Of a stretch of 64,000 nucleotides of DNA, positions 1 through 64,000 are shown piece by piece; position 1 is the first letter of the stretch; each line of letters starts with the position of its first letter. Where the stretch lies: IMG/VR virus record IMGVR_UViG_3300049137_000145, positions 29,477 to 93,476 of that record. One strand, given 5' to 3'. The position numbers were made by a program, and so were the translations under genes. The notes below the pieces were generated by a model. The model did no database searches and was not told where the DNA came from. It saw nothing but the letters and a program-made list of their open reading frames with translations. The DNA comes from a virus.

Positions 1-2059
1 CGAACAGCATGTCGAACGGGTCGGGCCCCTCTCCGTCGGCGTCCGGGTCGCTCGGCCAGACCAGCTCCATGTCGGCGTCCTTGATGGAGTCGACGTCCAC
101 GGACACGCCGCGCAGGAACTGACCCTTGATCTTCCCGTGGACGGTGCGGCCGTCCTCGGTGGACAGGTCCAGGACGCCCTCGCCCATGATGAGGCCGCCG
201 TCCTCGCGCCAGATGCTGTCGATGCGGCCGACGTTGACGGCGATGGTCCGGGGCTCACCGCCGTGGGAGTCCTCTTTGTTCCAGCGCAGCGGGAGCGGGA
301 GGTCGGCCCACGTCAGAGCCTCGGGCTTGAACTCCCGGCCGTCGCCGGTCTCGATGCCCTCCACTGTGAGCGGGCCCCGCCACGGCGCGGTCTCGCCGTC
401 GGTACCGATCTCCGCCGCCGGCTTCCCGGCCACATCCTCGGCGTCAGCCGCCGCGCCGTGGGCCAGGGCCTGCGCGGCGCCCGCCGCCTGCTGCTCCCCG
501 ATCTTCACGCACTCGCCGTCGGGGCCCGGCTCCATGCCGGGCGGGCACTGCTTCTCCTCGCCGTCCTGGTTCTCCTTCAGCCGCTTGTCCGCCGGCGTGC
601 CCGGGTTCGGCTCACCCTTGGCCAGGGCCTCGGTCGCTTCGGTCGTCATGGACTGGTCTCCTTCCGCCGCGTCCTGTGCGGCCCGTTGTGTGCCGGCGCT
701 CGCTGTGGTCGCCGTGTCCCGCACGTCCTGCCAGACGGCGACAAGGAACCCCCTGCACGCGTTGCCATAGCGAGCGCCGGTGCAGTCCCGGTAACCCATG
801 ACCGGGTACTCCGCCATGGCGGCATCCAGGGTGGTGAAGGTGCGGCCGTCGATCACCTTGCAGGGACCGCACGTCCGGCTGTCCAGGATCTCGGAGGCCA
901 CGTAACTGGATGCGGGCGGCGCGGTCTCCATCACCGCGTGGCGTCCGGCGTTCTGCGCGGCAGTCATCGCCTGGCCGACGGCCGCCCGGACGGAGGTGTC
1001 GTCCACCGTGGCCAGCTCCCGGTCGACCTCGGCCGCGATCTGCTCCGACGGGCGGCTGGAGCGCAGCAGGCCGGACAGCTTGCGCTTGGCGGCCGTCAGC
1101 AGCGCTCCGGACATGAGGTCGCTGGTCAGTTCCGCGACGGAGGTCAGCAGGCGCCGACCGGTGAGGGCGGCCACCACGGCGTCGTCCTCGTCACCGTCGG
1201 GCAGGGACCAGTCAGGCACCTGCACGCCCTGCGCCTCGGCCTCGCGCTGGCAGGCGCGGCCCGCCTTGATGGCGTATTCCTCCATGAGGTCCAGCAGCGT
1301 GGCCGTCGCGGCGCGGCCGTCCAGGGCCAGCTCCGGGACCGAGTCCAGGTCGTCGTCGGCGAGGTCCCGGGTGATCTGTCTGCGCAGGTCCAGTCGCCAG
1401 GCGGCCGTCACCGACCGCAGCGCCCGCAGCGCCCCGGCGGTCGCCGCATCCCACTCCGCGTGCACGCCGGCGAAGTCGGCGCGGCTGGCCAGCTCCAGCT
1501 CGGTCGGCTCCCGGCGCAGCGGTCCGGCGGCGGCCGTCACGGCCTCGCCGAGCGGGATGTCCCGGTCGTCGTCGCCGAAGCTGAGCCGGATCCGGTCGAA
1601 CATCACTTCACCCAGGCGCTGCTCCAGATCCCCGAGCAGGGCCGGGTCGTCGCTGTACGCCGCGCAGACGTGCGCCGACCATGGGCTGTGCTGTGGGGGC
1701 AGTTCGGGCCGGGCGTGGGTGGACTCCAGGGCCTCGGTGACGCAGGCCCGGACCCGCAGCAGCCCGTCCGGCGGAACGTGCTCGCCGGGCTCCACGTCGC
1801 CGACGTTCCATACCCAGCACGGGTAGTCGCCGCCACCGTTCCAGTGCGCGGCGCCGAACGCCTTGGCCCGCACAGGCCCGAGCCCGTACAGCTCCACCAG
1901 CGGGCGCAGGATCCCCTCCAGCTCGTTGCGCTGGTCCTCGGTCCAGGCCGCGCCGTCGTCACCGAGGAAGAACAGCGTCAGGTGCAGCTCCTCGGCCGGC
2001 TCGCCACCCGGTATCGCCAGACGCTCGGCGTCCCCGGGCGTCGGCATGAGAGCGATCAT
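1..2059 (-). CDS. MuF-like minor head protein fused to HK97-type prohead (capsid maturation) protease; ORF runs off the left edge of the window
   Basis: Hand translation of the minus strand from ATG 2059 (MIALMPTPGDAERL...) shows no stop down to position 1, so it is absent from the ORF track. It has an SRTCGPCKVIDGRTF MuF/SPP1-gp7-like motif. After an internal GGAAGGAG+ATG (649) comes MTTEATE...LRWNKEDSHGG...GRIDSIWREDGGL...FLRGVSVD, which is prohead-protease-like. It lies immediately downstream of portal. Confidence 0.75.
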   Translation of the reverse strand, partial: MIALMPTPGDAERLAIPGGEPAEELHLTLFFLGDDGAAWTEDQRNELEGILRPLVELYGLGPVRAKAFGAAHWNGGGDYPCWVWNVGDVEPGEHVPPDGLLRVRACVTEALESTHARPELPPQHSPWSAHVCAAYSDDPALLGDLEQRLGEVMFDRIRLSFGDDDRDIPLGEAVTAAAGPLRREPTELELASRADFAGVHAEWDAATAGALRALRSVTAAWRLDLRRQITRDLADDDLDSVPELALDGRAATATLLDLMEEYAIKAGRACQREAEAQGVQVPDWSLPDGDEDDAVVAALTGRRLLTSVAELTSDLMSGALLTAAKRKLSGLLRSSRPSEQIAAEVDRELATVDDTSVRAAVGQAMTAAQNAGRHAVMETAPPASSYVASEILDSRTCGPCKVIDGRTFTTLDAAMAEYPVMGYRDCTGARYGNACRGFLVAVWQDVRDTATTASAGTQRAAQDAAEGDQSMTTEATEALAKGEPNPGTPADKRLKENQDGEEKQCPPGMEPGPDGECVKIGEQQAAGAAQALAHGAAADAEDVAGKPAAEIGTDGETAPWRGPLTVEGIETGDGREFKPEALTWADLPLPLRWNKEDSHGGEPRTIAVNVGRIDSIWREDGGLIMGEGVLDLSTEDGRTVHGKIKGQFLRGVSVDVDSIKDADMELVWPSDPDADGEGPDPFDMLF

Positions 2060-2195
2060 GCACCCCTGTGTGTGCGACCCGTCGGCGGCGGCTGTCAGCG
2101 TCGGAGAGTGCTGGTGAGCCTGCTTGCGGACCACGGACCTGACGTCCGGCGGAAGTTGTCGGCGGAGCAGGTTGCCGCCCTCGTTGACATCTACT

Positions 2196-4037
2196 TCAGT
2201 GCGCGGGGGCATGCCCGTTCACCGCCCTCGGTCGCAGGGAGGTAGAGATCATGGCGGTGGTGTCGGCGTAGGGGCTGCGGCCGTCGATGATCAGCCGGCC
2301 GAAGGTGTCCAGGTGGCACAGGTACGTCCCGGACGACCCGGGCCGGGCTGACGGAGTCGCCGTGGCGACCGCATGCGTGAAGGGGCACGAATATTCGTAG
2401 TCGCCGCACAGACCCGGATGCAGCAGCTCCCACCGGCCGGCGGCGCCGACGCGGAGCATGTGCTGAGTCCGGGCTTGCTGCACGAGACGCTGCGCCCGCT
2501 CGGCCGCCGTCTGCTGCGACGGCGGGCCTGTCTCGTCCTGCGTCGGCGGTGGTTCGTCGCCCCTGGACGTCCGCGCCGGCGCGGTCTCCCCGGACGACTG
2601 CTGCTCGCTTTCAGGGGGCGGGGTGTTGCCCTGCTGCACGGCCTCGGCGGTACCGGGGTCCTGCGGTGAGACGGGCACGATCTGCGGGACGTCCTCGCCG
2701 ATGAGCTGGGCGATGGCAGACGCGGCGCCCGAGGGCAAGGTGCGGATGATGACCCTGAGTGCCTGTTCCTTGAGGTCGGCGTCCGTCGGCTTGTCGGACT
2801 CGCTGAAGCCCAGCTCCCGGCGGTACGCCGCCCCGGATATCTCCAGCCGGTCGTACGCCAGCGTCGCGTTGCCGCTGCGGTCCGGGCGCAGGGCCAGCTC
2901 GCTCATGTCGTACCAGACGACCCACGCGGCCGGGTCCTCGCCGGATGCTTCCAGACGGGGTTGGAGGTAGCCACGTGTGAGGGCGTCGCAGATCAGCTCT
3001 GCCACAGGGGCTATGTGGGTCTTCAGCGCGCCTTCCTCCAGTTGCCAGGCGCCCCAGTGGTTGACGTCGCCCATGCCCAGCAGGATCTCGGCGGGCATGT
3101 CCAGTTTGGTGGCCAGTCGCTTGATCGCACTGTCCCGCTTCTCGATGATCTTCTCGTCAATCTTCAGCGTGAAGTCGACGTGCTTGACCTTCTCGATAGC
3201 CTCGGCCGGACCGACCAGAGGAATGGGGACCACGGCGGACGCGGTGCCCGGGTTCTGGATCGCGGTCGCCGCGACCTCGATCCATTCGGACATCAGCGGG
3301 TTGGGGTCTTCGGCGAATTCTTCACGGACTGGGAACGTCAGTTCATCGGGGAGCAGGATGACACCGGCCGATGCCAGACGTGACAGGTACTCCGAGGTGA
3401 TTTTCCGGTTGACCAGCTCTAGCTCGCGCATGATCTCCCGGGCGCTGCGCGCGGGAGAGTCGGCGAGGTGGAAATACCGGTCGTGCGGGCGCCACACCCG
3501 GACGACGTGGTGGTCCGGGGCGAGGTCGCGCCAGTCCTGGCCGGTGGTGGCTGACTTCTCGTCCATCACCTGGTACTTGCCTGACTGGACGCGGATCTCG
3601 TCCACGGAGCGCACTTGCCAGCGCTCCATCTTGCCGTCCTGCTCGCCGACCAAGTAGCCCTCTCCGGGAAGGGAGAGCTGAACGGTCAGCCGGCGCATGA
3701 GCTGCGCCTGGCTGGTCACGCCCCCGCCGAACAGCATCATGAGGTCGGCGGCCGTTCCGCTGGTGACGATCTCCGGTTCGTCGGAGTCCGGCTGGAGCCG
3801 GGCCGCGCGCAGCCGGACGCGGGAGAGCATGTTGGACAGCCACCACACGCCGTAGTTGAACTCGCCCAGCGTCTCGTGGAAGCGCCAGACCTCCTCCTGC
3901 CACTTCTCCGTGCGGCGCAGGAACTTGGTCTCAGGGCCGGGTGGTTCGGCAGCGGCTGCCGTCAGGGCCTCGGGCACTGGTGCGGGCAACGGGACGGGCC
4001 TGGGCGTACGGCCCCGGAACACGTCGTACCACGGCAC
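2196..4037 (-). CDS. phage portal protein
   Basis: 613-aa ORF with a GTG start preceded by GGGAGG. Size, position upstream of the MuF/protease gene and sequence character are typical of siphophage portals. Confidence 0.8.
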   Translation of the reverse strand: MPWYDVFRGRTPRPVPLPAPVPEALTAAAAEPPGPETKFLRRTEKWQEEVWRFHETLGEFNYGVWWLSNMLSRVRLRAARLQPDSDEPEIVTSGTAADLMMLFGGGVTSQAQLMRRLTVQLSLPGEGYLVGEQDGKMERWQVRSVDEIRVQSGKYQVMDEKSATTGQDWRDLAPDHHVVRVWRPHDRYFHLADSPARSAREIMRELELVNRKITSEYLSRLASAGVILLPDELTFPVREEFAEDPNPLMSEWIEVAATAIQNPGTASAVVPIPLVGPAEAIEKVKHVDFTLKIDEKIIEKRDSAIKRLATKLDMPAEILLGMGDVNHWGAWQLEEGALKTHIAPVAELICDALTRGYLQPRLEASGEDPAAWVVWYDMSELALRPDRSGNATLAYDRLEISGAAYRRELGFSESDKPTDADLKEQALRVIIRTLPSGAASAIAQLIGEDVPQIVPVSPQDPGTAEAVQQGNTPPPESEQQSSGETAPARTSRGDEPPPTQDETGPPSQQTAAERAQRLVQQARTQHMLRVGAAGRWELLHPGLCGDYEYSCPFTHAVATATPSARPGSSGTYLCHLDTFGRLIIDGRSPYADTTAMISTSLRPRAVNGHAPAH

Positions 4038-4340
4038 GGCATACCTCCCAGTCCGGATCGTGGGGCATGGTAGCCGCGATCACCCGAATAGCCGTTTTCA
4101 CGGCGAAGAGGGCGCTACGGGCGTCCCTGGCGGTACTGCTTGCCGGGGCCGCGCCGACGGTTGTCACGCTTCAGTTCCGGGGCGCGGTCGTCTCCCGTCG
4201 GCAGCCGTTCATGCGGGAGCCCCGCCGGCCACCACACCGGCGGGGCTCCCGCGCCCCTGTGCACCCTCGACCCGAAGACGTCGGGGTCAACTGGGGCGCA
4301 CCATACGCGCGAAGGTCGTTTTCACCTACTCACACAGGAA

Positions 4341-4367
4341 AGCCCCGGGACAGGACGTCCCGGGGCT
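4341..4367 (-). terminator. rho-independent-type hairpin
   Basis: AGCCCCGGGAC-n5-GTCCCGGGGCT, 16 nt downstream of the 4383 stop. It is followed by a TTTCCTGTG tract in minus orientation. Confidence 0.6.
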
Positions 4368-4382
4368 CATGGGGCGCGACGG

Positions 4383-4619
4383 TTACATCCGCGCGAGGAA
4401 GTCGAGCGCGTCGCGCTCGTTGTCCCACAGACCGTCCACGTCGGCCGGGTTGGGAAGGACGGTGCGGGCGACGTCGCGGACGGTGTAGAAGCCGGGGGTC
4501 CGCATCGGCTCCACGCTGCCCTTGAACACCTCATTCACGTACACCACCTTGCCGACCCTGGTGCTGGTCACCAGGTGAGCAGGGGTGGTGGGGGTGGCGG
4601 GGATGCTGCGAACGGTCAT
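4383..4619 (-). CDS. hypothetical protein (78 aa)
   Basis: Internal ATG (MTVRSIP...) of the listed ORF 4383..4838. It is preceded by the conserved leader ACCAAGGAATAAGGAACCGACC and by conserved promoter copy 4662-4710. Confidence 0.6.
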   Translation of the reverse strand: MTVRSIPATPTTPAHLVTSTRVGKVVYVNEVFKGSVEPMRTPGFYTVRDVARTVLPNPADVDGLWDNERDALDFLARM

Positions 4620-4661
4620 GGTCGGTTCCTTATTCCTTGGTCCGTCGGGGCCGGTTGTCCG

Positions 4662-4710
4662 TCCCGATGAATTAATTAAACCATACATCAGGTGACGGAA
4701 CAACCCCGGG
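4662..4710 (-). promoter_or_regulatory. conserved phage promoter (GGGGTTGTTC-N17-TTTAAT + AATTCATCG box)
   Basis: Minus strand: -35 TTGTTC (rc of 4698-4703), 17-nt spacer ending in ATGG, -10 TTTAAT (rc of 4675-4680). It belongs to the same family as at least 11 other copies. Confidence 0.7.
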
Positions 4711-4711
4711 A

Positions 4712-5983
4712 TCACAGACGTGCGGCCACCCGTTCGCGCAGCTCGGCGGCAGCCGGGGAATCCGGAATGGACGGCAGCCGTGCGGCTACGGCGGCCAGGC
4801 CGTCGGTGATCTTTGTGGACTGCACACCGGCGGAGCACTCCAGGAAGTCGCCCCAGGTGGCCAACGCCCGGCCGGTGTTGCCCCGCTTGAGCTGGACATG
4901 ACCGAGGTCGGCCAGCACGATGGCCCGGGTCCGGCGCCGGTCCAGACCGTGGATGTCCAACGCAAGGTGAAGGTGCTCCTCAGCAGCGGCGAGGTCCCCG
5001 AGCCGGGCGTGGATCATCCCGGAGTCGTGCGCCCACCGGCCGTGGCTGTAGTGCGACGCCCACGACTGCCCCGGCGCAGCCGGCGCGTGCTCCATCGCCC
5101 CCTGTGCGGCGGACAGCATCCGGGCAGCCGTGGCCCGGTCGCCGTCAGCGGCCTTCGCCCGCGCCAGCGTGTTGCGGTAGTAGGCCAGGGCCTTCGGGTT
5201 GTCCAGCCGCCGACCCCGTTCCTCGCACGCCTCGGCCAGCCGGACAGCGGTCGGAATATGCCCGAGGTCGATGGCCTGGTCCGCCAGGCCACGCAGCGCA
5301 GTCGCCGCCAGCTCGTTCTCCCCGGCCTCGGTGGCCAGGCGCACGGAGTACACGAGGTAGCGCTGGCTCAGCCCCACGCTGCCCTCGTCCCGGGCCATCC
5401 ACCCGATGAGGTGCACAAGTTCCGCCGTTGCGGCGAACAGCTCCCGGCCCACGGCCTCGGTGTACCGCCCGTCCAGCCACCGACGGACGTCCTCGGTGAG
5501 GTAACGCACCGCGAGGTGGCGGGCGTGCCCGCCGCCCAGCTCGGAGGCCGCGTCGCCCAGGGTGCCGGTCATCGTGCGCACGGCGGAGACCTCCCCCATG
5601 CCTACGGCCACGGGCCCCGGGTGTGCTACGCGCCGGGTGATGGCGTCAGCGTCCGGCAGGTCGAGCGCCGCGAGCCCGGCGGCGGCCGACGCGGTCAGGA
5701 AAGTGCGGCGGTCCACGTCGTCTCCTCCAAGGCTCATCACAGTGGCCACTGTGTCGGTTCGCTGGTCTCCCGTCGATAAGTCGATACCGAGAGCGCGTTC
5801 GAGGTACGGCAGCCAGTCCCGGGGCTCCCGGCGCCCGGTCTCCCACCGATAGATGTCCTGTTTGCCGAGGTATCCCGGCTCGCCCCAGCGCAGCGTCGAC
5901 AGCTCGTCCGCGAGCGCGGGCTGACTGCACCGGGGCCGGCGGGCCTCGCGTGCGGCCCGGATCCGTTCACCGATTGTCGTCAT
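4712..5983 (-). CDS. XRE-family HTH transcriptional regulator with TPR-like C-terminal domain (candidate lysogeny regulator)
   Basis: N-terminus IGERIRAAREARRPRCSQPALADEL...IYRWETGRREP is an XRE HTH. The long helical repeat C-terminus matches the common Streptomyces HTH+TPR architecture. It is divergent from 6111 and near the integrase. Confidence 0.8.
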   Translation of the reverse strand: MTTIGERIRAAREARRPRCSQPALADELSTLRWGEPGYLGKQDIYRWETGRREPRDWLPYLERALGIDLSTGDQRTDTVATVMSLGGDDVDRRTFLTASAAAGLAALDLPDADAITRRVAHPGPVAVGMGEVSAVRTMTGTLGDAASELGGGHARHLAVRYLTEDVRRWLDGRYTEAVGRELFAATAELVHLIGWMARDEGSVGLSQRYLVYSVRLATEAGENELAATALRGLADQAIDLGHIPTAVRLAEACEERGRRLDNPKALAYYRNTLARAKAADGDRATAARMLSAAQGAMEHAPAAPGQSWASHYSHGRWAHDSGMIHARLGDLAAAEEHLHLALDIHGLDRRRTRAIVLADLGHVQLKRGNTGRALATWGDFLECSAGVQSTKITDGLAAVAARLPSIPDSPAAAELRERVAARL

Positions 5984-6110
5984 GATCCGATTCCTTGTTC
6001 CTCGATCAACGGGGCGGCGGCTGGCCTACCCCGGGCATACAGCCTGGCAGATTTTCACGGGCCCTGACAGAGCGTTGACTGGTCATCACACGACGACCTC
6101 GGAGGACATC

Positions 6111-6491
6111 ATGCCCGGCACTCTCGCCCTTCCTACCCTCACCACGACCGCCCGTCGCGCGGCGGAGATCCACGACGTCTGGGCGGCTGACCCGGAGATG
6201 CCTGACGTCTCCGGATGCATGGCCGATGCCGTTCGCGTGCTGGCCGTCCGGGCCGCCGTGTACGAGGCCACCCGCGACGCCGGCGCGGCGGCCCTTCCGG
6301 CACCGGCGGCCGTGGAGCTGTCCGGCCGGCTGCTGGAGCGCCAGTTCCCCGAGCTGTCCCGGGTCGCGGAGCGCAGCGGACACGTCCTCGTCCACGGAGC
6401 CGACGGCGGCCGGTGGGAGCCGGGCGGCTTCCTGCACCGCGTCTACGCCGAGGCGTTCGGCCCGGTTGCCGGGCGGCACTGGCCGGTGTGA
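6111..6491 (+). CDS. hypothetical protein (126 aa)
   Basis: ATG 6111 preceded by GGAGGA, inside listed ORF 5982..6491. Good third-position GC. Confidence 0.5.
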   Translation: MPGTLALPTLTTTARRAAEIHDVWAADPEMPDVSGCMADAVRVLAVRAAVYEATRDAGAAALPAPAAVELSGRLLERQFPELSRVAERSGHVLVHGADGGRWEPGGFLHRVYAEAFGPVAGRHWPV

Positions 6492-6575
6492 CGACGCGGC
6501 GTATGCCCGAACTCGTGCCTGAGCAGCCCAGCATGCTGACGCCCCCAGCGCGTCGCTGAGCTGTACGGCCTGCCG

Positions 6576-6740
6576 GTGGAGCTGCTATTTGGTCCGTGGA
6601 ACCACGGCCGAGGCGTACCGTGCGACGACCGGTGCGTCTGCCCTGTGCACGGCACGCCGCTGCTCTACGCACCCGCCCGTGACGAGCACGCCTGTCGGGA
6701 CGCCAACTGCCGCCATGGCCACGGGATGGGGGCTCTGTGA
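6576..6740 (+). CDS. possible small Cys/His-rich protein (54 aa)
   Basis: Hand-translated GTG ORF VELLFGPWNHGRGVPCDDRCVCPVHGTPLLYAPARDEHACRDANCRHGHGMGAL with high GC3. It falls below the ORF-track length cutoff. Confidence 0.3.
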   Translation: MELLFGPWNHGRGVPCDDRCVCPVHGTPLLYAPARDEHACRDANCRHGHGMGAL

Positions 6741-6905
6741 ACGCCAAGGCGGGCGGACAGCCGACGGGGCGCCGGCCAATGTGCGCGAGACAGGTCGGTG
6801 AGGTGCAGTAGATTGGCCGCAGCGGACTACGGGGGTTCGCACCGAGTCCACCGGTCTCGCGGTCGGCCGGACCGACAGAGGGTGTGGGTCGCCCACCTCG
6901 TGCAC

Positions 6906-6936
6906 AGAGGGCCGGACGTCAGATGTCCGGCCCTCT
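6906..6936. terminator. bidirectional hairpin upstream of the integrase (in the likely attP-containing spacer)
   Basis: AGAGGGCCGGAC-gtcagat-GTCCGGCCCTCT. Confidence 0.5.
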
Positions 6937-7035
6937 TCTGCATCTCGGATCCGTCTGCCGCAGAATTGCTCCTGGCGAAGCGCAAAACGTGTGTTTTGAG
7001 CGCGCCCCGGCGGGCCGCCGGATAGGGTCAGCAGT

Positions 7036-8112
7036 GTGACGATCATGAGTACGGGCGCCCCGTCACCGGTCCTCGCCTCCGCGATGCACGACCACCTCGC
7101 CGGGCTGCGCGAGCGGCTGGGCGCCGTACGGCCGCGCGACCGCCGCACCCGCCGGCTCGGGCCGCCGGTGTACCGGCTGGACCTGCTGCACGAGCTGGTG
7201 GAGCGCGAGACGTTCGGGCACGTTGTCACCTGGCTGCGCTCGCGCCGCTCCGACGGTACGGCCCGGGAGTACGCCGACGACGTCCGTCACTGGGCCCTGG
7301 CCGGACGGGAGTTGTGCGGCACCGAACCGTGGTACCTCGGCTCCATCACCTCGGACGTCATCCCGGTGTGGCGTGGCTGGGCGACGGAGGAACTGCGGCT
7401 CGGGCCCCGTCGCGTCAACCGCCTCGCGTCCAGCCTGACCTCGCTCATCGACTGGGTGAAGTACCGGACCCGGCAGGATCTGATCCACCCCATCACCCGG
7501 TACGACCGGTTCAAGGTCGACCCGAACGACGAGTCGTCCATGACCCCGATCCTGGAAGTCGCCGAGCTGCAAGCCGTGCTGGACGCATGCACCACGGCCC
7601 GGCAGGCGTTCGCGGTCTCCCTGATTTACACCCTGGCAGGCCGCGTCTCGGAGTGCTGCGATGCCGACGCGGACGACCTGTCCTCGGAATCAGGAACGTG
7701 CGTGCTCACCCTGCGGCGCAAGGGCGGCAAGACGGTCCCCTTCCCACTGCCGGCGGAACTGTGCGAGCTGGGCGCGGCGGCCTGGCGGGACAGCACGAGC
7801 ACGGCGCTCCTGCTCGATGACGACGGCCGGCCGATGGACCGCCACGCGGTGGACCGGCTGCTCAACCGCCTTGGGCGTACGGCCGGCGTCCTGCCCGGCC
7901 GGGATCTCACCCCGCACGTGCTCCGCGCGAGCAAGCTGACCCACATGTACGACGAGGGCACGGCGCCGGACGACATTCGCCGCTTCGCCGACCACGCGAA
8001 CGTCGCCACGACCATGCGGTACATCCGGCGCCGTACCAACTCCGGACTGCGCGCACGGCACACGCAAGCGGCTGTGAAGGTATACGAGGGCCTGGTGGAC
8101 CGGTTCCTGTGA
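7036..8112 (+). CDS. int: tyrosine recombinase / phage integrase
   Basis: C-terminal catalytic signature: ...LAGRVSE (R), PHVLRAS (HxxR), HANVATTMRYI (H...Y). The N-terminal SAM-like core-binding region is present. Confidence 0.9.
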   Translation: MTIMSTGAPSPVLASAMHDHLAGLRERLGAVRPRDRRTRRLGPPVYRLDLLHELVERETFGHVVTWLRSRRSDGTAREYADDVRHWALAGRELCGTEPWYLGSITSDVIPVWRGWATEELRLGPRRVNRLASSLTSLIDWVKYRTRQDLIHPITRYDRFKVDPNDESSMTPILEVAELQAVLDACTTARQAFAVSLIYTLAGRVSECCDADADDLSSESGTCVLTLRRKGGKTVPFPLPAELCELGAAAWRDSTSTALLLDDDGRPMDRHAVDRLLNRLGRTAGVLPGRDLTPHVLRASKLTHMYDEGTAPDDIRRFADHANVATTMRYIRRRTNSGLRARHTQAAVKVYEGLVDRFL

Positions 8113-8120
8113 CACGACGA

Positions 8121-8148
8121 AGCCCCGGAGCCGTGGGACTCCGGGGCT
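8121..8148. terminator. hairpin shared by convergent int and 8185 genes
   Basis: AGCCCCGGAG-n8-CTCCGGGGCT. Confidence 0.6.
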
Positions 8149-8184
8149 GGACTGAGGACCAGAACGGCCGGGCGTTCCTTTCGA

Positions 8185-8742
8185 TCAGGCGGCCGGGGTC
8201 GGCATGCGGCTTGCGATGACGCGGCGCTCACCGGTCGTTTCCAGCTCGCGCCGGGCGATGTCCTCGGTCCAGGCGTGGACGCGGCGCTCGCGGGAGAGCT
8301 GGCGGATGGCGGCTTCGTCGTCGGTGCAGCCCTCGGGGCGGGTCAGGGCTCCGTCCTGGAGCAGGAGCGCGACCACGTGCATCGGGTGGTCCAGGTGGTC
8401 CTCGCAAGTGTCGACGGCCGTGCTCACCACAGACAGGTCGCAGTGGGGCGCCGTGCACAGCCGCTCCAGCGCGTCACCTACCGCTACGTCGGGGCTGTGG
8501 GAGTCCACGACGTAGCGCAGGCTGCGGCTGACGCGCACGATGTCTCCGCCGCCGTCCTCCAGCACCACCTCAGCGTCTCGCAGGTCACGGCCGAGGTACC
8601 CGAAACGCACGGTGTCGTCCACGGCCTGCGTCCACAAACGGGCCGCCAGGAGAGCATCGACCTGGAGCGTCTGCCCGTCTTCGGCACGGAGTTCGGCGGT
8701 GCCTGCCGTAGCCCAGGTCATCAGCTCGGAGAGTGTCGTCAT
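8185..8742 (-). CDS. hypothetical protein (185 aa)
   Basis: Internal ATG (MTTLSELM...) preceded by ACCAAGGAGGACCCGAAG. A promoter copy lies just upstream. Confidence 0.6.
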   Translation of the reverse strand: MTTLSELMTWATAGTAELRAEDGQTLQVDALLAARLWTQAVDDTVRFGYLGRDLRDAEVVLEDGGGDIVRVSRSLRYVVDSHSPDVAVGDALERLCTAPHCDLSVVSTAVDTCEDHLDHPMHVVALLLQDGALTRPEGCTDDEAAIRQLSRERRVHAWTEDIARRELETTGERRVIASRMPTPAA

Positions 8743-8769
8743 CTTCGGGTCCTCCTTGGTCGGTGTTCC

Positions 8770-8810
8770 TGATTTGATTAAATCATGCCTCAGCCGGGGC
8801 GGCAACCCCA
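8770..8810 (-). promoter_or_regulatory. conserved phage promoter embedded in the 3' end of the exonuclease CDS
   Basis: Minus strand GGGGTTGCCG: -35 is rc of 8800-8805, spacer 17 nt, -10 TTTAAT is rc of 8777-8782. Confidence 0.6.
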
Positions 8811-10054
8811 GCAGACATGTCGCGCAGCCGGTCCACCACCGCGCGGCAGTCCGACGCGGCCCGGTGGTCCCCGCCGTACAGAGGTTGCCAGCGATAACTG
8901 CCGTGGTAATCGGACCACTCCCCCACCCAGTCCGAGTAGGGCACTATCACGTCCTCGAACCGCATCGTCTCCAGCCACGCAGCGGCGGACGCGGCCGGGT
9001 CGTCGTGCCCGGCCTCGCGGTAGTGCAACGTCAGCTCGTGGCGCAGCCGGCCGACGTCGAACCCCCGGTTGTAAATCAGGCACCGGCGATTGATCAGTGC
9101 GCCGGTGAGCTGCACCAGGACGTCGCCGAACCGGGGCTGTCCCCGAACGTCGGTATCCGTGATGCCGTGGATACCGGACGCCTCCGCTGGGATAGGTTCG
9201 CCCGGGTCCAGCAGCGTGTCCACCAGGACGTCCCCGCCGACGGTCAGTACGGCCAGGTCCACGATGCGCGCTCCGTCGTGCAGTCCGGTCGTCTCTGTGT
9301 CCAGGACCACCACGCCCGGGTCCGTGAGGATGTCCCGCGCCCACGCGGACAGCTCGGCGACCTCACGCCGCCGGGCCTCCTCGGCCAAGCGCGCGTTCTC
9401 CTCGGCCTCGCGGCGCTGTGCCTCGTACCAGCGGCCGTACGCCTCGCCGCACGGCGGGCATCGGCGGGGACCGATCCACGTTCCGGCCGCCCTCGCCTCG
9501 GCGATCTCCTTGTCCGTGGATGTTTGCACGGTGCACGGCTGCTGCGGGCAACCAGGACAGGTACGGCGCCATGCAGCCTCGCGCTCCTCCTCAGCCTGCT
9601 TACGGACTGCCTTGCGGATTCGGCACGGATCGCACGCTGACCACCCGTACACGTCCTTCGGCAGCGCGGCCCCGGCCTCGCGCCTGCACCAGTGACAGGT
9701 GCGCGCCCGGCGTTCCTGCGCCTCTTGCTGCACCCGCTTCTGACACTCGGTGCACCTGGTGTAGACGACGTACCCGCGCACCTCGCGGCACTCGGGGCAG
9801 GTACGCCGGGCCTCCATGGCCCGTTTCTGCTTGGCGGACAGCGGTCGCATCCGGGCGGCGTCGGCCGGGTCGTACAGGGGGAACTCACCCCAACCGTCCC
9901 CGCGCCGGTAGGCCCGCAACAGCGCCACCGGCTCCTGCCCCTCGGCAGGCTTCAGCCGGTCCGCTTTCAGCTCAGTCACCGTGCGCAGGTGCCGGTGATG
10001 CTCGGGGATGTCCCGGCGCTCGTAGACCGGGAGAGACGTGGTGGTGTCGGTCAT
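8783..10054 (-). CDS. DEDDh (DnaQ-like) 3'-5' exonuclease with N-terminal multi-CxxC zinc-ribbon region
   Basis: Exo I VVLDTETTGL, Exo II IYNRGFDVGRL, Exo III HRAASDCRAV. At least 5 CxxC pairs are in the N-terminal half. Confidence 0.85.
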   Translation of the reverse strand: MTDTTTSLPVYERRDIPEHHRHLRTVTELKADRLKPAEGQEPVALLRAYRRGDGWGEFPLYDPADAARMRPLSAKQKRAMEARRTCPECREVRGYVVYTRCTECQKRVQQEAQERRARTCHWCRREAGAALPKDVYGWSACDPCRIRKAVRKQAEEEREAAWRRTCPGCPQQPCTVQTSTDKEIAEARAAGTWIGPRRCPPCGEAYGRWYEAQRREAEENARLAEEARRREVAELSAWARDILTDPGVVVLDTETTGLHDGARIVDLAVLTVGGDVLVDTLLDPGEPIPAEASGIHGITDTDVRGQPRFGDVLVQLTGALINRRCLIYNRGFDVGRLRHELTLHYREAGHDDPAASAAAWLETMRFEDVIVPYSDWVGEWSDYHGSYRWQPLYGGDHRAASDCRAVVDRLRDMSAGVAAPAEA

Positions 10055-10090
10055 GTCGGAAAGCTACCGCGAGGCACTGACAATGGGTGG

Positions 10091-10342
10091 TCACTCTGGA
10101 AGAGTTGGCCCTTCCGGGGCGCGGAGCTGGTAGTCAGGGCACTTGCCTGGGTCACCCCACGAGGCCGTGTGCGGCTCTCGGCTGTCACACCAAGGGCACG
10201 GGAGAACGGGGCGGCCCTGGTTGCCTTCGATGCCGCAGTGCCCGACGTTCCCGAATCGGGCGTTGCTGTAGACGACGACGGCCTGACGGCCGCAGGTGCA
10301 CAGCTCACCGGGCGTGGCGGGCCGTTCTGTCGAGTCGGTCAC
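10091..10342 (-). CDS. hypothetical Cys-rich protein (83 aa)
   Basis: Listed ORF with a 4-nt overlap to the upstream gene. Contains CTCG...HCG...CPWC. Confidence 0.55.
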   Translation of the reverse strand: MTDSTERPATPGELCTCGRQAVVVYSNARFGNVGHCGIEGNQGRPVLPCPWCDSREPHTASWGDPGKCPDYQLRAPEGPTLPE

Positions 10343-10590
10343 CGCCTGGCCTCCCGCACACCGGCGACGACCCCGTCCAGGAAGGCGTACACGCTCGCCC
10401 GGTCCATCGGGCTCTGGCCACTGCCGCCTACGTGCACCGCGTACCTGTCGTCGTCCAGACTGACGACGTGGATGCGCAGCCCGGTCTCAGTGGCTGCAAC
10501 TCCGGCAGTCCACTGAACCTCCAGGTGCGGGGGCCAGTTCGGGTCATACGGCGGGTTGTGGCTTCCGTCGGGGTTTCTCGTGACGTCCAT
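10339..10590 (-). CDS. hypothetical protein (83 aa)
   Basis: Listed ORF with plausible composition, in an operon with 10091. Confidence 0.55.
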   Translation of the reverse strand: MDVTRNPDGSHNPPYDPNWPPHLEVQWTAGVAATETGLRIHVVSLDDDRYAVHVGGSGQSPMDRASVYAFLDGVVAGVREARR

Positions 10591-10635
10591 GGCCGCAGGC
10601 TATCGGTGGCCGCCGACGGTCGGGGTCCGACCCGC

Positions 10636-11067
10636 TCAAGTCCACTCGCGCGAGGCGAGCAGCGCGGCGCCCGCCCACACCGCGCCCCACACGAGGACCG
10701 GTGCAGGGACGCCGACGGTGAAGGCGACAGCGGCTGTGATCGCGGCGGACAGCCACCCGGACACGCACCACGGGCAGGAGACCAGTTCGGCCAGCCAATG
10801 CGGCGACCACTTGGCCCGGCGCACGTACCGGTTCGTCTGTCCGTCAATGAGCGTCAACGTACCGAGGGCCGGGTGACGGACGAAGGGTTCGTCGTCCGAC
10901 GGACGGGCCGGGGTCCACTTCTCCTGCTCCTTCTCCGTCAACGGGCGCCAGCCGCCGGCGAGACGGTCGCGCAGCCAGAGCACGGGCGGGAACGTGTCCT
11001 TCGCGACCAGGCGCGAGGCGCGATACGCGGCAAGAATCATGCAGGCGATGAGCAGCCAGGTGGACAT
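10636..11067 (-). CDS. DUF1360-like membrane protein (143 aa)
   Basis: Internal ATG MSTWLLIACMILAAYRASRLVAKDTFPP...CPWCVSGW.... The hydrophobic ends recall the DUF1360 family (from memory). Confidence 0.6.
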   Translation of the reverse strand: MSTWLLIACMILAAYRASRLVAKDTFPPVLWLRDRLAGGWRPLTEKEQEKWTPARPSDDEPFVRHPALGTLTLIDGQTNRYVRRAKWSPHWLAELVSCPWCVSGWLSAAITAAVAFTVGVPAPVLVWGAVWAGAALLASREWT

Positions 11068-11180
11068 GATCGGGCTCCGGGATCTACGGGCGGGACGCCC
11101 TGTCGGGTGGCGTGCTGGGGGCGGCCACCTGGTTGAGCGCCCCGCCGTAGGAGAGACGTTCCGCCAGACGGCCGGTTGCG

Positions 11181-11547
11181 TCAAGCCACGAGACGGCCGG
11201 GCGGAGAGACGGAAGCAGGCACCGGCGCGGTGACGTTCGGCCGGGTGAACAGCCACGCGACGATCATCATGACGGCGCCGACGACCTTCGCCTGCGTCTC
11301 GGCGTCCCAGTCGAACCCGAAGTACGCGGTAAGCGAGACGCCCGCGACCACGAGGCCGTTCAGGGCCGCGATGATGCCGTCCCCGACCTGTACGGCGACG
11401 ACGATGCCGAGCACGGCGGCGACGATGGCGGTGATGATGGACTGGAGTTTCGGGTCGAACCCGAGGCTGAACGCGCTCAGGATCTGCCACACCGCTCCGA
11501 CGGCCGCCAGCCACACGGCCGGCTCCCTGCCGTAGACCTTGCCCATG
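11181..11547 (-). CDS. small multi-pass membrane protein (122 aa; holin-like topology, function unknown)
   Basis: MGKVYGREPAVWLAAVGAVWQIL... has 3-4 hydrophobic segments. RBS GGGAGGAATC precedes the ATG. Confidence 0.6.
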
Positions 11548-11616
11548 ATTCCTCCCGAGGAAGAGACCCGGGCAGGGTAGGGCAGATCCGCTGATTCACC
11601 ATCTCGGAGCACGACG

Positions 11617-11647
11617 AAGCCCCGGGCCGCGAGGGCGCCGGGGCTTC
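11617..11647 (-). terminator. hairpin after the SF3 helicase gene
   Basis: GAAGCCCCGG-n11-CCGGGGCTTC. Confidence 0.6.
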
Positions 11648-11661
11648 GGGGTTGGGCGGGA

Positions 11662-12603
11662 TCAGGCGGTCGCGTACCCCCGCACCGCGCCCTCCACGAT
11701 CCAGCGCAGAACGGCGCGCAGCGCTTCCGGCTCGCGGAGGCGTCGGTGCAGCTCCTGGTTCGTCTCACTCAGATTCCGGAACTCCACAGGGGAGATACGG
11801 CGTCGGGTCCCTTCGTCCGACGTCAGCTCATCCGGGCCGTAGTTCGTAGCGAGCAGCACTGTGTGAGAGCGCGGGAAGGTGATCGTGTCTTGACGCATCC
11901 GCCGTCCGTGGAAGTGGTCCATGCTCACGAGCCGCTTCACACGGTCCATGTCCTGGGGGCCGACGTCCTCCATTGCGATGAGCCGAGTACCCCTGAGGTC
12001 GATCAGGTCGAACGGACTGCGGAGGTTGCTCAGTTCACCGTGCGTGGACGCAGCATAGGTCCCCAGGGCCGCGCTGACAGCTCGCATGAACGTCGATTTA
12101 CCCGACGCCCCGGCCCCGTGAATGAGGACTGCTCGGTCCAGCGACCCTCCGGACACCGCCCAGGCGATGTGGTTTTGGAGCTGGGTGCGCCCGGTCTCGG
12201 GGATGGCCGCGAGCACCTGGTCCCACGCATCGGACTGGGCTTCGGAGTCGTATTCGACGGCCGCGACCTTGGTCATGAGCCGGGACTTGCTGTGCGGGCG
12301 GAGTTCTCCTGTGCGGAGGTTCACCACACCGTTGGGGACGTTGAGCAGGTCCGGGTACGGGTCCAGGTGGCTGGCGTCCACCTCCAGAGCGCTCCGGAGT
12401 TGGATGACTTGGCGAGCAGTCCAAGAACGGGCGCCCTGCTCTTCCAGATGCCGGTTCATCTTGTGGAGCGCGTCGGAGTTCGTCACCTCGTTCCAGACCT
12501 TGCCGGTCCAGTGCAGCCAACCGAGTCCCGGGTTCCAGAGGAGCCCCAGGTTCGGATCCTCCGCCATCTCTCGCAGCTTGTCGACCTTCACGGTAGCTTC
12601 CAT
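11662..12603 (-). CDS. SF3 helicase / P4-D5-type primase C-terminal NTPase (stand-alone paralogue of the middle domain of the Pol fusion)
   Basis: Motifs LNVPNGVVNLRTGELRPH, Walker A HGAGASGKS and Walker B LIAMEDV, collinear with residues about 370-640 of ORF 27468..31811. The start at MEATVKV follows GGAAAGGAAGACC. Confidence 0.8.
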   Translation of the reverse strand: MEATVKVDKLREMAEDPNLGLLWNPGLGWLHWTGKVWNEVTNSDALHKMNRHLEEQGARSWTARQVIQLRSALEVDASHLDPYPDLLNVPNGVVNLRTGELRPHSKSRLMTKVAAVEYDSEAQSDAWDQVLAAIPETGRTQLQNHIAWAVSGGSLDRAVLIHGAGASGKSTFMRAVSAALGTYAASTHGELSNLRSPFDLIDLRGTRLIAMEDVGPQDMDRVKRLVSMDHFHGRRMRQDTITFPRSHTVLLATNYGPDELTSDEGTRRRISPVEFRNLSETNQELHRRLREPEALRAVLRWIVEGAVRGYATA

Positions 12604-12621
12604 GGTCTTCCTTTCCGCGGT

Positions 12622-12670
12622 CACCGATGAATTTACTAAACCATGCTTCCGTACTCCGGACAACCCCGCG
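12622..12670 (-). promoter_or_regulatory. conserved phage promoter
   Basis: Minus strand GGGGTTGTCC: -35 is rc of 12658-12663, spacer 17 nt, -10 TTTAGT is rc of 12635-12640, followed by AAATTCATCGG. Confidence 0.7.
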
Positions 12671-12727
12671 TCACCCGACCGGGGCGGCGATTCTTCAACC
12701 GTCCGCCCGAATCACCAACTCCGCACG

Positions 12728-14098
12728 TCACCCGATGGTGCGAGCCGCCGTGGACAGGCCCTTGGACGTGGTGATGCCGGTCATCGTGGCCTTCACGATG
12801 CGCTGGTGCCAGGCCGGCCAGACCATCGCGTCCAGCCGGTCCGGGGACCAGTCCAGCTCGTCGTACCAGGTGCACATCTGGTCCTCCAGCTCGGGGAACT
12901 CCCCCGCCATGTGCCACCGGCCCTGCTCGGACAGCGCGCTCACCGGCTCGGCGCGGACCTTCTTGCCCCGGGTGGCACGTACGGTCTTGATCGGTATGCG
13001 TACACCCATCGCGTCGGCCACCGCCCGGATCGTGTTGACTGCCATGTCCCCGCCGAAGTTGACCTCCACGCAGATGTCGTCCGCGTCGTAGTCGACGGCC
13101 GCCTGGACCGCGCGCCGGCCCCACCCGTCCGGGGAGAGGTGACAGGACCGGTCGGCGAGGACGTAGCCGTGGGCGAGTTGCGTCGGTCGCTGGTCTCCAG
13201 CGATCTCGCGGTAGTGCACCTGCATCGCCTTGCCCACCACGACGATGCCCTGCTCGCCCCGGCCGCCCGAGGGGTCCACGCCGACGGAGATCCGCGCCAG
13301 GTCCGGGAGGTCTGCTGGACGCACCCGGTGCGCGTCGATCACCGCCCGGGTCCACAGGGCGTTCTCGTCCTGGTCGATGATCTCGGCATGGAGTTCCTGG
13401 CGGCCTATCTGCGTGTTGCCGTAGGCGTCCTCCAGTGCGGCCTTGATGTCCTCGGGCAGGTGCGGGTTGTCGTACATAGACGCCCGGGTGCGCACGACGT
13501 TCTCGACTCCGCCGGACGCTAGTTTCTTGATCAGCGCCCGGGGCTTCGGGGTGGTGGAGGCCACCCAGTGCGGGCGCGGCCCCGTGCGCAGACCGAAGCG
13601 CATCTGGTCCCAGGTGTCGTCCAGGTACCTCCAGGCGGCCAGCTCCTCCAACCAGGACAGGCACCGGTTGCCTCCGGACCGCAGACGCTCGACACTCCCG
13701 GGACTGTCCGCCCCGAACAGTTTGGCCTCGGACCCGTTCGGCCAGCGGATGACCGTACCGCCCTGCACGGTCATCATCCGTGCCTCGGGGCTGTGCACCC
13801 GCAGGCCCGACGGGCCGGCGTAGCAGGATGTCGCCGCGTCGCCGAGGGTCGGTGCGATGATCCCGACCCAGTGCGGGACGGGGCCGGGCAGACACGGCGG
13901 GCCCATGACGTGTTCGTGGACGTACCGTGCGCAAGCGTCCGTCTTGCCGGCGCCACGACCGGCCAGCAGCAGCCATCCGTACCAGTCGCCGTCGGGCGGG
14001 ACCTGGTGGGGCAGCGGTGTCCAGCGCGGTTCGGACAGGGTGCGCGCGTGCATCAGCAATTTCTCGGCCGCGCTCCGGCTCAGCATCCGGTCCACCAT
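12728..14098 (-). CDS. terL: terminase large subunit
   Basis: Walker A LLLAGRGAGKTD, with a C-terminal RNaseH-like nuclease region. The start is taken at MVDRML (14098) just after terminator 14146-14181; the upstream part of the listed 519-aa ORF looks non-coding. Confidence 0.85.
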   Translation of the reverse strand: MVDRMLSRSAAEKLLMHARTLSEPRWTPLPHQVPPDGDWYGWLLLAGRGAGKTDACARYVHEHVMGPPCLPGPVPHWVGIIAPTLGDAATSCYAGPSGLRVHSPEARMMTVQGGTVIRWPNGSEAKLFGADSPGSVERLRSGGNRCLSWLEELAAWRYLDDTWDQMRFGLRTGPRPHWVASTTPKPRALIKKLASGGVENVVRTRASMYDNPHLPEDIKAALEDAYGNTQIGRQELHAEIIDQDENALWTRAVIDAHRVRPADLPDLARISVGVDPSGGRGEQGIVVVGKAMQVHYREIAGDQRPTQLAHGYVLADRSCHLSPDGWGRRAVQAAVDYDADDICVEVNFGGDMAVNTIRAVADAMGVRIPIKTVRATRGKKVRAEPVSALSEQGRWHMAGEFPELEDQMCTWYDELDWSPDRLDAMVWPAWHQRIVKATMTGITTSKGLSTAARTIG

Positions 14099-14145
14099 GA
14101 CGGCTATTGTCGGCCGTCTTGCGGCGCATGGTTTCCGGAGACGCA

Positions 14146-14181
14146 GCGAGGCCCGCCCCACGGGGGAAGGGCGGGCCTCGC
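14146..14181 (-). terminator. 13-bp GC hairpin
   Basis: GCGAGGCCCGCCC-n10-GGGCGGGCCTCGC. Confidence 0.6.
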
Positions 14182-14213
14182 TCTGCCGGTTGGAGTCAGC
14201 AGCGTGGTCCAGT

Positions 14214-15493
<1,280 letters not shown>

Positions 15494-16315
15494 TCAGGTC
15501 GTCGCGGGCTCGGGAATCAGGCCGAGGCGACGGGCCTTGCGCAGGGCGGCCGGCAGTCGCGTTCCCTTCTCCATCCACGAGACGTCCAGCCGCCTGTACG
15601 CCTCGGACAGCCGGGACGCACAGGACCCCGCCGGCATCCCCAGCCGGACGGCAGTCTGCGCCAGAGACGTTCCTTTCTCCATCTCCAGCAGGATGCTGAC
15701 CTGCGTCTCGGACAGACGGACCGGACTCTGTGCGCTGCTCGGCCGGGGCGTGGGTTCGCTGCGGAGAAGGCCCCGCATCCGGGCCTCGCGCAGCGCTACC
15801 TCGCGGCGGACCGGGGGCGGGAGCTGGGAGACGCCGAGCACGGCGTACGCCTCGGCGGTGAGGGTTTTGACGGTCTGATGGCTGACGCCCCACGCCTTGC
15901 ACACCTGCTCCTGTGTGCGTCCCGCATCGAACGCGCGCAGGAGTCGGACATGCGGTTCCCTGAGCTGGGTCGGGCGGCGAGCGGCGGCGTCGGCGTCCAT
16001 GCGTTCCCGGTTGCCGCGCTTGCAGGCTGCACATACGGATTCGTCTTGCTTGATGTGGCGCCGGTAGGCGGCGAGGAGTCCGCAGTCCTCATAGGGCCCG
16101 ATGTGCCCGGCCAGCAGCCCGTTCCGGACGGCCTGCGCGGCGGTGGCCACACCCATAACCTCGTAGATCCGGGTGCAGGTCTTCCGTATGACACTGGGGG
16201 CCCGGCCGGTCATGCGTGCAATGTCGGCGCAGGTGTGCCCGGTGGACAGTAGCCACAGGATACGCCGTTGACCTTCCGTCAGGACGACGGGTTGCGGTGT
16301 GGTGACCGTGTCCAT
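15494..16315 (-). CDS. transcriptional regulator with three tandem LuxR/GerE-type HTH modules
   Basis: Three repeats: LTEGQRRILWLLSTGHTCADIARMTGRAPSVIRK, LREPHVRLLRAFDAGRTQEQVCKAWGVSHQTVK and LSETQVSILLEMEKGTSLAQTAVRLGMPAGSCAS. The start at MDTVTT follows GAAAGGAG. Confidence 0.75.
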   Translation of the reverse strand: MDTVTTPQPVVLTEGQRRILWLLSTGHTCADIARMTGRAPSVIRKTCTRIYEVMGVATAAQAVRNGLLAGHIGPYEDCGLLAAYRRHIKQDESVCAACKRGNRERMDADAAARRPTQLREPHVRLLRAFDAGRTQEQVCKAWGVSHQTVKTLTAEAYAVLGVSQLPPPVRREVALREARMRGLLRSEPTPRPSSAQSPVRLSETQVSILLEMEKGTSLAQTAVRLGMPAGSCASRLSEAYRRLDVSWMEKGTRLPAALRKARRLGLIPEPATT

Positions 16316-16343
16316 CGGGGCTGCTCCTTTCGTAGATTGGGGT

Positions 16344-16376
16344 GGGCCCCGGGTCACGTCCACTGACCCGGGGCCC
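16344..16376 (-). terminator. 13-bp GC hairpin in the leader of the triple-HTH regulator gene (terminator/attenuator)
   Basis: GGGCCCCGGGTCA-n7-TGACCCGGGGCCC, located between the AT-rich boxes (16430-16468) and the RBS. Confidence 0.5.
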
Positions 16377-16424
16377 TTGTCGACCGGCGACGTCCCGGGT
16401 CTGATCACCGGGTCTGCCAGGACA

Positions 16425-16470
16425 CTCTCATTTAGTTAAATCCCCTGTTGATGGTTTTGTTAAACCATCT
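16425..16470 (-). promoter_or_regulatory. two degenerate AT-rich promoter-type boxes
   Basis: Minus strand ATGGTTTAACAAAACCATC and GATTTAACTAAATGA. There is no clear -35. Confidence 0.35.
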
Positions 16471-16761
16471 TGGACGCCGCCCGCGCGGCTATCCGGTTCG
16501 CCAGTGACCACAGCAGCCGGGCCGCAGACGGCGGTTTGCGAGTCGGCGTCGGGGCCGCACCTATGACGGACGGATCCATAACCCGGCTCGCGGCTACGGC
16601 TGCCTTCCGGGCATTGGCCGAGGGCCACCCCTGGGTGGTCTCATCAACGGCCGCCACGGCCGCATCGAACAGACAGGCGCTGATGGTCACGCCGCCCGCA
16701 CGTGCATCCACCACAGCGCGGCGGACTTCTTTCAGCAGTCGTTCCGTCCCAAGATCTCGCA
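16460..16761 (-). CDS. hypothetical protein (100 aa)
   Basis: MRDLGTERLLKEVRR... starts directly after the stop of 16762..17850. It is the C-terminal part of listed ORF 16460..17416. Confidence 0.5.
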
Positions 16762-17850
16762 TCACAGCTCCAGCCATATCGGGTTGGCGAGCGACCAGCG
16801 CACGGTGCGCCCGATGGACGACTCCAGCGGCATCGGCGGCTTCCACCCCAGAGCAGCGAGCCGCGAGCCGTCTAGGGCGTAGCGCAGGTCGTGCCCCGGC
16901 CGCGAGGCGTGGAAGGAGATGGGCTCGATGAGGTCGTCCACCGCGGCGGGGTCCAGTCCCATGGCCTCTCCGACCATGTGCACCAGCTCCACGTTGTCTA
17001 CCTCGCGCTCGCCGACGATGTTGTACCGCTCGGGCCTGGTGAAAGCGCCGTCCCGGTACTGCGCCGGGCCCATCGCGATGTGTATGCGCTCGCCGCTGAG
17101 GGTGGTCACCTCGGGTTCGTCCTCGGTGTACCGCCGGGTCAGCCACAGCCACGCGTCGGCGAGGTTGCGCGCGTGCAGGTAGAAGCGGGAGCCGGGGGTG
17201 CCGTCGGGCGCAACGTGCACCAGAAGGGGGCGGCCCGCGCGCAGGCACTTGATGATTTTCGGCAAGAACTTCTCGCCGTCCTGCATCTCCCCGATGATGT
17301 TCATGGTGTTGGTCAGGACGACCGGCACACCGTAGGTCCGCCAGTAACTGACCGCGATGGACTCCTGCGCCGCCTTGCTCGCGCTGTACGGGTTGGACGG
17401 CACGGCCGGCTCCCACTCCGCGTGCCGGTGCTCCCCGTAGGCCGGGCCGTAGACCTCGTCGGTGGACATCTGGAGGAACAGGCGCGGCTGGATGGCCCGG
17501 GCGACCTCCAGCACGTTCAGCATCAGCGCGACGTTGTTCTGCACAAACGGCACCGGATGGGCGATGCTGCGGTCTACGTGGCTCTCGCTGGCGACGTTCA
17601 TGATCACGTCGCAGCCGTCGAACTGGTGCAGCGTCAGTGGGTCGGCCGGCGCCCGCATGTCCCAGTGCACCACGTCCACGCGCCCTGCCCAGTCCGTGTC
17701 GGATACGGCGGATGCGATCCGGGCCGGCAGACCCTTGTGGTGGAAGCTGACCGGGCAGACGACGTCCCAGTCCGTGTTTGTCAGCAGGTGCCGCAGGACG
17801 TGGCTCCCGACGAAACCGGCCGCACCGGTGAGCAGTATGCGCATGGCCAC
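16762..17850 (-). CDS. NAD-dependent sugar-nucleotide 4,6-dehydratase/epimerase (RmlB-like SDR)
   Basis: Rossmann motif ILLTGAAGFVGSH, then STDEVYG and catalytic YSASKAA (YxxxK). Confidence 0.85.
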   Translation of the reverse strand: MAMRILLTGAAGFVGSHVLRHLLTNTDWDVVCPVSFHHKGLPARIASAVSDTDWAGRVDVVHWDMRAPADPLTLHQFDGCDVIMNVASESHVDRSIAHPVPFVQNNVALMLNVLEVARAIQPRLFLQMSTDEVYGPAYGEHRHAEWEPAVPSNPYSASKAAQESIAVSYWRTYGVPVVLTNTMNIIGEMQDGEKFLPKIIKCLRAGRPLLVHVAPDGTPGSRFYLHARNLADAWLWLTRRYTEDEPEVTTLSGERIHIAMGPAQYRDGAFTRPERYNIVGEREVDNVELVHMVGEAMGLDPAAVDDLIEPISFHASRPGHDLRYALDGSRLAALGWKPPMPLESSIGRTVRWSLANPIWLEL

Positions 17851-18055
17851 CCGTTCCTAGGTCCCTGGTCGTGGCCGGATCGTAGCCAGGGACCGGGAAA
17901 TCGCCGAACGCGCAGGAACCGCCCGATGCGGCGTCGGGCGGTTCCTGTTTTCTGCGCGTGACGTCAGGTCAGATACCCGCTGTCGTGCCGGGTCACTCCC
18001 ATCGGAACAGACCGGCCCCCGCAAAACGGATAGAGGCCGGTCAGCACTCCGTGCG

Positions 18056-18343
18056 TCACACGGTGTCCCTGGCGTTGCCGTCGTAGGAGCGCTCGATGTA
18101 GAGCACCGACTCGGAGGTCCCGTTCTCGTACTCGGTACGCAGGCTGTTCAGGGCCGCATCGAGGTACGGCAGGAACTGCTCTGCTGCCACGCGCCGGTCC
18201 CCGTTGTTCGTCGTGAGCACGATCTGAACGGGCAGGTTGTCGCTGGTCTCCAGGCTGTACGTGATCCGCGAGGTGTCGAACCCGTCGGTGGGAAGAGGCA
18301 CGTCTGTCTCCTGTCGTGGATGGACGAACCCGGATGATGCCAC
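18056..18343 (-). CDS. hypothetical protein (95 aa)
   Basis: Listed ORF with normal composition. Confidence 0.55.
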   Translation of the reverse strand: MASSGFVHPRQETDVPLPTDGFDTSRITYSLETSDNLPVQIVLTTNNGDRRVAAEQFLPYLDAALNSLRTEYENGTSESVLYIERSYDGNARDTV

Positions 18344-18359
18344 CTGTCGCCCGGCTCAC

Positions 18360-19001
18360 CTACTGACCGTCGTCCGGATCGTCCGTCTCACTGACGACTT
18401 CGCCCTCCAGCGTGCGCAGGTGCGCGCCGGCTGCCTCCAGCATCCGCTGCCGCTGCGCAGGCTCCAGCTCCACCGCGTTGGCGCCGGCCAGGATGGCCTC
18501 CACCACCACGGTCGTCTCCTCGTCCACCCGGCGGTCCAGCGCGATGGTCAGCTTCTCCGAGGCGTCCGTACCGTCGATCTTGGCCTGTCGCTCCTCGATG
18601 CGCTGGAGTCGGTCGATGCATGCGAGGACCACGCTGTCGTCGCGCAACGGGTTGCCGTCCTCGTCCTTGACGATCTGCCCTTGATAGAGGACGTAGTGCG
18701 GCCGGGCAAGCACCGCGTGGACCTGGCGGCGCATCCCGTCCAGCCGCATCCGCGCCGCCTCGCGGTACTCCTCCAGTCCCATGGCCAGTTCCTTGTTGGC
18801 TTGCTTCAGCGCGCGGGAGACGTCCACGCAGGCCGCCGCCGCCGAGGGGTTGCCCTCGGAGTCCAGGTAGTGCGGGGACATCTGCTCGGCGACCTGCTGC
18901 CAGGACAGGCCCCGGTTCTTCAGTTCGATGGCCCGCGCCCGGCGTTGCGCCACCATCGCCCGGTGGCTCGGCTGGTGGCTGGGCGGATCACCCTTCGCCA
19001 T
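18360..19001 (-). CDS. possible terminase small subunit / HTH DNA-binding protein
   Basis: N-terminal HTH-like RAIELKNRGLSWQQVAEQM followed by a coiled-coil and an acidic tail, a typical actinophage TerS layout. It lies 4 kb from terL, so the call is tentative. Confidence 0.4.
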   Translation of the reverse strand: MAKGDPPSHQPSHRAMVAQRRARAIELKNRGLSWQQVAEQMSPHYLDSEGNPSAAAACVDVSRALKQANKELAMGLEEYREAARMRLDGMRRQVHAVLARPHYVLYQGQIVKDEDGNPLRDDSVVLACIDRLQRIEERQAKIDGTDASEKLTIALDRRVDEETTVVVEAILAGANAVELEPAQRQRMLEAAGAHLRTLEGEVVSETDDPDDGQ

Positions 19002-19032
19002 GGTCCTTAGCCTCCCTAACGATTAACAGCAC

Positions 19033-19803
19033 TCACAGTCCGCAGCGCGTGGCGAACGCACCGATGACGGTCCACTGGTGCCAGCGAAACAGGATCTCCG
19101 GGTCGTGCCATCCGGCCGCCCGAATGGAGTGGATGAGCGTGTCCTGCGGATGCGGGACGAGGACGCCCCGCAGCGCCCGGGACTTGGCCCGGATACCGTC
19201 GGCAGAAATGCCGTGCTCTGCCTTCCAGTCGTGCGACGAGTCAGTGCTGATCTCATGCCACCTCGAGTCGAGCGGCCGAACCTTCTCCGCGACGATCAGT
19301 GCGCCGGTCTCCCGTGCGGACATCCGGGCCAGGTGGAGGGCAGCCACGCGGTCCCGCAACGGGAGGAACTGGAGCGTGAACAGGCACAGCGTCAGGTCCG
19401 CGTCCGTGTGCGCGAGCGGCGGGGACTGGATCGGCGCGCGTACGTAGTCGATGTGGCGGGCTGGAGCGGTGGCCAGGTTCTCGGCAGCCCTGTCCAGCAT
19501 CGGTTTCTCAACGTCGTACAGAACGGCCGAGACGTCCCGGTGGGCCTGTCGGCGCAGAATGCTACCCACCGTGGTCCCGGTGGACGCGCCGAGGTCGGCG
19601 ATCAGGCCGCCGTGCGGAACGAGCCAGTCGGACAGGCCGGCCACGAGATCCTGGATCGCGTCGTAGAACGGGACACTGGCGCGCACGTGGACGTCGAACT
19701 CGTTCACCACGTCCGGGGTGAAGGACCAGGCGCCGGCGGCGAAGGTCTCCGCAATGTCCCGGCGGGCGGGCGTCTCATCCGTAGAGGCGTCGGTATTCTG
19801 CAC
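19033..19803 (-). CDS. cmoA: CmoA-like carboxy-S-adenosylmethionine (Cx-SAM) synthase family protein
   Basis: Collinear with E. coli CmoA as recalled. [23 protein letters not shown] matches [35 protein letters not shown]...GALIVAEK matches NFTLQFLEPSER...[18 protein letters not shown]...KSRALRGVL matches HDFKRANGYS...KRSMLENVM. The GTG start overlaps the asnB-like stop. Confidence 0.8.
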   Translation of the reverse strand: [256 protein letters not shown]

Positions 19804-21181
19804 GGTAGTACCTCGCAGGGTCCGGGAGGGTCTGACTTATCAAGGTCTTCAGCCCGAGGCCATCCTGGAACGCCACCTTCGGGCGGGTGGTCACGGAGTC
19901 CGGGAGCCGGCCCCGGTACGCGCGCTGGAGTACGGCCTTCGGCCGGGCTTTGCCGTCCTGAACGGCGTGCCTGGGCAGGGACAGGGCGAGGTCCACGACG
20001 TCCGGGTCCAGGAACGGCAGCCTGCCCTCCACGCCGTGGGCCATGAACGACTTGTTCACCCGGGGGAAGTTGCGCCGGGCCTGCGCGGCGATCAGGTCCC
20101 GCCGGTAGGTGAACCAGCCCGATTTGGCCAGACCGTGGTAGGCGAACCCGTACGATGCCCACAGCTCGTCACTGCCCTCGCCGGTGTACGTGACCTTGAA
20201 GCCGTCGGAACGGATGGCCCTCGCGAGAGCGAGACACGGCCAGGAGATCTCTACCTGTGCCTTGTAGTCCATCTCGACCTGCGCGACGACGTGAGAGAGG
20301 TCGTCGGCCGTCGGCGGCGGGACGTCGACCTCCACCAACTTGACGCCGATCATCTCGGCTGTCTCCCGGGCGCAGCGCAGGTCCCGGGACCTCGGGTCCA
20401 TCCGTGCGGTGTAGCAGACCAGGTCCGGGTAGTGCTGCTTCAGCTCCAGAGCGATGGCGGCGGAGTCGATGCCGCCGGACAGCAAGGAGCACACCGGCAC
20501 ATCGGCAATGGCCCGCCGGTCCACGGCCCGCTCAAGGGCCCCAGCGAGGGCGTCGGCCGCGTTGTCCAGCGTCCAGTTCGCCGGATGCGCGGTGAGCCGG
20601 TGGAAGGTCCGCCGGGACGTCGCACCGCTGGTCGCCTCAGTTCTCCACCACTCCCCCGGACCGACGTCCAGCACAGCCGGGCCGCAGCGGCGCCCGAGCG
20701 CGGTGAACGCCTTCAGCTCCGAGGCGTACAGCACAGGCCGGGTCCGGTGGACGTGCAGCGGGATCTCCCCGTGCCGGTCCCGCGCCGCGTGCAGCACGCC
20801 CGGCTCTCGGTCGTCCGTCCACACCAGGGCGAACATGCCGTCCAGAGCGGGCAGCGTGCGGGCGGGGCCGAGGACGGCGAGCGCAGCGGCGATGACCTCC
20901 GTGTCCCCGCTGGTCTGCCAGGTCCGGCCAGGATCGGCGCGCTCTACTGTGCGCCGGACGGCCGGGGCGTTGAACAGCTCCCCGTTGTAGGTGAGCAGCA
21001 CCGGCCCGTCGCGGTACGGCTGATCCGAACGCGTGGAAGGGTCCTGAATCGCCAGCCGCGTGTGCCCGAGGGTCACCCCGCCGGACTCGGCGACGGCCGA
21101 CGCATCCGGGCCCCGGTGCGCCAGGGCAGCCACAGCCCGGCTGAGGTCCGCGCGGCCGGCGGCGGCGACCAGACCGCACAT
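19775..21181 (-). CDS. asparagine-synthetase-like glutamine amidotransferase (class II GATase + PP-loop)
   Basis: True start MCGLVAAAG (Cys2 nucleophile) and PP-loop SLLSGGIDSAA. The start overlaps the methyltransferase stop (TGATG). Confidence 0.85.
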   Translation of the reverse strand: MCGLVAAAGRADLSRAVAALAHRGPDASAVAESGGVTLGHTRLAIQDPSTRSDQPYRDGPVLLTYNGELFNAPAVRRTVERADPGRTWQTSGDTEVIAAALAVLGPARTLPALDGMFALVWTDDREPGVLHAARDRHGEIPLHVHRTRPVLYASELKAFTALGRRCGPAVLDVGPGEWWRTEATSGATSRRTFHRLTAHPANWTLDNAADALAGALERAVDRRAIADVPVCSLLSGGIDSAAIALELKQHYPDLVCYTARMDPRSRDLRCARETAEMIGVKLVEVDVPPPTADDLSHVVAQVEMDYKAQVEISWPCLALARAIRSDGFKVTYTGEGSDELWASYGFAYHGLAKSGWFTYRRDLIAAQARRNFPRVNKSFMAHGVEGRLPFLDPDVVDLALSLPRHAVQDGKARPKAVLQRAYRGRLPDSVTTRPKVAFQDGLGLKTLISQTLPDPARYYRAEYRRLYG

Positions 21182-22431
21182 CAGATCGTCCCTGCCTCGC
21201 GCAGCGGCACGAGGATCCGGTCCCGCACGGCGGTGGCGATGTGGGACATCATCACCGGCGGCACGGCCCGGCCGATGCGCTCCCAGCGCTGCGCGTACGT
21301 CCCGGTGAGCACGAAGTCGGCCGGGAACCCGCCGATGGCCCGCAGCTCTCCGAGGGTCAGCTTCCGGGCCTCTACCCCGTGACACGGCCCGGTGATCGTG
21401 ACGTCCCCTTGCGCAGCCATCACCGTGTTGTATGGCCGGTCCGGGTGCTGCCGCCTGACGTGGAAATACTTCTGCGACTTCTCTCCAGGCCGCAGCCTCG
21501 CCCACTCATCGCCGACGGCGTACCCCTTGATGGACAGGGCCTGCCCTGTCTCCGGGTCGTGGGTGGCCGGGTTCTCCGCGTCACATACGTAACCCGCTCC
21601 TTTGTTGGGCCCGCTAGCCATCAGAGTTGGCGCAGAGCCGCTTTCCGCCGGGTACATCGTTGACAGTACGTCCCGGCGGGCTGCTACGAAGTCGGCGTGA
21701 GGCGGGGCCGTACCGTACATAGCGATCCACGGCAGCGCGTCCCGCACGGTGTACCGGTACGGCAGCGGCGCTGGGTGCACCGGGTCCATGCCGAGGTTTT
21801 CTCGGACACCCACGAAAATGAGCCGTTGCCGGGCCTGCGGGACGCCCAGCCACGAAGCGTCTAGCACGCGAGCCTGCACCCTGTACCCGCACGCGCGCAG
21901 CCGGGCCAGGATCAGCTTGAAATACCCCTTGGCCGTGCCTTTGACCAGGCCGGCGACGTTCTCGGCGACGAACGTCCTGGGCTGCGTCTCCTCGATGAGC
22001 CGGGCGTACTCGTAGAACAGGTCGTCGGTGCGCTGCTGGGTGTCACTGTACTTCTTCACCTGGCCCCAGCCGGCCTCGCGTTTGCCGGCTGTAGAGAACG
22101 AGGCACATGGCGGGGAGCCGTCGAACAGGTCGATCTCCCCGGCCCCGAGGCCGCATGCGTCCAGGATGTCCTGGCCGGTGACCTCCCGGATGTCGCGGGT
22201 GTCCAGCACGGTGTACGGCGCCGCGTTGGCCCGGTACGTCTCCTGCGCAGCGGGGATGAACTCACTGGCCCACAGCACCCTGAAACCGGCCATGCGGTAG
22301 CCGAGGGAAGACCCGCCACAGCCCGAGAACGTACTGACTGCGTTGAAGCCGTTCCACGGCAGGCCCCGGATTTCTCCCATGGACGGCACGCGGTACGGCG
22401 GCTTGCCGGTCACCGGGACTTTCCTGACCAC
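21181..22431 (-). CDS. DNA (cytosine-5) methyltransferase-fold enzyme with Arg in motif X
   Basis: Motif I FSGCGG, IV GSPPCASFS, VI FVAENV, VIII QARQRLIFVG and IX GGFPADF. Motif X is GRAVPP instead of the canonical GNAVPP. Confidence 0.9.
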   Translation of the reverse strand: MVRKVPVTGKPPYRVPSMGEIRGLPWNGFNAVSTFSGCGGSSLGYRMAGFRVLWASEFIPAAQETYRANAAPYTVLDTRDIREVTGQDILDACGLGAGEIDLFDGSPPCASFSTAGKREAGWGQVKKYSDTQQRTDDLFYEYARLIEETQPRTFVAENVAGLVKGTAKGYFKLILARLRACGYRVQARVLDASWLGVPQARQRLIFVGVRENLGMDPVHPAPLPYRYTVRDALPWIAMYGTAPPHADFVAARRDVLSTMYPAESGSAPTLMASGPNKGAGYVCDAENPATHDPETGQALSIKGYAVGDEWARLRPGEKSQKYFHVRRQHPDRPYNTVMAAQGDVTITGPCHGVEARKLTLGELRAIGGFPADFVLTGTYAQRWERIGRAVPPVMMSHIATAVRDRILVPLREAGTI

Positions 22432-23021
22432 TCATACCCGCACTTGGGGCACCGGTGTTCGGTCTCGATGTCCTCGTCGTAGGTCGGGAATTCCGCCGGC
22501 GGCACCGGGGCAGGGATGGCGGTCGCATCGAATTCGGGTGCGTCCGCTTGGCTGAACAGCTCCGCATCCGAGAGCGCGTAACCGGTGCCCACGAGGTCGT
22601 CGTCTAGTGTGGCGAGCAGCGCGGCCAGGGCGTCGTCGTCATAGGAGCCGTCGTCGGCCGACTTGTTGTCCACCAGGTTGATGCGCGTGGCGGTCGCGTC
22701 GTCGCACTCGATGAGGTGGGCGAGCGCCGTCGGGTCGTCGCGGTCCACCTCGATGCAGAGCTGGCACGGCCGGTCGTTGGCCAGCTCCCAGTCCTTGCAT
22801 GCTTCGCGACCGTCTTCCTCGTGCCGCAGCAGCGCCAGATACGTGTGGTTGCCGGCGAGGATCGTCAGCGTCTCGTCGGCCCGGCGGACGGTGAGCGGCC
22901 TGTACTGCCCGTTGGCCCGTAGGCTGTCCAGAATCAGATCGACGTTGCCCCGGCGCGCGTTGCCCTCGAACGGGGTGAGATCTTCCAGTGGGACGCGTTC
23001 GGTCCCTACGGTCGTGGTCAT
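22410..23021 (-). CDS. ParB/Srx-like nuclease-domain protein with C-terminal zinc ribbon
   Basis: FEGNARRGNVDLILDSLRANGQYRPL...LAGNHTYLAL, with C-terminal CPKCGYEW. It overlaps the methyltransferase start. Confidence 0.75.
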   Translation of the reverse strand: MTTTVGTERVPLEDLTPFEGNARRGNVDLILDSLRANGQYRPLTVRRADETLTILAGNHTYLALLRHEEDGREACKDWELANDRPCQLCIEVDRDDPTALAHLIECDDATATRINLVDNKSADDGSYDDDALAALLATLDDDLVGTGYALSDAELFSQADAPEFDATAIPAPVPPAEFPTYDEDIETEHRCPKCGYEWSGKSR

Positions 23022-23097
23022 CGCTGCCCCTTCGCCTGGTCGACGGACGCGGCGATGTTAAGACCGGAACAGCCCATGATCGTTCCGGAGCACGATG

Positions 23098-23135
23098 AAG
23101 CCCCGGGCCGTGAGGATCCGGGGCTCGGGGCTTCG
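23098..23135 (-). terminator. compound GC hairpin
   Basis: GAAGCCCCGG...CCGGGGCT...GGGGCTTC. Confidence 0.5.
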
Positions 23136-23143
23136 TCAGGCGG

Positions 23144-23371
23144 TCAGGGATGGGCGCGCAGCCGCAGGGCCTCCAGTTCTTCGGCGACTTGCCGTGCCAT
23201 GTTCCGGGCCTCGGGAAGGGTGTGCCGGGAGGCCTTGCACGGCACAGCCCTGTGACCTCTCATCGACTGTTCACGGCTGAAGTGCCGGTAGAGCCTCCCC
23301 GCGTCCGTGACCCTGGCCGTGCGACTGCACAACGGGCACAGAGTCGTGCCGTCTGCATTGATCTCGTTCAC
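23144..23371 (-). CDS. small zinc-ribbon protein, CPLC...GRLYRH / ...RAHP family (75 aa)
   Basis: GTG start overlapping the upstream stop (GTGA). Sequence VNEINADGTTLCPLCSRTARVTDAGRLYRHF...LRLRAHP. Confidence 0.55.
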   Translation of the reverse strand: MNEINADGTTLCPLCSRTARVTDAGRLYRHFSREQSMRGHRAVPCKASRHTLPEARNMARQVAEELEALRLRAHP

Positions 23372-23568
23372 GGGCCGCCCCCGTTCGGGTCCGCCACAGT
23401 CACAGTGACCTGGGGCGAGTCGTCCCGGTCGTAGAACGCGTCCGTGATCCACCGCGTCGCCACTGCGGGAAGTTCCGCATCGGTGTAGTACTCGTCCCCG
23501 GGCTCCGCTGCGGGGTGGCCGCGCCATTCGATGTCCACGATCAGCCGCGTGCGTCTCGGTTCAGTCAC
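23368..23568 (-). CDS. hypothetical protein (66 aa)
   Basis: Listed ORF, coupled with its neighbours. Confidence 0.55.
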   Translation of the reverse strand: MTEPRRTRLIVDIEWRGHPAAEPGDEYYTDAELPAVATRWITDAFYDRDDSPQVTVTVADPNGGGP

Positions 23569-23995
23569 AGATCCCCAGCTCCCTCATTCGCTCGCGGGGT
23601 GTCAGTTCCTTGCAACCGCAGGGGCCGACTTCGGAGACGTGGTCCGGGCACGGGTCGGCGTGACGCAAGTGCCCGCAGCCGGGACAGACCCGATTCGGCG
23701 GACAGCCACACCCCTCGCCCTCGTGATGGCCGCATCCCCGGCAGACCTCCGCCGCCGGGGTCCGGCCCGGGACAGCGACGCCACGCATGAACGCGAACAA
23801 GTCCGCCTTGCAGCCGGGGCAAAGTTCCCGCAGGTCCGCCGACCCGTCCTCGTTGGGGATCTTGGGCCGCGTCCAGCCCTCCGGCAGCTCGGGCCGGGCC
23901 GTCGGAATGGCAGGGCCTGTGAGTCCGGCGAACAGCATCACGGGCCGGGTCTGCTCCTGGAACCCGCAGCGGTCGCACTCCAGATGAACGCTCAT
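23561..23995 (-). CDS. Cys-rich hypothetical protein (144 aa)
   Basis: Start MSVHLECDRCGF overlaps the upstream stop (ATGA). It has many CxxC/CGC motifs. Confidence 0.55.
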   Translation of the reverse strand: MSVHLECDRCGFQEQTRPVMLFAGLTGPAIPTARPELPEGWTRPKIPNEDGSADLRELCPGCKADLFAFMRGVAVPGRTPAAEVCRGCGHHEGEGCGCPPNRVCPGCGHLRHADPCPDHVSEVGPCGCKELTPRERMRELGICD

Positions 23996-24606
23996 GCCTC
24001 GGCCCTCGCTTCCGGGATCCGCCGGCCGGCCGCGCGGTCCGCATCGCGCCGGGCGTGCTCCGAGTCGTCGTACGCGACGCGCAGGCCGTCTTCGCCGACT
24101 ATGGTCCGGCTGCCGAGGCACAGCGCGACGTCATCCATCGTGAGCCGGGTCCGGGTGACAGACGTGATCTCCAGCGCCCTGGCCACGTCGTCGCCGTACA
24201 GGACGACGAACTTCCCGCCCCGCTTCATCGCCCGGTCGTAGTACGCGGCCGGTTTACGCCCCAGGGCTCGCTCCAGCCGCTGCCGGGCGCGGTGGGAGTT
24301 GACCGCCAGCACGGCGCCCTTCGGCTCCACCATGAGGACGCGGGCCCGTTCGGGGATCTCCTGCGACTCCACACGGCCATCGTGGCCCCGGCAGGTGGTG
24401 ACGCTGCCCTCCCGGGCCGTGACGGTCCACGCGGTGCCGCCGGGCGGCTCGCACCCCATGAGGGGACGTACCCGGCCGTCCCGGCTCACGGTGTACGCCG
24501 TGAACGCGCCCAGGCCCGACACGAACGTATCCCCGACGGCCAGGTCCCGGGCGGGCCTGTCACGCAGGTCGCTCCAGTCGTAGCCGTGTCCCTTGGTTTC
24601 GTTCAT
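23992..24606 (-). CDS. hypothetical protein (204 aa)
   Basis: Start MNETKGHGYDW overlaps the upstream stop (ATGA). The double-SD leader lies inside the upstream CDS. Confidence 0.6.
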   Translation of the reverse strand: MNETKGHGYDWSDLRDRPARDLAVGDTFVSGLGAFTAYTVSRDGRVRPLMGCEPPGGTAWTVTAREGSVTTCRGHDGRVESQEIPERARVLMVEPKGAVLAVNSHRARQRLERALGRKPAAYYDRAMKRGGKFVVLYGDDVARALEITSVTRTRLTMDDVALCLGSRTIVGEDGLRVAYDDSEHARRDADRAAGRRIPEARAEA

Positions 24607-24968
24607 TCCTCGTTCCTCGCTTCCTTGATCTGGAGCTGGGACAACTCCCGGATGCAGTGCGCCCAGCGCGCCGAGGTGCACGTGCCGGACCGTGCGATCT
24701 CCCAGGGGATTTGCTCCCGCCCGCACCGGCCGCAGACGTACAGCCACGTCCCGTCCTCGTTGCGCTGCGGATGGCGGCCGGCGTCCTTGTTGGCACGCAT
24801 CTGCTGCGCCACCCCGAACAGGACGCCCGAAGCGCGGCATTCCACACGGCCCGCCGCAACCAGCTTCGGCACGTTGCTCTTGTGCCGGTACAGCTTGCCC
24901 GTGGCGGTGCGTGAGGCGTAGTTGCCGCACAGGGGGCATGCGCCACCGCTGCTCGCCCGGCCCATCAC
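24603..24968 (-). CDS. zinc-ribbon protein, CPLC...GKLYRH family (121 aa)
   Basis: Contains CPLCGNYASRTATGKLYRHKS plus CGRCG. The C-terminus IKEARNEE is encoded by the leader motif of the next gene. Confidence 0.6.
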   Translation of the reverse strand: MMGRASSGGACPLCGNYASRTATGKLYRHKSNVPKLVAAGRVECRASGVLFGVAQQMRANKDAGRHPQRNEDGTWLYVCGRCGREQIPWEIARSGTCTSARWAHCIRELSQLQIKEARNEE

Positions 24969-25147
24969 GCGCTCCCACCGTTGGTGAGCCGTTCGGCGAA
25001 GTCGGTCAGCTCGTCCCGAATCATCTCCAGGCCGTCCTCGCCGTACTTGTCCGCCAAGTCCTGCGGGTCCCAGCCCTGGGACAGGACCGATTCGAGGATG
25101 AGCCCGGCGCGGAACTTCGCCACACGCCGGGCCTCACGCTTGTTCAC
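24965..25147 (-). CDS. hypothetical protein (60 aa)
   Basis: Listed ORF with a GTG start after AGGAGGG. Confidence 0.5.
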   Translation of the reverse strand: MNKREARRVAKFRAGLILESVLSQGWDPQDLADKYGEDGLEMIRDELTDFAERLTNGGSA

Positions 25148-25295
25148 TGCTCAGCCCTCCTGGGGGTCGTCGTGCGTGACCGGGTTGCAGCGTCCGCAGC
25201 CCCACACGCCGTGCATGTCCGCAGGCTGGCCCGGGGGCGCCGGGGCACGGGGTCCCGGCCTCCGTGCGCCACCCGTCCGTCGTCCAGGGCACCGC

Positions 25296-25958
25296 TCAGT
25301 CCTCCGTCACCGGGTTGGCCGTGATGACAGCCCGGATTGTCTTGAGCGACGGGGTGTCGTGCGGGGATTGTCGGTCCGGCGTAACGCTCAGTCCGAACGG
25401 TGTCTTGCGCGCGACGCCCGGGGCGACGAAGTACCTCAGGTCGTACTGCCAGCGGCGGCCCTCACCGGTCGCCCGGCCTACCCGGGCGTTCAGAACGAAC
25501 CCGTCGTCATACGGAGCCCATGCCTGCTGCGTGGCCCAGCCGTTGGCCTCGGCGAGGGCGAACAGGTCGGCGACCGGCTTCGGCAGGGAGTACCCGGCCG
25601 GTGCCGTGTCCGTGATGCCCGCCTCCAGCCGCCGCAGCGTGACGTCCCGAGCGTGCTTCTCTGCCGGAGTCAGGACGTCGTCGCGCGCCAGGGCGGCGTC
25701 CAGGGTGACGGTCCGGCCGGAGTACCGGCAGGTCCACCCAATGCCGTACGCGTCCTTGATGACCGGGCGGCGCTTGCCGTCCAGGCCCCACATGGCCTTC
25801 GGTTCGTGGGTGGTCAGCACACCGTCCCGGACCGACGCCGTGTTCCCGCACGGGCACAGTGCCTCGACGGTGCGCAGCAGTTCGTACCGCGTGTTCGGCA
25901 GGAGTATCGACGGATCGTGTTTCACCCCGGTCGCCAGGGTCTCGGCGATGGTCGTCAC
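25296..25958 (-). CDS. hypothetical protein (220 aa)
   Basis: Listed ORF with a GTG start overlapping the upstream stop. Confidence 0.6.
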   Translation of the reverse strand: MTTIAETLATGVKHDPSILLPNTRYELLRTVEALCPCGNTASVRDGVLTTHEPKAMWGLDGKRRPVIKDAYGIGWTCRYSGRTVTLDAALARDDVLTPAEKHARDVTLRRLEAGITDTAPAGYSLPKPVADLFALAEANGWATQQAWAPYDDGFVLNARVGRATGEGRRWQYDLRYFVAPGVARKTPFGLSVTPDRQSPHDTPSLKTIRAVITANPVTED

Positions 25959-26152
25959 GATGCTTTCCTCGGTTCCTTAGTCTTGACCTTGCAGTACTCG
26001 CAGAAGTCACGGCCGTCGCGCTTGTGGGCCCAGCCGTAGCTCTTGGCCTCGCGCCGCGCCTCACTGACGGTTTGCGCAGACGGCACAGTGCTGTTGTCGA
26101 GAGGCTGCTGGCAGTCGTCGCAGAAGACGAAGGCGCGCACGAACGCGGTCAC
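25955..26152 (-). CDS. small zinc-binding protein (65 aa)
   Basis: Contains FCDDCQ...FCEYC. The C-terminal KTKEPRKAS is encoded by the leader motif of the next gene. Confidence 0.55.
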   Translation of the reverse strand: MTAFVRAFVFCDDCQQPLDNSTVPSAQTVSEARREAKSYGWAHKRDGRDFCEYCKVKTKEPRKAS

Positions 26153-26155
26153 CGC

Positions 26156-26671
26156 TCAGCCCTCCGTCTCCGGGATCGGGTCGACGTGGGTCAAGGCGAT
26201 CCAGGCGCCGTGACCGGTGACCTGGACGACGGCGGTGTGTCCCTCGGCGACCCATGCTGCGGTGCGGGTGCGCCCCGTCTCTCCCGCGCCCTCCCGGGCT
26301 CCGGTCCAGTAGCGCACCGCCTGACCGACGGGATACGTCAGGTTCCACGCCTCCACGCGCTCGGCCGGCGTCGGGCCGTCGTTGGCCACACGGGTGCCGT
26401 TGCGCAGGGCCGCGTCCAGCGTCGCGAACTCCCGGAGGTACACCAAGACGTCGTCCTCACGGCTGCTCACGCTGACCTCGTACTTCTGGCCGTCTTCGCT
26501 GTAGCTCAATGACGCGATTCCGAGTCGGCCCTTGTGCCACGGAGACTCGCCGTACCCGGGCCGCCAGTCGTGTCCGGGCTTGTCGGTGTACTGGCGGCGC
26601 TCGATGGTCTTCCGGGCCCGCCCGATGCGGTCGATGCCGCTGGCGACGTGTCCGAGGTCGATGTCCTGCAT
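26156..26671 (-). CDS. hypothetical protein (171 aa)
   Basis: Listed ORF preceded by ACCGACCAAGGAACGAAGGAAGGCGGACC. Confidence 0.6.
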   Translation of the reverse strand: MQDIDLGHVASGIDRIGRARKTIERRQYTDKPGHDWRPGYGESPWHKGRLGIASLSYSEDGQKYEVSVSSREDDVLVYLREFATLDAALRNGTRVANDGPTPAERVEAWNLTYPVGQAVRYWTGAREGAGETGRTRTAAWVAEGHTAVVQVTGHGAWIALTHVDPIPETEG

Positions 26672-26748
26672 GGTCCGCCTTCCTTCGTTCCTTGGTCGGT
26701 GAACCGGGCCGCCGCCGGATCGCCGAACAGCCCGGCCATAGGTGCTGT

Positions 26749-26943
26749 TCAGCCCTCGTGGACCCGGACGTCCCCGGGCTCCACCCGGGCACGACCGCCA
26801 CCGAACGTCTTCACCGTCACCGTGCCAGGCGTGGAACCGAGGGACGCTGTGTGACCCGGGTGCACCTGCTCCACCACGCCGTCCTCCCAGTTACCGCCGA
26901 TGAGCACGGACGCCGTAGCACCCTCTACGATCCGCTCGTCCAT
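26749..26943 (-). CDS. hypothetical protein (64 aa)
   Basis: Listed ORF downstream of promoter 26965-27012. Confidence 0.5.
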   Translation of the reverse strand: MDERIVEGATASVLIGGNWEDGVVEQVHPGHTASLGSTPGTVTVKTFGGGRARVEPGDVRVHEG

Positions 26944-26964
26944 CGTTCTCCCCTGTCTCTCAGA

Positions 26965-27012
26965 ACCGATGATTTGATTAAACCATGCTTGGGGTGCCGG
27001 GACAACCCCTTG
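26965..27012 (-). promoter_or_regulatory. conserved phage promoter
   Basis: Minus strand GGGGTTGTCC: -35 is rc of 27000-27005, spacer 17 nt, -10 TTTAAT is rc of 26977-26982, followed by CAAATCATCGG. Confidence 0.7.
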
Positions 27013-27032
27013 GAGCTGTCCCGGCGCCGCAT

Positions 27033-27242
27033 CTACGGGTGCGCTGCCAGACGCAGCCGCTCGCCACCCTCCGCCCGCAGGATGGCTATGGCCAGGGCCT
27101 CATCAATCGGCAGCCCCGAGGCCTCACACAGCCGCCACCCGCCGGGTCCGTGCCCCGGGACGTGCGTGTCCTTGAGCGAGTCGGCCATCCGGCCCGTGTC
27201 CACCAGGTCCCCGCACAGGGGGCACTCGATCACGTCGTTCAT
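27033..27242 (-). CDS. small zinc-ribbon protein, ...RAHP family (69 aa)
   Basis: MNDVIECPLCGDLV...LRLAAHP. Confidence 0.55.
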   Translation of the reverse strand: MNDVIECPLCGDLVDTGRMADSLKDTHVPGHGPGGWRLCEASGLPIDEALAIAILRAEGGERLRLAAHP

Positions 27243-27252
27243 GGCCCTTCCT

Positions 27253-27462
27253 TCACGGGTGGGCTCGGGTCGTCAGGCGCCAGTCCTGTGCACGTATCCG
27301 CCGCACGGCCTCCGCATCATCCTGACGGACGAACGTCTCGCCGAGGCACTGCCCGGCCGCACGTCCCAAGTGGGAGTAGTGCAGCCCGCTCATCAGCCGG
27401 ACCAACCACACCACTCGACCGCATGCCGGGCACATCTCAGGACCGATCATCGTGTCAGCCAT
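27253..27462 (-). CDS. small zinc-ribbon protein, ...RAHP family (69 aa)
   Basis: MADTMIGPEMCPACGRVV...LHYSH...TTRAHP. This is the C-terminal part of listed ORF 27253..27837. Confidence 0.5.
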   Translation of the reverse strand: MADTMIGPEMCPACGRVVWLVRLMSGLHYSHLGRAAGQCLGETFVRQDDAEAVRRIRAQDWRLTTRAHP

Positions 27463-27467
27463 GGTCG

Positions 27468-30400
27468 TCAGTCCTTCGCGTAGCAGGACGCCCAGTCCCG
27501 GGCCGCCTTGGAGGCCCCGGCGGTGATCGGCACGCCCTTGAACTCGAACGTGAACGCGTCCAGCACTGTGGCCGTGATCTCCTTCACGCGGTCCTCGGGG
27601 ACGCACAGGACGACCTCGTCGTGCACGACGCAGCGCAGCCACTCCGTGGCCTCCGGAGCCCGGTCGACCAGACGCAGGAGCGCTTCGCACATGATGTCCC
27701 GGGCGCCGCCCTGACCCATGAGCGCCGGGGCCTGCGTCCAGGCACGGTCGGGGTTGCAGCGCATGAGCCGGCCGAACCCGTTGTCCAGCAACTCGCCAGC
27801 CGCCGCCCGCTCCCGAACCTCGGTCCGCCAGGCGCACAACACCGGATACTGCGCGTTCATCTGGTCATCGAACTTCTGGGCCAGTTCCAGCGCGACACCG
27901 GAGTTGGCGATGCCCTTGACGGACATGCCGTAGTTCCATCCGTGGCCGATGCGCTTGGCGTTGTCGCGCCACTCACCGTCGTGCCGGCCGAACACGGCGT
28001 CGGCGATGCGCGAGTGCGCGTCCTCGCCGGGAGCGAAGTTGGCCATGTACGCCGGGTCCTGGCAGTGGCCGGCGATGGCGCGCATGTCGACCTGGTCCAG
28101 GTCGAAACAGATCAGCAGTGAACCGTCGTCGGCGATGAGCGGACGCCGCTGGTGCACCTTGCCGCCACGCTTGGCCATGTTGGTGACCGACGGGCGGACG
28201 TACGCCCACCGGCCAGAGCCCTGGAGATCGCCGACCTGGGGGTGGATCCGGTCGCCGATCAGGTGATCCATGATCTCCTGGTACTTCTGGACCGAGGACG
28301 TCACGGTGACGATGTGGCCCGCCATCTCCTCGATTGCGGTCCAGTCGGCGTTCGGGTGGTATGGACGCCGGTTGGGGTTCAACAAGGCCGGCACCTCGCG
28401 ACCCCCCGCCCCCTTGCCGACGAAGTACGACCCCCTGCCCAGCGCATCCTTGTTGAGGCTGATCAGGCCAGACGCCGTCTTGAGGTAATACGGCAGCCCC
28501 CGGTCGGCGAACGCCTTGATGATCGCCTCCCGGCCCTCGTTGGTGGACAGCGGCGACTTGACCGGCTCGTCAGTGAAGACGCGGTTCTTGCCCCGGCCCT
28601 TGCCGACGGAGCGGGTCAGCGGGACACCGCAGTGCTCGTGCAGCCACTCCAGCGACTCCTGCCTCTTGGCGGCCTCCGCGTCGACCAGCTCACGCAGGAC
28701 GGGGACGTCGACCTTCCAGCCGGTCAGGGTCGGCCGGTGCTGGATGTGGGCCACCCGCATCTCACGCCGGACGTAGTCCGAGGGCTCGCCCAGAGCGCGC
28801 CGCACGCCCCGGGTGGCCTGAAGATCGCCGCTGAAGTAGACGCTCAGCTCGTTGACCGGGATCCGCCCGTACCCGAGGTCGGTGCGCTCGGCCTTGTCCA
28901 GCTTGCGGCCGTCGATCTCCTCGGGCCCGTGCTTGAAGGCGAGCGCCGACAGGTCGTCGGTCTTGCCGTTGACCCCGTGACGCTGTGCGGTCTGGTCGAG
29001 GCCGTAGTAGCCCTTGGCTGCCCAGGGCTTTTCGTGGGCAGCGCCGGGCGGGTCGATGGTCTGCTCCCACCGGAGGGTGTCCATCGTCTTGGCGGCCAGC
29101 TTGTCGTAGTCGGCTCCGTGGTGGATGGCGAGGGCCATCAGGTCGAACCCGAGCAGATTGTGGCCGTACAGCTCGTCGGCGTCCTCCAGCCGCTTGATCA
29201 GCTCATCGACGGAGTTGACGACAACCTCCGTGCCGTCCTCGGTGACGTAGCCGGCCAGCCGGACGTACGGGTCGCCGCCGAGGTCTTTGTGCCGGAACAG
29301 CAGCTTGGCGCTGTGGGTCTCCAGGTCGAACCCGACCACGCCGCCGGCGCGAACCGGGGCAGCCTCCGGGGACGGTGCCTGGGCGGGGACGGAGGCCGCA
29401 CGGGGGGTGTGATCGGCTTCCGCTTCCGCGAAGGGATCGCCCCCGAACGGATCCGCGTCGAGGGCAGGCTGAGAGGGTGTACCCCCTGTACCTCCTGCTC
29501 CTGTTCCCCCTATACGGGGAGAGATTTCACGGTTATAGGTCGGAGGAGGTACAGGGGGTACACCCTCGTCTCCGCCGTCGTTGACCTCGTCTTTTCCGTT
29601 CGGGTCCTGGAAGCGCACTCCGAGCCACGCCTGGTAGTTGACGCCCGTGGGGGTGTGGCCGCCCAGTGTCGACCGTCCGTCCCGCGCCCTGATCTTCTTT
29701 CGTTCGACCCCGTTCCGGGCGCACTCGTCGTGGCCTCCGAATCGGGAGACGAAGGTGCGGTCGGTCCACTCACGGTGGCCCTTGTCCGCCAGGTACTTGT
29801 TGAAGACCTCGTGCAGCTCCCGGGCAAGGATGTGGCTGTTCCAGTCGAACGTCAGGACATCCCCGATGAACGACAAGATCAGGTCCGATTCCTTGCGCCA
29901 GCTCAAGGTGTCCTTTTCCACCTGCTTCGGCGCGGGCGGCATGATCTGCCCCGCTGCGTACCACTTGCGGGCCCCCTCCACCAGCCACGCCAGCGCAGCC
30001 TCCGTACGTGGCCCGTCGTCCGTGCGCAGGCGCTGACGGAGCATCTGGTCACCGGGTTTGTCGTAGGGCCCTGTGCATGCCTCTCCGGGCTTCCTGAACG
30101 TGAACGGGAACGTGAGCATCTGGAGCCTGCGCCACGTGCCGTGGTCCGACTCCTCCACCAGCGGCCGGTGGTTGGTGTTGATGATCAGCGTATGCGTCGC
30201 CTTGAAGGTCACGCTGTCCTGGCGCATCTTGCGCGCCGTGATCTGCTCGGTACCGGCGAGCTGCTTGACCCGGTTGACGTCGAGCTTCTTCGCTTCCGGG
30301 GTCTCCTCCAGGACGGCCAGGCGGGCACCGAGGAAGTCCATCATCTCGGTGGGGTGGTTCTCGCTCGCGTTGCCGAGCAGGGCCCGGTGAGCAACGGCCG

Positions 30401-31811
30401 TGTGGTACCCGCCGCGCGTACCGGCGGCCTTCGCCAGAGTGTCCATGATCGAGGACTTGCCGTTGGATCCGCCGCCCTGGCAGATGAGGATGACGTCGTC
30501 CGGCGGCGTGTGCCCGGTGATGGCCTGGCCGTTGCGGATCTGGAAGTAGTCCACTACGTCGTCAGGGACGGCCTCCAGAGCGGTGTCCCAGTCGGGGTGC
30601 CGGGCACCGGGGACGTAGTCGCACCCGGTGATCTTCGTCATCAGCCGGTCGGGGTCGTGGGGGGTGAGCACACCGGTGCGCAGGTCCAGGATGCCGTTCT
30701 GGCAGTTGAGGGCGTCGGGGTCGTAGTCGAAATCGGTGGCCGCCGACTCCAGGATGCCCCTGGACAGCTTCAGCAGGTTGCCCAGTTTGGATGCGGCGAG
30801 TGCCCCGCGCCAGCCGTCCATCTGGCTGCGCAGGTCTTTGTTCGGCTCAGCGCGCTGCTGGTCGAGCACGCGCTGAAAGCCCGCCATCGCCCACTGCCGG
30901 ATGTCCTCCATCACCGTGGCGTCGGTGCATTCTGTCCATACCTTGCCGTTCCACTGCATCCACCCGAGCCCGGCGGCCCAGCGGTACCGGCCGTCCAGTG
31001 TCTCGGAGCACACCGTGTCGGCGAGGATCGCGTCGGAGAACGCCGCGTCACGCGTGTTGTCGCTCGGCATCTCGGTGGTGGCCGCGCCGTGAAGGTCGGT
31101 CAGCGTGCCGCCGGCGTGGAGGAAATCGTCCACGCCCTTGGTGGGCGTTCCGTTGATCTCCTCGGGGACGATCAGGTAGTGGATGACGGCGGCCCCCTTG
31201 GACTCCAGCCACATCCCGAGCCGCCGCATGGCCATCAGGACCATCCTGTTGTGCCGCGCGTCGGAGTCGAAACAGATGACGATGGTCCGGCCCTTGAGCG
31301 GGATGTCCTCCCAGTCGCCGAGGGTGCCCAGACGCGACCGCCAGTTGAAGACGCCGGACAGGGAGACGACGGCGAGGCCCTGGGACGCCAGGGAATCCGC
31401 CTTTTTCACGCCCTCAGTGATCCACAAGGGATTCGTGACGACACGCACCGCGTTCGCCATGAGCGGCGGAACGTCCAGGCGCGGCTTGGTGCCGACGGGG
31501 GAGGCGTATTTCATCATCTTGTCGCCGCTGCCGCTGCTGTGGGGCTGCGGCTGGCCCGGCTTGAACTGCGCACCGATACGCTCACCGGTCACCCGGTACA
31601 GCGGAATGAACAGGCCCGGGAATGCCGTTTCCTCGCGCCAGGCCCACACCGGGATGGATTCCTCACGCAGCCGGGCCCGGTCTTCATCGGTGCCGTACAA
31701 CGTCTCGTACCCGCGTGCGTCGCGGTGCTCCGGGGCGATCTCGCTGGCGTCCAGCTCCGCCAGATGGTGGTCCGACACCTGCCCCGAGTTCGTGTCCACG
31801 TACGTGGTCAT
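27468..31811 (-). CDS. replication polyprotein: Toprim/DUF3854-like primase region + SF3 (P4/D5-type) helicase + family A DNA polymerase with 3'-5' exonuclease
   Basis: N-terminus has WITEGVKKADS...ICFDSDARHN (Toprim). The middle has QGGGSNGKS (Walker A) and LAVLEET (Walker B). The C-terminus has FDLETHS and HNLLGFDL (exo), CFDLDQVDMR (Pol motif A), RDNAKRIGHGWNYGM (motif B) and VHDEVV (motif C). Confidence 0.9.
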   Translation of the reverse strand: MTTYVDTNSGQVSDHHLAELDASEIAPEHRDARGYETLYGTDEDRARLREESIPVWAWREETAFPGLFIPLYRVTGERIGAQFKPGQPQPHSSGSGDKMMKYASPVGTKPRLDVPPLMANAVRVVTNPLWITEGVKKADSLASQGLAVVSLSGVFNWRSRLGTLGDWEDIPLKGRTIVICFDSDARHNRMVLMAMRRLGMWLESKGAAVIHYLIVPEEINGTPTKGVDDFLHAGGTLTDLHGAATTEMPSDNTRDAAFSDAILADTVCSETLDGRYRWAAGLGWMQWNGKVWTECTDATVMEDIRQWAMAGFQRVLDQQRAEPNKDLRSQMDGWRGALAASKLGNLLKLSRGILESAATDFDYDPDALNCQNGILDLRTGVLTPHDPDRLMTKITGCDYVPGARHPDWDTALEAVPDDVVDYFQIRNGQAITGHTPPDDVILICQGGGSNGKSSIMDTLAKAAGTRGGYHTAVAHRALLGNASENHPTEMMDFLGARLAVLEETPEAKKLDVNRVKQLAGTEQITARKMRQDSVTFKATHTLIINTNHRPLVEESDHGTWRRLQMLTFPFTFRKPGEACTGPYDKPGDQMLRQRLRTDDGPRTEAALAWLVEGARKWYAAGQIMPPAPKQVEKDTLSWRKESDLILSFIGDVLTFDWNSHILARELHEVFNKYLADKGHREWTDRTFVSRFGGHDECARNGVERKKIRARDGRSTLGGHTPTGVNYQAWLGVRFQDPNGKDEVNDGGDEGVPPVPPPTYNREISPRIGGTGAGGTGGTPSQPALDADPFGGDPFAEAEADHTPRAASVPAQAPSPEAAPVRAGGVVGFDLETHSAKLLFRHKDLGGDPYVRLAGYVTEDGTEVVVNSVDELIKRLEDADELYGHNLLGFDLMALAIHHGADYDKLAAKTMDTLRWEQTIDPPGAAHEKPWAAKGYYGLDQTAQRHGVNGKTDDLSALAFKHGPEEIDGRKLDKAERTDLGYGRIPVNELSVYFSGDLQATRGVRRALGEPSDYVRREMRVAHIQHRPTLTGWKVDVPVLRELVDAEAAKRQESLEWLHEHCGVPLTRSVGKGRGKNRVFTDEPVKSPLSTNEGREAIIKAFADRGLPYYLKTASGLISLNKDALGRGSYFVGKGAGGREVPALLNPNRRPYHPNADWTAIEEMAGHIVTVTSSVQKYQEIMDHLIGDRIHPQVGDLQGSGRWAYVRPSVTNMAKRGGKVHQRRPLIADDGSLLICFDLDQVDMRAIAGHCQDPAYMANFAPGEDAHSRIADAVFGRHDGEWRDNAKRIGHGWNYGMSVKGIANSGVALELAQKFDDQMNAQYPVLCAWRTEVRERAAAGELLDNGFGRLMRCNPDRAWTQAPALMGQGGARDIMCEALLRLVDRAPEATEWLRCVVHDEVVLCVPEDRVKEITATVLDAFTFEFKGVPITAGASKAARDWASCYAKD

Positions 31812-31865
31812 GGGGTTCCTGCTTCCTTGGTCATTGCTTCCTTGGTCTGCTGGGGCGCAAGCACG

Positions 31866-32345
31866 TTACGGTCTCCTCCCCTTCCGGCCGGCCGGGCGCC
31901 GACTGTCGAACCGGGCCGCCGAGGCGGCGTCCCACGCGGCTGCGAACCGGGGCCCGGTCCACATCCGGTGGACGTCGGCGACGACGCCCTCCGGGTGCCA
32001 GACCCGTACCGTGTGGTCCCGGCCGCACGCGTCACCGCGCCGGTGCAGACCACGCAGCACGAGGACGAGCATTCCGCTGCCCTGGGCCAGCTCCGGCCAG
32101 CGTGGGTCGTCGAATGTATCGCTGGGCGGCTTAATCTCCACCCACGCCTGGTCAGGAGCCCAGTCGGGCCGGATCCGAAAATCCGGCAGGTACCAGCCGC
32201 TTGCGAGCTGGTAGCCCTCGGGCTCGTACTCCCAGGGGATGCCTGCCTCGGTGGCAAACGTGGCGAACCGGGCCTCGGTCCGGGAGAGGAAACTGCACCC
32301 GAACGCGCGAGTTTTTATTGCCTGGATCCCCGGAGCGCCCATCAT
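31866..32345 (-). CDS. PD-(D/E)XK-type nuclease-like protein (159 aa)
   Basis: Start MMGAPG overlaps the upstream stop (ATGA). The sequence FLSRTEARFATFATEAGIPWEYEPEGYQL..GWYLPDF...AWVEIKP follows the S/E...D...ExK pattern. Confidence 0.6.
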   Translation of the reverse strand: MMGAPGIQAIKTRAFGCSFLSRTEARFATFATEAGIPWEYEPEGYQLASGWYLPDFRIRPDWAPDQAWVEIKPPSDTFDDPRWPELAQGSGMLVLVLRGLHRRGDACGRDHTVRVWHPEGVVADVHRMWTGPRFAAAWDAASAARFDSRRPAGRKGRRP

Positions 32346-32566
32346 GACCCCGTAACGGCCGGTGATGCTGCGGAGATGGTGACGACGACGGGCGTGTTCC
32401 GGGCGACCAGCCATTTCTCGGACTCGGTCTCGGAGATCCACACCCGGCCGTTGCCGCTCTTGTGCTTGGTCAGCGGGACGTCCGGGTCGTCCAGCCACCG
32501 GTAGACGGTCCCGGTGTGCACTCCGTGACGGGCCGCCACCTGGGCGACGGTCAGAAAGCCCTTCAC
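32342..32566 (-). CDS. excisionase/MerR-like HTH DNA-binding protein (74 aa)
   Basis: LTVAQVAARHGVHTGTVYRWL is an Xis-type HTH. It is the first gene of the leftward block; RBS GGAGGAGCA precedes the GTG start. Confidence 0.7.
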   Translation of the reverse strand: MKGFLTVAQVAARHGVHTGTVYRWLDDPDVPLTKHKSGNGRVWISETESEKWLVARNTPVVVTISAASPAVTGS

Positions 32567-32791
32567 TGCTCCTCCTTGACGGTGTGTAGTTACGCGTCTC
32601 GATGATACCCACGTTTACACACGCTTACACGATGGGTACCATACCGGACAGAGGGCCCGACGGAGCCCCGCCGACCACAGACCAAGGAATCCCGGGACGC
32701 CGGGCGCAGATGGGGCGACGTCACGGCCCCGCGCTCCCCTGTGAAGTGCGGGTTCGGTGATTGTGCACCCCGCTGGGAGGATCACGGATTC
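32567..32791. promoter_or_regulatory. divergent intergenic switch region between the two gene blocks
   Basis: Inverted GTGTGTA (32582-88) and TACACAC (32616-22). Direct TTACAC repeats, a GGTACC palindrome and one GACCAAGGAAT box (about 32679). It separates all leftward genes from all rightward genes. Confidence 0.5.
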
Positions 32792-33121
32792 ATGACCAAG
32801 GAACTGGCCGTCTACGCGGACACACTTAATCTGCTCGGCTCCGACGTGCTGGACCCGAGCCCTACGGGCCCGGACTGGGAACTGACGGACGTCCTCGGCC
32901 GGCTGCGCCGGAGGGCTGTCCGCTTGACCGGACCGCACGCCAGTTGCCCGCACTGTCGCTGGGCGACCCCGTGCGCCGGCCCCGGCGACGGCGAGCACTT
33001 CGCGGACCTGTGGGAGCACCTGATCGTCCACCACGGTGTCGACATCCGCTACGCCGACGAGCCGGCCCGCAAGGCGTGGAACCGCGCGCTGGCTGAGTAC
33101 GAGGGAGCGAAGGCCGCATGA
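32792..33121 (+). CDS. hypothetical protein (109 aa)
   Basis: ATG (MTKELAVY) preceded by GGGAGGA, inside listed ORF 32741..33121. Confidence 0.55.
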   Translation: MTKELAVYADTLNLLGSDVLDPSPTGPDWELTDVLGRLRRRAVRLTGPHASCPHCRWATPCAGPGDGEHFADLWEHLIVHHGVDIRYADEPARKAWNRALAEYEGAKAA

Positions 33122-33360
33122 GTGCTGAGGACTACAACCACGGACTCCGGGCCAGGGCACTGGCCGTGTCCGAGACGGAACTGCGCCGCGCGGTAGACCG
33201 GCTGCTGGAGCGGTGTGGCCGGGAAGAGGTCCATCAGGTGCCCGGGTCGCCCCGGTCGGGGATGCTCCACGCTTCCGAGATCTACACGCTGCTGGGTCTG
33301 CGCGGCGGCCCGGACTACAGCGCACTGCGTGAGGCGCTGGACGAAGGGGGCGACCGGTGA
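33118..33360 (+). CDS. hypothetical protein (80 aa)
   Basis: Listed ORF with 4-nt overlaps on both sides. Confidence 0.55.
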   Translation: MSAEDYNHGLRARALAVSETELRRAVDRLLERCGREEVHQVPGSPRSGMLHASEIYTLLGLRGGPDYSALREALDEGGDR

Positions 33361-34997
33361 GCCAGACCCTCAAGCTCCGGGAGTACCAGCGCGAGGCCAT
33401 CGACGCTGTCCAGGCGGCCTGGGCCGATGGGATGCAGCGGCCCGCCGTGGTGCTCCCGACCGGTGCCGGCAAGACGGTGATCTTCTCCCGCATGGCGGCC
33501 GAGCACATCGCAGCCGAGGGAACGCGCGTCGTCATTCTCGTGCACCGTGACGAGCTGGCCGACCAGACGCTGAGCAAGTTGCAGCAGACCGAACCGAACC
33601 TGTTCACGGGCAAGGTGAAGGCAGCCTCCGACAACATCGCGGCCGACGTCATGGTCTGCTCGGTACAGACCCTTGCCCGGGAGACCAGGTTCAACCGGTT
33701 GCTCGACTCGCAGGAGAAGTGCGGCAAAGTCGGCCTGGTCATCGTGGACGAGTGCCACCATGCGGCAGCCGTCAGCTACCGCAACATCCTGGCTGGGCTC
33801 GGCTGTTACAGCGGAATGCCGGGCACCCGGGCCGTCGGTTTCACGGCCACGATGGCCAGGGGCGACGGCCAGGGCCTCGGCAGCGTGTGGGAGGACGCGG
33901 TCTACACCCGCTCCCCGCTGTGGATGATGTCCCGGGGCCACCTGGTCGACGTCCGGTCCAAGCTGATCGACGTGGACACCCTGCATCTCGGGGACGTCAA
34001 GCGGTCCAAGGGCGATTACACCGCGTCCTCCCTGGGCGACGCGCTGATGGCGGCCGGCGGCCCGCAGATCATCGCCAAAGTGCTGGAGGAACACGCGGCC
34101 GACCGGCGCAGCCCCATTGTCTTCACCCCGACGGTGGAGGTCGCGCGGGCAACGGCGGAGGCCCTGCCGGACGCGGCGTACGTACACGGAGGCACGCCCC
34201 GCGAGGAGCGGCTGAACATCTACCGCAAGTTCCGCACCGGCGAGGTGCGCACGCTGGTGAACTGCATGGTGCTGACCGAGGGGGCCGACTTCCCCTTCGC
34301 GGACTGCGCGGTCATCGCCCGGCCGACGAAGTCCGAGCCGCTGTTCATCCAGATGGTCGGCCGAGTACTGCGGCCCTCTCCCGCCACCGGCAAGACGGAC
34401 GCCCTGGTGCTCATCCTCGCCGGCGAGGGCGGTTCGCTGTGCACGCTGGTGGACCTGGAGCCCGGGGCAGACATCCGGGAGGTGAAGGACGGCGAGTCGC
34501 TGGCCGAGGCTTACGAGCGGGAGGAGTCCTACAAGGAAGCCACGGTCCCGGCCGGGTCGCTGCGATTCGAGCTGAAACACCGTGACCTGGATCTTTTCAA
34601 GGCGTCGACCGCCTATTCGTGGCTGCGCACCTACGGCGGCGTGCAGTTCATCCCGCTTGGCGACGACGGCGAGATCCTTCTCTGGCCGAACAGGGACGAG
34701 GAGGAAAAATGGGACGTGGCCTACGCTCCGCCGCGCGGGAACTGGGAGCGGCTGCACGAGGGGATGGACCTGGGTATCGCCATGGCGTGGGCGGAGACGG
34801 AAGCCATGGACCGGTCGTCGCTGAACATGACCAAGTCGGCGAGCTGGAGGAAGAAGCCGGCCTCCCCGAAGATGCTCGGTCTGCTCCGGTACGCCGGGCA
34901 CACCGTGCCGGACGAGCTGCGCGCGGGCCTCGCCTCGGATCTCCTCGCGGTGACTATCGCTTCGCGCAAGCTGGACCGTTTCCTTCCCCGCTCGTAG
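33357..34997 (+). CDS. SF2 DEAD/DEAH-box DNA helicase
   Basis: Motif I LPTGAGKT, II VDECHH, III FTAT and VI QMVGRVLR. Confidence 0.9.
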   Translation: MSQTLKLREYQREAIDAVQAAWADGMQRPAVVLPTGAGKTVIFSRMAAEHIAAEGTRVVILVHRDELADQTLSKLQQTEPNLFTGKVKAASDNIAADVMVCSVQTLARETRFNRLLDSQEKCGKVGLVIVDECHHAAAVSYRNILAGLGCYSGMPGTRAVGFTATMARGDGQGLGSVWEDAVYTRSPLWMMSRGHLVDVRSKLIDVDTLHLGDVKRSKGDYTASSLGDALMAAGGPQIIAKVLEEHAADRRSPIVFTPTVEVARATAEALPDAAYVHGGTPREERLNIYRKFRTGEVRTLVNCMVLTEGADFPFADCAVIARPTKSEPLFIQMVGRVLRPSPATGKTDALVLILAGEGGSLCTLVDLEPGADIREVKDGESLAEAYEREESYKEATVPAGSLRFELKHRDLDLFKASTAYSWLRTYGGVQFIPLGDDGEILLWPNRDEEEKWDVAYAPPRGNWERLHEGMDLGIAMAWAETEAMDRSSLNMTKSASWRKKPASPKMLGLLRYAGHTVPDELRAGLASDLLAVTIASRKLDRFLPRS

Positions 34998-35038
34998 CGG
35001 GTATGATTTAGCTAAACCAAAGGAACGGAGACCCCGGG

Positions 35039-35413
35039 ATGGACGACACACAGCTCAGGGCGATCATCCGTGAGGAGATCGCCCTGGCGACGAAGACCCT
35101 GGAGGACCAGGCGTACTCCAGCGACCCGGACGACGACGTAGATCTTGAGCGGGCGCTGTCCAGCTTCAACACGTACGCCTACCGGGGAGCTTGCGAGGCC
35201 GCCGACGAGCAGCGTGCACGGGACACCGATCCGTTCGAGGCGACGCACGACCCGGGCCCGGACCCCACGGTGACGGCCGCTATCCGGGCCGAGATGCTGG
35301 GTGTCCTCAAGGACATGCGCAGCGCGTTCTACATGTCCGGGTCGTCCGACGACTACCGCATCGCCGAGCGGCTGGACGGGCTCATCACGGCGCGCGAGGC
35401 CGCTGACGAGTGA
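35039..35413 (+). CDS. acidic hypothetical protein (124 aa)
   Basis: Listed ORF preceded by AAAGGAACGGAGACC. Confidence 0.6.
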   Translation: MDDTQLRAIIREEIALATKTLEDQAYSSDPDDDVDLERALSSFNTYAYRGACEAADEQRARDTDPFEATHDPGPDPTVTAAIRAEMLGVLKDMRSAFYMSGSSDDYRIAERLDGLITAREAADE

Positions 35414-35487
35414 CCCCGGGGAGGGGTGAAGGACCCCTCTCCACCTGGCCGTTAGGCCATTGACCAAGGAATGAGGAAAGTACGCCC

Positions 35488-38400
35488 ATGACTCAGACGA
35501 CCCCTGAGCGCCAGCCGTGCGGGACGTGCGGCAAGCCGTGCTCCGTCAACGCGGACGGGACGGTCCGCCACCACCTCACCGACAACCCCGACTTCCAGGC
35601 CGGACCCGACAGCCGCAAATGCAAGGGTGCGGGGCAGCCACCGGCCGGCGCGGCCGGACTCGCCCTTGCCGAGGACATGGCAGCCGAGAAGCAGCCGCAG
35701 TGCCGTCTGTGCAAGCACCCGGTGGAGCTGACCAGTAACGGCCGGGCCCGCAGTCACCTGACGACCGAGCAGACGCCACGCCCCTGCCCCGGTGGCAGCG
35801 ACTTCCCGCTGGGGATGTACCCGGACATCGTCGGCACGACGGACGGCAGGGTGGCCACGCTCGTCACCGACTGCGGGCACGTCCCGGCAGGCCAGTGCTA
35901 CGGCTGCCACGGCGCGGCCGGGAAGCCGGTCAGCGACGCTGAACTGGACGCCATGGCGGAGGCCGAGGGCACCGGCGCGGCGCCGTGGGGCGTTGCCTCG
36001 GCGGCAATGCAGCAGCCGACCATGGCCGACCAGTTCACGACAGCGGCCGTGTCAGTGACCTGTGGGTGCGGCGCCTCGTGGCCGTCGAACGAGGAGATGC
36101 AGAAGGTCGGGCATGGTCTGACGCAGTGCCCGAAGGACCGCGCGGCCGGACCGTCTATGGCCGGTGAGTACCCGTTCCCGAAGACCTCGCCCCTCACGGC
36201 GCTGATGGAGCGGGAGGCGGCCGGCGTCGGGACGGTCCTGGACGCGATGGACGGTGACACCCGGACCGAGGCCGAGCAGTTCATGGACGCGACGGTCCCC
36301 ACGCAGCCGACGGCCCAGAACGAGTGCACGCACGACCGGTACGAGAACTTCGGCCTGAAGGCAGGAGTGCGCTGCGTCGCCTGCAACGCTCAGCACCCCG
36401 ATCCGCACGCCTACGCGGCTGACGTAGCCATTTCCACCGTGGAGGCTGAGCGGGACGAGGTGAACCGGCAGCACGCCGAAGTTCTGGCCGACGTTCGGCG
36501 TCGGGCCTACCCGGAAGGGGTCTACTGCGAGCAGTGCGACACCGACAACCACCGGTGCCCCGGCTGCGGCACGGATGTTCCGCATGGCACCGTGGCCTGC
36601 CCCGCGTGCACCCGGGAGACATGCACGCACCCCCACGGGTTCATCGAGAACGATCCGGTAGACGACGACGGCGAGGACCTGGTCTTCAGGTGCGGAGAGT
36701 GCGGCGCTGTAGGTGTCGGGGACAAACCGGCCGGTCCCGACCCCGAGCTGCCCAACTGCTCGTACCCGGAGACGCATCGCGCGGGCTGCGGCTGCCCGGA
36801 CGACGACAGTGCGTGCCGGGAGCCGGAGGACGGCTGGCGTACCCCGCTGGACCTCATGGAGAAGATGCCCGAGGACGTCCGGGGTCTGGACGCGCTGCGG
36901 CTCAACTGCGTGACGTGTGACCACCCGGTAACGCCGCTGGTGGACTACTTCGCTCCGGACGGTCGCGCGGCACGGGTCGTGTGGGCCTGCGAGAACCACC
37001 TGCACGCCACCAACCCGTGCCGGGACCACGAGTGCTCGCCGGACACCCGCGCCCGTCTCGGAGAGCTGGACGAAGGCGATTACTTCCTGCGGAACGGCAC
37101 GCTCATGCGCCTGACGGAACGGGAGTCGGGCAGCTCGGTGCTGGCTGAGGTGATGGACGGCCCGTACAAGGGCCGCACCGGCGAGCTGAAGAACCTGAAC
37201 GAAGTGGTTCAGCGAGCGCCCGAGCCGCAAGCCGTGGAGGAGCCCGAGGGTCAGGACTGCAAGCCGCAGGACAAGCCGTCGTTGGGCCCGGTGCGCGTCG
37301 GCGACCTGGAGCACGGTGACGTCTTCATCCGGCGCGGCACCGCCATGCGTGTGACGAGCGCGGGTTACGGCCTGGTGGAGGCCATCGTCGTGGACAACGG
37401 CCCGCACGCCGGGCGTACCGGTGAGTTGAGGAATCCGGACGAAGTGGTGGACCGCGCACCGTGCCGTCACGAATTCGCCTGGGCGGACGACGGCAAGTTC
37501 GGACACGCCGGGTCGTTCTGCGACTACTGCGGCGCCCCGGACCCCGCAGACCAGACCAAGGGACAGGAGACCACGGAATGCACGGACGACAGGACGCCGC
37601 AGCAGCGGCCCGCTTCTTCGGCGGCATCGACGCCGACAACGACCAGGGCGACCACGGACCTGGCCCCTGGTTCGAGGCCGCCTACCCCGGCGAGTGCGCC
37701 GGCTGTTTCGCCGAAATCGGGATCGGTGACATCATCCGCGCCGACGGCGAGGGCGGCTGGGAACGGCGGGAGTGCTGCGGTGACGACTGACCAGGCATCA
37801 GCGGCAGCGGCGTTCCTCGGCAGCGGGCGGCCGACGGCCTCGGCTTCGGCGGGTCCCGCGAATCAGGCGGACGCGGCGGCGCAGTTCCTCGCCGGCGGCT
37901 CGGGCGCGCACGGGGAGAAGGAGACCAAGCGCGACCGCTTCGGCAGGTACCTGATTCCGCACCCGGACACCGGTAAGGAGACCGCGTGGACGCGGTCCAC
38001 CACGTTCGCCAAGTCGATCAGCGACACGTACGCCCTGTCCCAGTGGGGGCTGCGCATGGCGCTGCTCGGGGCGACGATGCGGCCGGACATCGTGCGGCGG
38101 GCGCACGGCAAGCACGTCAGGGCGGACAAGGCCCTGCTGGACGAACTGACGGCGGAGCTGAAGAATGCGGCCGGTGACAAGGTCGCGGCCAATCTCGGCA
38201 CCGCGATGCACTCCTTCACGGAGATGGCGGACCGGGCGTGGCACTCCCCCGGCGGACCACGCAGCATCTTGGACCAGGTGCCGCCGGACTGTCGCGAGAT
38301 GGTCGAGACGTACATCCGGCTGCTGGAAGAGACGGGTCTGGAGCCCGTGCCGCACCTCATCGAGTTCACCACGGTCGTCAAGCAGTACGGCGTCGCCGGG

Positions 38401-39048
38401 ACCTCGGACAACTGCTACAAGGTCACCAAGCCGCTCACGCTGAAGATCGGCCGGGCCGAGGTCCGCTTCCAGCCGGGCGAGTACGTCATCGGCGACAAGA
38501 AGACCGGCCGGGACCTGGACTACGGCTGGCAGGAGATCGCCATTCAGCTCAGCACGTACGCGCAGGGCATCAACACAGCCGGTGTGTGGGACCGGCATGA
38601 CGAGGTCTGGGAGCCTGACCCGCTGAGCCGGTTCGACAAGCCGGGGACGAAGGTCCGCACGGACGCCGGGGTCGTCATTCACCTGCCGGTGGACCAGGAG
38701 TCCGAGAAGATGCCGACCGTCTACGGCGTTGATCTGGAGTCCGGCTGGAACGCGGCCGTGCTGTGTGAGCGGGTCAGGGCCTGGCGCAAGGTGCGCACCC
38801 TCGCCTCGCCGGTCATGGTCTCCGATGCGGACACGTTCGCCCCCGCGCGGTCCGAGCCGGCGGTTACCTCACGGACCACGGTCCGGCCGCCGTCGTTGAT
38901 GGACAAGGCGAGGGCGGTCACGTCCAAGAGCGAGGCATCTGCCGTGTGGAAGGAGGCCAAGACGGCCGGTCTGTCCGACGCAGAGGTGGACAGGCTGGTC
39001 GGCGTCATGCAGTCGCGGCTGAAGGAACTGGCCGAACCCGGGGGCTGA
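35488..39048 (+). CDS. uninterrupted 1186-aa ORF: multi-zinc-ribbon N-terminal part plus C-terminal PD-(D/E)XK (Cas4/RecB-like) exonuclease; probably composite (see findings)
   Basis: The N-terminal about 690 aa carry many CxxC pairs and two internal about 50-aa repeats (GD.F.R.GT.MR.T...GRTGEL.N..EVV.RAP). The C-terminal about 420 aa have GTAMHSF...GTSDNCYKV...VIGDKKTG...QLSTYAQG. Between 37578 and 37790 the codon bias favours another frame. Confidence 0.7.
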   Translation: MTQTTPERQPCGTCGKPCSVNADGTVRHHLTDNPDFQAGPDSRKCKGAGQPPAGAAGLALAEDMAAEKQPQCRLCKHPVELTSNGRARSHLTTEQTPRPCPGGSDFPLGMYPDIVGTTDGRVATLVTDCGHVPAGQCYGCHGAAGKPVSDAELDAMAEAEGTGAAPWGVASAAMQQPTMADQFTTAAVSVTCGCGASWPSNEEMQKVGHGLTQCPKDRAAGPSMAGEYPFPKTSPLTALMEREAAGVGTVLDAMDGDTRTEAEQFMDATVPTQPTAQNECTHDRYENFGLKAGVRCVACNAQHPDPHAYAADVAISTVEAERDEVNRQHAEVLADVRRRAYPEGVYCEQCDTDNHRCPGCGTDVPHGTVACPACTRETCTHPHGFIENDPVDDDGEDLVFRCGECGAVGVGDKPAGPDPELPNCSYPETHRAGCGCPDDDSACREPEDGWRTPLDLMEKMPEDVRGLDALRLNCVTCDHPVTPLVDYFAPDGRAARVVWACENHLHATNPCRDHECSPDTRARLGELDEGDYFLRNGTLMRLTERESGSSVLAEVMDGPYKGRTGELKNLNEVVQRAPEPQAVEEPEGQDCKPQDKPSLGPVRVGDLEHGDVFIRRGTAMRVTSAGYGLVEAIVVDNGPHAGRTGELRNPDEVVDRAPCRHEFAWADDGKFGHAGSFCDYCGAPDPADQTKGQETTECTDDRTPQQRPASSAASTPTTTRATTDLAPGSRPPTPASAPAVSPKSGSVTSSAPTARAAGNGGSAAVTTDQASAAAAFLGSGRPTASASAGPANQADAAAQFLAGGSGAHGEKETKRDRFGRYLIPHPDTGKETAWTRSTTFAKSISDTYALSQWGLRMALLGATMRPDIVRRAHGKHVRADKALLDELTAELKNAAGDKVAANLGTAMHSFTEMADRAWHSPGGPRSILDQVPPDCREMVETYIRLLEETGLEPVPHLIEFTTVVKQYGVAGTSDNCYKVTKPLTLKIGRAEVRFQPGEYVIGDKKTGRDLDYGWQEIAIQLSTYAQGINTAGVWDRHDEVWEPDPLSRFDKPGTKVRTDAGVVIHLPVDQESEKMPTVYGVDLESGWNAAVLCERVRAWRKVRTLASPVMVSDADTFAPARSEPAVTSRTTVRPPSLMDKARAVTSKSEASAVWKEAKTAGLSDAEVDRLVGVMQSRLKELAEPGG
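37578..37790 (+). CDS. candidate 70-aa gene in an alternative frame inside the giant ORF
   Basis: MHGRQDAAAAARFFGGIDADNDQGDHGPGPWFEAAYPGECAGCFAEIGIGDIIRADGEGGWERRECCGDD. Third positions are nearly all G/C. It is preceded by the leader-like GACCAAGGGACAGGAGACCACGGA. Its stop overlaps the in-frame GTG at 37780. Confidence 0.5.
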   Translation: MHGRQDAAAAARFFGGIDADNDQGDHGPGPWFEAAYPGECAGCFAEIGIGDIIRADGEGGWERRECCGDD

Positions 39049-39075
39049 AGAGGGTTTAACTAAATCCTCCGAAGG
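39045..39075 (+). promoter_or_regulatory. degenerate AT-rich promoter-type box
   Basis: GGGTTTAACTAAATCC, then TATCATAAAA. There is no clear -35. Confidence 0.35.
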
Positions 39076-39308
39076 GGTATCATAAAAGCACACGGAACAG
39101 CTCAACTCCGGGCGGGCAGAACCTTTGTGACGATTCGTCACCAACCCGCCCGGACCAACTCCACAGAGACCTCCCCGGAGCCGCACCCCTCCGTCTCCGG
39201 GGACACAGAAGACCCAACGACGAACCAGCCGTGCGGCAAGTAGCCCAAGGGCGAAACACCTACACCGGCGGTCGGCTCGGGGTCTGGCGGCGGCCGTAAA
39301 ACGCTGGA

Positions 39309-39404
39309 CGCGCGGTAGCTCAACAGGCCAGAGCCCCGAGGATCCGGACCGTCCCCCGTTCCGGCAGACCCTCGGAGATCCGGGTTCGAGACCCGGCCGC
39401 GCAC
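39309..39404 (+). tRNA. tRNA-like element with a non-canonical expanded anticodon arm (possible Arg-CCG with a 21-nt insertion)
   Basis: Acceptor CGCGCGG/CCGCGCA with a C1-A72 mismatch. TA, then D-arm GCTC-AACAGGCCA-GAGC. Anticodon stem CCGAGG/CCTCGG encloses 28 nt containing an inner CCGGA/TCCGG helix. Variable loop AGAT. T-arm CCGGG-TTCGAGA-CCCGG. No CCA is encoded. Confidence 0.45.
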
Positions 39405-39484
39405 CGGAGCCACGCACTACCGGCTCCCCTCCACCGCCGCCGGCGGCAGAGGCACACAGGAACACAGCAGACAGGATCACAGGC

Positions 39485-40066
39485 ATGACCACTGCACCGC
39501 AGACCGACCCCTTCAGCGCCGACGCCGCGAAGGCGGCTGCCTTCCTCGGCGGGGGCACCGTCGCCGCGAAGTTCCCCACGGAGGGGTTCGTGGTCGAGGG
39601 GACCATCCTCTCCTTCCGGATGGCGCAGCAGACCGACATGGAGTCGGGCGAGCTGCTGTTCTGGGAAGGAAAGGAGCAGGTCGAGCAGTCCAAGCTCAAG
39701 TTCCCGCAGTCGGCCCGGCCGTGCGAACAGCTCGTCATCGAGCTTCAGTGCGAGCCGACCGGCGTCACGTGGGAGACCAACCGGTATGTGGAGCGTCAGC
39801 TCCCCGACGACGACGGCCTGCGCACCCTGTACGTCAAGGGAGGGCTCCAGCAGGCCGTCGGCAAAGCCCTGCGTGACGCCGACGTCCGGGCTCCGGAGAT
39901 CGGAGGCAAGCTGAAGGTCCAGCGCGGCAAGGACACCAAGCGCGCCGGGAGCAAGTACTACAGCTACACGTACACCGCGCAGTACACCCGGGCCGACCAG
40001 AACGGCGACCAGGCGGCCGGGTTCCTCGCGCAGGGGGGTGAGGCGCCGGACCCGTTCGGCGGCTGA
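39485..40066 (+). CDS. hypothetical protein (193 aa), possible recombination/ssDNA partner of the upstream nuclease
   Basis: Listed ORF with N-terminal AAKAAAFLGGG and C-terminal AAGFLAQGGEAPDPFGG motifs. The function is a guess from position only. Confidence 0.6.
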   Translation: MTTAPQTDPFSADAAKAAAFLGGGTVAAKFPTEGFVVEGTILSFRMAQQTDMESGELLFWEGKEQVEQSKLKFPQSARPCEQLVIELQCEPTGVTWETNRYVERQLPDDDGLRTLYVKGGLQQAVGKALRDADVRAPEIGGKLKVQRGKDTKRAGSKYYSYTYTAQYTRADQNGDQAAGFLAQGGEAPDPFGG

Positions 40067-40086
40067 CCGCACAGCACAGCCCATAA

Positions 40087-40122
40087 GGAAGACCCCGAGC
40101 AGAGCGCGCTCGGGGTCTTCCC
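40087..40122. terminator. bidirectional hairpin between convergent genes
   Basis: GGAAGACCCCGAGC-n7-GCTCGGGGTCTTCC. Confidence 0.65.
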
Positions 40123-40155
40123 GCGTTCACGGCCGAAGCCGCGTTCGGCATCATG

Positions 40156-40734
40156 TCAGACGGCCACCTTTCGTCGGCGGCGGGTCTGCTTCGGCACGGG
40201 CGGCGCGAAGACCGGAGCTGTCTCGCCCACGACCGGCCACGTCACCACGCGCAGGGCGTCGATGTTGTGCTGGGGCATTCGGACCAGCGGTTCGCCGTAG
40301 GCGGCGTGGCCGGCTGCCCGCAGCCACCACGCATCGCACTGGTCCCCGCCCGCGTCGCCAGGGAACTTCCGCCCGGCGTAGGTGAGCGCGGCCAGGGCCA
40401 TGGACTCCTTGTCGGCCCCGCCGCCGTAGCCGGTGGCGTACAGCTTCAGAGTCTTTGCATTGACCAGGGCGTAAGGGACCCCGGCCCGCCCGAGTACGAG
40501 TACTGCGACCGCGTGCACCATCGGGACGACCTTGGCCGCGTCGCCCTTCAGCCCGGCCCGGATGTCCTCCACCACGGCGAGGTCCGGCCGGGCGACACGC
40601 ACAGCCGCCGACAGTCGTTCCTCGATGAAGAGCAGCCGGCCGTACCCCTTGCCGCGCGGCTTGATGACGGCTGAAGAGCCGTCCGGGAAAGCCACCCCGG
40701 TGGCCGATATCGACAGGTCCAGACCCATGATCCG
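40156..40734 (-). CDS. ruvC: RuvC-like Holliday junction resolvase
   Basis: MRIMGLDLSISATGVA (first catalytic Asp), ...VVEDI... and ...DQCDAWWL. The leader is GGGACCAAGGA. Confidence 0.7.
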   Translation of the reverse strand, partial: RIMGLDLSISATGVAFPDGSSAVIKPRGKGYGRLLFIEERLSAAVRVARPDLAVVEDIRAGLKGDAAKVVPMVHAVAVLVLGRAGVPYALVNAKTLKLYATGYGGGADKESMALAALTYAGRKFPGDAGGDQCDAWWLRAAGHAAYGEPLVRMPQHNIDALRVVTWPVVGETAPVFAPPVPKQTRRRRKVAV

Positions 40735-40756
40735 CATTCCTTGGTCCCTCCGCCCG

Positions 40757-40795
40757 AACGTCATTTCACTAAATCAAACTTACCCATTACGCTGA
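40757..40795 (-). promoter_or_regulatory. degenerate AT-rich promoter box for the ruvC-like gene
   Basis: Minus strand GTTTGATTTAGTGAAATGAC. The -35 is weak. Confidence 0.4.
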
Positions 40796-40904
40796 GCCGT
40801 CACCCTTCCCGGGTTTGATCCGCATAACGGCTCGATCCCGGGCGATGCCCGGGACACCCCAGTGGGTACGCTCGGAGCAGGACCATGGACTGAGGAGCGA
40901 GACA

Positions 40905-41372
40905 ATGACGAGCCCTGCACCCCTGCCCGGACGCGATGCCGTCGGGCGGGACGGCACTTGGACGATCACCGATCAGTATGGCGGTTCTCTCACCGTCACC
41001 GGAGCGCTGCTGGGTGTCGGGTCCAGCTATCGGCCCCGGCACCAGAACCACCCGGACACCGAGTTCGCCCCGCCGCGCACTCACTGCTCCACCTGTCGCT
41101 GGACCGAAATCAGGATTTTCGCTGTCGACCAGGACAGCGAAGTGGCGCTCGGGCAGTACCTGGTGGTCAAAAGCGGAATGTCAGCCATCCCCACCGAGCA
41201 CGATTTCGTGGAATGGGAGTGGCTGATCACCGGGCACGAGGTGATGGAGCTGCTGACCACACGACGGGGCACAGACACGTTTCTCACCGCGCCGGCGTCA
41301 CGTGCCGCGTCGCAGGCCGCGGAGTACGACTCCGGGATGAGGGACGCCTGGCTCAACCGTGCGGTGAAGTAG
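40905..41372 (+). CDS. hypothetical protein (155 aa)
   Basis: ATG (MTSPAPLPG) after GAGGAGCGAGACA, inside listed ORF 40815..41372. Confidence 0.55.
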   Translation: MTSPAPLPGRDAVGRDGTWTITDQYGGSLTVTGALLGVGSSYRPRHQNHPDTEFAPPRTHCSTCRWTEIRIFAVDQDSEVALGQYLVVKSGMSAIPTEHDFVEWEWLITGHEVMELLTTRRGTDTFLTAPASRAASQAAEYDSGMRDAWLNRAVK

Positions 41373-41455
41373 CAGCCCGCACAGCCCTGTTCGGGTCCAG
41401 CGCAAGTCGCTGATACCGTCCTCCGCTTTGACGGAACCGGACGGAAGGCGGGCAC

Positions 41456-41734
41456 ATGGGCACGCACCGAGCGCGAAGGATCTCCGCCAGGGACCTGCGG
41501 AAGGCGTACGCCGGTCTGCGCGAGGCCTACGAAAGGCTGTTGCGCGAGCACCTGGAACTGAAGAACGGCCCCTCCGGCCTGCTGGACTCCGTGCCCAGCG
41601 GGCCGTTGTCGTCCGGAACAAAACCGGTGCTGTGGCAGGCACCGCCGTGCGGAGCAGAGCCCATGGGTGTGGACACAGCCTGTGAGCTGGTCAGGTCCAC
41701 CGGTCTGCTCACGTCACCCGGGCTTGAGCAGTGA
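41456..41734 (+). CDS. hypothetical protein (92 aa)
   Basis: Listed ORF. Confidence 0.5.
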   Translation: MGTHRARRISARDLRKAYAGLREAYERLLREHLELKNGPSGLLDSVPSGPLSSGTKPVLWQAPPCGAEPMGVDTACELVRSTGLLTSPGLEQ

Positions 41735-41797
41735 CAGCGCCGGGTATACCGATTAAGATAAATCATCGAACCCTGTGCAACCTCCGAGGAAGGAATC

Positions 41798-42064
41798 ATG
41801 AACATGACCGCGCAGCGCCCCCAGCGGGGGCGCCCAAGGCCCGCTGAGACCATTGAGCGAGACCAGCGGATTCTCGCCCTGCTCCGGAAGAACCCCAAGG
41901 GCATGGCCCGTAACGAGATCGCCGAGGTTATGGGTCTGAACAAGTCCCGCACGTACCTGTCGCTGGACCGGCTGCGCCGGAACGGTCTGGCCCGCAAGGT
42001 CAGCCCCGAAGGCTCCCAGGCGGACAAGGACACCCTCTGGGTACCCGTGACGACGGAGAGCTGA
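41798..42064 (+). CDS. winged-helix (MarR/ArsR-like) DNA-binding protein (88 aa)
   Basis: ILALLRKNPKGMARNEIAEVMGLNKSRTYLSLDRLRRNGLARKV. Confidence 0.65.
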   Translation: MNMTAQRPQRGRPRPAETIERDQRILALLRKNPKGMARNEIAEVMGLNKSRTYLSLDRLRRNGLARKVSPEGSQADKDTLWVPVTTES

Positions 42065-42435
42065 TGCCACAGGACCGGACACTCTACGACCGGGAGCCCG
42101 CACAAGACGCCGAAGGCGCCGACGGTGCGGGCTCTGTGGTTGTCGGTATCGACCTGTCGGCGCTGGACGGACTCGTCATGAACATCTGTGCGAACACCGA
42201 GCTGTGGGCGGGCCGGCCCGACGTGACCATGCGGACTTTCCAGCAGTTCCGCGAGAACATGGCTCGTGCGGGGCTCGCCGCTCAGCAGGCGATGTGCGGA
42301 CTCAGTGAGTCTCTGGGGCATGCGCGGCCTGTTCGGTCAGAGTCCAGAATCAGCATCGCGGTCCCTTTCGGGTCGGACGCGATGCACTGGACTCCGCCGG
42401 CCGACGGGAAGGAGATACCGTCATGCCCCGCCTGA
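42064..42435 (+). CDS. hypothetical protein (123 aa)
   Basis: Listed ORF, coupled ATGA-style to the upstream gene. Confidence 0.5.
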   Translation: MPQDRTLYDREPAQDAEGADGAGSVVVGIDLSALDGLVMNICANTELWAGRPDVTMRTFQQFRENMARAGLAAQQAMCGLSESLGHARPVRSESRISIAVPFGSDAMHWTPPADGKEIPSCPA

Positions 42436-43073
42436 GCGTCGCCGTTGTCATACCCACAATCCCCGGCCGCGAGGAGTTGCTGGAGCGTGCCCTCGCATCG
42501 GTCAGGGCGCAGAGGCGCCGGCCGGACCAGGTCGTCGTGGAGCGGGACTCCCTGCGGACCGGGGCCGACCAGGCCCGCAACCGGGCTCTGGAGCGGGTCA
42601 CCACTGACGTCGTGGCCTGGCTCGATGACGACGACGAGCTGAAGCCCAATCACCTCATGGCCTGCATGCGCGTGATGGAGCAGTCCCGCGAAACGCCGGA
42701 CCTCGTCTACCCGGCGCCGCAGGTGCGCGGAGGCGAGGACCGGACAGCCGTGTCCGTCCAGGGGCAGTGGGTTTCGCCGTGGGGCGTCCGCTTCGGGTCC
42801 GAGCAAGCAGCACATCTGCGCAGGTTCGGGTCCTTCATCCCGATCACGCACGTCGTACGGACGGAGAAAGTCCGTTTGATAGGGGGTTTCCGCCCTGGCC
42901 GCAACGTGACGACAGAAGGCATAGGACGCCGCTACCGTGGCGAGGACGAGGACTATCTGGTACGTCTGCTGGACGCAGGCGCCACGTTCGAACATCTGGA
43001 CGCGCGGACGTGGGTCTGGAACCTTCACGGGGGAAGCACCGCCGGCAGAGGACTCGCCTCGGTGAATACCTGA
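42423..43073 (+). CDS. family 2 glycosyltransferase
   Basis: VAVVIPTIPGREELLERALASV...ARNRAL...AWLDDDDE (DxD). It is a paralogue of 52009..52590 (FIPITHVVRTE versus YIPITVLVRTE). Confidence 0.8.
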   Translation: MPRLSVAVVIPTIPGREELLERALASVRAQRRRPDQVVVERDSLRTGADQARNRALERVTTDVVAWLDDDDELKPNHLMACMRVMEQSRETPDLVYPAPQVRGGEDRTAVSVQGQWVSPWGVRFGSEQAAHLRRFGSFIPITHVVRTEKVRLIGGFRPGRNVTTEGIGRRYRGEDEDYLVRLLDAGATFEHLDARTWVWNLHGGSTAGRGLASVNT

Positions 43074-43094
43074 ATACGGAAACGGAGGAGTGTC

Positions 43095-43238
43095 GTGTCG
43101 ACCACCACAGTCACGACCGGACCACCCCCCAGCAATGACGCCGCACTGCGGGACCGCATCCGCGAACTGACCAACGGGGATGCGGCGATCTCGGCCCCGG
43201 CCCTCACCCGGGACACCGTTCTGGAGATTCTGCGGTGA
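43095..43238 (+). CDS. possible small protein (47 aa)
   Basis: Hand-translated GTG ORF after GGAGGAG. It ends in a GTGA overlap with 43235. It is below the track cutoff. Confidence 0.35.
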   Translation: MSTTTVTTGPPPSNDAALRDRIRELTNGDAAISAPALTRDTVLEILR

Positions 43239-43564
43239 CCGGGCGGCAGAGGTACGGCTACGTCTACGGAGGAACGGCCACCTTCCAGGGGCAGACCCGG
43301 ACACTGGACGGGACAGCGTGGTCCCTGGGCCGGTGTGACGAGGTCCGTCTGCGTGCGGCTGCCGTACGGGACTTGTCCCGGACCGAGGACGTCCCACTTG
43401 CCGGAGTCGAGATCAGCGACTTCTGGTTCAGCGAAATCGTCACCGAGGACGACGGCCGGGACATCACAGGGACGAGCGGTGCCGACCCGTTCCGTCCCCA
43501 TCCGTGCACAGGTGCTGGCCAGGACCCGTTCCGTCCAGGTGTCCCCGAGGGCGGGGACACCTGA
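43235..43564 (+). CDS. hypothetical protein (109 aa)
   Basis: Listed ORF. Confidence 0.5.
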   Translation: MTGRQRYGYVYGGTATFQGQTRTLDGTAWSLGRCDEVRLRAAAVRDLSRTEDVPLAGVEISDFWFSEIVTEDDGRDITGTSGADPFRPHPCTGAGQDPFRPGVPEGGDT

Positions 43565-43800
43565 CGACGGGACACCGAGCCCCTGCGGGACAACCGCAGG
43601 GGCTTTGTCGTGTCCCGGGACGTGGCGTCTGTCCCTGCGGCTGTCCCCGTCCTCGGGGACACCGGGACACGGGACACGACGTCCGTCCCCGGAGCGGGAC
43701 AGACGGGCCGGGGACATGTCCCGAGGAGACGGAGACACGACTGGCGGGACATGTCCCGGGACAAAGGTTTGCCGGGACACGGGACACGGGGACAGATAGC
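43565..43800. repeat. dense array of GGGACA/TGTCCC hexamers including 12-bp palindromes
   Basis: At least 20 hexamer copies in 236 bp. GGGACATGTCCC occurs twice (about 43711 and 43746). TGTCCCGGGAC(A/G) occurs at about 43611 and 43752, and again at 43891. Confidence 0.85.
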
Positions 43801-43866
43801 GTGTACGATGATTTAAGGAAATCAGCACCGACCAAGGAATCGTGACCAAGGAAGCGAGGACAGACC

Positions 43867-44847
43867 ATGTCCCTTGCCGTGTCCCCGAGGATGTCCCGGG
43901 ACAATACCGACCCGGCGCAGCGCGTGACGTTCATCGCGCTCATCACCGCCTGCGCCGTCATCACTGTGCTGACGGCCGCCGCGTTCTGGCTCTCCTACGC
44001 CCACCTCGCCGAGGTGGCTCGGGAGCACGGCCTGGGCCGCTCACCGGCCCGTCAGTGGGCCTGGCCCGCCACGCTGGACCTGTTCATCGTCGCAGGTGAA
44101 GTCCTCATGTTCGTGGACGCCCTGCGCGGCCGTAAGGGCCGCGAGGCGGCCGGGCCCATCTTCCTGACCGTGGCCGGCTCCCTGGGCTCCATCGGCCTGA
44201 ACGTGGCCGGTGTCGGCATGCACGCCCCGGTGCTGGACTACGTCGTCGCCGCTGTGCCGCCCACGGCCGCGCTGCTGGCCTTCGGCGCCCTCATGCGCCA
44301 GGTCCACCACTTCATCGTGTCCCTGTCCCCTGCGCAGGCTGTCCCCGGGGACACGGGACAGAGCGATGTCCCGGGGACCGTGTCCCCCTCACCGGTTGTC
44401 CCTGGGGACACGTCCCCGGTCAAACAGGCGGCCGTGTCCCCCGCTCCTCGAGACACTGTCCCCCCTGTCGTGTCCCCCTCGCCGGCTGTCCCGGAGCCTG
44501 TCCCGGCGGTCGTGTCCCGGACCCGCGCCGCTGTCCCGGCCGTGTCCCCCTCGCGTCCCTCGGTCCATATCCGGCTGGACAAGACGCCCGAGGAGATCAA
44601 GGTCGACGGGGACAAGGAAGCGGGGTCCGTCCCGGCCGTGTCCCCCGCGAGGGACGCCAAGGTCGATGTCCCCGAGGACAAGCTGGGCAACCTCTCCGCC
44701 ATCGTCCGCTTCCTGATGGAGACGGGACACAGCAAGGAAGAGATCCGAACCATCGTCCCCACCCTCACGGGACACGAGGACGTCAAGCCGGACAGCCTGA
44801 AGAAGGCGATCCAGCGGGCCGCGAAGGCACTTGCGGAGGAGAACTGA
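43867..44847 (+). CDS. DUF2637-like membrane protein (actinomycete plasmid Spd/transfer-associated type) with V/S/P-rich linker
   Basis: N-terminal 4-TM region ...FIALITACAVITVLTAAAFWLSYAHLAEVA...WAWPATLDLFIVAGEV...; family recall is from memory. The central region is encoded almost entirely by TGTCCC/GGGAC-containing codons. Confidence 0.7.
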   Translation: MSLAVSPRMSRDNTDPAQRVTFIALITACAVITVLTAAAFWLSYAHLAEVAREHGLGRSPARQWAWPATLDLFIVAGEVLMFVDALRGRKGREAAGPIFLTVAGSLGSIGLNVAGVGMHAPVLDYVVAAVPPTAALLAFGALMRQVHHFIVSLSPAQAVPGDTGQSDVPGTVSPSPVVPGDTSPVKQAAVSPAPRDTVPPVVSPSPAVPEPVPAVVSRTRAAVPAVSPSRPSVHIRLDKTPEEIKVDGDKEAGSVPAVSPARDAKVDVPEDKLGNLSAIVRFLMETGHSKEEIRTIVPTLTGHEDVKPDSLKKAIQRAAKALAEEN

Positions 44848-44945
44848 CGCAGGCACCCTTGATTTAGGTAAAGCCCTGCCGGGGACAACCCTGGTGGGGC
44901 TTTCGCCCTTTCAGACCCAGGAATCAGGAAGAGAAGGAACCCGGA

Positions 44946-45506
44946 ATGAGCCGTATCGGACAAAACCACCCTGACAACCCGTTCAGCGCAGCCGGCCGGG
45001 CGAAGGGACAGACCGGCGAACAGCTCCAGGCCCGTGGCCTGGACGGCCAGGGCAACCCGCTCCCGTCGCAACCGGTCAACGGTGCTGGTCACAAGCCTCA
45101 CAGGCCGTCCGCCGCGCGCAGCCAGAACATCTCCCAGCTCGCCCAGTCCATCGGCGATCTGGAGCTGTCCAACCAGGACGACCTGCATGCCTTCTGTGAG
45201 GCGTACCGGGCCATCCTGAACTATCTCGCAGTGTCGGCGAAGCTGGCAGAAGGCCAGCTCAAGGCCGCTGCACGGGCCAACGCCAAGCAGGCCAAGACCG
45301 GCTGGATGACGCCCGCGCAGCGGCTCAAGCTGCACTCGACGCTGCGGCAGGTCGGCAAGGATCTCGACGCCATCGCCAACTCCTGCGTCTCCGGATCGGC
45401 CGGCGCCGTCAAGGCGTGGCGGCGGTTCGAGGCCCTGCTGGACGACCTGGAGACCGACAGCCCCACCCGCCGTCCCGGCGGCCGTTCCGGCTTCACCGTG
45501 GTCTAG
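44946..45506 (+). CDS. hypothetical protein (186 aa)
   Basis: Listed ORF with leader CAGGAATCAGGAAGAGAAGGAACCCGGA. Confidence 0.6.
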   Translation: MSRIGQNHPDNPFSAAGRAKGQTGEQLQARGLDGQGNPLPSQPVNGAGHKPHRPSAARSQNISQLAQSIGDLELSNQDDLHAFCEAYRAILNYLAVSAKLAEGQLKAAARANAKQAKTGWMTPAQRLKLHSTLRQVGKDLDAIANSCVSGSAGAVKAWRRFEALLDDLETDSPTRRPGGRSGFTVV

Positions 45507-45520
45507 GGGCGGTGGACAGC

Positions 45521-47530
45521 ATGAGCAGCACTCGTATCAGGGGATATGCCCTGTTCAACGTGCCCGAACGGGTAACGTCGTACGTCCTGCCGTGGGCCAT
45601 CGTGGGCGCTGCCTGGCCGCTGGCCCTGGTGCTTCACCTTCTCGTCGGCGACAGCCCGCTGTGGATGGCCTTTCTCGCCGTCGGGTTCACCTACCTGGCG
45701 TACGTCACCTGGTCGACGTGGGCCGTGCGCCGCCAGGAGACCCGGGTCATGGTCACGGTTTTCGTCACGGCTGTCCTGACCTGGGAAGTTTTCGCTGTCA
45801 CCGTCCGCCCCTGGCAGGCTGACGTGGCCAAGGCGTGGGCGCTCGGCGGGCTCGTGCTGTCCGTCGCCTGGTGCGTGCGCCACGCGGCCCTGTCCGGCGT
45901 TCGCGACGCCGACAAATCGCAGGTGGAAGGCGGAAACGACGGCCTGCTGGCCAAGGTCCGGGCGTTCAAGGACGCACGGGTCGGCAAGATCACCGAGTCC
46001 CCGGACGAGCTGCGCGCCCGGGTCCACCTGGACGCCCCGACCACGGCGAAGGAGGCACAGGACGCCCGGGAGCAGATCGCGGCTGTCGCCGGCGTCGGTG
46101 CCGACCAGGTGAAGGTGCTCAAAGTCGCAGGTCACGAGGGTCAGGTGGACGTCGCATTCACCCGGGCGCGAGGAGAGTTCAAGCCCGCCGTATGGACGGG
46201 CCCGCGTCACCTCGGTGCGTCCATCGCGGACGCACCGATCTGGCTCGGCAAGCGCACTGACGGCAGCGACATCGACTGGTGGATCGTCGGCTCCGAGGAC
46301 GAGGAAAACCCCAGGCCACTGGCCCACACGAAGTGCACCGGCGTGTCCGGTGCGGGCAAGACGGAGACCATCTGCACCGCGATTCTCCAGATGCGCGAGC
46401 GCATCGACGTGGTGCCGGTGGTCGGCGACCCGGCCAAGTTCCAGCAGTCCTTCGGCGACATCGAGGAGGTGCTGGGCCTGGCCGCGAAGACCCGGGAAGC
46501 CACCGAGCAACTGGTACGCAATCTCATCCCGCTCATTGAGTACCGTGCCGGCCTGTTCGGGTCGCTGACCAGGGCCGATGGCGGCAAGGGCTACAAGCAG
46601 TGGGTGCCCGAGCTGTACGCCTTGCACGGCATTCCGGCAATCTTCCTGGACATCGAGGAGGCCACCGACGTACTGCCTGTGGTGGACGAGGAAGCCGACG
46701 AGGCCATGCGCAAGCTGCGGTCGGTCGGCGTGCACTTCTGCGCGTCCGCGCAGACCATGCCGCACGACAACGTCCCCCGCAAAACCCGAGGTCAGCTCGT
46801 GCAGTCCCTGGCCCACGGCCAGAAGGAATACCAGGACGCCAAGTACGCCCTGGAGGCGAAGACGCTGGAGGCCGGCGCCGACCCGACCAAGTGGGCCAAC
46901 AACGCCCCCGGTTCGCTGTATGCCGAGGTCACGGGCACGGACGAGGCGCACTGGCCTATCGAGGGCCGGGTGCCGCGTATGAAGGCGGCCGACCGCGAGG
47001 AGATGAAGCAGGTCACACGCCCGTACTGGGCGGAGCTGGACGAGGGGTCCTACCGGATCCTCGCCCGGGGCGTCGTGGACGAACAGACCGAGGCCGTTCC
47101 GGTGGCCGTGGAGGCAACCCTGGAGGACGACGTGGACACCGACTTTGCGCAGGTCAGCGACCTGAGCACGATCAGCGCCGACGGCATCGACACGGGCGAG
47201 CCGCTGGCCGCTCCGCGCGGGCTGTCGCTCACCTTCGCCGACCCGGTGAACGAGGACCGGGTCAGCGACGAGCAGGCGCGGGCGGAGCTGCTGCACCGCA
47301 TCGACGTGCTGGCCAGCGCGAACCCGGGAGGTTCCGTAGAGGTCACGTTCGCCGATCTGGCCGACCTCCCCGAGCAGGTGCAACGCTCCCGGGGCTGGGT
47401 CTACAAGCAGCTTGAGCGGCTGTCTGACGACGGCGTACTGCGCCGCCTGACCCCGCCGAACACCCGGGCGGTCTACGCGACGACCGGCTCTGTCTCCGTG
47501 GACACGGAGCTGGTGGAGGCAGCCGGCTGA
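45521..47530 (+). CDS. traB: FtsK/SpoIIIE-family DNA translocase, TraB-like
   Basis: N-terminal TM segments, Walker A GVSGAGKT, Walker B IFLDIEEA and a C-terminal winged-helix-like WVYKQLERLSDDGVLRR. The start is at MSSTRIRG. Confidence 0.85.
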   Translation: MSSTRIRGYALFNVPERVTSYVLPWAIVGAAWPLALVLHLLVGDSPLWMAFLAVGFTYLAYVTWSTWAVRRQETRVMVTVFVTAVLTWEVFAVTVRPWQADVAKAWALGGLVLSVAWCVRHAALSGVRDADKSQVEGGNDGLLAKVRAFKDARVGKITESPDELRARVHLDAPTTAKEAQDAREQIAAVAGVGADQVKVLKVAGHEGQVDVAFTRARGEFKPAVWTGPRHLGASIADAPIWLGKRTDGSDIDWWIVGSEDEENPRPLAHTKCTGVSGAGKTETICTAILQMRERIDVVPVVGDPAKFQQSFGDIEEVLGLAAKTREATEQLVRNLIPLIEYRAGLFGSLTRADGGKGYKQWVPELYALHGIPAIFLDIEEATDVLPVVDEEADEAMRKLRSVGVHFCASAQTMPHDNVPRKTRGQLVQSLAHGQKEYQDAKYALEAKTLEAGADPTKWANNAPGSLYAEVTGTDEAHWPIEGRVPRMKAADREEMKQVTRPYWAELDEGSYRILARGVVDEQTEAVPVAVEATLEDDVDTDFAQVSDLSTISADGIDTGEPLAAPRGLSLTFADPVNEDRVSDEQARAELLHRIDVLASANPGGSVEVTFADLADLPEQVQRSRGWVYKQLERLSDDGVLRRLTPPNTRAVYATTGSVSVDTELVEAAG

Positions 47531-47545
47531 GGCGGTTGACGGGAA

Positions 47546-47580
47546 GTCGGGGCGGGCATCAACCTGGTGCCCGCCCCGAC
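47546..47580 (+). terminator. 13-bp GC hairpin after the traB-like gene
   Basis: GTCGGGGCGGGCA-n9-TGCCCGCCCCGAC. Confidence 0.65.
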
Positions 47581-47581
47581 G

Positions 47582-47760
47582 TCTGCCACGGTGTCTGTCA
47601 CGACTTTCCAAGATCCATCACGGACATCTGTCGCGGGCGTCACGGACGTCCGTCACATCTGCCACGGACATCTGTCTCGGCGTCAGCCACGGGACCGCCA
47701 GGCCTCCGGCCTTGGTTCTCTCCCGCTCGGCGGTCGCCGTGACACGACCACGGACCACTG
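47582..47760. repeat. array of CACGGAC(ATCTGTC) repeats
   Basis: Copies at about 47586, 47619, 47640, 47662, 47687 and 47748. The core is CACGGACATCTGTC, which contains the GACA..TGTC dyad. Confidence 0.75.
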
Positions 47761-47782
47761 ACACAGGAATGAGGAACAGGTC

Positions 47783-48187
47783 ATGACGCGGAAACTGACA
47801 TGCATGGAAGGCCGTTGCGGAGCCGCCCCGGTGATCACCAAGCCGGTACCGCTGTGCTCTGTGCACGGCCTGGACGTCGCCTCTCAGGTCGTCTCCGGAG
47901 TGCTGCGCAGCGCGGTCGTCGCGGCCCGCCGGAACGCCCCGAATCTCACCGCCCCTCCCCCGGTCCGGCTGACTCAGGCGGAGGCGTACCAGGTCGCCGA
48001 CGAGTACCTGACCAAGCTGAAGGCGCAGGGCCGGGAGCACTTCGCTTTTCGGGACGTGCGCGACGTCGTCCCGCTCACCGGCAAGTCCCGGAGCTGGGTG
48101 TACGCGTGGCTGGACAAGCGCGCCAACGAAGGCGTGCTTGTCCGGGACGACCGCCACGGGCAGGCCGGCTACCGGTTCGCCGCGTAG
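47783..48187 (+). CDS. putative DNA-binding protein (134 aa)
   Basis: Listed ORF. The N-terminus has CMEGRC...LCSVHG and the C-terminus has a wHTH-like SRSWVYAWLDKRANEGVLVR. Confidence 0.55.
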   Translation: MTRKLTCMEGRCGAAPVITKPVPLCSVHGLDVASQVVSGVLRSAVVAARRNAPNLTAPPPVRLTQAEAYQVADEYLTKLKAQGREHFAFRDVRDVVPLTGKSRSWVYAWLDKRANEGVLVRDDRHGQAGYRFAA

Positions 48188-48232
48188 GGGTTGTGCGGCC
48201 ACTGGAGAAATGGTTTAGTTAAATCAGTCTGG
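48187..48232 (+). promoter_or_regulatory. conserved phage promoter
   Basis: GGGGTTGTGC: -35 at 48191-96, spacer 17 nt, -10 TTTAGT at 48214-19, followed by TAAATCAG. Confidence 0.7.
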
Positions 48233-48258
48233 ACTGCCGACCAAGGAACGAGGGATCC

Positions 48259-48558
48259 ATGACCACTCGATTGACCACCGTCGAATCCCTGTACGCCGCG
48301 TACGCCGAGCGGATCGCAGCTACCGTGCGGCTCGACGCGACCGAGTACAGCGCCACCCCTGACGGACTCGCCACGCTCCTGCGGGACACAGCCAGCCGTC
48401 TCAGCCCCGTCGACCCCAACCGCGAGTGCCTGGGAGAGGCCGCGTGCAGCCTGGACGCACTTTCCCGGTTCGAAGGTGCAGGCCGTGTGACGCAGGCACT
48501 CCTCCGGAAGGTCGGCAAGAACCTGTACGAAGTGACCGGGGAGCTGGAGGCTCACTGA
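48259..48558 (+). CDS. hypothetical protein (99 aa)
   Basis: Listed ORF with leader GACCAAGGAACGAGGGATCC. Confidence 0.6.
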   Translation: MTTRLTTVESLYAAYAERIAATVRLDATEYSATPDGLATLLRDTASRLSPVDPNRECLGEAACSLDALSRFEGAGRVTQALLRKVGKNLYEVTGELEAH

Positions 48559-48705
48559 CCGTCCCGGCTCGACCCCGAAACCCCGAAGCCTCGGAGCCGC
48601 AATGGCCCGGGGCTTCGTCGTCTGATTGGCCGCCCGGCCGCTGTGGTACACCTAATTCAGGGCCGCGACTGCGGCCCACTGCCCAAGGAATCAAGGAAGC
48701 TGACC

Positions 48706-49119
48706 ATGGAGATAGAGCGGAGGCATGCCCCGGTCCCCGGCGAGCTGCTGGAGTACCTGAAGGCCAACCCGTCAGCCGCGCAGCAGGCGGCGGACGGTGG
48801 AGTCCACGTCCACGTGCACCACCACTACGCGGCCCCCGAGCCGGCCGTCCCTGCCGGGGCGGTCGTGCACCAGGGCCCGGAGAAGACAGCGGCGGAGAAG
48901 GTGGTCCCGTGGCTGTACGTCGCACTGCTGTCCTGCGTCGTCCTGACGCTGTGTGCGCTGGTGTTCGCCATGGTGGCCGTCGTCGTGGTGGCCATTCTGG
49001 CAGCGGTGATCGTGCTCGGCCTGGTCGCCGCGTACATCATCAACGCCCAGACCGGGGCCGTGGAAGCGCGGACCAGGGCGGCGGAGGCGCTGAACAAGGG
49101 CAAGCACAAGAGGCGGTGA
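48706..49119 (+). CDS. membrane protein (137 aa, 2 TM, His-rich HVHVHHHY)
   Basis: Internal ATG after CCCAAGGAATCAAGGAAGCTGACC. Confidence 0.6.
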   Translation: MEIERRHAPVPGELLEYLKANPSAAQQAADGGVHVHVHHHYAAPEPAVPAGAVVHQGPEKTAAEKVVPWLYVALLSCVVLTLCALVFAMVAVVVVAILAAVIVLGLVAAYIINAQTGAVEARTRAAEALNKGKHKRR

Positions 49120-49141
49120 GGCTCGTGGCACCGCCGACCCG

Positions 49142-49175
49142 GAGAACCCCGGACCCGACGAGGGCCGGGGTTCTT
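49142..49175 (+). terminator. hairpin with T tract
   Basis: GAGAACCCCGG-n12-CCGGGGTTCTTT. Confidence 0.65.
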
Positions 49176-49193
49176 TGCGTTGAGGGGTTGTGC

Positions 49194-49240
49194 GGTCGCC
49201 GGGCGGATGGTTTAATTAAATCAGTCGGGAGGGATCCCGG
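49194..49240 (+). promoter_or_regulatory. conserved phage promoter
   Basis: GGGGTTGTGC: -35 at 49198-49203, spacer 17 nt, -10 TTTAAT at 49221-26. Confidence 0.7.
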
Positions 49241-49248
49241 CGGACAAC

Positions 49249-49401
49249 TCCACAGAGAGCAGGCCTCCCGTACGTGCTGGCTGTACGGGCGTAACCATGG
49301 GACTGACGAAGCCGAAGAGGGCGCGGAGAGCACCCGCGATACTGGGCAGACCCCCTCAAGGATCACGTAGCACCCGCCATGGCAGCCCTGCTCTCTGTGG
49401 A
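49249..49401 (+). ncRNA. structured leader / candidate ncRNA closed by a 15-bp perfect helix
   Basis: TCCACAGAGAGCAGG (49249-63) pairs with CCTGCTCTCTGTGGA (49387-401). An inner hairpin is CCCGTAC-n9-GTACGGG. There is no convincing ORF between promoter 49194 and the 49431 start. Confidence 0.45.
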
Positions 49402-49430
49402 ACCCGGCCCACCGAACACGGGAGACCCCA

Positions 49431-49748
49431 GTGCAGCGCATGAGCGCAGATCAGGAAGACCGGCAGTCCGTTGCACAGTTCGGCTGCACCGTGCAGGACG
49501 TCTACGACCGGTTCAGCGATGTGCTTGACGAATGCGGCGTTCGGGCAAAGCGATACGGACCGAACCGTGGCGGTTCCGCGACGGACCGTCAGAAGGCCTG
49601 CCTCCGGTCGCTGCTCACGCAGCACGCCGGATCGGAGACGGCAGAGGCAATCCGGAACTACTTCAATTGCTGCCGTTTGGTCCGCCGTCCGATCAGCTTC
49701 GGCGACGTGGCAGAAGCCATCGAGGCACTGCGTGGCCTTTCCGACTGA
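49431..49748 (+). CDS. hypothetical protein (105 aa)
   Basis: Listed ORF with start at GTG 49431 or ATG 49440. Confidence 0.55.
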   Translation: MQRMSADQEDRQSVAQFGCTVQDVYDRFSDVLDECGVRAKRYGPNRGGSATDRQKACLRSLLTQHAGSETAEAIRNYFNCCRLVRRPISFGDVAEAIEALRGLSD

Positions 49749-49779
49749 CCCGCCCCGCCGACCACGGAACGAGGAAGCG

Positions 49780-50451
49780 ATGACCAGCACCGTCGACCTG
49801 AGCGCCGTCACCTGGACGCCCCCGGCCGAGGTCACCTGGCACAACGACCTCCTGATCAACGGCGAGACATACCCCACGCGCCACCCGGCCCCCGGCGGTG
49901 AGCCGCGCAGCGATGCGTACATTGGAGACCTGACCCACGCACAACGGGACGCCATGCGGGCCGCCCACGAGGCGGCCCACGCAATTGCCGGGCTCGCATT
50001 CGGAGGCCACGTTCACTCCGTCATGTTCCGCACCACCGAATCTCTGCGGACGGACGAGCAGATGGACGGGAGCACCATCAGCGGAGACGTGAAGGTGTGT
50101 AACCTCCCTGACGGCTTCGCTCTCGCCACGTTCATGGGTGCCGGCGAACGCGCAGAGGACAGGTGGCTGCGTGAGCACGGGCTGTGGACCCCGACCCGGG
50201 CCGCCGGTGTTGAACTCGGGGCCTACGGTGACCGCCGCGTAGTCCTCGACAACAACCCCCACATCGGTTTCGGCAGCGGACAGGATTACAGCACCGTCCA
50301 CGACCTCGCTGACCACTTCCTGAGCGAGCACTGGACGCGCGTGCTCGCAGTAGCCTGCGAACTGGCCGCCAGGCTTCGCCTGAGCGGTGACGAGGTGGCC
50401 GACCTCGCCGGGCTGCCGAACGGCACGCACTCCCCCACCTGCGCGTACTGA
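49780..50451 (+). CDS. putative zinc metallopeptidase (HExxH)
   Basis: Internal ATG after GACCACGGAACGAGGAAGCG. Motif AAHEAAHAIAG. Confidence 0.55.
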   Translation: MTSTVDLSAVTWTPPAEVTWHNDLLINGETYPTRHPAPGGEPRSDAYIGDLTHAQRDAMRAAHEAAHAIAGLAFGGHVHSVMFRTTESLRTDEQMDGSTISGDVKVCNLPDGFALATFMGAGERAEDRWLREHGLWTPTRAAGVELGAYGDRRVVLDNNPHIGFGSGQDYSTVHDLADHFLSEHWTRVLAVACELAARLRLSGDEVADLAGLPNGTHSPTCAY

Positions 50452-50488
50452 GCGACACCCTTACCACCGACTAAGGAACGAGGAAGCT

Positions 50489-50674
50489 ATGGACGCCGAG
50501 GACCCCGTCCGCGTACGTGCCCGTGAGGAGATCACCGAGCTTCGGATGTCCGTGGAGTACTGGAGGGAGCGTTCCGGTCTCCCCGGTGGAGCCGGAAGGG
50601 CCGCGCGCAGGGCCTACTGCAATTGCCTGGCGGCATTGTGGCGAGCCGAGGCCCTGGCCGGCCCGGCCGCCTGA
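50489..50674 (+). CDS. hypothetical protein (61 aa)
   Basis: ATG after GACTAAGGAACGAGGAAGCT. Confidence 0.5.
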   Translation: MDAEDPVRVRAREEITELRMSVEYWRERSGLPGGAGRAARRAYCNCLAALWRAEALAGPAA

Positions 50675-50709
50675 CCCCGCATTACCACCGACCAAGGAAT
50701 GAGGAACCC

Positions 50710-51105
50710 ATGACCGCAGCGAACCCTGGACAAGTCCACGTCGTCTCCTTCGGCTACGGCCACGGCGACGCCCCTGCCGCCCACCTGACCCTGGACCTGC
50801 GCCACCACTTCCGGGACCCGCACGTCCGCCCGGAGATGCGCGAGCTGACCGCCGTGCACCGCCTGGTCCGCCGGACCGTTCTCGGCACCCCGGGCATCAA
50901 GGCCCTGCTGACCGCGACGGTGCGTGCCATTCAGGCGTACGACTCCGGGCCGTCCGCTCAGGCCACAGTCGTGGCGGTCGGCTGCGTCGGCGGCCGGCAC
51001 CGGTCCGCCGTGGCGGCGGACGCCCTCGCGCGCCGCCTGCGCCGCCGGGGCCACGAGGTCACCGTGGAGCACCGCGACCTGCACCGCCCAGTCATCGCCC
51101 GCTGA
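50710..51105 (+). CDS. RapZ/YvcJ C-terminal-domain-like protein (131 aa)
   Basis: HLTLDLRHHFRDPH...LTAVH...VAVGCVGGRHRSAVAADALARRLRRRGHEVTVEHRDLHR resembles the RapZ C-terminal ...IGCTGGKHRSV...HRD (from memory). Confidence 0.6.
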   Translation: MTAANPGQVHVVSFGYGHGDAPAAHLTLDLRHHFRDPHVRPEMRELTAVHRLVRRTVLGTPGIKALLTATVRAIQAYDSGPSAQATVVAVGCVGGRHRSAVAADALARRLRRRGHEVTVEHRDLHRPVIAR

Positions 51106-51154
51106 ACCCCGGTTACCGGGTGAGAGACGTCTCAGGTCTGAACCGGTTGGAAAT

Positions 51155-51186
51155 GAAGCCCCGGAGCCACACGGCCCGGGGCTTCG
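51155..51186 (+). terminator. hairpin
   Basis: GAAGCCCCGG-n10-CCCGGGGCTTC. Confidence 0.6.
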
Positions 51187-51255
51187 TCGTGCGGTGATTC
51201 GGCGAATCCTCGGTACCGTTCCGGCGCCTGAGTGGACCACGGAACGGAGGATGCC

Positions 51256-51963
51256 GTGACAGCACCGCTACTGGTGATCGTCCCGACGAGGGGCCGCCCG
51301 CAGAACGCCGCCCGGCTGGTGAAGGCGTTCGAGGAGACCGACTCCCTCAACGCGGAGCTAGTGTTCGTCGCCGACCAGGACGACCCCGAGCTGCCCGCCT
51401 ACCACGTCACCACGCCCCGGCTCCTGATCCACCGGGACGAGACCGGAACGGGCATGGTCGCCGCACTCAACGGGGCCGCATCGCTGTACGCCGACATCTA
51501 CGACGCCATCGGGTTCATGGGTGACGACCATCTGCCGCGCACAGCCGGGTGGGACGCCCATGTGCTCGGTGCGCTGAACTCCCCGGAGCCCCGCATCGTG
51601 TACGGCAACGACCTCTTCCAGGGCGAACGGCTGCCGACGGCCGTCTTCCTGCCGTCCCGGGTGGTGCGGGCGATGGGGTTCATGGCGCCGCCCGTGCTGC
51701 GGCATCTGTACGTCGATGATTTCTGGCTGGAGCTGGGCCGACGCCTCGGCGGGCTGCGCTACCTGCCTGACGTCATCATCGAGCACCTGCACCCGGCAGC
51801 GGGCAAGGTCCCCATGGACGCGGGCTACGCAGCGGTCAACGCCCCCGAGGCCGACGTGGCCGACCGTCTGGCGTGGATGGAGTTTCGGGACGGCGACGGC
51901 TTCTCCGCCGCGCTGCGAGCCATCCGGGAGGAGTACAGCCGTGATGCACACCCGACTGTGTGA
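51256..51963 (+). CDS. glycosyltransferase-like protein
   Basis: GTG start after CCACGGAACGGAGGATGCC. N-terminal LLVIVPTRGRPQNAARLVKAF...FVADQDDPE has a GT-A-like start. Confidence 0.6.
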   Translation: MTAPLLVIVPTRGRPQNAARLVKAFEETDSLNAELVFVADQDDPELPAYHVTTPRLLIHRDETGTGMVAALNGAASLYADIYDAIGFMGDDHLPRTAGWDAHVLGALNSPEPRIVYGNDLFQGERLPTAVFLPSRVVRAMGFMAPPVLRHLYVDDFWLELGRRLGGLRYLPDVIIEHLHPAAGKVPMDAGYAAVNAPEADVADRLAWMEFRDGDGFSAALRAIREEYSRDAHPTV

Positions 51964-52008
51964 AGCCCCGCCGGCCGCTGGCCAAACGGCACGGACAGGG
52001 GTACTCCC

Positions 52009-52590
52009 GTGAGGCCCGGCGTCACAGCCGTCATCCCGGCCATTCCGCCCCGCGTCGCTGACGGCAAGTTGCACCGGGCGGTGTCCTCGGTGCTCGGTCA
52101 GACGCGGCCGGTTGACGCGGTCAGCGTCAGCATCGACACCGGCCGGCTCGGCTCATCGGTCAACCGGAACCAGGCTCTGGCCGGGGTGCAAACGGAGTGG
52201 ACCGCCCTGCTGGACGACGATGACGAGTGGAGCCCCAGCCACATCGAGCTGCTGATGGACCACGCACGGGACACGGATGCTGACCTCGTCTACCCGTGGT
52301 TCGACGTCCCTGGGGGATTCGACCCCTGGCCGCACCGCGAGGGCAGGCCGTTCGACCGTGAGGCTCTGCGGAGCGAGAACTACATCCCGATCACCGTGCT
52401 GGTGCGCACGGAGTTGCTGCGGGACGTCGGTGGTTTCCGGCCCAAGGGTCCGCCGGACAACCCGTGCGACGACTGGGGGACCTGGGACGCACTGCTGGAG
52501 CGCGACGCGAAGTTCACGCACCTCAACCGCCGGACGTGGACGTGGCACTGGCACGGGGCCAATACGAGCGGGAGGCGGGACCTGTGGTGA
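52009..52590 (+). CDS. family 2 glycosyltransferase
   Basis: VTAVIPAIPPR...NRNQAL...ALLDDDDE. It is a paralogue of 42423..43073. Confidence 0.8.
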   Translation: MRPGVTAVIPAIPPRVADGKLHRAVSSVLGQTRPVDAVSVSIDTGRLGSSVNRNQALAGVQTEWTALLDDDDEWSPSHIELLMDHARDTDADLVYPWFDVPGGFDPWPHREGRPFDREALRSENYIPITVLVRTELLRDVGGFRPKGPPDNPCDDWGTWDALLERDAKFTHLNRRTWTWHWHGANTSGRRDLW

Positions 52591-53486
52591 TGCGCGCACT
52601 GATCACGGGCGACCGGGGGTTCCTCGGCCGGCACTTCACGGCGGAGCTGCGGCGTCGGGGATGGAACGTGACAGGCCTGGACACGAAGGCGTCCAGCGCT
52701 CAGGACTGCCGACTGTTCTTCAGGCGCCAGCTCACCTACCGGAACGTGCCGCATCTGACGTTCGATCTCGTCGTGCACTGCGCGGCCGTGGTCGGCGGCC
52801 GGGCGACCATCGACGGCGACCCGCTCGCCACGGCGGAGTCCCTGAGCATCGACGCGGAGATGTTCCGGTGGGCGGCCGTCGCGCGGCCGGGCCGGGTGCT
52901 GTACCTCAGCTCCAGCGCGGCGTACTCCACCTGGCTCCAGTCCGCAGGCGGACCACGTCAATCCCTGGAAGAGGACAGCTTGCACACCACGCCTCTCCAG
53001 CCGGACCAGGTGTACGGATGGTCCAAGGTGACCGGCGAACTCCTTGCCACCCGTCTCCGCAACAGCGGGGTGCCGGTGACCGTCGTACGGCCGTTTTCCG
53101 GGTACGGCGAGGACCAGGACGACACGTACCCGTTCCGGGCGATCCTCGGCCGCGTGCTGCGCCGTGAAGATCCTCTGGAGGTGTGGGGTACCGGCGAGCA
53201 GGTGCGCGACTGGATCCACGTGGACGATGTCGTCGCCGGCGCGCTGGCCGTCGCCGAGTCTGGCACCGAGGACCCGGTGAACCTGTGCACCGGCCGGGCG
53301 ACGTCGTTCCTGGAACTGGCTCGGATGATGGCGACGGCCGCCGGATACGAGCCGGTGGTTAAGCCCCTCGCGGACAAGCCGGCCGGTGTGGTGTACCGAG
53401 TCGGCGACCCGAGCCGCATGCGGCAGTACTACGAGCCGCGCGTGGACCTCATGGACGGGATCCTGCGGGCGTTGAACGTGATCTGA
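52590..53486 (+). CDS. NAD-dependent epimerase/dehydratase (SDR)
   Basis: ATG overlaps the upstream TGA (TGATG). Motifs ITGDRGFLGRH and YGWSKVTGE (YxxxK). Confidence 0.8.
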   Translation: MRALITGDRGFLGRHFTAELRRRGWNVTGLDTKASSAQDCRLFFRRQLTYRNVPHLTFDLVVHCAAVVGGRATIDGDPLATAESLSIDAEMFRWAAVARPGRVLYLSSSAAYSTWLQSAGGPRQSLEEDSLHTTPLQPDQVYGWSKVTGELLATRLRNSGVPVTVVRPFSGYGEDQDDTYPFRAILGRVLRREDPLEVWGTGEQVRDWIHVDDVVAGALAVAESGTEDPVNLCTGRATSFLELARMMATAAGYEPVVKPLADKPAGVVYRVGDPSRMRQYYEPRVDLMDGILRALNVI

Positions 53487-53491
53487 CGTCA

Positions 53492-53540
53492 GGGGTTGTG
53501 CCTCCCTCAGGGCTATGATTTAATTAAGTCATCGAGAGGG
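53492..53540 (+). promoter_or_regulatory. conserved phage promoter
   Basis: GGGGTTGTGC: -35 at 53496-501, spacer 17 nt, -10 TTTAAT at 53519-24, followed by TAAGTCATCGA. Confidence 0.7.
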
Positions 53541-53564
53541 ATCGACCAAGGAAAGCAGGACATC

Positions 53565-54014
53565 ATGGGCGAGCAAGCCAAGGTCTACGAGCGAACCGAG
53601 AACGGTGTCACCAGCATCGTCAGCGTGGAGGCCGCTCGCGCCGAAGGCGACCACGCGATGATGGCCGGCCGTCGTGACGTCCGCTCGATGTCATCCGGCT
53701 ACGGACACCACGTCATCGAGTACAAGGACGGGCGCAAGGTCACCCTGAAGATGGTGGACGCCCCGGCCGAGGAGCCCGCCGAGACGGACAGCAAGGGGCG
53801 CCTGATCGTCACCGTCAAGGACAAGCGCTACATCGTCGACCGGATCATCTCCGCCCGTCCGAAGACCGACGACTCCCCGACCTGGATCCCGGAGGCGTTC
53901 GCTAACTACTGGTCCGAGCGGGACGGCGAGATCTTCGGCCCCACGCGGAGCGCCTGCGCCAGCATGAAGCCGGGCACCGTCGGCCGCGCCATCTGGGACG
54001 CGGTGAACCAGTGA
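53565..54014 (+). CDS. hypothetical protein (149 aa)
   Basis: ATG after CGACCAAGGAAAGCAGGACATC. Confidence 0.6.
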   Translation: MGEQAKVYERTENGVTSIVSVEAARAEGDHAMMAGRRDVRSMSSGYGHHVIEYKDGRKVTLKMVDAPAEEPAETDSKGRLIVTVKDKRYIVDRIISARPKTDDSPTWIPEAFANYWSERDGEIFGPTRSACASMKPGTVGRAIWDAVNQ

Positions 54015-54069
54015 CCCGCCGGCCCGGGAGCTGCGCGGCTCCCGGGCCCGACCAAGGAACGAGGACCGC

Positions 54070-54414
54070 ATGACCGACACGAACCCCCGGCCGCTGCTGG
54101 CGCACGCGCACGAAGAGGCCGATGCGTACCTGATGGGCAAGGTGCTGGGCGGCGCCATGGAGCCCGAGGTGGCCAAGGGCCTGCGCACCGCCGGCTTCAC
54201 GGTCGCCACCCGCACGCTGTCCCACTTGCGCACGCGGGACGGAATGAGCGAGCAGGCCATCGTGGACAGCTTCCAGCGGCAGCTCGACACCGCCCGCGAA
54301 GCCGGCGACGAGCAGCGTGTCATCGTGGCGGGGTTCACCCTGGCCGTCTGGGACGGTCTGCGCGCCGACCTCGCCGAGTACCTGAGCAACGCGGGGCCGG
54401 AGGTGCAGCGGTGA
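54070..54414 (+). CDS. hypothetical protein (114 aa)
   Basis: ATG after GACCAAGGAACGAGGACCGC. Confidence 0.6.
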   Translation: MTDTNPRPLLAHAHEEADAYLMGKVLGGAMEPEVAKGLRTAGFTVATRTLSHLRTRDGMSEQAIVDSFQRQLDTAREAGDEQRVIVAGFTLAVWDGLRADLAEYLSNAGPEVQR

Positions 54415-54614
54415 AGATCGGGCCGCGCGTCGTGGCGCTGGACACTCGCCACAACACCATCTGGTATCGGCAGATCGGCGGTGCCCGGCTTCGGTTCATT
54501 CACGTGAAGGTAACCATCCTCGAACGACCGTACGTGGCCGTCACGGACGCGGACACCGGCGAGCTGGTCCGCTGCACCTGCCCCCGTTCGGACTGTCCGT
54601 CCAGGAACCACTGA
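54411..54614 (+). CDS. hypothetical protein (67 aa)
   Basis: Listed ORF with a 4-nt overlap. Confidence 0.5.
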   Translation: MKIGPRVVALDTRHNTIWYRQIGGARLRFIHVKVTILERPYVAVTDADTGELVRCTCPRSDCPSRNH

Positions 54615-54633
54615 CCGAGGAATCGAGGAAGCG

Positions 54634-54951
54634 ATGAACGAGCCGAAGGTGAGCGTCCGGGAGATCAGTCACGAGGTCCGAGTAGATCTGACCGACGCAG
54701 AACCGATGAAGACCTTCACGGGCAGGCGTCGTAAGCCGGTGGGCCTGCGCATCCGCTACGGCCTCACCCGGGGCGTCTCCCGCGTGGACGTCACCGTGGA
54801 GTTCCACAACGCGGCGGAGACCTTCCCGCCCGTCATGGAGATGCCTGAGTGGATGCGTTGGATCGTGCGGGCCAACTGTCCGGCCGACGTCGACAATCCT
54901 GACGCGGACCGCCGCACCGGTATGGGCGGCTGGCCCCTCCCGACGCCGTGA
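54634..54951 (+). CDS. hypothetical protein (105 aa)
   Basis: ATG after GACCGAGGAATCGAGGAAGCG. Confidence 0.6.
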   Translation: MNEPKVSVREISHEVRVDLTDAEPMKTFTGRRRKPVGLRIRYGLTRGVSRVDVTVEFHNAAETFPPVMEMPEWMRWIVRANCPADVDNPDADRRTGMGGWPLPTP

Positions 54952-55151
54952 AGCGCCCCGCACTCGCCTGGGACCCCGAGGCGGACCCGTTCGGCCCTTG
55001 GGAGTTCGTGGAGGCCGGCGACCGGTGCCTGGGCCACGAGGACGAGTGCATGTGGGGCCGCTGTACCGGCCGGTACTCCACGTGCCAGTGCTGCTGTCCC
55101 GTCTGCCTCGGCGAGACGCCGGAAGACTGGGGTTTTGACCCGTACGACTGA
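54948..55151 (+). CDS. Cys-rich hypothetical protein (67 aa)
   Basis: Listed ORF containing CMWGRCTGRYSTCQCCCPVC. Confidence 0.5.
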   Translation: MKRPALAWDPEADPFGPWEFVEAGDRCLGHEDECMWGRCTGRYSTCQCCCPVCLGETPEDWGFDPYD

Positions 55152-55172
55152 CCAAGGAATCGAGGAATTCCG

Positions 55173-55415
55173 ATGCAATACCTCCTGACCCGCACGCTGC
55201 CCGACGGCACCGAGAAGACCAACCCGACGCCCCTGCGCACGCTGCGCGAGGTGGAGATGGCCGTCGCGTACTGCCTGATGGACAACTCCCGCGTGCCGCG
55301 CGGCGAGGCCCGGACGTTCGCGGCCGGTTTCACCCGCCGACCGGCCGGCGAGACGATGAAGCACGAGTCGTCCGGCTACGCGTTCCGCGTGGACCGCACG
55401 GCCGACGGACGGTAA
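55173..55415 (+). CDS. hypothetical protein (80 aa)
   Basis: ATG after GACCAAGGAATCGAGGAATTCCG. Confidence 0.6.
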   Translation: MQYLLTRTLPDGTEKTNPTPLRTLREVEMAVAYCLMDNSRVPRGEARTFAAGFTRRPAGETMKHESSGYAFRVDRTADGR

Positions 55416-55424
55416 AACGGCCTC

Positions 55425-55610
55425 ATGCTTCTTCACGCACTCCCGTACGTAGCGTCCAGCCCTTACTGCCTGTGCCTCGTACAGACGTGCAACGGGATCA
55501 TCCCGAACCCCGACTGCCCCGACCACGGCTCCCGACGCGAGCCGGCGATGGAGTGGCACAAGGCGGGCGGCCCTCGTTGCCTCGCACTGTGCCCGAAGCC
55601 CAGACCCTGA
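55425..55610 (+). CDS. Cys-rich hypothetical protein (61 aa)
   Basis: Listed ORF. Confidence 0.45.
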   Translation: MLLHALPYVASSPYCLCLVQTCNGIIPNPDCPDHGSRREPAMEWHKAGGPRCLALCPKPRP

Positions 55611-55631
55611 CCGCGTGTCGAAAATTTTAGA

Positions 55632-55669
55632 CACGGAGCCCCGAGACCTCCCGGCCTCGGGGCTCCGTC
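55632..55669 (+). terminator. hairpin
   Basis: ACGGAGCCCCGAG-n10-CTCGGGGCTCCGT. Confidence 0.65.
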
Positions 55670-55676
55670 GTGTTCG

Positions 55677-55722
55677 GGGGTTGTCCCGTCGGCAGACCTA
55701 TGATTTAATTAAGTCATCGAAA
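55677..55722 (+). promoter_or_regulatory. conserved phage promoter
   Basis: GGGGGTTGTCC: -35 at 55681-86, spacer 17 nt, -10 TTTAAT at 55704-09, followed by TAAGTCATCGA. Confidence 0.7.
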
Positions 55723-55744
55723 AGGGCCTACCAAGGAGCAAGCC

Positions 55745-56173
55745 ATGCCGAAGGTCTACCGCGTCAAGGGCACCACGGACGAAGTCACCGACTGCGAGCT
55801 GTGCGGCAAGGTGGAGCTGAAGGGCACGGTCATGCTGGTGCCGCTGGACGATGACGGCAACGCCGACGGTGAGGTCAGCTACTTCGGGACGTCCTGCGCC
55901 GCCAAGGCCGCCGGATGGACGGTGCGGGACGTGCGCGCCGGCATCAAGCGCGCGGCCGACGAGGAGCGCGAGCGAAAGGAGGCCGAACGCGCGGCCGTCC
56001 GGGAAGCCGAGCAGAAGTTCCTGCGGAACTGGTACCTGGAGCACCACGGCACGCCGGACCTGCACGAAGCCGCCAAGCGCGCGGGCCTGTCGCCGGTCCG
56101 GATGTCCTCGCCTGCGATCAGTGCCCTGCGCGAGGCGCAGCGGGACGGCACGGTGCCGACGCTGACCGACTGA
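55745..56173 (+). CDS. hypothetical protein (142 aa)
   Basis: Listed ORF with leader TACCAAGGAGCAAGCC. Confidence 0.6.
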   Translation: MPKVYRVKGTTDEVTDCELCGKVELKGTVMLVPLDDDGNADGEVSYFGTSCAAKAAGWTVRDVRAGIKRAADEERERKEAERAAVREAEQKFLRNWYLEHHGTPDLHEAAKRAGLSPVRMSSPAISALREAQRDGTVPTLTD

Positions 56174-56261
56174 CCACCCCGGGCCCCGGAGCTGGTTGGT
56201 GATTCCGGGGCCCTGCACCACCCTGACCAAGGAACCAAGGAACTGAGGAATCGAGGAAGCC

Positions 56262-56510
56262 ATGCGAGCCAAGACACCCGAGGGCCAGCGACTGGAAGCC
56301 GCCGCGCGGGAGAAGCTGAGCCGCCTTGCGAACGAGGCTCTGAGCATGACGTGGCTGCTCACCGAGGCGATGCCGATGAGCGAGGAACTGGCCATGACGC
56401 GCGGCTGGCTGATGGACGAGCTGGAGACGCGCATGGGCGAGGAGAAGTTCGACGCGTGGATGTGGACCGACGGTGACGCCGTGGACCCGCTCCCGTTCCT
56501 GGTCGGTTGA
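56262..56510 (+). CDS. hypothetical protein (82 aa)
   Basis: ATG after the triple SD-like leader GACCAAGGAACCAAGGAACTGAGGAATCGAGGAAGCC. Confidence 0.6.
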   Translation: MRAKTPEGQRLEAAAREKLSRLANEALSMTWLLTEAMPMSEELAMTRGWLMDELETRMGEEKFDAWMWTDGDAVDPLPFLVG

Positions 56511-57127
56511 CCATGGAACGGATCTGGCGGAACGCCCAGTCCATCGGTGAGCTGGGCGCGGCAATGGCCGGCTGGCTGGAGGGGTGGATCGACTCGCGGC
56601 CCGGCTACGCCCCGCGCTGTGGGCCGGACGAGGAGACCGCGCACCTGGTGCCGATCCTGGCCCGGCTGAACAGGCGGGGCTTCGTCACCACGGCTTCACA
56701 GCCCGGACTCACCGGACCGGCGTTCGACGGCCGGCCTTGGACACAGCGCGCTGCTGTGCAGGGCTGGATCTGCACCAGTGACCCGTTGCTGAACCGGATC
56801 ATCCGGGCATCCAGGACGGCAGGGCTCATCGTCACCGCGTACGGCCCTGGGAGGGCTGTGGGCCCGCGTCGTGACCTAGTGGCGACCAAGTGGGGCGGTG
56901 AGCCGCACACCGGCTTCGGAGGCCGTCCACGACGCTTCCAACGCGATTCAGACCTGTCCGGCGTCGGCCCGGCGGTTCGCCGTGAGCTGACCCGCAAAGG
57001 TGTCGCCCTTGCCGTCATCGACCCCGTATGGGGCCGGGACACAGTGCTCTGGCCGGCCCTGGGCCGGGCCATCGACTACCGCGAGCACGAGCCGACGACG
57101 CCTGCCTGGGCGCGCATCGACCACTGA
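56507..57127 (+). CDS. hypothetical protein (206 aa)
   Basis: Listed ORF with a 4-nt overlap. Confidence 0.6.
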   Translation: MTMERIWRNAQSIGELGAAMAGWLEGWIDSRPGYAPRCGPDEETAHLVPILARLNRRGFVTTASQPGLTGPAFDGRPWTQRAAVQGWICTSDPLLNRIIRASRTAGLIVTAYGPGRAVGPRRDLVATKWGGEPHTGFGGRPRRFQRDSDLSGVGPAVRRELTRKGVALAVIDPVWGRDTVLWPALGRAIDYREHEPTTPAWARIDH

Positions 57128-57146
57128 CCAAAGAGATGAGGACCCC

Positions 57147-57653
57147 ATGACCACATCCACCGACCACCAACCCGAGCAGTTCTACTTCGACGCTGAGACC
57201 GAGCACTGCCCGCACAAGCCCATCCCCGAGCGCTACACCGACGCCTGGGACGAGTGGATGACGCTCGGCCACCAGCCCTACGACGACGGCATCCTCTGCC
57301 TGTCCGCCCCCGCAGGAGTCGGCTGCCCGGCCTGCACCGCTGAGCACGGCGACATCGTGCCGTGGTCCCACTGCGAGAACCGCGACCACGCCCGGCCGCT
57401 ACCGAAGACGAACACGCCCCAGCACCGGCCTGTGACCGTCGAGGTCGCCGGGCTGAAGTGCCTGGAGCGCGAGTGCGAGGAGTTCTTCACCGACAACGGC
57501 GACGAGGTCCCCGGCAAGGAGACCTGTTCGCACTTCCACGAGATGGAGGTCTGCGAAGCCTGCTCCGAGCCGCCGACGGCAGACGCCGACCCGTATCCGC
57601 CGGTCGTCGCCTGGGCCGACTGTCAGCACAAGCCCACCCCCGCGCCTGTGTGA
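57147..57653 (+). CDS. Cys-rich hypothetical protein (168 aa)
   Basis: ATG after GACCAAAGAGATGAGGACCCC. Confidence 0.6.
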   Translation: MTTSTDHQPEQFYFDAETEHCPHKPIPERYTDAWDEWMTLGHQPYDDGILCLSAPAGVGCPACTAEHGDIVPWSHCENRDHARPLPKTNTPQHRPVTVEVAGLKCLERECEEFFTDNGDEVPGKETCSHFHEMEVCEACSEPPTADADPYPPVVAWADCQHKPTPAPV

Positions 57654-57706
57654 GCAGTACCCCACCAAGCCCCGAATCCTCACCGATTCGGAGCTCTTTC
57701 GCGTCC

Positions 57707-57752
57707 GGGGGTTGTGCCCGCCCGGCACCTATGATTTAGTTAATCCATCGGA
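57707..57752 (+). promoter_or_regulatory. conserved phage promoter
   Basis: GGGGGTTGTGC: -35 at 57712-17, spacer 17 nt, -10 TTTAGT at 57735-40, followed by TAATCCATCGG. Confidence 0.7.
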
Positions 57753-57798
57753 ACGGCCGACCGGCCGGAACGACGGACCAAGGAATGAGGAACCGACC

Positions 57799-58221
57799 AT
57801 GACGAAGACCTCCCGCTCCCGCCGCCGGATCGTCCGTGAGCGTGCCGCCGCCACCCGCTTCACCCGGTCCCTGCGCAAGGGCCGCAGCCTTGCGACGCAC
57901 GCCATCGCGGCCGGCGTGGACGCCGAAACGGCCGCCGGTGTCGCGAACGGCCTGCGTTCTGTGGCCAAGCGGATCGGGATGGAGCCGGCCAAGGTCGCCC
58001 GCACGCACCGCACCACCGAGGGCCGCGCGGCCCGGCTGCGCAAGGTGAACCACTTCACCGCTGCCCAGGTCGCCGAGCTTCTGCGCAACTACAAGCCGCG
58101 CAAGGCGGAGTACAAGGCGGCCGTGGTGCTCATGGTCCTGGCGCACGGCGCCCCGGTGACCGTCCGCCAGACGACCCGCCCGGCCGCCGCCGTCCCGGCG
58201 CGCGAGCTGGTCAACGTCTGA
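57799..58221 (+). CDS. basic hypothetical protein (140 aa)
   Basis: ATG after GACCAAGGAATGAGGAACCGACC. Confidence 0.6.
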   Translation: MTKTSRSRRRIVRERAAATRFTRSLRKGRSLATHAIAAGVDAETAAGVANGLRSVAKRIGMEPAKVARTHRTTEGRAARLRKVNHFTAAQVAELLRNYKPRKAEYKAAVVLMVLAHGAPVTVRQTTRPAAAVPARELVNV

Positions 58222-58402
58222 CACAGCCCGCCCCGGGGCCGTCGACCGGCGGCCCCGGCCCGAGCAGAGACACAAGGAGAACCGACGGCTACACCCTCAC
58301 AGGCGACTGAGCACCGCTCGGGGCCACGGCCGGACGTCCCGTCCGTGGCCCCTGTGAGGCAGCTCAGCCTCCGACCCGCGAGACACGAGGAGAACCGACA
58401 CG

Positions 58403-58546
58403 ATGGCCACCGGACCCGAGATGAGCGAAGACCAGCGCATCGCCCTGGAGATGCTGGCGGAGCACGGCGGGGAGTGGACGAGATCGTCCGGCTGGCACGT
58501 CGGCAGCGCGTCCAAGACAGTCCGCCTGTTCGAGTCGCTGGAGTAG
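58403..58546 (+). CDS. small protein (47 aa, MATGPE...)
   Basis: Hand-translated ORF below the track cutoff. Its start lies in direct-repeat copy A, and its last codons lie in the left 33-bp inverted repeat. Confidence 0.45.
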   Translation: MATGPEMSEDQRIALEMLAEHGGEWTRSSGWHVGSASKTVRLFESLE

Positions 58547-58775
58547 CTGGTCATAGGGTCCTACTTTCCTGGATGGCTACTGGCCTGGTGGCCCGGACGT
58601 CCCCGGGGTGCTACGGGATGACCGCCCAGGGGTTCAGCGTGACGGAAGACCACCTGAACAGCCTCCCGTCGGACGAGTTCTGAGCATCGCTCGGGGTCAC
58701 GGACGGGACGTCCGGCCGTGGCCCCTGTGAGGCAGCTCAGCCTCCAACCCGTGAGACACGAGGAGAACCGACACG

Positions 58776-59045
58776 ATGGCTACCGGACCCGAGCACTACC
58801 GCGAGGCCGAACGACTGCTGGAACGAGCTGAGACGTGGGAGAACGCGGACACTGGGTGGAAGGCCCACCTGTCCAGCGAGGAGCGTATCGCCCGACGAAC
58901 GGCGGACATCGGCACTGCCACGGCCCACGCTCTGCTCGCCCAGGCCGCCGCAACGGCGCTGAGCGACACGCACCCGAACGGCGAGGGCATGCCGGAACGC
59001 GACTTCAAGGAGTGGAAGAAAGCGGCAGGCACCCCGAAGTCCTGA
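58776..59045 (+). CDS. hypothetical protein (89 aa, MATGPE...)
   Basis: Listed ORF with its start in direct-repeat copy B. Confidence 0.55.
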   Translation: MATGPEHYREAERLLERAETWENADTGWKAHLSSEERIARRTADIGTATAHALLAQAAATALSDTHPNGEGMPERDFKEWKKAAGTPKS

Positions 59046-59136
59046 GCCCCACGTGGACGTCATCGGCACCGCGCCGGTGGCGCCCCCGAGGCGGCTCAGC
59101 CTCACCGACCACCGACCAAGGAATGAGGAAACGATC

Positions 59137-59292
59137 ATGGGTATCGCGTTCACGTCCCCCGCCGGCCACCCGCGCGGGTCCCAGCCGGCCGAACAGATGG
59201 CACGGGAAATCCGGACCAACGGCGGTCAAGCCGAGGTGAAGATGGACATGGCCACCGACAGCTTTCGTGTGCACGTCCCGGACGAGGACTGA
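59137..59292 (+). CDS. hypothetical protein (51 aa)
   Basis: ATG after GACCAAGGAATGAGGAAACGATC, inside listed ORF 59053..59292. Confidence 0.5.
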   Translation: MGIAFTSPAGHPRGSQPAEQMAREIRTNGGQAEVKMDMATDSFRVHVPDED

Positions 59293-59352
59293 CCGACCTC
59301 CGGCCCCGCCGCCCGGCGGGGCCTCTCCCGTTGACCCCTGGAGGAACCGACC

Positions 59353-59679
59353 ATGCCCCGCTTCACCTACTCCGAGACCGTGGATCAGGCAGCCCGCATC
59401 CTGTTCGCCGAGCACCGTGTCTCTGTCAGCGATCTGTACGGAAAGTGCACCGCGCCCGGCTATGTCGTAGACGAGAGCACCGACGGAAAGGTCCGCGTCT
59501 CTCACCGGATGCCCGAGCCGGACCTGCTGGACGACGACCGCATGAGCGACGACGAGATGGCTGCCGAACGGCACCGGATGGTGGACGCCTATGCCGCCAC
59601 CCTGGCCGCCGCCGGATGGGCCGTGGAGCGCAAGGGCCCCCGCAACCGTCGGCCGTACCTGCTGGCCCGGCCGTCCTGA
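59353..59679 (+). CDS. hypothetical protein (108 aa)
   Basis: Listed ORF after GGAGGAACCGACC. Confidence 0.6.
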   Translation: MPRFTYSETVDQAARILFAEHRVSVSDLYGKCTAPGYVVDESTDGKVRVSHRMPEPDLLDDDRMSDDEMAAERHRMVDAYAATLAAAGWAVERKGPRNRRPYLLARPS

Positions 59680-59724
59680 CCGCACTTCACCGAAGAACCT
59701 GTGCCCCGGGGTTGCCCTCACCCC

Positions 59725-59760
59725 GGGGCACAGTTATGATTTAGCTAAATCGACCGGTTA
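59725..59760 (+). promoter_or_regulatory. AT-rich promoter-type box (atypical spacing to GGGGTTGCC)
   Basis: TTATGATTTAGCTAAATCGACC. The upstream GGGGTTGCCC is 22 nt away instead of 17. Confidence 0.45.
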
Positions 59761-59795
59761 GGTCGGAGACCAAGGAACCAGGAAAGTAGGACCCT

Positions 59796-60257
59796 ATGAC
59801 CAGCTACTCCGTGGAGCGGCCGACGCTCCCGCGCGGTACCGCGCTCCGCACCCGTCCCGGACTGGTCCACCTGCGCATCGGCCAGGCGACCACCGGTCAG
59901 CCGGTGACCATCCGCACCCTGGACGAGAGCGGCAACGAGGTCGAGTTCCCTGCCGTTTACGTCCGCCGGGACAGCAACGGCCTGCACATGCGCTGCTCCC
60001 GCGAGGGCGAGAACCAGACCCGCCGGTACCGGCCGTCGCAGGTCTTCCCGCGCCGGGAGATCTACCGCCGGTGGACCGTGACGCTCAAGCACAAGGCCGT
60101 AGAGGCCGACGGCAGCGGTGACGAGCTGCTGCCCGTGTTCGTCAATGCGCGCACGGAGCTGGAGGCGCGGTACCTGGCGCTCCAGCAGGTCCGTGCCGAG
60201 CGCGGTCCGCGCGCCAACTGGTCGTTCACCCTCCACTCCGTCAAGCGGGGGCGCTGA
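59796..60257 (+). CDS. hypothetical protein (153 aa)
   Basis: Listed ORF. The RBS, the ATG and the first 5 codons lie in the right 33-bp inverted repeat. Confidence 0.6.
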   Translation: MTSYSVERPTLPRGTALRTRPGLVHLRIGQATTGQPVTIRTLDESGNEVEFPAVYVRRDSNGLHMRCSREGENQTRRYRPSQVFPRREIYRRWTVTLKHKAVEADGSGDELLPVFVNARTELEARYLALQQVRAERGPRANWSFTLHSVKRGR

Positions 60258-60260
60258 CCC

Positions 60261-60572
60261 ATGACTGTCGACACCCTGTCGCGCCGAGCCCTGCTGGAGA
60301 TGAAGCAGGGCAGCGACTTCGCGCCCCGGGTCAAGGTCTGGCCGCCCGAGGGCTACGTTGCTCCGACATCCGAAGAGTTCGCCGCGCTGCGGCAGGCGGC
60401 CCGGCGATACTCCCGGGCGACCTTCCGGGACGCTACCTGGAAGCACGTGGACGACGACCAGGTGCTGCGCCGGTCGGTCGAACAATCCGGTGGACTCCGC
60501 CTGGTTCTGCGCGCGGTGCTGGAGCGGCGACGACGAGCTGGAGGACGAGGTCGGGGCGGAGGACGAAGGTGA
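60261..60572 (+). CDS. hypothetical protein (103 aa); 3' end frame doubtful
   Basis: Listed ORF. From about 60485 the codon bias favours the +1 frame (see findings). Confidence 0.5.
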   Translation: MTVDTLSRRALLEMKQGSDFAPRVKVWPPEGYVAPTSEEFAALRQAARRYSRATFRDATWKHVDDDQVLRRSVEQSGGLRLVLRAVLERRRRAGGRGRGGGRR

Positions 60573-62119
60573 CTGAGGTCGCGGACTGGCTGCCCCGCGT
60601 GTCTGCGGACGAAGAGGTGGACCGGACTGCACTCGCCCGGTCCGCCGGACACCCTGATCTGACGGAGTGTCTGCGCACGGCCAGTCTGCTGAACGATTTC
60701 GCCGACGCCTGCCCCTGCGAGGCCTCCGGGGACCGGGCTCTGCACGCCATGCTGCGGGCCGTCGAATGCGCCCACGCGGTGGCCGAGGACCGGGACACCT
60801 CCGCGATGGCGCACCAGGCCAGGAGTGAACGGGCCGCGCTGACGCTGGGCCTGCTGGAGTCCGAAGGGCCCCTCACCCGGCAGCGGCTGGCCGCGCTGGA
60901 CCCTGAGACGTACGAGCTGCTGGAGTGGTACGCGGCGCCCTGGCCCATCGAATGGCTGTTCCCACCGGTGCTCGACTTCAGGGGCCGCCCGGTACTTCCC
61001 CGGATCGTGGTCCTGTTCTCGGGGCCCGGCGGACTCACGCAGGGGATTCTCCGCATCCTGCGGGCACGGGCGGACGTCATCGGCGTGGACCTGGACCCGG
61101 GGGCGTGCGCGACGTCGCGGGCCGCCGGGTTCCGCGTCATCCAGGCGGACGTCACGGCGCTGGACCCTGAACACCCGTGTTTGCAGCACGTCGTCGGAAT
61201 CGTCGTCACCGCGCCGTGCCCGGCGTTCAGCCCTGCGGGGCGGCGGCTGGGACACCACGAGGACGCCATTCGTCTGATCGAGGACACGGCCCTTGAAGTC
61301 GCGGCAGCCGGCGGATTCTTTCCCTGGCAGGACTCCCCCACCGGCTACGCCCCGCGCACCGGGCTGTCCTGGGACGAGGTGCGTGAACCCCTGGAGGCTC
61401 TGGCCGACCCGCGCGCCGGGTTGATGGCGGAGGTGGTCATCTGGCCGCTGGCGATGCTCGCCCGGGGCGGCGGCGTGGAGTGGGTGGCGGTCGAGCAATC
61501 GAGCGCGCTCCCCCAGCGGATCGAGGACGCGCTGATCGGCCGCCTGCGCGAAGCGGGGTGGCACACCGCCGAGACGTGGACGCTGGACGCAGCCGACTAC
61601 GGCTCTGCCTCGCACCGGCGACGGAAGCTGATGGCCGTGTACCGGGGCGAAAAGCCATTTGTCGACTTGCACCCGTCGCGGCCGTTCCCAGTGACGACGT
61701 TCGCCGAAGTCGTCGGGTGGCCCGCCGGGCGGACCGTTTTGACGCGGGGCCGTCGGCCCCTGGACCCGGTGACCGGCCGGGCCAAGGGCGGTGGTTCGAG
61801 ATCCGCCGACCGGCCGTCGACCTGCGTCACGGCGACCGCGTACGCGTGGCAGGACTCCGTGACTGGCGAGCGTATCGCGCAGGAGGACATCGGCCGCCTG
61901 ATCGGATTCCCGGAGGACTACCCCTGGCGCCACGTCGGCCGGGGCCGGGGCGTGCGGGCCAAGGCGCAGCAGGCAGCGGACGTGGTGTGCCCGATGGTGG
62001 CTGCCGCGCTGTTCGGCCGGATCCTCGGTGACCCGTGCTGGGAGGACAAGGTCCGGGCGTACGTCGCCAAGATCTACGGCAAGAGCGAGGTACACCCGGA
62101 TGTGGGGGCCGCGGCGTGA
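60569..62119 (+). CDS. DNA (cytosine-5) methyltransferase-like protein with about 150-aa N-terminal extension
   Basis: Motif I LFSGPGGLTQG, IV TAPCPAFS, VI-like VEQSSAL, VIII-like SHRRRKLMAV and X-like AADVVCP. Confidence 0.75.
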   Translation: MTEVADWLPRVSADEEVDRTALARSAGHPDLTECLRTASLLNDFADACPCEASGDRALHAMLRAVECAHAVAEDRDTSAMAHQARSERAALTLGLLESEGPLTRQRLAALDPETYELLEWYAAPWPIEWLFPPVLDFRGRPVLPRIVVLFSGPGGLTQGILRILRARADVIGVDLDPGACATSRAAGFRVIQADVTALDPEHPCLQHVVGIVVTAPCPAFSPAGRRLGHHEDAIRLIEDTALEVAAAGGFFPWQDSPTGYAPRTGLSWDEVREPLEALADPRAGLMAEVVIWPLAMLARGGGVEWVAVEQSSALPQRIEDALIGRLREAGWHTAETWTLDAADYGSASHRRRKLMAVYRGEKPFVDLHPSRPFPVTTFAEVVGWPAGRTVLTRGRRPLDPVTGRAKGGGSRSADRPSTCVTATAYAWQDSVTGERIAQEDIGRLIGFPEDYPWRHVGRGRGVRAKAQQAADVVCPMVAAALFGRILGDPCWEDKVRAYVAKIYGKSEVHPDVGAAA

Positions 62120-62149
62120 CTGACTGACTGACAACCGAACAGCACATTC

Positions 62150-62180
62150 AGGCCCCGGAGTCTCACGGCTCCGGGGCCTC
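62150..62180 (+). terminator. hairpin
   Basis: AGGCCCCGGAG-n8-CTCCGGGGCCT. Confidence 0.6.
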
Positions 62181-62206
62181 TTCGTGTCCCGGGCCGGCCG
62201 CACTGA

Positions 62207-62365
62207 TTACAGAGCGCCGGCCAATTCCCTTTCCGAGGGCGGCGAATAACCAGTTTTCGTGACGCTGCGCCGGCATTTGGGGCCTGTGGAATTGCCGGCT
62301 ACTTTGCCGGGACGCAGCTGGCTGACCTGCGATTTTGGCTTATCTGACGGGTTGTACGTCTTCAT
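62207..62365 (-). CDS. possible small basic protein (52 aa) in a lower-GC patch
   Basis: Hand-translated MKTYNPSDKPKSQVSQLRPGKVAGNSTGPKCRRSVTKTGYSPPSERELAGAL with atypical codon usage. Its start lies inside the spacer of promoter 62348-62390. Confidence 0.25.
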   Translation of the reverse strand: MKTYNPSDKPKSQVSQLRPGKVAGNSTGPKCRRSVTKTGYSPPSERELAGAL

Positions 62366-62390
62366 GATTCCTGATTTAATTAAATCAGTT
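62348..62390 (+). promoter_or_regulatory. conserved phage promoter with a perfect 18-bp palindrome
   Basis: GGGTTGTAC: -35 at 62352-57, spacer 17 nt, -10 TTTAAT at 62375-80. CTGATTTAATTAAATCAG is a perfect palindrome. Confidence 0.65.
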
Positions 62391-62436
62391 CGGGCGGTCC
62401 CGGACTGACCAAGGAATCAGGAACGAGGAACCGACC

Positions 62437-63495
62437 ATGATTGAAAATACCGAAGTGGTTGACCTGTTCGGCGGTCCCGGTGGATGGGACGTCGCGGCCC
62501 GGCGGTTGGGCCTGACCGTGACGGGCGTGGAGGTCAGCCGCCCCGCGTGCGAGACTCGCAGGGCGGCCGGGCTGGGCACCGTAGAAGGCGACGTGAGGGC
62601 CTACGGCCCAGCGGACTTTCCCCGGGCGCGACACCTGATCGGCTCGCCCCCGTGTCAACCGTTCGCGGTGAACGGACTGGGCAAGGGGCGCCGGGCCCTG
62701 GACGCGGTGCTCACCTTCGCCGACCGGCTTGCGGCCCGCCAGGACATCCAGCGGGACCTCCAGACACTGAACGACGAACGCACGGGCCTGGTGCTAGAGC
62801 CGTTGCGCTGGGCCTTGGAGGCCATCGACCTCGGGTGCCCGTACGAGACGGTGATGCTGGAACAGGTCTCCCCTGTGCTGCCCGTCTGGGATGCGGTCGC
62901 CCGCATTCTCACGGCCGAGGGGTACGGCGTGGCCACAGGGCGGCTGTCGTCGGAGACCTACGGCGTCCCGCAGACCCGGGTACGTGCCATCCTCGTAGCC
63001 CGGCTGGGCGGCGCGGCGGCGCTGCCTGACCCGACGCACCGTAAGTACCGCAAGGCTGTCCCGCAAGACGGGGGAGACCCGGAGCTGCTGCCGTGGCGGT
63101 CCATGGCTGAAGGGTGCGGTTGGGGGATGACCCACAGGCCTGCGCTGACCATCACCGTCGGCACGGCGGCGGGCGGGGCGGATCCGTCCTGCGTCGGCGG
63201 TTCCGGAGCCCGGACCACGTTGTACGGCGAGCGGGACGCGGGCCGTTGGATAGCTGACACCCGGTTGCTCCCGGCGGACGAACTGCCTGCGTACCGGGGC
63301 GGGCGCCGGGACACAATCCGCGTTCGCGTGGAGGACGCGGCGGCTCTCCAGTCGTTCCCCAAGGGGTATCCGTTCCAGGGCAGCCGGACGCAGCAGTACC
63401 AACAGGTCGGCGACGCGTTCCCACCACTGATGGCCGAGGCGGTCATCCGCGAGGTGATGCGGGCGGAACTCGGTTCGCTGGCCGAGGCGGCCTGA
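62437..63495 (+). CDS. DNA (cytosine-5) methyltransferase
   Basis: Motif I DLFGGPGGW, IV GSPPCQPFA, VI-like LEQVSPV, VIII PQTRVRAILVA and X QVGDAFPP. Confidence 0.85.
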   Translation: MIENTEVVDLFGGPGGWDVAARRLGLTVTGVEVSRPACETRRAAGLGTVEGDVRAYGPADFPRARHLIGSPPCQPFAVNGLGKGRRALDAVLTFADRLAARQDIQRDLQTLNDERTGLVLEPLRWALEAIDLGCPYETVMLEQVSPVLPVWDAVARILTAEGYGVATGRLSSETYGVPQTRVRAILVARLGGAAALPDPTHRKYRKAVPQDGGDPELLPWRSMAEGCGWGMTHRPALTITVGTAAGGADPSCVGGSGARTTLYGERDAGRWIADTRLLPADELPAYRGGRRDTIRVRVEDAAALQSFPKGYPFQGSRTQQYQQVGDAFPPLMAEAVIREVMRAELGSLAEAA

Positions 63496-63508
63496 CCGGC
63501 GTGGCCCG

Positions 63509-63553
63509 GGAGTTGGACAACTCCCGGGCCCTATGATTTAATTAAGTCATCGA
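63509..63553 (+). promoter_or_regulatory. conserved phage promoter overlapping a terminator hairpin
   Basis: -35 TTGGAC at 63513-18, spacer 18 nt, -10 TTTAAT at 63537-42, followed by TAAGTCATCGA. The hairpin GGCCCGGGAGTT-ggac-AACTCCCGGGCC lies at 63503-30. Confidence 0.65.
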
Positions 63554-63575
63554 CCAAGGAACGAAGGAGACCGGC

Positions 63576-63797
63576 ATGGAAGCTGATAGGGCGAACTGGG
63601 CCGAGGCCACGGCGGATGACCTGCGCCGAGGCGTTGTGTTCCGTTTCGACGGAGAGCCCGAAAGCAAGAGCAGCGTCGTCACCTCCCGCTGGGACGAAGA
63701 CGGTGAAGTGAAGGTGTTCAGCCGGAACGTGGTCAACGGGCGTCCCGACGGCCGCTCAGCGCTGAAACCGGACAGCCCGGTGTTGACCCTCCTCTGA
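63576..63797 (+). CDS. hypothetical protein (73 aa)
   Basis: ATG after GACCAAGGAACGAAGGAGACCGGC. Confidence 0.6.
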   Translation: MEADRANWAEATADDLRRGVVFRFDGEPESKSSVVTSRWDEDGEVKVFSRNVVNGRPDGRSALKPDSPVLTLL

Positions 63798-63801
63798 ACA
63801 C

Positions 63802-63843
63802 AGCGAAGCCCCGGAGCCGTATGCGGCCCGGGGCTTCGCTGTG
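63802..63843 (+). terminator. hairpin
   Basis: CAGCGAAGCCCCGG-n12-CCCGGGGCTTCGCTG. Confidence 0.65.
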
Positions 63844-63846
63844 TTC

Positions 63847-63892
63847 GGGGTTGTGTCTCGCCCCGAGCTATGGTTTAATTAATTCATCGGGA
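63847..63892 (+). promoter_or_regulatory. conserved phage promoter
   Basis: GGGGTTGTGT: -35 at 63852-57, spacer 17 nt, -10 TTTAAT at 63875-80, followed by TAATTCATCGGGAC. This is nearly identical to copy 4662-4710. Confidence 0.7.
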
Positions 63893-64000
63893 CGCCGGCT
63901 GGGTGGACCGGGCCGCGACCGCCGCGAACAGGCGGGGAAGCCGGCCCAGCCGGCGTCCCGGACAGACCGACCGCAGACCAGGGAGACGAGGAACCGACCA

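Follow-up and report, generated by a model that had tools for sequence, protein, structure and literature searches.

Yang et al. (Nat Commun, Dec 2025; PMC12783734) described a CmoA/CmoX/CmoY pathway in Synechococcus phage S-B43, in which CmoA makes carboxy-SAM (Cx-SAM), CmoX makes 5-carboxymethylcytosine (5cxmC) and CmoY, an AsnB-related ligase, amidates 5cxmC with glycine, acting on the modified base in DNA and not on the cofactor. The S-B43 CmoX (SpCmoX) accepts Cx-SAM only and works without any ParB, and its crystal structure places Arg350 of motif X in contact with the Cx-SAM carboxylate (PMC12783734). The second-largest of the ligase clusters, which bears a glutaminase domain and has A0A7T0Q3R0 as its named representative, was predicted to use glutamine-derived ammonia, the enzyme itself being insoluble (PMC12783734). 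An engineered precedent also exists in M.MpeI N374K, a neomorphic DNA carboxymethyltransferase that makes 5cxmC from Cx-SAM (PMC12783734), as the initial annotation of the present locus had correctly stated. In the ParB-dependent phage thymine dioxygenases (5mYOX/ParB, PNAS 2026), the enzyme needs a ParB-fold protein on dsDNA (PMC13229309).

We identified a related cassette in a 64,000-nt stretch of viral DNA (the window) belonging to the genome of a roughly 93-kb Streptomyces-type phage. Between positions 19033 and 23021 lie four overlapping minus-strand genes, whose products are a ParB-like protein, a C5-cytosine methyltransferase (C5-MTase) homologue, an AsnB-like enzyme and a CmoA homologue (Table 1). 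Judging from sequence comparisons, we consider it likely that the cassette specifies a CmoA/CmoX/ligase-type pathway for post-replicative DNA hypermodification, with 5-carbamoylmethylcytosine as its predicted product and the ParB-like protein as a helper. As in S-B43, a phage CmoA homologue and a C5-MTase with SPPC and a motif X Arg lie alongside a PP-loop ligase of the AsnB superfamily, in a tightly coupled set of genes that follows a post-replicative logic. In contrast, the gene order is ParB-X-Y-A rather than A-Y-X, and the cassette includes a ParB-like gene, whereas S-B43 has none nearby.

Table 1. Features of the modification cassette, with positions numbered along the window.
Feature	Position	Strand	Basis
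ParB-like protein, 203 aa, first cassette gene	22410..23021	-	PHROG 723, PHROG 620
CmoX-type DNA cytosine C5-carboxymethyltransferase homologue, 410 aa (416 aa from GTG 22431)	21181..22413	-	PF00145, 8YF3
AsnB-like amide ligase ("CmoY", glutaminase-bearing type), putative, 468 aa	19775..21181	-	GATase_6, GATase_7, Asn_synthase
CmoA homologue, putative carboxy-SAM synthase, 256 aa	19033..19803	-	TIGR00740, PHROG 4752
Motif X Arg388 codon CGG (IGRAVPP)	21268..21270	-	Alignment to SpCmoX Arg350
Motif IV catalytic Cys109 codon (SPPC)	22105..22107	-	Aligns with SpCmoX Cys98
Ligase PP-loop SGGIDS, ATP pyrophosphatase motif	20462..20479	-	Sequence motif
Ligase Cys2 codon, N-terminal glutaminase nucleophile	21176..21178	-	Conserved in 35/35 homologues

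All four open reading frames of the initial annotation are present and fit the coding signature of a 69% G+C genome (GC3 0.86–0.89), and the overlaps it reported at TGATG 21181 and over 29 nt at 19775/19803 are as described. At the third junction (22431/22410) the coupling to the ParB-like gene stood, but the proposed MTase start should probably be moved: the protein more probably begins at GTG 22413 (410 aa) than at GTG 22431 (416 aa). The downstream codon forms a 4-nt GTGA overlap with the ParB-like stop, is preceded by a Shine-Dalgarno-like AGGAAAG, and is the start that gene calling picked independently for a Logan contig of identical sequence; the corresponding junction in the annotation of phage TurkishDelight likewise has a 4-nt overlap.

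The MTase homologue matches PF00145 (E 9e-53) and has the C5-MTase motifs that had been read from the sequence, namely I (FSGCGG), IV (SPPC, Cys109), VI (ENV), VIII (QARQR) and X (IGRAVPP, Arg388). Canonical C5-MTases have Asn at the motif X position of Arg388, and all six phage control enzymes spread down the match ranking had Asn, so that Arg is uncommon in ordinary members of the family, as the initial annotation had presumed. CmoA was adjacent to the Arg-type enzymes of isolated phages in four cases out of four, and the genera of the six Asn-type controls had no CmoA match. Among all PDB sequences the closest solved structure is SpCmoX (8YF3, E 7e-58; M.HaeIII, 5e-24), with 33% identity over the full length (E 6e-68), and all residues described as contacting the cofactor are retained (equivalents of Phe25, Glu47, Phe48, Asp69, Cys98 and Arg350, together with SPPC). 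The suggestion that a natural Arg-type enzyme could be a DNA carboxymethyltransferase is supported by the experiments on this Arg350-bearing homologue (PMC12783734). The GC specificity of SpCmoX is not transferable to the window enzyme, because the target-recognition regions do not align. M.MpeI N374K similarly has a basic residue in place of the motif X Asn, but is an engineered Lys point mutant with CpG specificity that draws on host E. coli CmoA, whereas the window has a natural Arg lineage with its own CmoA.

The last gene of the cassette had been called collinear with CmoA, and it does align end to end with TIGR00740 (positions 11–235 of 239, E 6e-28), although its score of 98 bits lies below the curated NCBIfam cutoff of 193. 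It also matches E. coli CmoA (PDB 4GEK, E 4e-18) and PHROG 4752 (E 9e-54), and is 26% identical to the validated SpCmoA. E. coli CmoA contacts the Cx-SAM carboxylate through a single side chain, that of Arg199 (PMC4482062); at this position the window protein has Ser and the biochemically validated SpCmoA has Glu. A survey of orthologues of CmoB, the co-conserved partner of CmoA, listed proteobacteria and a few other phyla, not Actinobacteria (PMC4482062), which fits a phage having to supply its own CmoA.

The ligase gene product starts with MCG and contains GATase_6 (E 9e-28), GATase_7 and Asn_synthase (E 7e-45) domains, in agreement with its earlier classification as an AsnB-type enzyme with a Cys2 amidotransferase and an SGGIDS PP-loop. 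It aligns with E. coli AsnB (1CT9) over residues 19–446 (E 8e-39) and shares its two-domain architecture, which is also that of AsnB paralogues amidating carboxylates on larger substrates. Both NCBIfam AsnB models score it below cutoff (TIGR01536, 253.5 vs 267.1 bits; AsnB equivalog, 233 vs 499), and it is about 85 aa shorter than AsnB at the C-terminus, enzymes of this type having 451–470 aa as against 553. The AsnB features retained comprise the N-terminal Cys, Arg/Asn-Gly-Glu/Asp, SGGxDS and the equivalents of Glu348, Asp351, Glu352 and Lys449. All glutaminase and adenylation residues are kept and are invariant across 35 glutaminase-type homologues spanning 35–91% identity, including Cys2, the equivalents of AsnB Arg49, Asn74-Gly75-Glu76 and Asp98, and the PP-loop Ser, Gly, Gly, Asp and Ser, the fourth position of the loop being Leu in 27, Ile in six and Val in two. 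The enzyme also retains an acidic cluster (Glu335, Asp338, Glu339). In asparagine synthetases such a cluster binds the alpha-amino group of aspartate, so free aspartate may be a substrate; the presumed acyl substrate is a DNA base, as opposed to aspartate for AsnB. SpCmoY, by contrast, is a glycine-using protein of 271 aa without a glutaminase domain, and shares just 26% identity with the window ligase, in a region of about 157 aa that surrounds the PP-loop.

A close relative of the cassette was found in Streptomyces phage TurkishDelight (gp122–gp125, NC_073473), which has the same four genes, order and 29-nt ligase/CmoA overlap, with protein identities of 50% (ParB-like), 64% (CmoX, gp123), 75% (ligase) and 64% (CmoA, gp125). 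The two genomes are similar in size (about 93.5 kb), but megablast of the window against TurkishDelight found no nucleotide-level similarity and we therefore regard them as different phages. Upstream of its cassette TurkishDelight carries gp121, another ParB-like gene; public annotations name these genes simply "methyltransferase", and the phage was not mentioned in the papers of the literature searched. Its ligase, gp124, is UniRef100_A0A7T0Q3R0, and the 74.7% identity of the window ligase to it extends to our enzyme the third step predicted for that protein (PMC12783734).

The trio does co-occur in other phages. Among 80 related viral IMG/VR loci, selected for resemblance to the window CmoX and not phylogenetically independent, SPPC was present in all 80, the motif X Arg in 79, a CmoA homologue adjacent to and after CmoX in 79, and a ParB-like homologue directly upstream of CmoX in 75. 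The slot between CmoX and CmoA held a glutaminase-type ligase in 34 loci, a SpCmoY-type ligase in nine and nothing in 37. The window ligase thus takes the place filled elsewhere by a ligase type validated on 5cxmC. Neither CmoX nor CmoA was found within 6 kb of 28 cellular AsnB-like loci (23–34% identity), and across these 80 viral and 28 cellular loci the window-type ligase, unlike cellular AsnB-like genes, was seen only in CmoX/CmoA cassettes. The arrangement is far beyond chance; TurkishDelight and dozens of IMG/VR contigs show this gene order again.

The first gene was assigned as ParB-like from PHROG 723 (E 1e-37) and PHROG 620 (E 4e-25), which point to a ParB/Srx-fold N-terminal domain. 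A Pfam search gave no match, with PF02195 not reached even at E<=1, and Spo0J (1VZ0) matched weakly (E 0.77) with GERRYRA aligned to GNHTYLA, the canonical GERRxRA CTP motif not being present. The C-terminus ends in a zinc-knuckle-like tail, CPKCGYEWSG, and this CPxCxYxWSG element is the best-conserved part of the protein. As in 5mYOX/ParB, a small phage ParB-fold protein with no obvious DNA-binding domain is found beside a post-replicative base-modifying enzyme; the partner there is an Fe/2OG dioxygenase rather than a C5-MTase fold, and the conserved tail is not described for that system (PMC13229309).

We propose that CmoA would convert SAM and host prephenate to Cx-SAM, as shown for the S-B43 homologue. 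CmoX would then flip the target cytosine out of phage dsDNA, Cys109 attacking C6, and transfer the carboxymethyl group of Cx-SAM to C5 to give 5cxmC, with Arg388 holding the cofactor carboxylate; conserved residues suggest this step, which has been shown for SpCmoX. The AsnB-like enzyme would adenylate the new carboxylate with ATP at the PP-loop site, hydrolyse glutamine at the Cys2 site and channel the ammonia to the acyl-adenylate, so that in the window version the carboxymethyl group is most likely converted to an amide, yielding 5-carbamoylmethylcytosine. Amide ligation on 5cxmC in DNA has been demonstrated solely for the glutaminase-less, glycine-using SpCmoY. By analogy with the thymine dioxygenases, the ParB-like protein, translationally coupled to CmoX, most likely aids engagement of dsDNA or activates CmoX.

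In an alternative that we think unlikely, Cx-SAM and 5cxmC form as proposed but the product of the AsnB-like enzyme is not the simple amide, whether by amidating Cx-SAM before transfer, by using hydroxylamine from glutamate gamma-hydroxamate (as in hydroxyamidotransferases) or by using an amine other than ammonia. PDB relatives of the glutaminase domain include a hydroxyamidotransferase (7YLZ, E 3e-19), several ligase clusters have distinct pockets and unknown amines, and the product of this cluster has so far only been predicted in print (PMC12783734). The class II glutaminase catalytic set invariant in the 35 homologues nevertheless fits ordinary glutamine hydrolysis, and none of the cassette genes would provide an unusual nitrogen donor. 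Moreover, CmoX keeps the carboxylate-binding Arg, which argues that the free-carboxylate form of the cofactor is transferred, and SpCmoY works on 5cxmC in DNA, not on the cofactor.

It is improbable that the pathway ends at 5cxmC and that the AsnB-like gene codes for a genuine asparagine synthetase, an auxiliary metabolic gene that boosts Asn supply and just happens to lie in the operon. Retention of all AsnB catalytic residues, the acidic cluster among them, a TIGR01536 score just under the cutoff and the ligase-free cassettes would suit such an enzyme, but in 34 of 34 cases the gene falls precisely between CmoX and CmoA, in a slot taken elsewhere by the SpCmoY type, and is translationally coupled on both sides. 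It is also about 90–100 aa shorter than AsnB, falls far from the equivalog cutoff, and belongs to a setting seen in none of the 28 cellular loci. An ordinary 5-methylcytosine MTase with unrelated neighbours, the CmoA-like protein being a generic SAM methyltransferase or a tRNA modification enzyme, seems very improbable: the sub-cutoff CmoA score, the missing Arg199 equivalent and the bare public annotation are set against replacement of the motif X Asn by the Arg with which SpCmoX takes Cx-SAM only, and against the association of Arg-type enzymes with CmoA in the survey and the isolated phages. Neither a CmoB-like gene nor a gene for a tRNA target turned up among the window ORFs or in a PHROG search.

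The three-step reading first made of this locus (Cx-SAM, 5-carboxymethylcytosine, amidation) is therefore supported, the amide step as a prediction only; the idea is correct and, this kind of pathway having been published (PMC12783734), no longer new. The modified bases presumably shield the phage DNA from host nucleases.

The cassette in the window is of a type that was published in December 2025, together with its diagnostic arginine, its ParB association and its ligase subclass. Yang et al. (Nat Commun, 7 Dec 2025; PMC12783734) described the CmoA/CmoX/CmoY system of Synechococcus phage S-B43, in which CmoA was demonstrated to convert SAM and prephenate into carboxy-SAM (Cx-SAM), and SpCmoX, a C5-methyltransferase homologue, accepts Cx-SAM only and makes 5-carboxymethylcytosine (5cxmC) in GC contexts. 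The 1.9 Å structure of SpCmoX (8YF3) places Arg350, which mirrors the engineered M.MpeI N374K, in the position of the M.HhaI motif X Asn and in contact with the cofactor carboxylate. SpCmoY, an AsnB-related PP-loop ligase without a glutaminase domain, joins glycine to the carboxylate on DNA, and the glycine amide is present in S-B43 phage DNA. The same authors listed 5,615 candidate CmoX sequences carrying SPPC and Arg350, often accompanied by CmoA, a ligase and a ParBc protein (PMC12783734). The initial annotation had proposed a CmoA/CmoX/AsnB-type pathway without knowledge of this literature, and the agreement with the S-B43 system supports the idea. It had also suggested looking for the trio in other phages; the genes co-occur in Streptomyces phage TurkishDelight and in related IMG/VR loci. 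TurkishDelight is the closest isolated phage; its gp122-gp125 match the four window genes one by one and in order, at protein identities of 50%, 64%, 75% and 64%.

The window is a phage genome segment of ~69% G+C, in which an exonuclease gene accompanies those for portal, terminase, primase/polymerase and helicase (see table), and the minus strand carries the genes from ~2 kb to ~32 kb, including the cassette. All four cassette ORFs were found precisely where they had been called within this block, with GC3 values of 0.86-0.89, as expected for genuine genes of this genome, and a purine-rich stretch 5' of each start. The junctions described as TGATG at 21181 and as a 29-nt overlap at 19775/19803 are present, but the overlap given as 22431/22410 probably needs revision, GTG 22413 being the more likely start of the methyltransferase. 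In favor of this start are an AGGAAAG six bases upstream, its overlap (GTGA) with the preceding stop, the identical choice made by an independent gene call for a Logan contig of the same sequence, and the 4-nt overlap that is also annotated in TurkishDelight. A promoter and terminator scan of 16.5-25.5 kb gave no signal above chance. The 4-kb cassette region had no megablast match among 50,697 phage records, its relatives being detectable at the protein level only.

Coordinates of the features discussed, with lengths and the loci to which they belong
Feature	Locus	Coordinates	Strand	Remarks
Portal protein	window	2196-4037		
Large terminase	window	12728-14287	minus	
dTDP-glucose 4,6-dehydratase-like SDR	window	16762-17850	minus	
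cmoA near packaging module	window	18360-19001 to 12728	minus	
CmoA homologue	window	19033-19803	minus	256 aa
AsnB-like ligase	window	19775-21181	minus	468 aa from MCG
Methyltransferase (CmoX)	window	21181-22431	minus	416 aa
ParB-like protein	window	22410-23021	minus	203 aa
CPxCxYxWSG tail of ParB-like protein	window	22413-22442	minus	70 homologues in L004-L083
Primase/polymerase	window	27468-31811		
Helicase	window	33357-34997		
Second C5-MTase-like ORF	window	60569-62119	plus	516 aa
cmoA near packaging module	compared locus L001	right end		
cmoA near packaging module	compared locus L002	3236-5649		
cmoA near packaging module	compared locus L091	5100-7567		
Large terminase	L004 (Streptomyces sp. 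NRRL S-455 contig)	15925-17349		
MTase, Met or Leu in motif X	L084 (Flavobacterium phage Fpv5)	1426-2493		
MTase, Met or Leu in motif X	L085 (Methylophilales phage Melnitz)	1396-2613		
CmoX homologue	jumbo phage, MZ443772.1	33000-35069		three pieces

The methyltransferase has the C5-MTase fold (PF00145, E 9e-53) and carries the motifs FSGCGG (I), SPPC (IV), ENV (VI), QARQR (VIII) and IGRAVPP (X). Its nearest PDB sequence is SpCmoX (8YF3, E 7e-58), followed by M.HaeIII (5e-24); full-length identity to SpCmoX is 33% (E 6e-68). Using the list of Cx-SAM contact and catalytic residues in PMC12783734, we mapped Phe25, Glu47, Phe48, Asp69, Cys98 and Arg350 of SpCmoX by pairwise alignment to Phe35, Glu57, Phe58, Asp80, Cys109 and Arg388 of the window enzyme, respectively. 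Cys109 lies in GSPPCASFS, aligned to S95-P96-P97-C98, and Arg388 of IGRAVPP coincides with Arg350 in both the phmmer and the BLASTP alignments. The CmoA gene belongs to the same operon, 1.4 kb further downstream. From motif VIII to motif IX the enzyme aligns with neither SpCmoX nor any solved MTase, so we draw no inference about the target sequence.

Searched with the window CmoX, IMG/VR yielded 80 loci at 52-74% identity, whose context was read by tblastn and motif inspection. SPPC is present in all of them and the motif X Arg in 79, the other one having failed the search pattern. A CmoA homologue lies downstream in 79 as well, the exception ending 184 bp past CmoX, and a ParB-like gene directly precedes CmoX in 75. 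In 37 loci nothing intervenes between CmoX and CmoA; in 34 a glutaminase-type ligase fills this slot, and in nine an SpCmoY-type ligase. Because the SpCmoY type occupies the same slot in these sister cassettes, the window ligase stands in the position of a biochemically validated 5cxmC ligase. As a control for motif X, we sampled in even steps down the ranking of 944 phage records matching the window MTase and read the C-termini. The sampled enzymes of Streptococcus, Arthrobacter, Mycobacterium, Klebsiella, Paenibacillus and E. coli phages all have Asn, and none of these six genera is among those named in the CmoA search, a list that covers all but two of the genera of its 82 matching phage records. 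CmoA adjoins the Arg-type enzyme in four of four phages (TurkishDelight, S-B43, Pseudomonas PaBG and Moraxella Mcat8). The arginine would have lost its diagnostic value had it been common in ordinary C5-MTases, and these samples indicate that it is uncommon there.

Other methyltransferases depart from this pattern. Two CmoX-like enzymes with SPPC, from Flavobacterium phage Fpv5 and Methylophilales phage Melnitz, display a third motif X state, Met (IGMSVPP) or Leu (IGLMVAP). They are 33-38% identical to SpCmoX; no CmoA was found in their 1.5-kb flanks, and neither genus is among those listed with CmoA matches. The window itself encodes a second, divergent C5-MTase-like protein (PHROG 116), which has a 145-aa N-terminal extension, matches PF00145 on its N-terminal part only (E 2e-8), reads APCPAFS instead of SPPC and VEQS instead of ENV, and has Asp at the canonical-Asn/CmoX-Arg position of a motif X-like QQAADVVCP. 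In Erwinia/Dickeya jumbo phages, CmoX homologues annotated as hypothetical proteins align in three pieces over ~2.07 kb at 75% query coverage, with CmoA and a short "asparagine synthetase" ~20 kb away, at ~12-13 kb; the CmoX gene of these phages may contain insertions or be split.

The last gene of the cassette had been called collinear with CmoA. The match to TIGR00740 does run end to end (positions 11-235 of 239, E 6e-28), although at 98 bits it falls below the curated cutoff of 193, as does the match to NF011995 (65 vs 285 bits). The protein also matches PHROG 4752 (E 9e-54) and the E. coli CmoA structures 4GEK and 4IWN, and its 27% identity to the E. coli enzyme compares with 27.9% for the validated SpCmoA. 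In E. coli CmoA, the backbone of Phe133 in FTLQF contacts the S-carboxymethyl methylene of Cx-SAM, and Arg199 is the only side chain touching the Cx-SAM carboxylate, through a bidentate contact (PMC4482062). The FTLQF segment is identical in the window, E. coli and SpCmoA proteins. In an alignment anchored by the invariant Lys198, Leu202 and Pro208, the Arg199 position is Ser in the window, with Arg at 200 and 203, and Glu in the active SpCmoA, with Arg203. Across 83 phage homologues (loci L001-L083) position 199 is Glu in 54 and Arg in just 20, and an alternative Arg occurs by subfamily at 200/203 (window), 203 (SpCmoA) or 207 (the majority). We therefore rejected Arg199 as a diagnostic residue for the phage CmoA clade, as it is missing from the window protein but also from the validated SpCmoA and most of the 83. 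The carboxylate-binding basic residue seems to have shifted along the helix in phage CmoAs. A survey of orthologues of CmoB, the co-conserved partner of CmoA, recorded proteobacteria and a few other phyla, with no Actinobacteria (PMC4482062), which would explain a phage-borne CmoA.

In TurkishDelight, Gordonia Evaa, Moraxella Mcat8 and the window, which represent several unrelated phages, cmoA lies directly upstream of the terminase/packaging module or at the physical genome end, and the cassette may be expressed together with late or packaging genes. The large-terminase gene of L004, the closest relative, appears to be interrupted by ~610 bp absent from the window gene, residues 41-211 and 207-307 of the window terminase matching either side; the insert is a candidate intein, intron or homing element. 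A gene for a dTDP-glucose 4,6-dehydratase-like SDR (TIGR01181 E 4e-59, yet below cutoff; PHROG 540 "nucleotide-sugar epimerase") follows downstream of the cassette, 1.2 kb away. We dropped it as an extension of the pathway, since among the cmo cassettes only that of L004 shares it with the window.

The ligase combines GATase_6/7 and Asn_synthase domains and aligns with E. coli AsnB (1CT9) over residues 19-446 (E 8e-39). It is 74.7% identical to TurkishDelight gp124 over 97% of the query, and an exact-sequence look-up identified gp124 as UniRef100_A0A7T0Q3R0, the representative of the second-largest ligase cluster of Yang et al., which is glutaminase bearing and whose protein was insoluble (PMC12783734). 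The window ligase is thus a 75%-identical orthologue of that representative, the SSN threshold for the ligase clusters being ~30% identity (PMC12783734). An SpCmoY-type glycine ligase, consisting of a PP-loop domain only in ~270 aa, does not fit the 468-aa length and the GATase_6/7 domains of the window protein, which shares only 26% identity with SpCmoY over 157 aa (E 2e-7). CmoX and CmoA flank the ligase in the window, as they do in all 34 viral loci with one of the glutaminase type. Comparison of 35 ligases of this type (35-91% identical to the window protein) showed the equivalents of Cys2 and of AsnB Arg49, Asn74-Gly75-Glu76 and Asp98 to be invariant, as are those of the conserved PP-loop residues and of Glu348, Asp351, Glu352 and Lys449. 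The window protein itself carries the AsnB catalytic residues of both active sites, including SGGxDS, and the invariance of these residues across the 35 sequences is strong evidence for two functional active sites.

The window ligase scores below the AsnB equivalog cutoffs (TIGR01536, 253.5 vs 267.1 bits; NF006949, 232.7 vs 499 bits), is 468 aa long vs 553 aa for AsnB, and its alignment stops at AsnB residue 460; with its conserved catalytic residues it is predicted to be AsnB-like in its working, but it lies outside the curated AsnB family. Genomic context was compared with that of 28 cellular AsnB-like loci from bacterial genomes (23-34% identity, slightly below the distant phage ligases), none of which has CmoX or CmoA within 6 kb. 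In the single-protein scan of bacterial genomes, the sole close relative was that of Streptomyces sp. NRRL S-455, with the whole cassette, the other 28 matches being ordinary AsnB paralogues. Asparagine synthetases bind the alpha-amino group of aspartate through an acidic cluster (PMC6748925); its loss was considered as an argument against AsnB function and dropped, because the window ligase keeps the cluster. Judged on sequence alone, aspartate may be a compatible substrate. We speculate that 5-carboxymethylcytosine, with its carboxymethyl group on the carbon beside the exocyclic amine, mimics the aspartate side chain.

The exact-sequence look-up also placed the window ligase on an IMG contig of 93,476 bp. 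Two Streptomyces assemblies, Streptomyces sp. NRRL S-455 and S. massasporeus (L004/L095), encode near-identical ligase proteins on contigs of 95.7 kb and 102 kb. These relatives occupy whole contigs close in size to the TurkishDelight genome (93.6 kb), which suggests that they are not integrated prophages and would instead be an extrachromosomal prophage, a carrier state or co-sequenced phage.

The assignment of the first cassette gene as ParB-like comes from PHROG profiles (PHROG 723, E 1e-37; PHROG 620, E 4e-25) and is accordingly put as ParB-like. Pfam gave no PF02195 match even at E<=1, and the PDB sequence search returned Spo0J (1VZ0) marginally, at E 0.77 only. The CTP-binding arginine patch GERRYRA of Spo0J stands opposite GNHTYLA in the window protein, in which no HTH family, the parS-binding domain of chromosome-segregation ParB, was detected. 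What is most conserved in the CmoX-linked proteins, more so than the ParB domain, is the C-terminal tail E.I.T...CPxCxYxWSG; it contains one CxxC, ends where CmoX begins and might be a CmoX-interaction or zinc-binding element. Phage ParB-fold proteins without a DNA-binding domain activate thymine dioxygenases specifically on dsDNA (PMC13229309). The S-B43 system has no ParB-like partner and SpCmoX needs none, whereas in the window CmoX lineage the partner is near-universal.

In the pathway we propose, CmoA would convert host SAM and prephenate into Cx-SAM and CmoX would carboxymethylate replicated phage DNA at C5 of its target cytosines, perhaps with the ParB-like protein as its partner on dsDNA, by analogy with the dioxygenase activators. 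The AsnB-like enzyme would then adenylate the new carboxylate and amidate it with glutamine-derived ammonia to give 5-carbamoylmethylcytosine. Formation of Cx-SAM and carboxymethylation are most likely, by homology to demonstrated enzymes; amidation is the most likely outcome from domain logic and context. The computed [M+H]+ of the 5-carbamoylmethylcytosine nucleoside is 285.119, and the same calculation gives the published values of 286.1 for the acid and 343.1 for the glycine amide. The combined claim, that virion DNA of the window phage and of the carriers of at least 34 glutaminase-ligase cassettes contains 5-carbamoylmethylcytosine and that the CPxCxYxWSG-bearing ParB-like protein is an obligatory dsDNA activator of the CmoX lineage, is in our judgment evenly poised between true and false. 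Literature searches for carbamoylmethylcytosine and its synonyms in DNA, and for TurkishDelight, found no report, most subscription-journal papers falling outside their scope.

With the pathway type already in the literature, the window locus opens no new field; its residual interest lies in the amide product and the ParB role, both predicted. It points to the one step that the discoverers could not test, the glutaminase-bearing ligase, whose representative was insoluble. The window ligase and its 34 orthologues form a ready panel of alternative enzymes with which to probe 5-carbamoylmethylcytosine in natural DNA, and virion DNA of culturable isolated Streptomyces phages such as TurkishDelight can be analyzed directly by LC-MS. 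A second testable question is the ParB-like partner, near-universal in the CmoX lineage. If the predictions are true, an AsnB-fold enzyme would use a flipped-out DNA base as its "aspartate", and a ParB-dependent subclass of DNA carboxymethyltransferases would be defined.

Follow-up and report, generated by a model that had tools for sequence, protein, structure and literature searches.

Apparently undescribed tRNA-like elements between Streptomyces and Mycobacterium phage genes, most likely RNA-cutting signals

RNase P binds the stack formed by the T-stem-loop and the acceptor stem and measures from the elbow, in a sequence-independent manner. In the mascRNA and MEN-beta systems (MALAT1 and NEAT1), the upstream RNA owes its 3′ end to RNase P cleavage, and the small RNA is completed by RNase Z together with the CCA enzyme. 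RNase Z and the CCA-adding enzyme likewise register on the tRNA elbow (PMC4919913). In plant mitochondria, the so-called t-elements, which have a GGTTCRANYCC T-arm, direct the cleavage of mRNAs by RNase P and RNase Z (Forner et al. 2007, PMC1920247). A tRNA mimic of phages and actinobacteria, YrlA, carries modules resembling the T- and D-arms, is a substrate of tRNA enzymes and lies beside Ro60 (Rsr) (Chen et al. 2014, PMC4201824).

As listed in Table 1, the window (i.e., the whole stretch of viral DNA that was analysed, 64,000 nucleotides long) holds a tRNA-like module that follows a structured leader. An earlier note had described a cloverleaf here, at 39309-39404, with canonical D- and T-loops and a C1-A72 mismatch, and all of these were found in the sequence. 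The same note had placed the module at the end of a promoter-proximal leader, with nested hairpins upstream and a box shared with a second leader at 49.2 kb. A promoter-like site was indeed found (39056-39083), the hairpins are present in the folds, and the boxes common to the two leaders turned out to be two, GGTTTAAYTAAATC and CAACTCCACAGAGA.

Table 1. Coordinates of the tRNA-like module, its leader and its surroundings in the window
Feature	Positions	Strand	Description
Hairpin with an AT-rich box as tip	39050-39069	+	box GGTTTAACTAAATC at 39053-39066; overlaps the end of the upstream gene and the -35 of the promoter-like site
Promoter-like site	39056-39083	+	TTAACT-16-TATCAT; 9/12 match, 0.0 expected in shuffles
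Structured conserved 5′ leader	39090-39308	+
Leader hairpin	39107-39154	+
Leader box	39156-39169	+	CAACTCCACAGAGA
Leader hairpin	39172-39203	+
Leader multibranch domain	39210-39284	+	closed by AGACC/GGUCU; A-U to C-G covariation at the closing helix
Small invariant hairpin	39288-39306	+	CGGCG/CGCUG; ends 2 nt before the module
tRNA-like module, C1-C73	39309-39404	+	6-bp acceptor helix, unpaired C1×A72, D-arm, variable loop AGAU, T-arm; C1 = 39309, A72 = 39403, C73 = 39404
Acceptor strand G2-G7	39310-39315 / 39397-39402		U8 and A9 next
D-stem	39318-39321 / 39331-39334		GCTC/GAGC; D-loop AACAGGCCA
Extended closed arm replacing the anticodon stem-loop	39336-39375	+	per-homolog folds
Outer helix of the arm	39336-39341 / 39370-39375		CCGAGG/CCTCGG; encloses 28 nt (39342-39369)
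C-rich apical loop of the arm	39349-39359		CCGUCCCCCGU; below it, inner helix CCGGA/UCCGG and internal loop AU/CAGAC
T-arm	39380-39396		CCGGG-TTCGAGA-CCCGG; variable loop AGAT
Predicted RNase P site	39308/39309		putative
Predicted RNase Z site	after 39404		putative
Hairpin A	39406-39427	+	GGAGCC/GGCUCC; starts 2 nt past the module; stem invariant in 10 homologs, loop variable
Hairpin B	39428-39452	+	CCUC..GAGG, inner CCGCC/GGCGG; GC-rich, without U-tract
First downstream ORF	39485-40066	+	193 aa, phrog_1911 (function unknown); AGGA 9 nt upstream of ATG

When the module was folded in isolation, both the minimum free energy and the centroid structure were the cloverleaf (-45.2 kcal/mol, z = -2.77), none of 200 shuffles was as stable, and the cloverleaf was retained upon folding of the whole 398-nt leader. 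The module has the 7-bp acceptor, the D-arm, the T-arm and the tertiary nucleotides expected of a cloverleaf, save that the 1-72 pair is open; the nucleotides of the tertiary contacts (U8, A14, G18G19 and, within UUCGAGA, U54-U55-C56...A58) are all intact. What is retained is precisely what tRNA-maturation enzymes read, namely the coaxial acceptor/T-stem (11 bp plus the unpaired 1×72, then C73) and the elbow of D-loop and T-loop.

Of the tools that the earlier note had suggested, ARAGORN reported the module as tRNA-Arg(CCG), at 39309-39405, and the Rfam tRNA model (RF00005) left the window copy unreported, at the gathering score as well as at E ≤ 10. The gathering threshold of that model (29 bits) was passed by two family members: L007, the ortholog whose arm is the shortest among the homologs (41.5 bits, E = 1.7e-7), and a paralogous insert-bearing tRNA-like element on a sequenced plasmid relative (42.2 bits), a genome in which the window-type form, with its full cloverleaf and long closed arm, is represented by two different elements. 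Because L007 scores 41.5 bits against Rfam tRNA, we take the module to be tRNA-derived. In Rfam, neither the leader nor the module matched any family.

Relatives were found through the neighbouring protein and through DNA patterns; megablast and blastn searches of the locus against deposited phages gave no match, nor did a metagenome scan with the first DNA pattern. The ten distinct homologs so obtained (window included) come from ~95-kb Streptomyces phage-plasmid-like elements, and all keep the acceptor, D and T arms. In these ten, 93.5% of the cells assigned to pairs are paired, vs 27-44% when the partners are slid, six pairs show compensatory changes, and none of 500 shuffles was as good; the structure is beyond chance. 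The earlier note's claim that the module is tRNA-like, and not an ordinary tRNA, holds as well. The window-type acceptor helix and ~25 nt on each side of it are invariant, with no covariation, and this hints at a sequence-specific recognition that a shape-reading RNase P would not need. Position 1 is an A in one homolog (L014).

In the alignment, all 10 homologs have an unchanged -10 region (GGGTATCATAAAAGCA). At the hairpin that overlaps the promoter-like site, the arms differ among homologs yet are complementary (GAGG/CCUC, UGAUCCGG/CCGGAUCA, AGAGGG/CCUCU and others); the AT-rich box at its tip is repeated at 49209-49222 and elsewhere. Hairpin B also covaries, reading UCCCG../..CGGGA in L003 and L015.

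The segment that takes the place of the anticodon stem-loop had been described as a 28-nt anticodon loop with an intron-type insertion. The count of 28 nt inside CCGAGG/CCTCGG was exact, as was the presence of CCGGA/TCCGG among them, but the interpretation is not supported: the segment is a closed helical extension whose length and sequence vary and whose outer stem covaries, with compensatory changes in 4/5 pairs. Across homologs the arm is a closed, irregular hairpin of 26-45 nt, very different in sequence and with a C-rich tip, and the per-homolog folds expose a run of C at the apical loop in every case. That the arm sequence is not conserved was first indicated by an exact scan of viral contigs for the window's own arm, which came back empty. 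When duplex partners of the C-rich apical loop were sought over the window and the whole plasmid relative, only the element's own antisense strand came up, and no target common to both genomes. The long, C-tipped arm could be a handle for a protein or for RNase III.

Elements of a shorter form, which we call minis, are present in sequenced actinophages. They are 43 nt long and consist of an acceptor, a D-loop remnant and a T-arm, with neither D-stem nor anticodon arm. By BLAST they occur, unannotated, at 323 places in 144 sequenced actinophage records (among the phages carrying them are widely used ones such as Joe, Lika-like phages, Konstantine, Damien and Papyrus), and they occupy consecutive intergenic gaps of early operons in Streptomyces and Mycobacterium phages. 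Among 100 distinct copies, 99.2% of the cells are paired, 10/11 pairs show compensatory changes, and none of 500 shuffles matches the structure. Acceptor stems are diverse among copies; the T-loop sequence, the GG of the D-loop remnant and the helix length are strictly conserved. The helix has 11 bp and an unpaired N×A end followed by C73, and the linker is fixed (11 nt, ACYGGCAGACA). In 163 copies, position 1 is mainly A (121), otherwise C (22), G (17) or T (3), and the 3′ tail is AC in 139 and GC in 16, i.e., position 72 is mostly A, then comes C73.

The placement of the minis follows a rigid syntax: stop, tRNA-like element, hairpin, SD, start. Their first nucleotide lies a median of 8 nt past the stop of the upstream ORF, and the next start codon a median of 40 nt downstream; the 35 nt downstream of minis fold at -10.7 kcal/mol (vs -6.7 for shuffles), and a hairpin equivalent to hairpin A of the window comes after the minis. 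A contig can carry up to 12 copies, all co-oriented with the genes and never on both strands. One 44-nt copy is 100% identical in Streptomyces phage Joe and in Mycobacterium phages Thumb, Damien and Megatron06. Rfam gave nothing on the minis beyond a sub-threshold mascRNA match. The genes downstream of the element in the window, in Joe and in Oaker are not homologous to one another, and we consequently dropped the idea of a conserved RNA-protein gene pair. A pattern for bridging forms (GTTCGAGN7CGCGCAC) was also discarded as too loose, 114 of its 118 matches being GC-rich coding sequence.

The relationship between the two forms was assessed with two covariance models. The cloverleaf model (R2), against which the window module scores 97.7 bits, picks up minis in Joe and Damien, with a best score of 28.7 bits (E = 0.003); in the loci of these two phages it gives 14 matches with E < 1, every one of them a mini. 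With filters off, the mini model (R1) recovered only the T-arm in the window, at 15.1 bits and E = 0.25, which is below significance; on the plasmid ortholog it gave 23.6 bits (E = 0.006). Since R1 is not significant on the window copy, the family link rests on R2, on BLAST of the window element, which matched intergenic stretches without annotation in phages Joe and Oaker (E = 0.07), and on the motifs that both forms have in common. These are GCGCG/CGCGC, an ACUGGC D-loop, AGAC/U, UUCGAGN and the A72-C73 tail; the 11-bp helix, the unpaired N×A72, a hairpin after the element and the orientation with the genes are also common to both. Placement differs, the window copy standing ~225 nt downstream of its own promoter and not, as the minis, close to a stop codon. 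On these sequence comparisons, we regard the window element as the elaborate form, present in a single copy, of an actinophage family that is widespread.

Like t-elements, the phage elements are non-decoding tRNA-like structures in mRNA precursors, near or between coding regions, with a perfectly conserved T-arm and an acceptor-like helix. They also agree with the t-element sequence definition (a GGTTCRANYCC T-arm and an acceptor-like helix, in an mRNA precursor between cistrons), and the mini syntax fits the logic of t-elements and tRNA punctuation. However, RNase P and RNase Z make the mRNA ends with which t-element ends coincide, whereas for the phage elements cleavage is predicted. Unlike t-elements, moreover, the phage elements belong to a bacterial virus, form a sequence family with the ACYGGCAGACA linker, the 11-bp helix, the N×A end and C73, and include a window form with a full D-arm and a long closed arm. 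In the mascRNA-menRNA family (RF01684), as in our proposal for the window, a tRNA-like module ends a long structured RNA, and the split into leader, module and mRNA is the same design; that family differs in being eukaryotic and nuclear and in keeping a short anticodon-like stem. Scores against RF01684 (17.6 bits for L007, 26.2 bits for one Joe copy) are below its gathering score of 42.5, and the likeness is one of design only.

YrlA is circularly permuted with respect to the module: in YrlA the long stem, which carries the Ro site, is the open one and the acceptor-like stem the closed one, whereas the module has an open acceptor and a closed long arm. No TROVE gene was named on the complete relative and no Rfam YrlA match was obtained. 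The minis resemble tmRNA in the acceptor/T-arm helix and in a D-loop analogue that lacks a D-stem, and the window form resembles it in the long helix that exits on the anticodon-arm side. Unlike tmRNA, however, the element is contiguous (43-111 nt), has C3:G70 in place of G3:U70, and contains no tag reading frame or pseudoknots; ARAGORN returned no tmRNA. With initiator tRNAs the module shares the unpaired 1-72, and the earlier note had read C1-A72 in that sense, but an initiator tRNA combines it with A73, a CAU anticodon and three G:C pairs at the base of the anticodon stem. The module has C73 and no CAU, and position 1, besides being A in L014, is variable in the minis. C1×A72 is the unpaired helix end common to the family and no fMet signature. 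A histidine-tRNA-like identity (G-1:C73) was considered for C73 and rejected, as the base 5′ of the helix is not a G-1 paired to C73.

Our leading interpretation, to which we give roughly even chances, is that the element serves as a punctuation signal, a tRNA mimic at which host RNase P and RNase Z cut the transcript. Transcription would start from the conserved promoter at ~39.06 kb, and the module would lie in the leader of an early operon that belongs to a Streptomyces phage-plasmid-like element; host RNase P would then cut at 39308/39309, and a 3′ endonuclease, host RNase Z or its equivalent, after C73 (39404). The products would be a ~220-nt structured leader RNA with the small hairpin at its end, a ~96-nt tRNA-like RNA, and a downstream mRNA starting at hairpin A, which would act as a 5′ cap against 5′-end-dependent decay. 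The minis, gap by gap in early operons, would be to phages what tRNA punctuation and t-elements are to mitochondria. Among the PGAP names on the complete relative there is no tRNA-processing, RNA-ligase/RtcB, endonuclease or Ro60 (TROVE) gene, and host enzymes would therefore have to act. The helix, with 11 bp and a mismatch instead of the canonical 12 bp, could shift or weaken RNase P cleavage. Of the options raised in the earlier note, a processing signal is the best explanation and a decoy is a rival. More tentatively, we envisage a dedicated and hitherto unrecognised class of actinophage tRNA mimics that punctuates early operons, with RNase P and RNase Z dicing polycistronic transcripts into hairpin-capped monocistronic mRNAs; the window form would be dual, freeing a ~220-nt regulatory leader as well as a stable ~96-nt tRNA-shaped RNA whose long C-tipped arm would act as a decoy or regulator by binding a factor of the host or the phage.

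We consider it unlikely that the element works in trans, as a stable tRNA mimic (decoy, sponge or regulator) that titrates or redirects a host tRNA-binding factor. Candidate partners would be a tRNA-targeting defence nuclease, a nucleotidyltransferase toxin, the CCA-adding enzyme, a modification enzyme or the ribosomal L1 stalk, and the C-rich arm tip could be a second binding surface. This reading is favoured by the conserved, strong-looking early promoter, by the invariance of the window-type acceptor end and flanks, suggestive of sequence-specific recognition, by the C run that the apical loop always shows and by the multiple minis with diverse acceptor stems; YrlA, a phage-encoded tRNA mimic that binds a protein, Ro60, sets a precedent (PMC4201824). 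Yet no conserved partner gene adjoins the element (the genes that follow it in the window, Joe and Oaker being unrelated), nothing like Ro60 or RtcB is named on the complete relative, neither the window nor the plasmid contains a conserved complementary target of the C-rich loop, and the stop-element-hairpin-SD-start order of the minis resembles a function in cis. A structural insulator or end-protector, left uncut by RNase P, seems to us a still less probable alternative: it would block 3′-to-5′ exonucleases or Rho, or be a terminator or attenuator that lacks a U-tract, setting the stability or read-through of neighbouring cistrons. The position of the minis, ~8 nt past stop codons and with a hairpin after them, is consistent with this, as are the two GC-rich hairpins without U-tract that follow the window module and the suboptimal RNase P ruler length of an 11-bp helix with a mismatch. 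A plain hairpin would suffice for that role, however, and the strictly kept T-loop, D-remnant GG and helix length point to a reader of the tRNA elbow.

That the element decodes, as a tRNA-Arg(CCG) or an initiator-like tRNA whose short intron-like insertion is removed or tolerated, is hardly credible. For the window and L003 ARAGORN does report an insert-bearing tRNA-Arg(CCG), the cloverleaf arms and tertiary-contact nucleotides are those of a canonical tRNA, and the window copy resembles intron-containing pre-tRNAs in its extra nucleotides at the anticodon loop and in a would-be anticodon paired inside the insert. Nevertheless, ARAGORN found Arg(CCG) in only these 2/10 distinct homologs, with an undetermined anticodon in L007 and no call in 7/10. 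Neither the CCG triplet nor any other anticodon is conserved, and we found no 5-bp anticodon stem with a 7-nt loop and an orthologously conserved anticodon. The insert ranges from ~9 to ~35 nt, with covariation keeping the helix closed; in the window it has 21 nt, much below group I intron size, and no group I core, and AU and CAGAC are directly opposed as an internal loop, not staggered across a 4-bp helix, so that there is no bulge-helix-bulge. In agreement with the earlier note, we know of no means by which bacteria would splice such an insert, and the relative has no gene named as an RNA ligase or endonuclease. An unpaired 1-72 followed by C73 does not mark an initiator, and the mini relatives lack any anticodon arm; we take the module to be a structural RNA without decoding ability. 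Equally hard to credit is a feature acting at the DNA level, either an attP/integration-site mimic or a decaying captured host tRNA gene, both of which had been put forward. tRNA genes are frequent integration sites of actinophages, the 3′ half of the module looks like generic T-arm/acceptor sequence, and the relative has an integrase, but that gene is ~32 kb away from the element, and the attP of Joe, which has a serine integrase, is annotated elsewhere. Both halves of the cloverleaf are present, carrying compensatory changes that would be pointless in a site required to match a host gene, G·U pairs are workable on the + (transcribed) strand only, and the relatives reach 12 copies per contig, co-oriented with the genes. 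A selfish, dispersed tRNA-derived repeat (MITE- or REP-like), spreading among actinophages and functionless for the phage, could explain multiple intergenic copies and the identical 44-nt copy in Joe and three Mycobacterium phages. We deem it very unlikely: orientation is strictly transcriptional and placement fixed relative to stop and start codons, covariation among paralogs preserves the RNA structure, and the window-type copy is single, with orthologous placement in 10 genomes.

The literature contained no description of such elements that we could find, and there is no matching Rfam family. A literal motif match in the literature, ACCGGCAGACAC within the R4 attB coding sequence, is unrelated and a coincidence. 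The tRNA-like family between Streptomyces and Mycobacterium phage genes is thus apparently undescribed, and its members are most likely RNA-cutting signals. If the proposed mechanism is true, hundreds of sequenced actinophages would contain unannotated control of gene expression, with up to a dozen modules each, and host tRNA-maturation enzymes would be recruited to process phage mRNAs. "tRNA punctuation" would then reach from organelles to bacterial viruses, as its first counterpart there. It would also account for many conserved intergenic gaps left blank by annotators and for the odd "tRNA with intron" calls of ARAGORN in high-GC phages, and would provide compact, portable RNA-processing parts for the engineering of Streptomyces and Mycobacterium. 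The window form, for its part, illustrates the conversion of a tRNA gene into a non-decoding structural RNA.

The module at window positions 39309-39404 (+) is flanked by two + strand ORFs that are 436 nt apart: the one on its 5' side encodes a 1186-aa protein whose C-terminus is of the Cas4 exonuclease type, the one on its 3' side a 193-aa phrog_1911 protein. A promoter-like TTAACT-16-TATCAT is found about 225 nt upstream of the module. The earlier note had described a tRNA-like element with a C1-A72 mismatch and a 28-nt anticodon loop, and all the structural features it named were indeed found in the sequence (see the table). When folded in isolation, the module forms a cloverleaf as both MFE and centroid structure (-45.2 kcal/mol, z = -2.77, 0/200 shuffles), which is retained when the whole 398-nt leader is folded.

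Structural features of the tRNA-like module and further box sites in the window
Feature	Position	Strand	Basis
C1	39309	+	sequence
Acceptor helix, 6 bp	39310-15 paired with 39397-402	+	sequence
A72, unpaired against C1	39403	+	sequence
C73	39404	+	sequence
U8-A9, then 4-bp D-stem; D-loop AACAGGCCA including GG		+	sequence
Variable loop AGAU; T-arm CCGGG-UUCGAGA-CCCGG		+	sequence
CCGAGG/CCUCGG helix in the anticodon stem-loop position, enclosing exactly 28 nt, including CCGGA/UCCGG	39342-39369 (enclosed)	+	
Other box sites	16430-16440, 16455-16470, 35005-35018, 48214-48223, 57733-57743	-	

Scans with ARAGORN and against Rfam had been proposed in the earlier note. ARAGORN did call a tRNA-Arg(CCG) at 39309-39405, the sole tRNA call in the window, but the CCG call recurred in just 2/10 distinct homologs (the window copy and locus L003); L007 was given an undetermined anticodon, and 7/10 received no call. 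The Rfam scan returned no match for the window copy, whether at the gathering score, at E ≤ 10 (local) or at E ≤ 0.05 (window-wide).

The whole leader is common to the 10 distinct homologs, with a mean column identity of 71%. Invariant throughout are the -10 region, the box CAACUCCACAGAG, the 22 nt directly 5' of the module (GGCGGCGGCCGUAAAACGCUGG), the acceptor with the 5' half of the D-arm, and the T-arm with the acceptor's 3' strand, plus CCGGAGCC. No two lineages have the same arm between D-arm and T-arm: that of L007 has 26 nt, forming a 9-bp stem and the loop UCCCGAUC, those of most homologs have about 37-40 nt, and that of L001 has 45 nt. Each folds as a single closed irregular hairpin, in which an outer helix is followed by an internal loop, then by an inner CCGG/CCGG helix and finally by an apical loop exposing a C run in every homolog. 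In a structure-aware alignment of the 10 homologs, 93.5% of the cells were paired, versus 27-44% when the partners were slid; six pairs showed compensatory changes (four of the five outer-helix pairs of the arm, one in the D-stem and one in the T-stem), and this covariation was equalled by 0/500 shuffles. Several pairs are G.U, functional on the + strand only, implying a constraint on RNA and not a DNA symmetry. A covariance model of the full cloverleaf scored the ten window-type elements at 75-111 bits, the lowest being L001; besides the longest arm, this locus (L001:3802-3912) carries an additional hairpin of about 16 nt (AGCC-CUCACA-GGCU) in the D-loop.

No anticodon is conserved among the 10 distinct homologs. 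Position 1 is C in nine of them and A in L014, so that 1-72 is never paired. The L007 copy matches the Rfam tRNA family at 41.5 bits (E = 1.7e-7), with its arm handled as a 16-nt loop insertion. Judged from its sequence, the element is tRNA-derived, and we hold with high confidence that it is a conserved, non-decoding structural RNA of that origin. It failed the defining tests for decoding tRNA, initiator tRNA, intron-containing tRNA, tmRNA, YrlA and mascRNA. The C1-A72 mismatch, seen in the earlier note as an initiator-tRNA hallmark, loses that significance with the failure of the initiator tests and the A at position 1 in L014. The idea that the 28-nt loop holds an intron-type insertion fared no better, the arm being a closed hairpin of variable length and sequence whose outer helix covaries. 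Its AU/CAGAC internal loop is directly opposed and therefore not a bulge-helix-bulge; a group I intron was rejected for an insert of 21 nt.

The window has a G+C content of about 69%, and no close relative of it was found among deposited phages. The genes neighbouring the module match actinophage replication genes, and relatives of the locus, located via the downstream protein and DNA patterns, are contigs of about 93-99 kb from Streptomyces isolates and soil metagenomes. One of them, the 98.8-kb linear plasmid pS1D4-14.2 (NZ_CP041606.1), has genes for terminase, portal, major capsid and tape-measure proteins as well as for ParA, ParB, a P4-family primase and an integrase. A Streptomyces phage-plasmid-like element is therefore the most likely origin of the window. 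The upstream gene (35488-39048, +) is an unusually long fusion. Its resemblance to phage Cas4/RecB-type exonucleases (phrog_466) is confined to the C-terminal ~500 aa; for the N-terminal ~650 aa, the family searches gave nothing but a sub-threshold KOW motif. A more distant phrog_1911 relative (46% identity) has a leader of about 130 nt with a plain hairpin and without the tRNA-like module (L002:3790-3925), so the module is not obligatorily tied to this gene.

Searching with the full-cloverleaf model, we found a second tRNA-like element on the plasmid, on the - strand at about 89341-89439 (L018:39341-39439), 38 nt after one gene and 43 nt before another, co-oriented one. It matches Rfam tRNA at 42.2 bits with a 33-nt anticodon-loop insertion, and was not called by ARAGORN. 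Here too the arm consists of a long closed hairpin (CCCG-GAGCGCG...CGCGCUC-CGGG), unrelated in sequence to the window type, and the end of the element is normal (G1:C72, A73). No counterpart was found within the window. The only nearby gaps in the PGAP locus tags, FNV66_RS00750 and FNV66_RS01220, coincide with the two plasmid elements; PGAP may therefore have called both as RNA genes, whether tRNA or other; RNA features are omitted from the plasmid gene table.

The box that the earlier note saw in both the 39-kb and the 49.2-kb leaders proved to be two, GGTTTAATTAAATC and CAACTCCACAGAGA, at 49209-49258 (+). The latter is invariant in 10/10 homolog leaders; at both sites a GC-rich hairpin lies 3' of it (39172-39203 and ~49266-49290), which resembles a boxA plus boxB (nut-like) layout. 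The AT-rich box, palindromic at its core, occurs several more times in the window and could be an operator/regulator site or an antitermination signal. It also forms the tip of a hairpin (39050-39069) whose arms vary among homologs yet remain complementary; this hairpin overlaps both the upstream stop codon and the promoter-like site's -35, and may act as terminator for the upstream operon or as a regulated promoter hairpin. Elsewhere, a stretch of GC-rich hairpins just 5' of an SD and ATG (58308-58380, +) weakly matches the HDV-like CPEB3 ribozyme (25.2 bits, gathering score 35, E = 0.023). The matching portion has no conserved equivalent in the plasmid relative, a 153-codon open frame possibly overlaps it in this high-GC DNA, and it is probably a chance hit.

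When the 97-nt module was compared by BLAST with deposited phages, only its 3' 30 nt matched (27/30 identical, E = 0.07), at intergenic sites that carry no annotation in Streptomyces phage Joe and Mycobacterium phage Oaker. These loci hold a 43-nt miniature, N / GCGCG / ACUGGCAGACA / UCCGGG-UUCGAGU-CCCGGA / CGCGC / AC, which lacks the D-stem and the entire anticodon arm, and has in common with the module the acceptor strands, the D-loop core ACUGGC, a variable-loop-like AGAC, the T-loop and an unpaired NxA72 followed by C73. A 44-mer is 100% identical in Joe and the Mycobacterium phages Thumb, Damien and Megatron06, which suggests cross-genus exchange or extreme constraint. It matches 144 phage records (hosts: Streptomyces 109, Mycobacterium 27, Gordonia 4, Microbacterium 3) at 323 places, nearly all without an annotated feature.

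Joe (KX815338, 36000-48941) carries eight copies in its early right arm, all on the coding strand and each in an intergenic gap of its own, and Damien (NC_024371, 34000-52000) carries eight as well. Two Damien copies (L022:6016-6056, 7332-7371) have the linker (G)AUGGUCGAA(A/G) instead of ACUGGCAGACA, and a Joe variant (L021:12108-12164) has a 30-nt linker with an extra hairpin. Copies vary by compensating changes, their acceptor stems including GCGCG, GCCUG, GGGUG, GGGCAG, CCGUG and UGCGUG and their T-stems UCCGGG, CCCCGG, CCAGGG and UCGAGG; in 13 copies, 99.2% of cells were paired, with compensatory changes at 8/11 pairs. An exact linker and T-loop pattern retrieved 52 IMG/VR contigs, in which a covariance model of the minis found 166 copies. 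For 100 distinct sequences, pairing was 99.2%, compensation reached 10/11 pairs (284 double-change cells), and 0/500 shuffles matched this. Statistics on 163 copies in 45 contigs revealed a regular syntax: copies within a contig (maximum 12) always share one strand, a long ORF ends a median 8 nt upstream (148/163), the base before the helix is A in 121/163, the tail is AC in 139/163, and the next start codon lies a median 40 nt downstream. The 35 nt 3' of the mini are more structured than shuffles (-10.7 vs -6.7 kcal/mol).

The mini model was not significant on the window (T-arm alone, 15.1 bits, E = 0.25) and gave 23.6 bits (E = 0.006) on the plasmid ortholog. Conversely, in 31 kb of Joe and Damien, all 14 hits of the cloverleaf model at E < 1 were minis (best 28.7 bits, E = 0.003). 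Together with this result, the link is supported by an idiosyncratic end common to both forms (an 11-bp coaxial helix, which divides as 6+5 in the window and as 5+6 in the minis, with the unpaired NxA72 and C73), by linker motifs and by the following hairpin. On these sequence grounds, the window element is probably a homologous, full-size, elaborated relative of the minis, which look like precise deletions of D-stem and arm.

What is kept in all members is the tRNA portion read by maturation enzymes. As textbooks describe, acceptor/T-arm minihelices suffice as substrates for RNase P, RNase Z and the CCA-adding enzyme. Independently of sequence, RNase P docks on the stack of T-stem-loop and acceptor and gauges a fixed distance from the elbow; RNase Z and the CCA-adding enzyme also register on the elbow, and the CCA enzyme tags weak acceptor stems with CCACCA for decay (PMC4919913). 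In plant mitochondria, t-elements are non-decoding tRNA-like structures with the same T-arm GGTTCRANYCC as the phage elements; they guide the cuts by RNase P and RNase Z from which mRNA ends arise, and once excised bear non-templated C/A (PMC1920247). The phage element matches their design, as it does the mascRNA principle, despite failing the mascRNA tests. The fixed order at the minis (stop codon, ~8 nt, element, AC, hairpin, SD, start) is as would be expected of a punctuation signal, and we give punctuation by RNase P/Z an even chance. Cuts would be predicted at 39308/39309 and after 39404, freeing a structured leader RNA of ~220 nt, with the small hairpin 39288-39306 as its last feature, and a tRNA-like RNA of ~96 nt; the remaining mRNA would begin 2 nt 5' of hairpin A (39406-39427). 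The long arm looks like an irregular duplex of ~16 bp that contains an internal loop, and may serve as a site for a protein or RNase III.

A released decoy or regulator would suit the early promoter and the invariance of acceptor end and flanks in the window type, but it would have neither a conserved partner gene nor a Ro60-like gene, and seems unlikely to us; no conserved complement to the C-rich tip of the arm was found in the window or plasmid. We regard as quite improbable a non-cleaved insulator or end-protector, which would leave the strict retention of T-loop, GG and helix length unexplained. The data above also speak against an intron-bearing decoding tRNA, against a relic of an att site and against a selfish repeat.

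No family in Rfam 15 covers the leader, the window-type module or the minis, and no published description of the element was found by topic or literal motif in the full-text literature available without subscription. The element belongs with the known tRNA-like processing or mimic elements, and what appears new is its form in actinophages, with an unusual closed, extended arm.

Follow-up and report, generated by a model that had tools for sequence, protein, structure and literature searches.

Plasmids of Streptomyces typically carry a GntR-type TraR/Kor repressor, the TRS of the plasmid pSVH1 is GACCCGGA, and the C-terminal (gamma) winged helix of the FtsK/SpoIIIE translocases reads short DNA words. 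TraB recognises 8-bp repeats in the clt locus (PMC4447253, PMC4170104), and the clt loci described in the literature consulted have four to nine direct repeats. One known system is the complex of TraB, clt (8-bp TRS) and SpdB2 of pSVH1 (Reuther 2006; Vogelmann 2011; Thoma 2015, PMC4447253); related arrangements are the traR-traA-traB-spd region of pSN22, an 11-kb rolling-circle plasmid, and its counterpart in pJV1, while AICEs of the pSAM2 and SLP1 type combine TraB-type dsDNA transfer with Spd proteins. The idea of a dual plasmid and phage lifestyle already has a published precedent in pZL12/phiZL12 (Zhong et al. 2010, J Bacteriol; GQ919031; relative pSLE1), a ~90-kb Streptomyces plasmid and tailed phage with a conjugal transfer locus, whose transfer requires the major tra gene and two adjoining genes (PMC3583192).

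Here we describe a 64-kb window (64,000 nucleotides, the whole stretch of DNA that was analysed) of a roughly 93-kb Streptomyces tailed phage, probably kept as a plasmid, in which transfer genes of the DNA-pumping traA-traB type are an old and conserved part of the genome. The initial annotation had proposed a Streptomyces plasmid-type TraB transfer module, which the affiliation of TraB, a TraA-like partner and flanking arrays support; the three parts it named (a DUF2637 protein, an ATPase and a small membrane protein) all lie where it placed them, but its list was incomplete, genes at 44946-45506, 47783-48187 and 48259-48558 also being present. We consider it reasonably probable that the region is a Streptomyces-type module for dsDNA conjugation and spreading, comprising a DUF2637 4-TM protein, TraA, TraB, a paralogue of the TraB C-terminus and a small membrane protein, together with cis-acting short-repeat arrays, and that it is vertically inherited in a family of ~75-100 kb tailed phage-plasmids. 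The genes of the module, orfX upstream of it and the hairpin after traB all lie on the plus strand.

The traB gene (45521..47530) encodes a membrane-anchored, FtsK-like dsDNA translocase of 669 aa with a C-terminal winged helix, identified through NCBIfam, Foldseek and conserved catalytic residues. The protein gives a full-length match to NCBIfam NF041214 plasmid_TraB (E 2.1e-87, model positions 4-623 of 639) at 294 bits, which falls below the equivalog cut-off of 800 bits and therefore permits no automatic transfer of function; distant TraBs of the same family score 330-370 bits. The N-terminus has two to three hydrophobic helices, the AF2 model matches the FtsK motor structures 6T8B, 2IUS and 2IUT (Foldseek E 5e-14), residues 583-654 are predicted to form a helix-helix-helix-hairpin winged helix, and the Walker A (G274/G279/K280/T281) and Walker B (E379/E380) residues are invariant across 37 homologues, all in agreement with the earlier description of a TM-anchored FtsK/SpoIIIE ATPase with a C-terminal wHTH. 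Membrane anchor, motor fold and C-terminal winged helix are shared both with TraB of pSVH1 and with FtsK/SpoIIIE, which work with KOPS/SRS; in contrast to FtsK, traB belongs to a mobile element and has TraA as its partner, and sequence similarity is marginal (TraB profile against FtsK 2IUS, E 0.005). Pfam FtsK_SpoIIIE was not detected in the window TraB, a model that pSN22 TraB itself barely reaches (24.5 bits). Outside its own family the relatives of TraB are plasmid TraBs only, with 47 actinomycete plasmid matches, pSN22 and pJV1 TraB among them, that show identities of 23-27% across at least 70-95% of the length, and no homologue was matched among 50,697 phage records; the ATPase groups with conjugative-plasmid TraB.

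Immediately upstream, the traA-like gene (44946..45506, 186 aa) is the operon partner of traB. Its product matches pSN22 TraA (phmmer E 2e-7) and also the product of the gene immediately upstream of traB in pRL1; the NCBIfam plasmid_TraA match is weak in the window (E 0.049) and stronger in an orthologue from a relative, L016 (E 2e-5). The TraA-like protein and TraB are homologous to those of pSN22 (and pJV1), and pSN22 shares with the window a TraB of 669 aa, an identical traA-traB gap of 14 nt and short direct repeats directly 3' of traB. Identity, however, is only 24-27%; the Spd proteins are unrelated, no module protein being similar to those of pSN22; family searches detected no GntR-type TraR/Kor repressor near the module; and, unlike pSN22, the element, a ~93-kb phage-plasmid, adds a winged-helix paralogue encoded on its own and an upstream array of 46 copies. 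Directly 3' of the traB stop codon lies a GC-rich hairpin (47543..47583, GGGCGGGCATC...GATGCCCGCCC; inverted repeat I19, 19-nt arms, 89% complementary), which is kept in all close relatives and is likely a terminator.

Upstream of the module, orfX (43235..43564, a GC3 gene call) encodes a conserved hypothetical protein of 109 aa that has no Pfam match and has counterparts of 58-74% identity at this position in five relatives; the gene runs at its 3' end into array 1. The DUF2637 membrane protein (43867..44847, 326 aa; Pfam PF10935, E 7e-11) has the four-helix N-terminus that had been predicted (hydrophobic helices at residues 22-40, 65-83, 98-116 and 125-143), followed by a Pro/Val/Ser-rich linker and a conserved C-terminal stretch of ~50 aa. 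Its N-terminal domain shares 63-66% identity with DUF2637 proteins from Streptomyces plasmids of 7 kb, on which the gene comes after a tra gene of FtsK/SpoIIIE type, and with proteins from the phages phiSASD1, Dubu and OnionKnight, and the whole protein is a candidate Spd-like (spread) protein. The same candidate role is assigned to the small membrane protein (48706..49119, 137 aa), whose single hydrophobic hairpin stretch of ~47 aa is equivalent to the two TM helices expected of it, and which is 65-90% identical in close relatives and still detectable in distant ones. A 4-TM and a small membrane protein are likewise found in the pSVH1 cluster. Between traB and the small membrane protein lie a 99-aa reading frame from the ORF list (48259..48558), which found no match in family searches and has a homologue in pS1D4-14.2 (48% identity), and a stand-alone paralogue of the TraB C-terminus (47783..48187). 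The latter joins an N-terminal Cys knuckle (C7, C12, C25, H28) to a winged helix, and matches NCBIfam TraB positions 555-631 (E 1.4e-9), residues 547-642 of the element's own TraB (BLASTP E 2e-5) and the winged-helix fold (AF2 pLDDT 84); it may act as a regulator or as an accessory protein that binds clt.

An AT-rich palindrome, GATTTAAGGAAATCA, is found 57 bp upstream of the DUF2637 start codon (43810..43824) and again 48 bp upstream of the 99-aa ORF (48211..48225), the second copy falling within the 48-nt direct repeat D1 (48186-48233 and 49183-49230). The window holds 18 matches (12 distinct sites) against 0.1 expected, and the position of the first copy is kept in relatives, about 1.7-2.3 kb upstream of traB. 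We regard it as a putative operator/promoter element.

The most conspicuous DNA feature is array 1, which the initial annotation had placed at 43565-44790 and which extends from 43540 to 44882, with 46 copies of sGGGACAs in 1.4 kb, a 36-fold enrichment well outside what chance would give. Of the GGGACA/TGTCCC sites, 45 fall in 43500-44800 and 60 in the remaining 62.7 kb. No other hexamer of the window is as strongly clustered, and no hexamer exceeds 14 copies in any other 1.3-kb stretch. Two dense parts can be distinguished, array 1a (43540..43903; 23 copies in both orientations, across the intergenic region and the first 12 DUF2637 codons) and array 1b (44318..44672; about 20 copies in the codons of the DUF2637 linker, in two reading phases and both orientations). 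The DUF2637 ORF contains 26 copies, compared with 6.0±1.9 (maximum 12) in 2000 shuffles of synonymous codons; array 1 is under selection at the DNA level. NGGACA-type arrays occupy the same position in most of 24-26 family loci.

Array 2 (47574..47760), between traB and the paralogue, consists of CACGGAC(A/G)TC in four to five copies and ACATCTG in three, as a unit of about 22 bp (x3.1, TRF score 69). It had been reported at 47582-47760, and it does exist and recur in relatives, but taken alone it is borderline unusual, about 6-9% of comparable windows matching it; an array is found downstream of traB at p<=0.011 in 10/24 family loci. As a control, pSN22 has CCGCACA eight times within 110 bp after traB, and array 2 takes the place that clt has in pSN22 and pJV1. 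Short-repeat arrays also lie nearby in pSVH1, although the window motifs (sGGGACAs and CACGGAC) differ from its TRS.

A less probable but serious alternative is that the arrays are not TraB sites, array 1 being an operator or silencing platform, a replication or partition site or the site of another protein, and TraB using a different site or no specific one. Array 1, with its 46 copies, greatly exceeds the clt loci of the literature consulted in repeat number. Its inner motif is wholly replaced in pS1D4-14.2 (CGAAAG) and in a relative, L020 (GAGAGC), while the TraB recognition helix is barely altered, and TraB may therefore not be the binder; array 2 occupies the paralogue's promoter region, with a motif that co-varies with the paralogue subtype among relatives. 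There is precedent in SpdA2/sps of pIJ101, a protein with its binding site inside its own spd gene (PMC4170104), and a second pSN22 array sits inside spd genes. Candidate binders of array 1 are an 88-aa conserved wHTH protein (41798-42064), the DUF2637 C-terminus and the Cys-knuckle paralogue. Against this, the helix of the 88-aa protein and the motif class are uncorrelated, ParB and primase-polymerase genes are 12-20 kb distant, arrays always accompany traA-traB across the family, and clt is defined by short direct repeats adjoining traB (PMC4447253).

Under the conjugation and spreading reading, the operon would be transcribed in the plasmid-prophage state from a promoter with the element's own palindromic operator. 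TraB would enter the membrane through its N-terminal helices and form an FtsK-like hexameric pump; a winged helix, its own or that of the paralogue, would dock on the short repeats beside traB as a clt-like site; and the double-stranded replicon would be pumped into an adjacent hypha and then through cross-walls, the membrane proteins helping. Since the element carries traA-traB of conjugative-plasmid type, it may spread directly from hypha to hypha besides by virions, and would then be transmitted in two ways, as virions and by mycelial contact. It seems rather unlikely that the motor works within one mycelium only, in passage through cross-walls after infection or in clearing or segregating copies at sporulation septa in the manner of FtsK/SpoIIIE, with the arrays as KOPS/SRS-like loading sites. 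TraB has the FtsK fold, Streptomyces hyphae are compartmented, ParB-like and integrase/Xer-like genes are present on the element, array 1 in its size and density resembles a loading platform more than a minimal clt, and Thoma et al. proposed that actinophage SpdB2 homologues aid the spread of phage DNA (PMC4447253); yet the closest characterised homologues, pSN22 TraA/TraB and pJV1 TraB, are intermycelial transfer proteins, and array 1a is of mixed orientation whereas KOPS are polar. The same TraB does both jobs in plasmids, and the two roles are therefore not exclusive.

That the module is a membrane ATPase system against competitors, through superinfection exclusion or a block on incoming conjugative plasmids or phages, is highly improbable: prophages commonly bear exclusion genes, membrane proteins adjoin traB and TraB has a faint PADLOC match to mad8 (E 1.3e-4), but this match reflects P-loop similarity only, the other module proteins have no PADLOC matches, the full-length architecture and TraA partner fit transfer proteins, and the arrays are left unexplained.

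The placing of the module in a tailed-phage genome was borne out, the window encoding the portal, terminase and lysin genes that had been reported and a protease-like gene; the carrier now appears as a phage-plasmid family, with the module a part of its backbone and not an insertion. The window is collinear with the "plasmid" pS1D4-14.2 (NZ_CP041606.1, 98.8 kb) over 36.6 kb at 70-83% nucleotide identity, and that replicon encodes portal, capsid (MCP), tape measure (TMP), terminase and ParA/ParB. The survey of related phages that had been suggested revealed the same module on at least 22 IMG/VR viral contigs, located identically in the backbone, between conserved glycosyltransferase genes, with synteny maintained down to 38% TraB identity; TraB and portal homologues are co-located on the same 10 IMG/VR contigs, and TraB is intact (638-670 aa) at all family loci. 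Because of this collinearity and constant position, we conclude that the module is ancestral to the family of roughly 75-100 kb tailed phage-plasmids and vertically inherited, not an AICE insertion. It is scarcely credible that the module is an AICE or plasmid fragment, lately captured or in decay, that plays no part for the phage: the DUF2637 N-terminal domain, close to small-plasmid and other-phage versions, is swapped between close relatives and has therefore been exchanged recently, but synteny and conservation contradict this reading for the module, traA-traB keeping one position in every relative and being intact throughout, with invariant catalytic residues, family searches finding no adjacent int-xis-rep-NUDIX set such as AICEs have, and the operon having the element's own putative operator palindrome.

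The precedent pZL12 is unrelated in sequence: blastn matches total 1.25 kb, one of them (969 bp) in a methyltransferase gene, its Tra (pZL12.71c) has no BLASTP similarity to the window TraB and reaches only 20 bits against the TraB model, and, unlike the window element, it lacks TraA and the paralogue. The family of the window element takes in pS1D4-14.2 and about 20 IMG/VR UViGs (75-99 kb) with the same module, although in pS1D4-14.2 the inner array motif differs and the DUF2637-like gene is interrupted. Our literature search found no published description of the tra module of this family; MOB-suite classes pS1D4-14.2 as non-mobilizable, and the module genes of pS1D4-14.2 and its IMG/VR relatives are all annotated 'hypothetical protein'.

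The transfer module lies within a single co-directional block of seven genes on the + strand, called from third-position GC and extending from 43.2 to 49.1 kb of the window, which has a GC content of 67-73%. The block comprises orfX (43235-43564) and genes for a DUF2637 protein (43867-44847), a 186-aa TraA-like protein (44946-45506), a 669-aa TraB translocase (45521-47530), a 134-aa relative of the TraB C-terminus (47783-48187), a 99-aa protein (48259-48558) and a 137-aa membrane protein (48706-49119). The three genes named in the initial annotation are all present, but three more had been overlooked. The 669-aa protein matches the NCBIfam model NF041214 (plasmid_TraB) from residue 16 to 642 (model positions 4-623 of 639; E 2.1e-87, 294 bits), and distant members of the family, L016 and L035, score 330 and 370 bits. 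The equivalog cut-off is 800 bits, which the TraB of the conjugative Streptomyces plasmid pSN22, used as a control, barely exceeds (808.7 bits); the window protein falls below it and is therefore a TraB homologue of a separate clade and not an equivalog. PF01580 (FtsK/SpoIIIE) was undetected in TraB by Pfam search, which at an E-value of 0.01 gave no match for TraB, the paralogue, the 99-aa ORF or the membrane protein, and searching PDB sequences with a single query sequence yielded noise alone.

Structural comparison places the protein among FtsK-type motors. Modelled with AlphaFold from 37 homologues (core pLDDT 85-95), it has as its first Foldseek matches the FtsK motors 6T8B, 2IUS and 2IUT (E 5e-14 to 1e-12), followed by the conjugative coupling protein TcpA and EccC/EssC ATPases, and the TraB family profile has a weak sequence match to FtsK (E 0.005). 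Across the 37 sequences there is no variation at the Walker A residues G274, G279, K280 and T281 or at the acidic Walker B pair, E379 and E380. The N-terminus contains two to three hydrophobic helices (at 25-55 and 76-94) and the C-terminus a predicted winged helix (H583-599, H616-620, H624-636, E640-642, E652-654; pLDDT about 77), so that the membrane-anchored FtsK/SpoIIIE-type motor with a C-terminal winged helix proposed earlier is upheld. By tblastn, relatives of TraB were found in none of 50,697 phage records and in 48 plasmid records, one of them close and 47 at 23-27% identity; these 47 plasmids come from Streptomyces, Nonomuraea, Thermobispora or Amycolatopsis, and include pJV1 and pSN22, where the protein is annotated as TraB. 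Hence the ATPase groups with the TraB of conjugative plasmids, and the clustering with non-conjugative phage FtsK proteins that would have spoken against the initial annotation was not observed. Megablast and tblastn searches of the module region against INPHARED gave nothing, the family having no cultured member in that collection.

The gene preceding traB is traA-like. Its 186-aa product matches pSN22 TraA (phmmer E 2e-7, in a small database) and also the pRL1 gene immediately upstream of traB; against NF041213 (plasmid_TraA) it scores E 0.049, and its orthologue in L016 2e-5, both under the 80-bit cut-off of that model. The gap of 14 nt between the stop of this gene and the start of traB is identical in pSN22. 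The DUF2637 protein, encoded near traB, has the four transmembrane helices previously ascribed to its N-terminus, according to hydrophobic-helix prediction. Its N-terminal domain is 63-66% identical to counterparts on 7-kb Streptomyces plasmids, where they follow an FtsK/SpoIIIE tra gene, and equally to proteins of the phages phiSASD1, Dubu and OnionKnight. Phmmer matched it to none of the pSN22 Spd ORFs, and it is from topology and gene neighbourhood that we infer a Spd-like protein. On pS1D4-14.2 (NZ_CP041606.1), the equivalent of this gene (10131-11740 of locus L002) is split by an inserted ORF with CxxC...HVH...CxxC motifs, which resembles a homing endonuclease of EndoVII/HNH type.

The 134-aa protein matches positions 555-631 of the NCBIfam TraB model (E 1.4e-9) and the TraB of its own element (BLASTP E 2e-5), both matches being to the TraB C-terminus, and on this basis it is a paralogue of that domain. 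Its N-terminus carries a Cys knuckle (C7, C12, C25, H/C28), and a winged helix is modelled with confidence (pLDDT 84). We know of no such stand-alone paralogue on the classical plasmids. Among the window and loci L008-L026 two subtypes occur, one with CxxC...CxxC (approximately 130 aa) and the other with Cx4C...CxxH (134-149 aa). The paralogue diverges much faster than TraB (34-45% against 75-85% identity) and is missing from a subgroup of the family with genomes of approximately 80 kb.

As the initial annotation described, traB is flanked by repeat arrays, but only the upstream array (array 1) stands out, the downstream array (array 2) being borderline unusual when taken alone. In array 1, GGGACA/TGTCCC occurs 45 times between 43500 and 44800 compared to 60 times in the rest of the window, an enrichment of 36-fold, and the maximum for any hexamer in other 1.3-kb windows is 14 copies; it is the outstanding sequence feature of the entire window. 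Its 46 sites (consensus sGGGACAs) form two clusters, the first of which (43540-43903) spans the intergenic region and runs 12 codons into the DUF2637 gene. The second (44318-44672) falls within the Pro/Val/Ser linker of the DUF2637 protein, in both orientations and two reading phases, and its repeats encode VSP, xVP, GDT or TGx accordingly. When synonymous codons were shuffled 2000 times with the protein held fixed, 6.0±1.9 copies were expected in this ORF (maximum 12) compared to the 26 observed. Selection on the array therefore operates at the level of DNA, and a tolerant linker has been shaped by it; that the second cluster is a mere protein repeat is ruled out by the same test. In most of 26 family loci, the hexamer with the strongest clustering anywhere in the locus is found 0.5-2.5 kb upstream of traB, and is GGGACA or a one-base variant (for example CGGACA, AGGACA or GGGACG); three loci have an unrelated motif upstream (CGAAAG in pS1D4-14.2, GAGAGC in L020 and CTCAGC in L036). 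The inner array of pS1D4-14.2 has CGAAAG/CGAGAG in place of GGGACA.

Array 2 (47574-47760) follows a conserved GC-rich hairpin directly 3' of traB and consists of CACGGAC(A/G)TC in four to five copies and ACATCTG in three. Applied to pSN22 as a control, the same k-mer method finds CCGCACA repeated eight times in the 110 bp that follow traB, this being the pJV1-type clt motif (PMC3583192), the clt being the transfer site that TraB recognises. A second pSN22 array, of ten CGTGAGC copies, lies inside the spd genes (5827-6278) and parallels the coding-region array of the window. Downstream arrays are present in 10 of 24 family loci at p<=0.011, with motifs that vary by sub-lineage (CTGACR, TGTCGG+CGTCAG, CTGATC, GTGATC, CGTGAC) and track the paralogue subtype: CTGACR accompanies the CxxC type, TGTCGG/CGTCAG the 149-aa type and CACGGAC the 134-aa type of the window. 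TraB lineage tracks the downstream motif too, which confounds paralogue and TraB, such that the binder is not assignable from co-variation. Both arrays are candidates for the clt as judged from sequence, although neither co-varies clearly with the TraB helix.

It is somewhat unlikely, in our estimation, that the arrays serve another protein. In favour of another binder, the TraB recognition helix shows no clear pattern against the array 1 motif across loci, and pS1D4-14.2 and L021 have nearly identical recognition helices and different upstream arrays. For wHTH88, an 88-aa winged-helix protein, the helix likewise shows no co-variation with array motif class, and hhalign of this protein against the TraB profile was not significant (E 0.03, probability 1.7%). 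A replication origin, DnaA-box cluster or parS site is a less likely identity for array 1: the replication and partition genes lie 12-20 kb away, strand switching occurs near 32-33 kb, and the motif departs from the Streptomyces DnaA box beyond its TGTCC core.

The module also appears to be wired into the regulon of the element itself, given that an AT-rich palindrome stands ahead of the tra operon at a position conserved across the family. This 15-bp palindrome, consensus GATTTAATTAAATCA, has 12 distinct sites in the window (8770, 16428, 26970, 40761, 43810, 48211, 49208, 53516, 55701, 59737, 62372 and 63534) against 0.1 expected, mostly 45-60 bp upstream of start codons, and is probably an operator or promoter element of a family-specific regulon. 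The copy at 43810 precedes the DUF2637-traA-traB operon and that at 48211 the pair of genes for the 99-aa and membrane proteins. GntR-type TraR/KorA regulators were absent from the 10 proteins of 41.8-50.5 kb (Pfam, NCBIfam); the palindromic operator and the winged-helix paralogue are possible substitutes for this missing kil-kor control. Scanning the window for sigma-70 promoter and terminator consensus sequences was uninformative in such high-GC DNA. A 48-nt direct repeat (48186-48233 and 49183-49230, 81% identical) includes the palindrome and sits where two consecutive small transcription units begin. The gene for wHTH88 (41798-42064, +) is kept in all loci of the family, about 3.5-4 kb ahead of traB; its product has an RGRPRP N-terminus and a winged helix resembling those of MarR/IclR, and is a candidate to regulate the region.

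Over 36.6 kb the window aligns collinearly with pS1D4-14.2, a 98.8-kb separate replicon in a finished Streptomyces genome, at 67-83% nucleotide identity (mostly 70-83%), and their alignment wraps over the record ends, as expected of a circular or circularly permuted genome. pS1D4-14.2 carries a portal, major capsid protein, tape measure, terminase, tyrosine integrase and ParA/ParB; the window has a gene syntenic with its parB, and both encode a 1447-aa primase-helicase-PolA fusion that is presumably the replicase. In the window, this fusion (27468-31811, -) combines DUF3854 (Toprim-like), D5_N, a D5-type helicase and a family A DNA polymerase. The portal, terminase, protease-like and lysin genes noted initially were all found, placing virion, packaging and lysis functions on the same replicon as traB, and the element would be expected to produce virions and to be maintained as a plasmid.

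A TraB identical (100%) to that of the window occurs on a 93,476-bp JGI contig, and homologues number more than 200, the longest contigs clustering at 89-107 kb (at least 69% identity) and 74-84 kb (50-55%). Clustering of a protein library at 50% identity gives 394 TraB clusters, about 23 of which form a high-scoring group (at least 35% identity) standing apart from ordinary plasmid TraBs. In IMG/VR, 22 TraB loci have identities of 38-85%; most lie on contigs of 54-99 kb, and 10 of the contigs also carry a portal homologue. Flanking gene order is held in every locus, down to 38% TraB identity: a 1186-aa protein, three small genes, wHTH88, a glycosyltransferase and a variable slot precede traA and traB, and a variable slot, two glycosyltransferases and an epimerase-like gene follow. 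TraB is intact in all loci (638-670 aa). Conserved synteny and an intact TraB therefore mark the module as belonging to the ancestral backbone of a phage-plasmid family. An inserted AICE is rejected on synteny, the neighbours being glycosyltransferases and conserved phage-backbone genes; no integrase-excisionase-Rep(-NUDIX) set lies beside the module, and the only integrase in the window is 36 kb away.

On balance, we favour the view that the family has retained a TraB-type dsDNA transfer/spread system, with the flanking arrays as its cis sites; this system would serve contact-dependent movement between and within mycelia, the winged helix presumably binding DNA. That a classical TraA-TraB pair has been kept at one place in the backbone implies that selection has long favoured a second route of spread or intramycelial movement, and a purely intramycelial or segregational role is the main rival, which we regard as unlikely. 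A defence role is very improbable, PADLOC models having given only a faint P-loop match, and a decaying insertion is scarcely credible when the flanking genes keep their order even at 38% TraB identity. A broader formulation of the dsDNA-transfer reading is put forward tentatively: an ancient and widespread clade of tailed Streptomyces phage-plasmids (about 75-100 kb) may spread in two modes, as virions and, when resident as plasmid-prophages, through TraB conjugation of dsDNA, with the module in the phage operator regulon. The Cys-knuckle/winged-helix paralogue and the 46-copy array over a coding region would then be new accessories that could set specificity or choose between transfer and lysis.

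Phage-plasmids and conjugative plasmids are regarded as alternative transmission strategies. TraB conjugation, Spd-like genes on actinophages and one plasmid-phage reported in 2010 to have a transfer locus, pZL12, are already known (PMC4447253, PMC4170104, PMC3583192); a 2025 review nevertheless states that none of the phage-plasmids is known to conjugate (PMC12282955). pZL12 is an unrelated element, sharing only 1.25 kb with the window by blastn, and its Tra protein has no detectable similarity to the window TraB; pSLE1 has no blastn match. The present family, a second and much larger one with a transfer module and unrelated to the first, is represented by over 200 TraB homologues, 22 or more IMG/VR contigs and several genomes of isolates. 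In the literature we found no description of a large family whose backbone holds a TraA-TraB operon of pSN22 type in a fixed place, of a stand-alone winged-helix paralogue, or of a 46-copy array over a coding region. The module genes are annotated as hypothetical and pS1D4-14.2 is typed as non-mobilizable, the call that MOB-typing tools give such elements. Since cultured carriers exist (Streptomyces sp. S1D4-14, NRRL S-455 and S. africanus NRRL B-24243), the combination of virions and conjugation in one element is directly testable, and the natural variation of the family in its short-repeat arrays and winged helices could be used to study TraB-type DNA recognition.

Between the terminase (12728-14287, -) and portal (2196-4037, -) genes lie a tyrosine recombinase (7036-8112, +), a 423-aa repressor-like regulator (4712-5983) and an exonuclease-like gene, an interruption that is unusual for a packaging module and has the same order in pS1D4-14.2. 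Genes conserved in the family (42423-43073, 51232-51963, 52009-52590, ~52590-53500, 16762-17850 and 50623-51105) bracket the tra module and encode three glycosyltransferases, two epimerase-like proteins and a protein with a RapZ C-terminal domain; they may modify the cell envelope or DNA. A predicted tRNA-Arg(CCG) at 39309-39405 (+) has an unusually long span of 97 nt.
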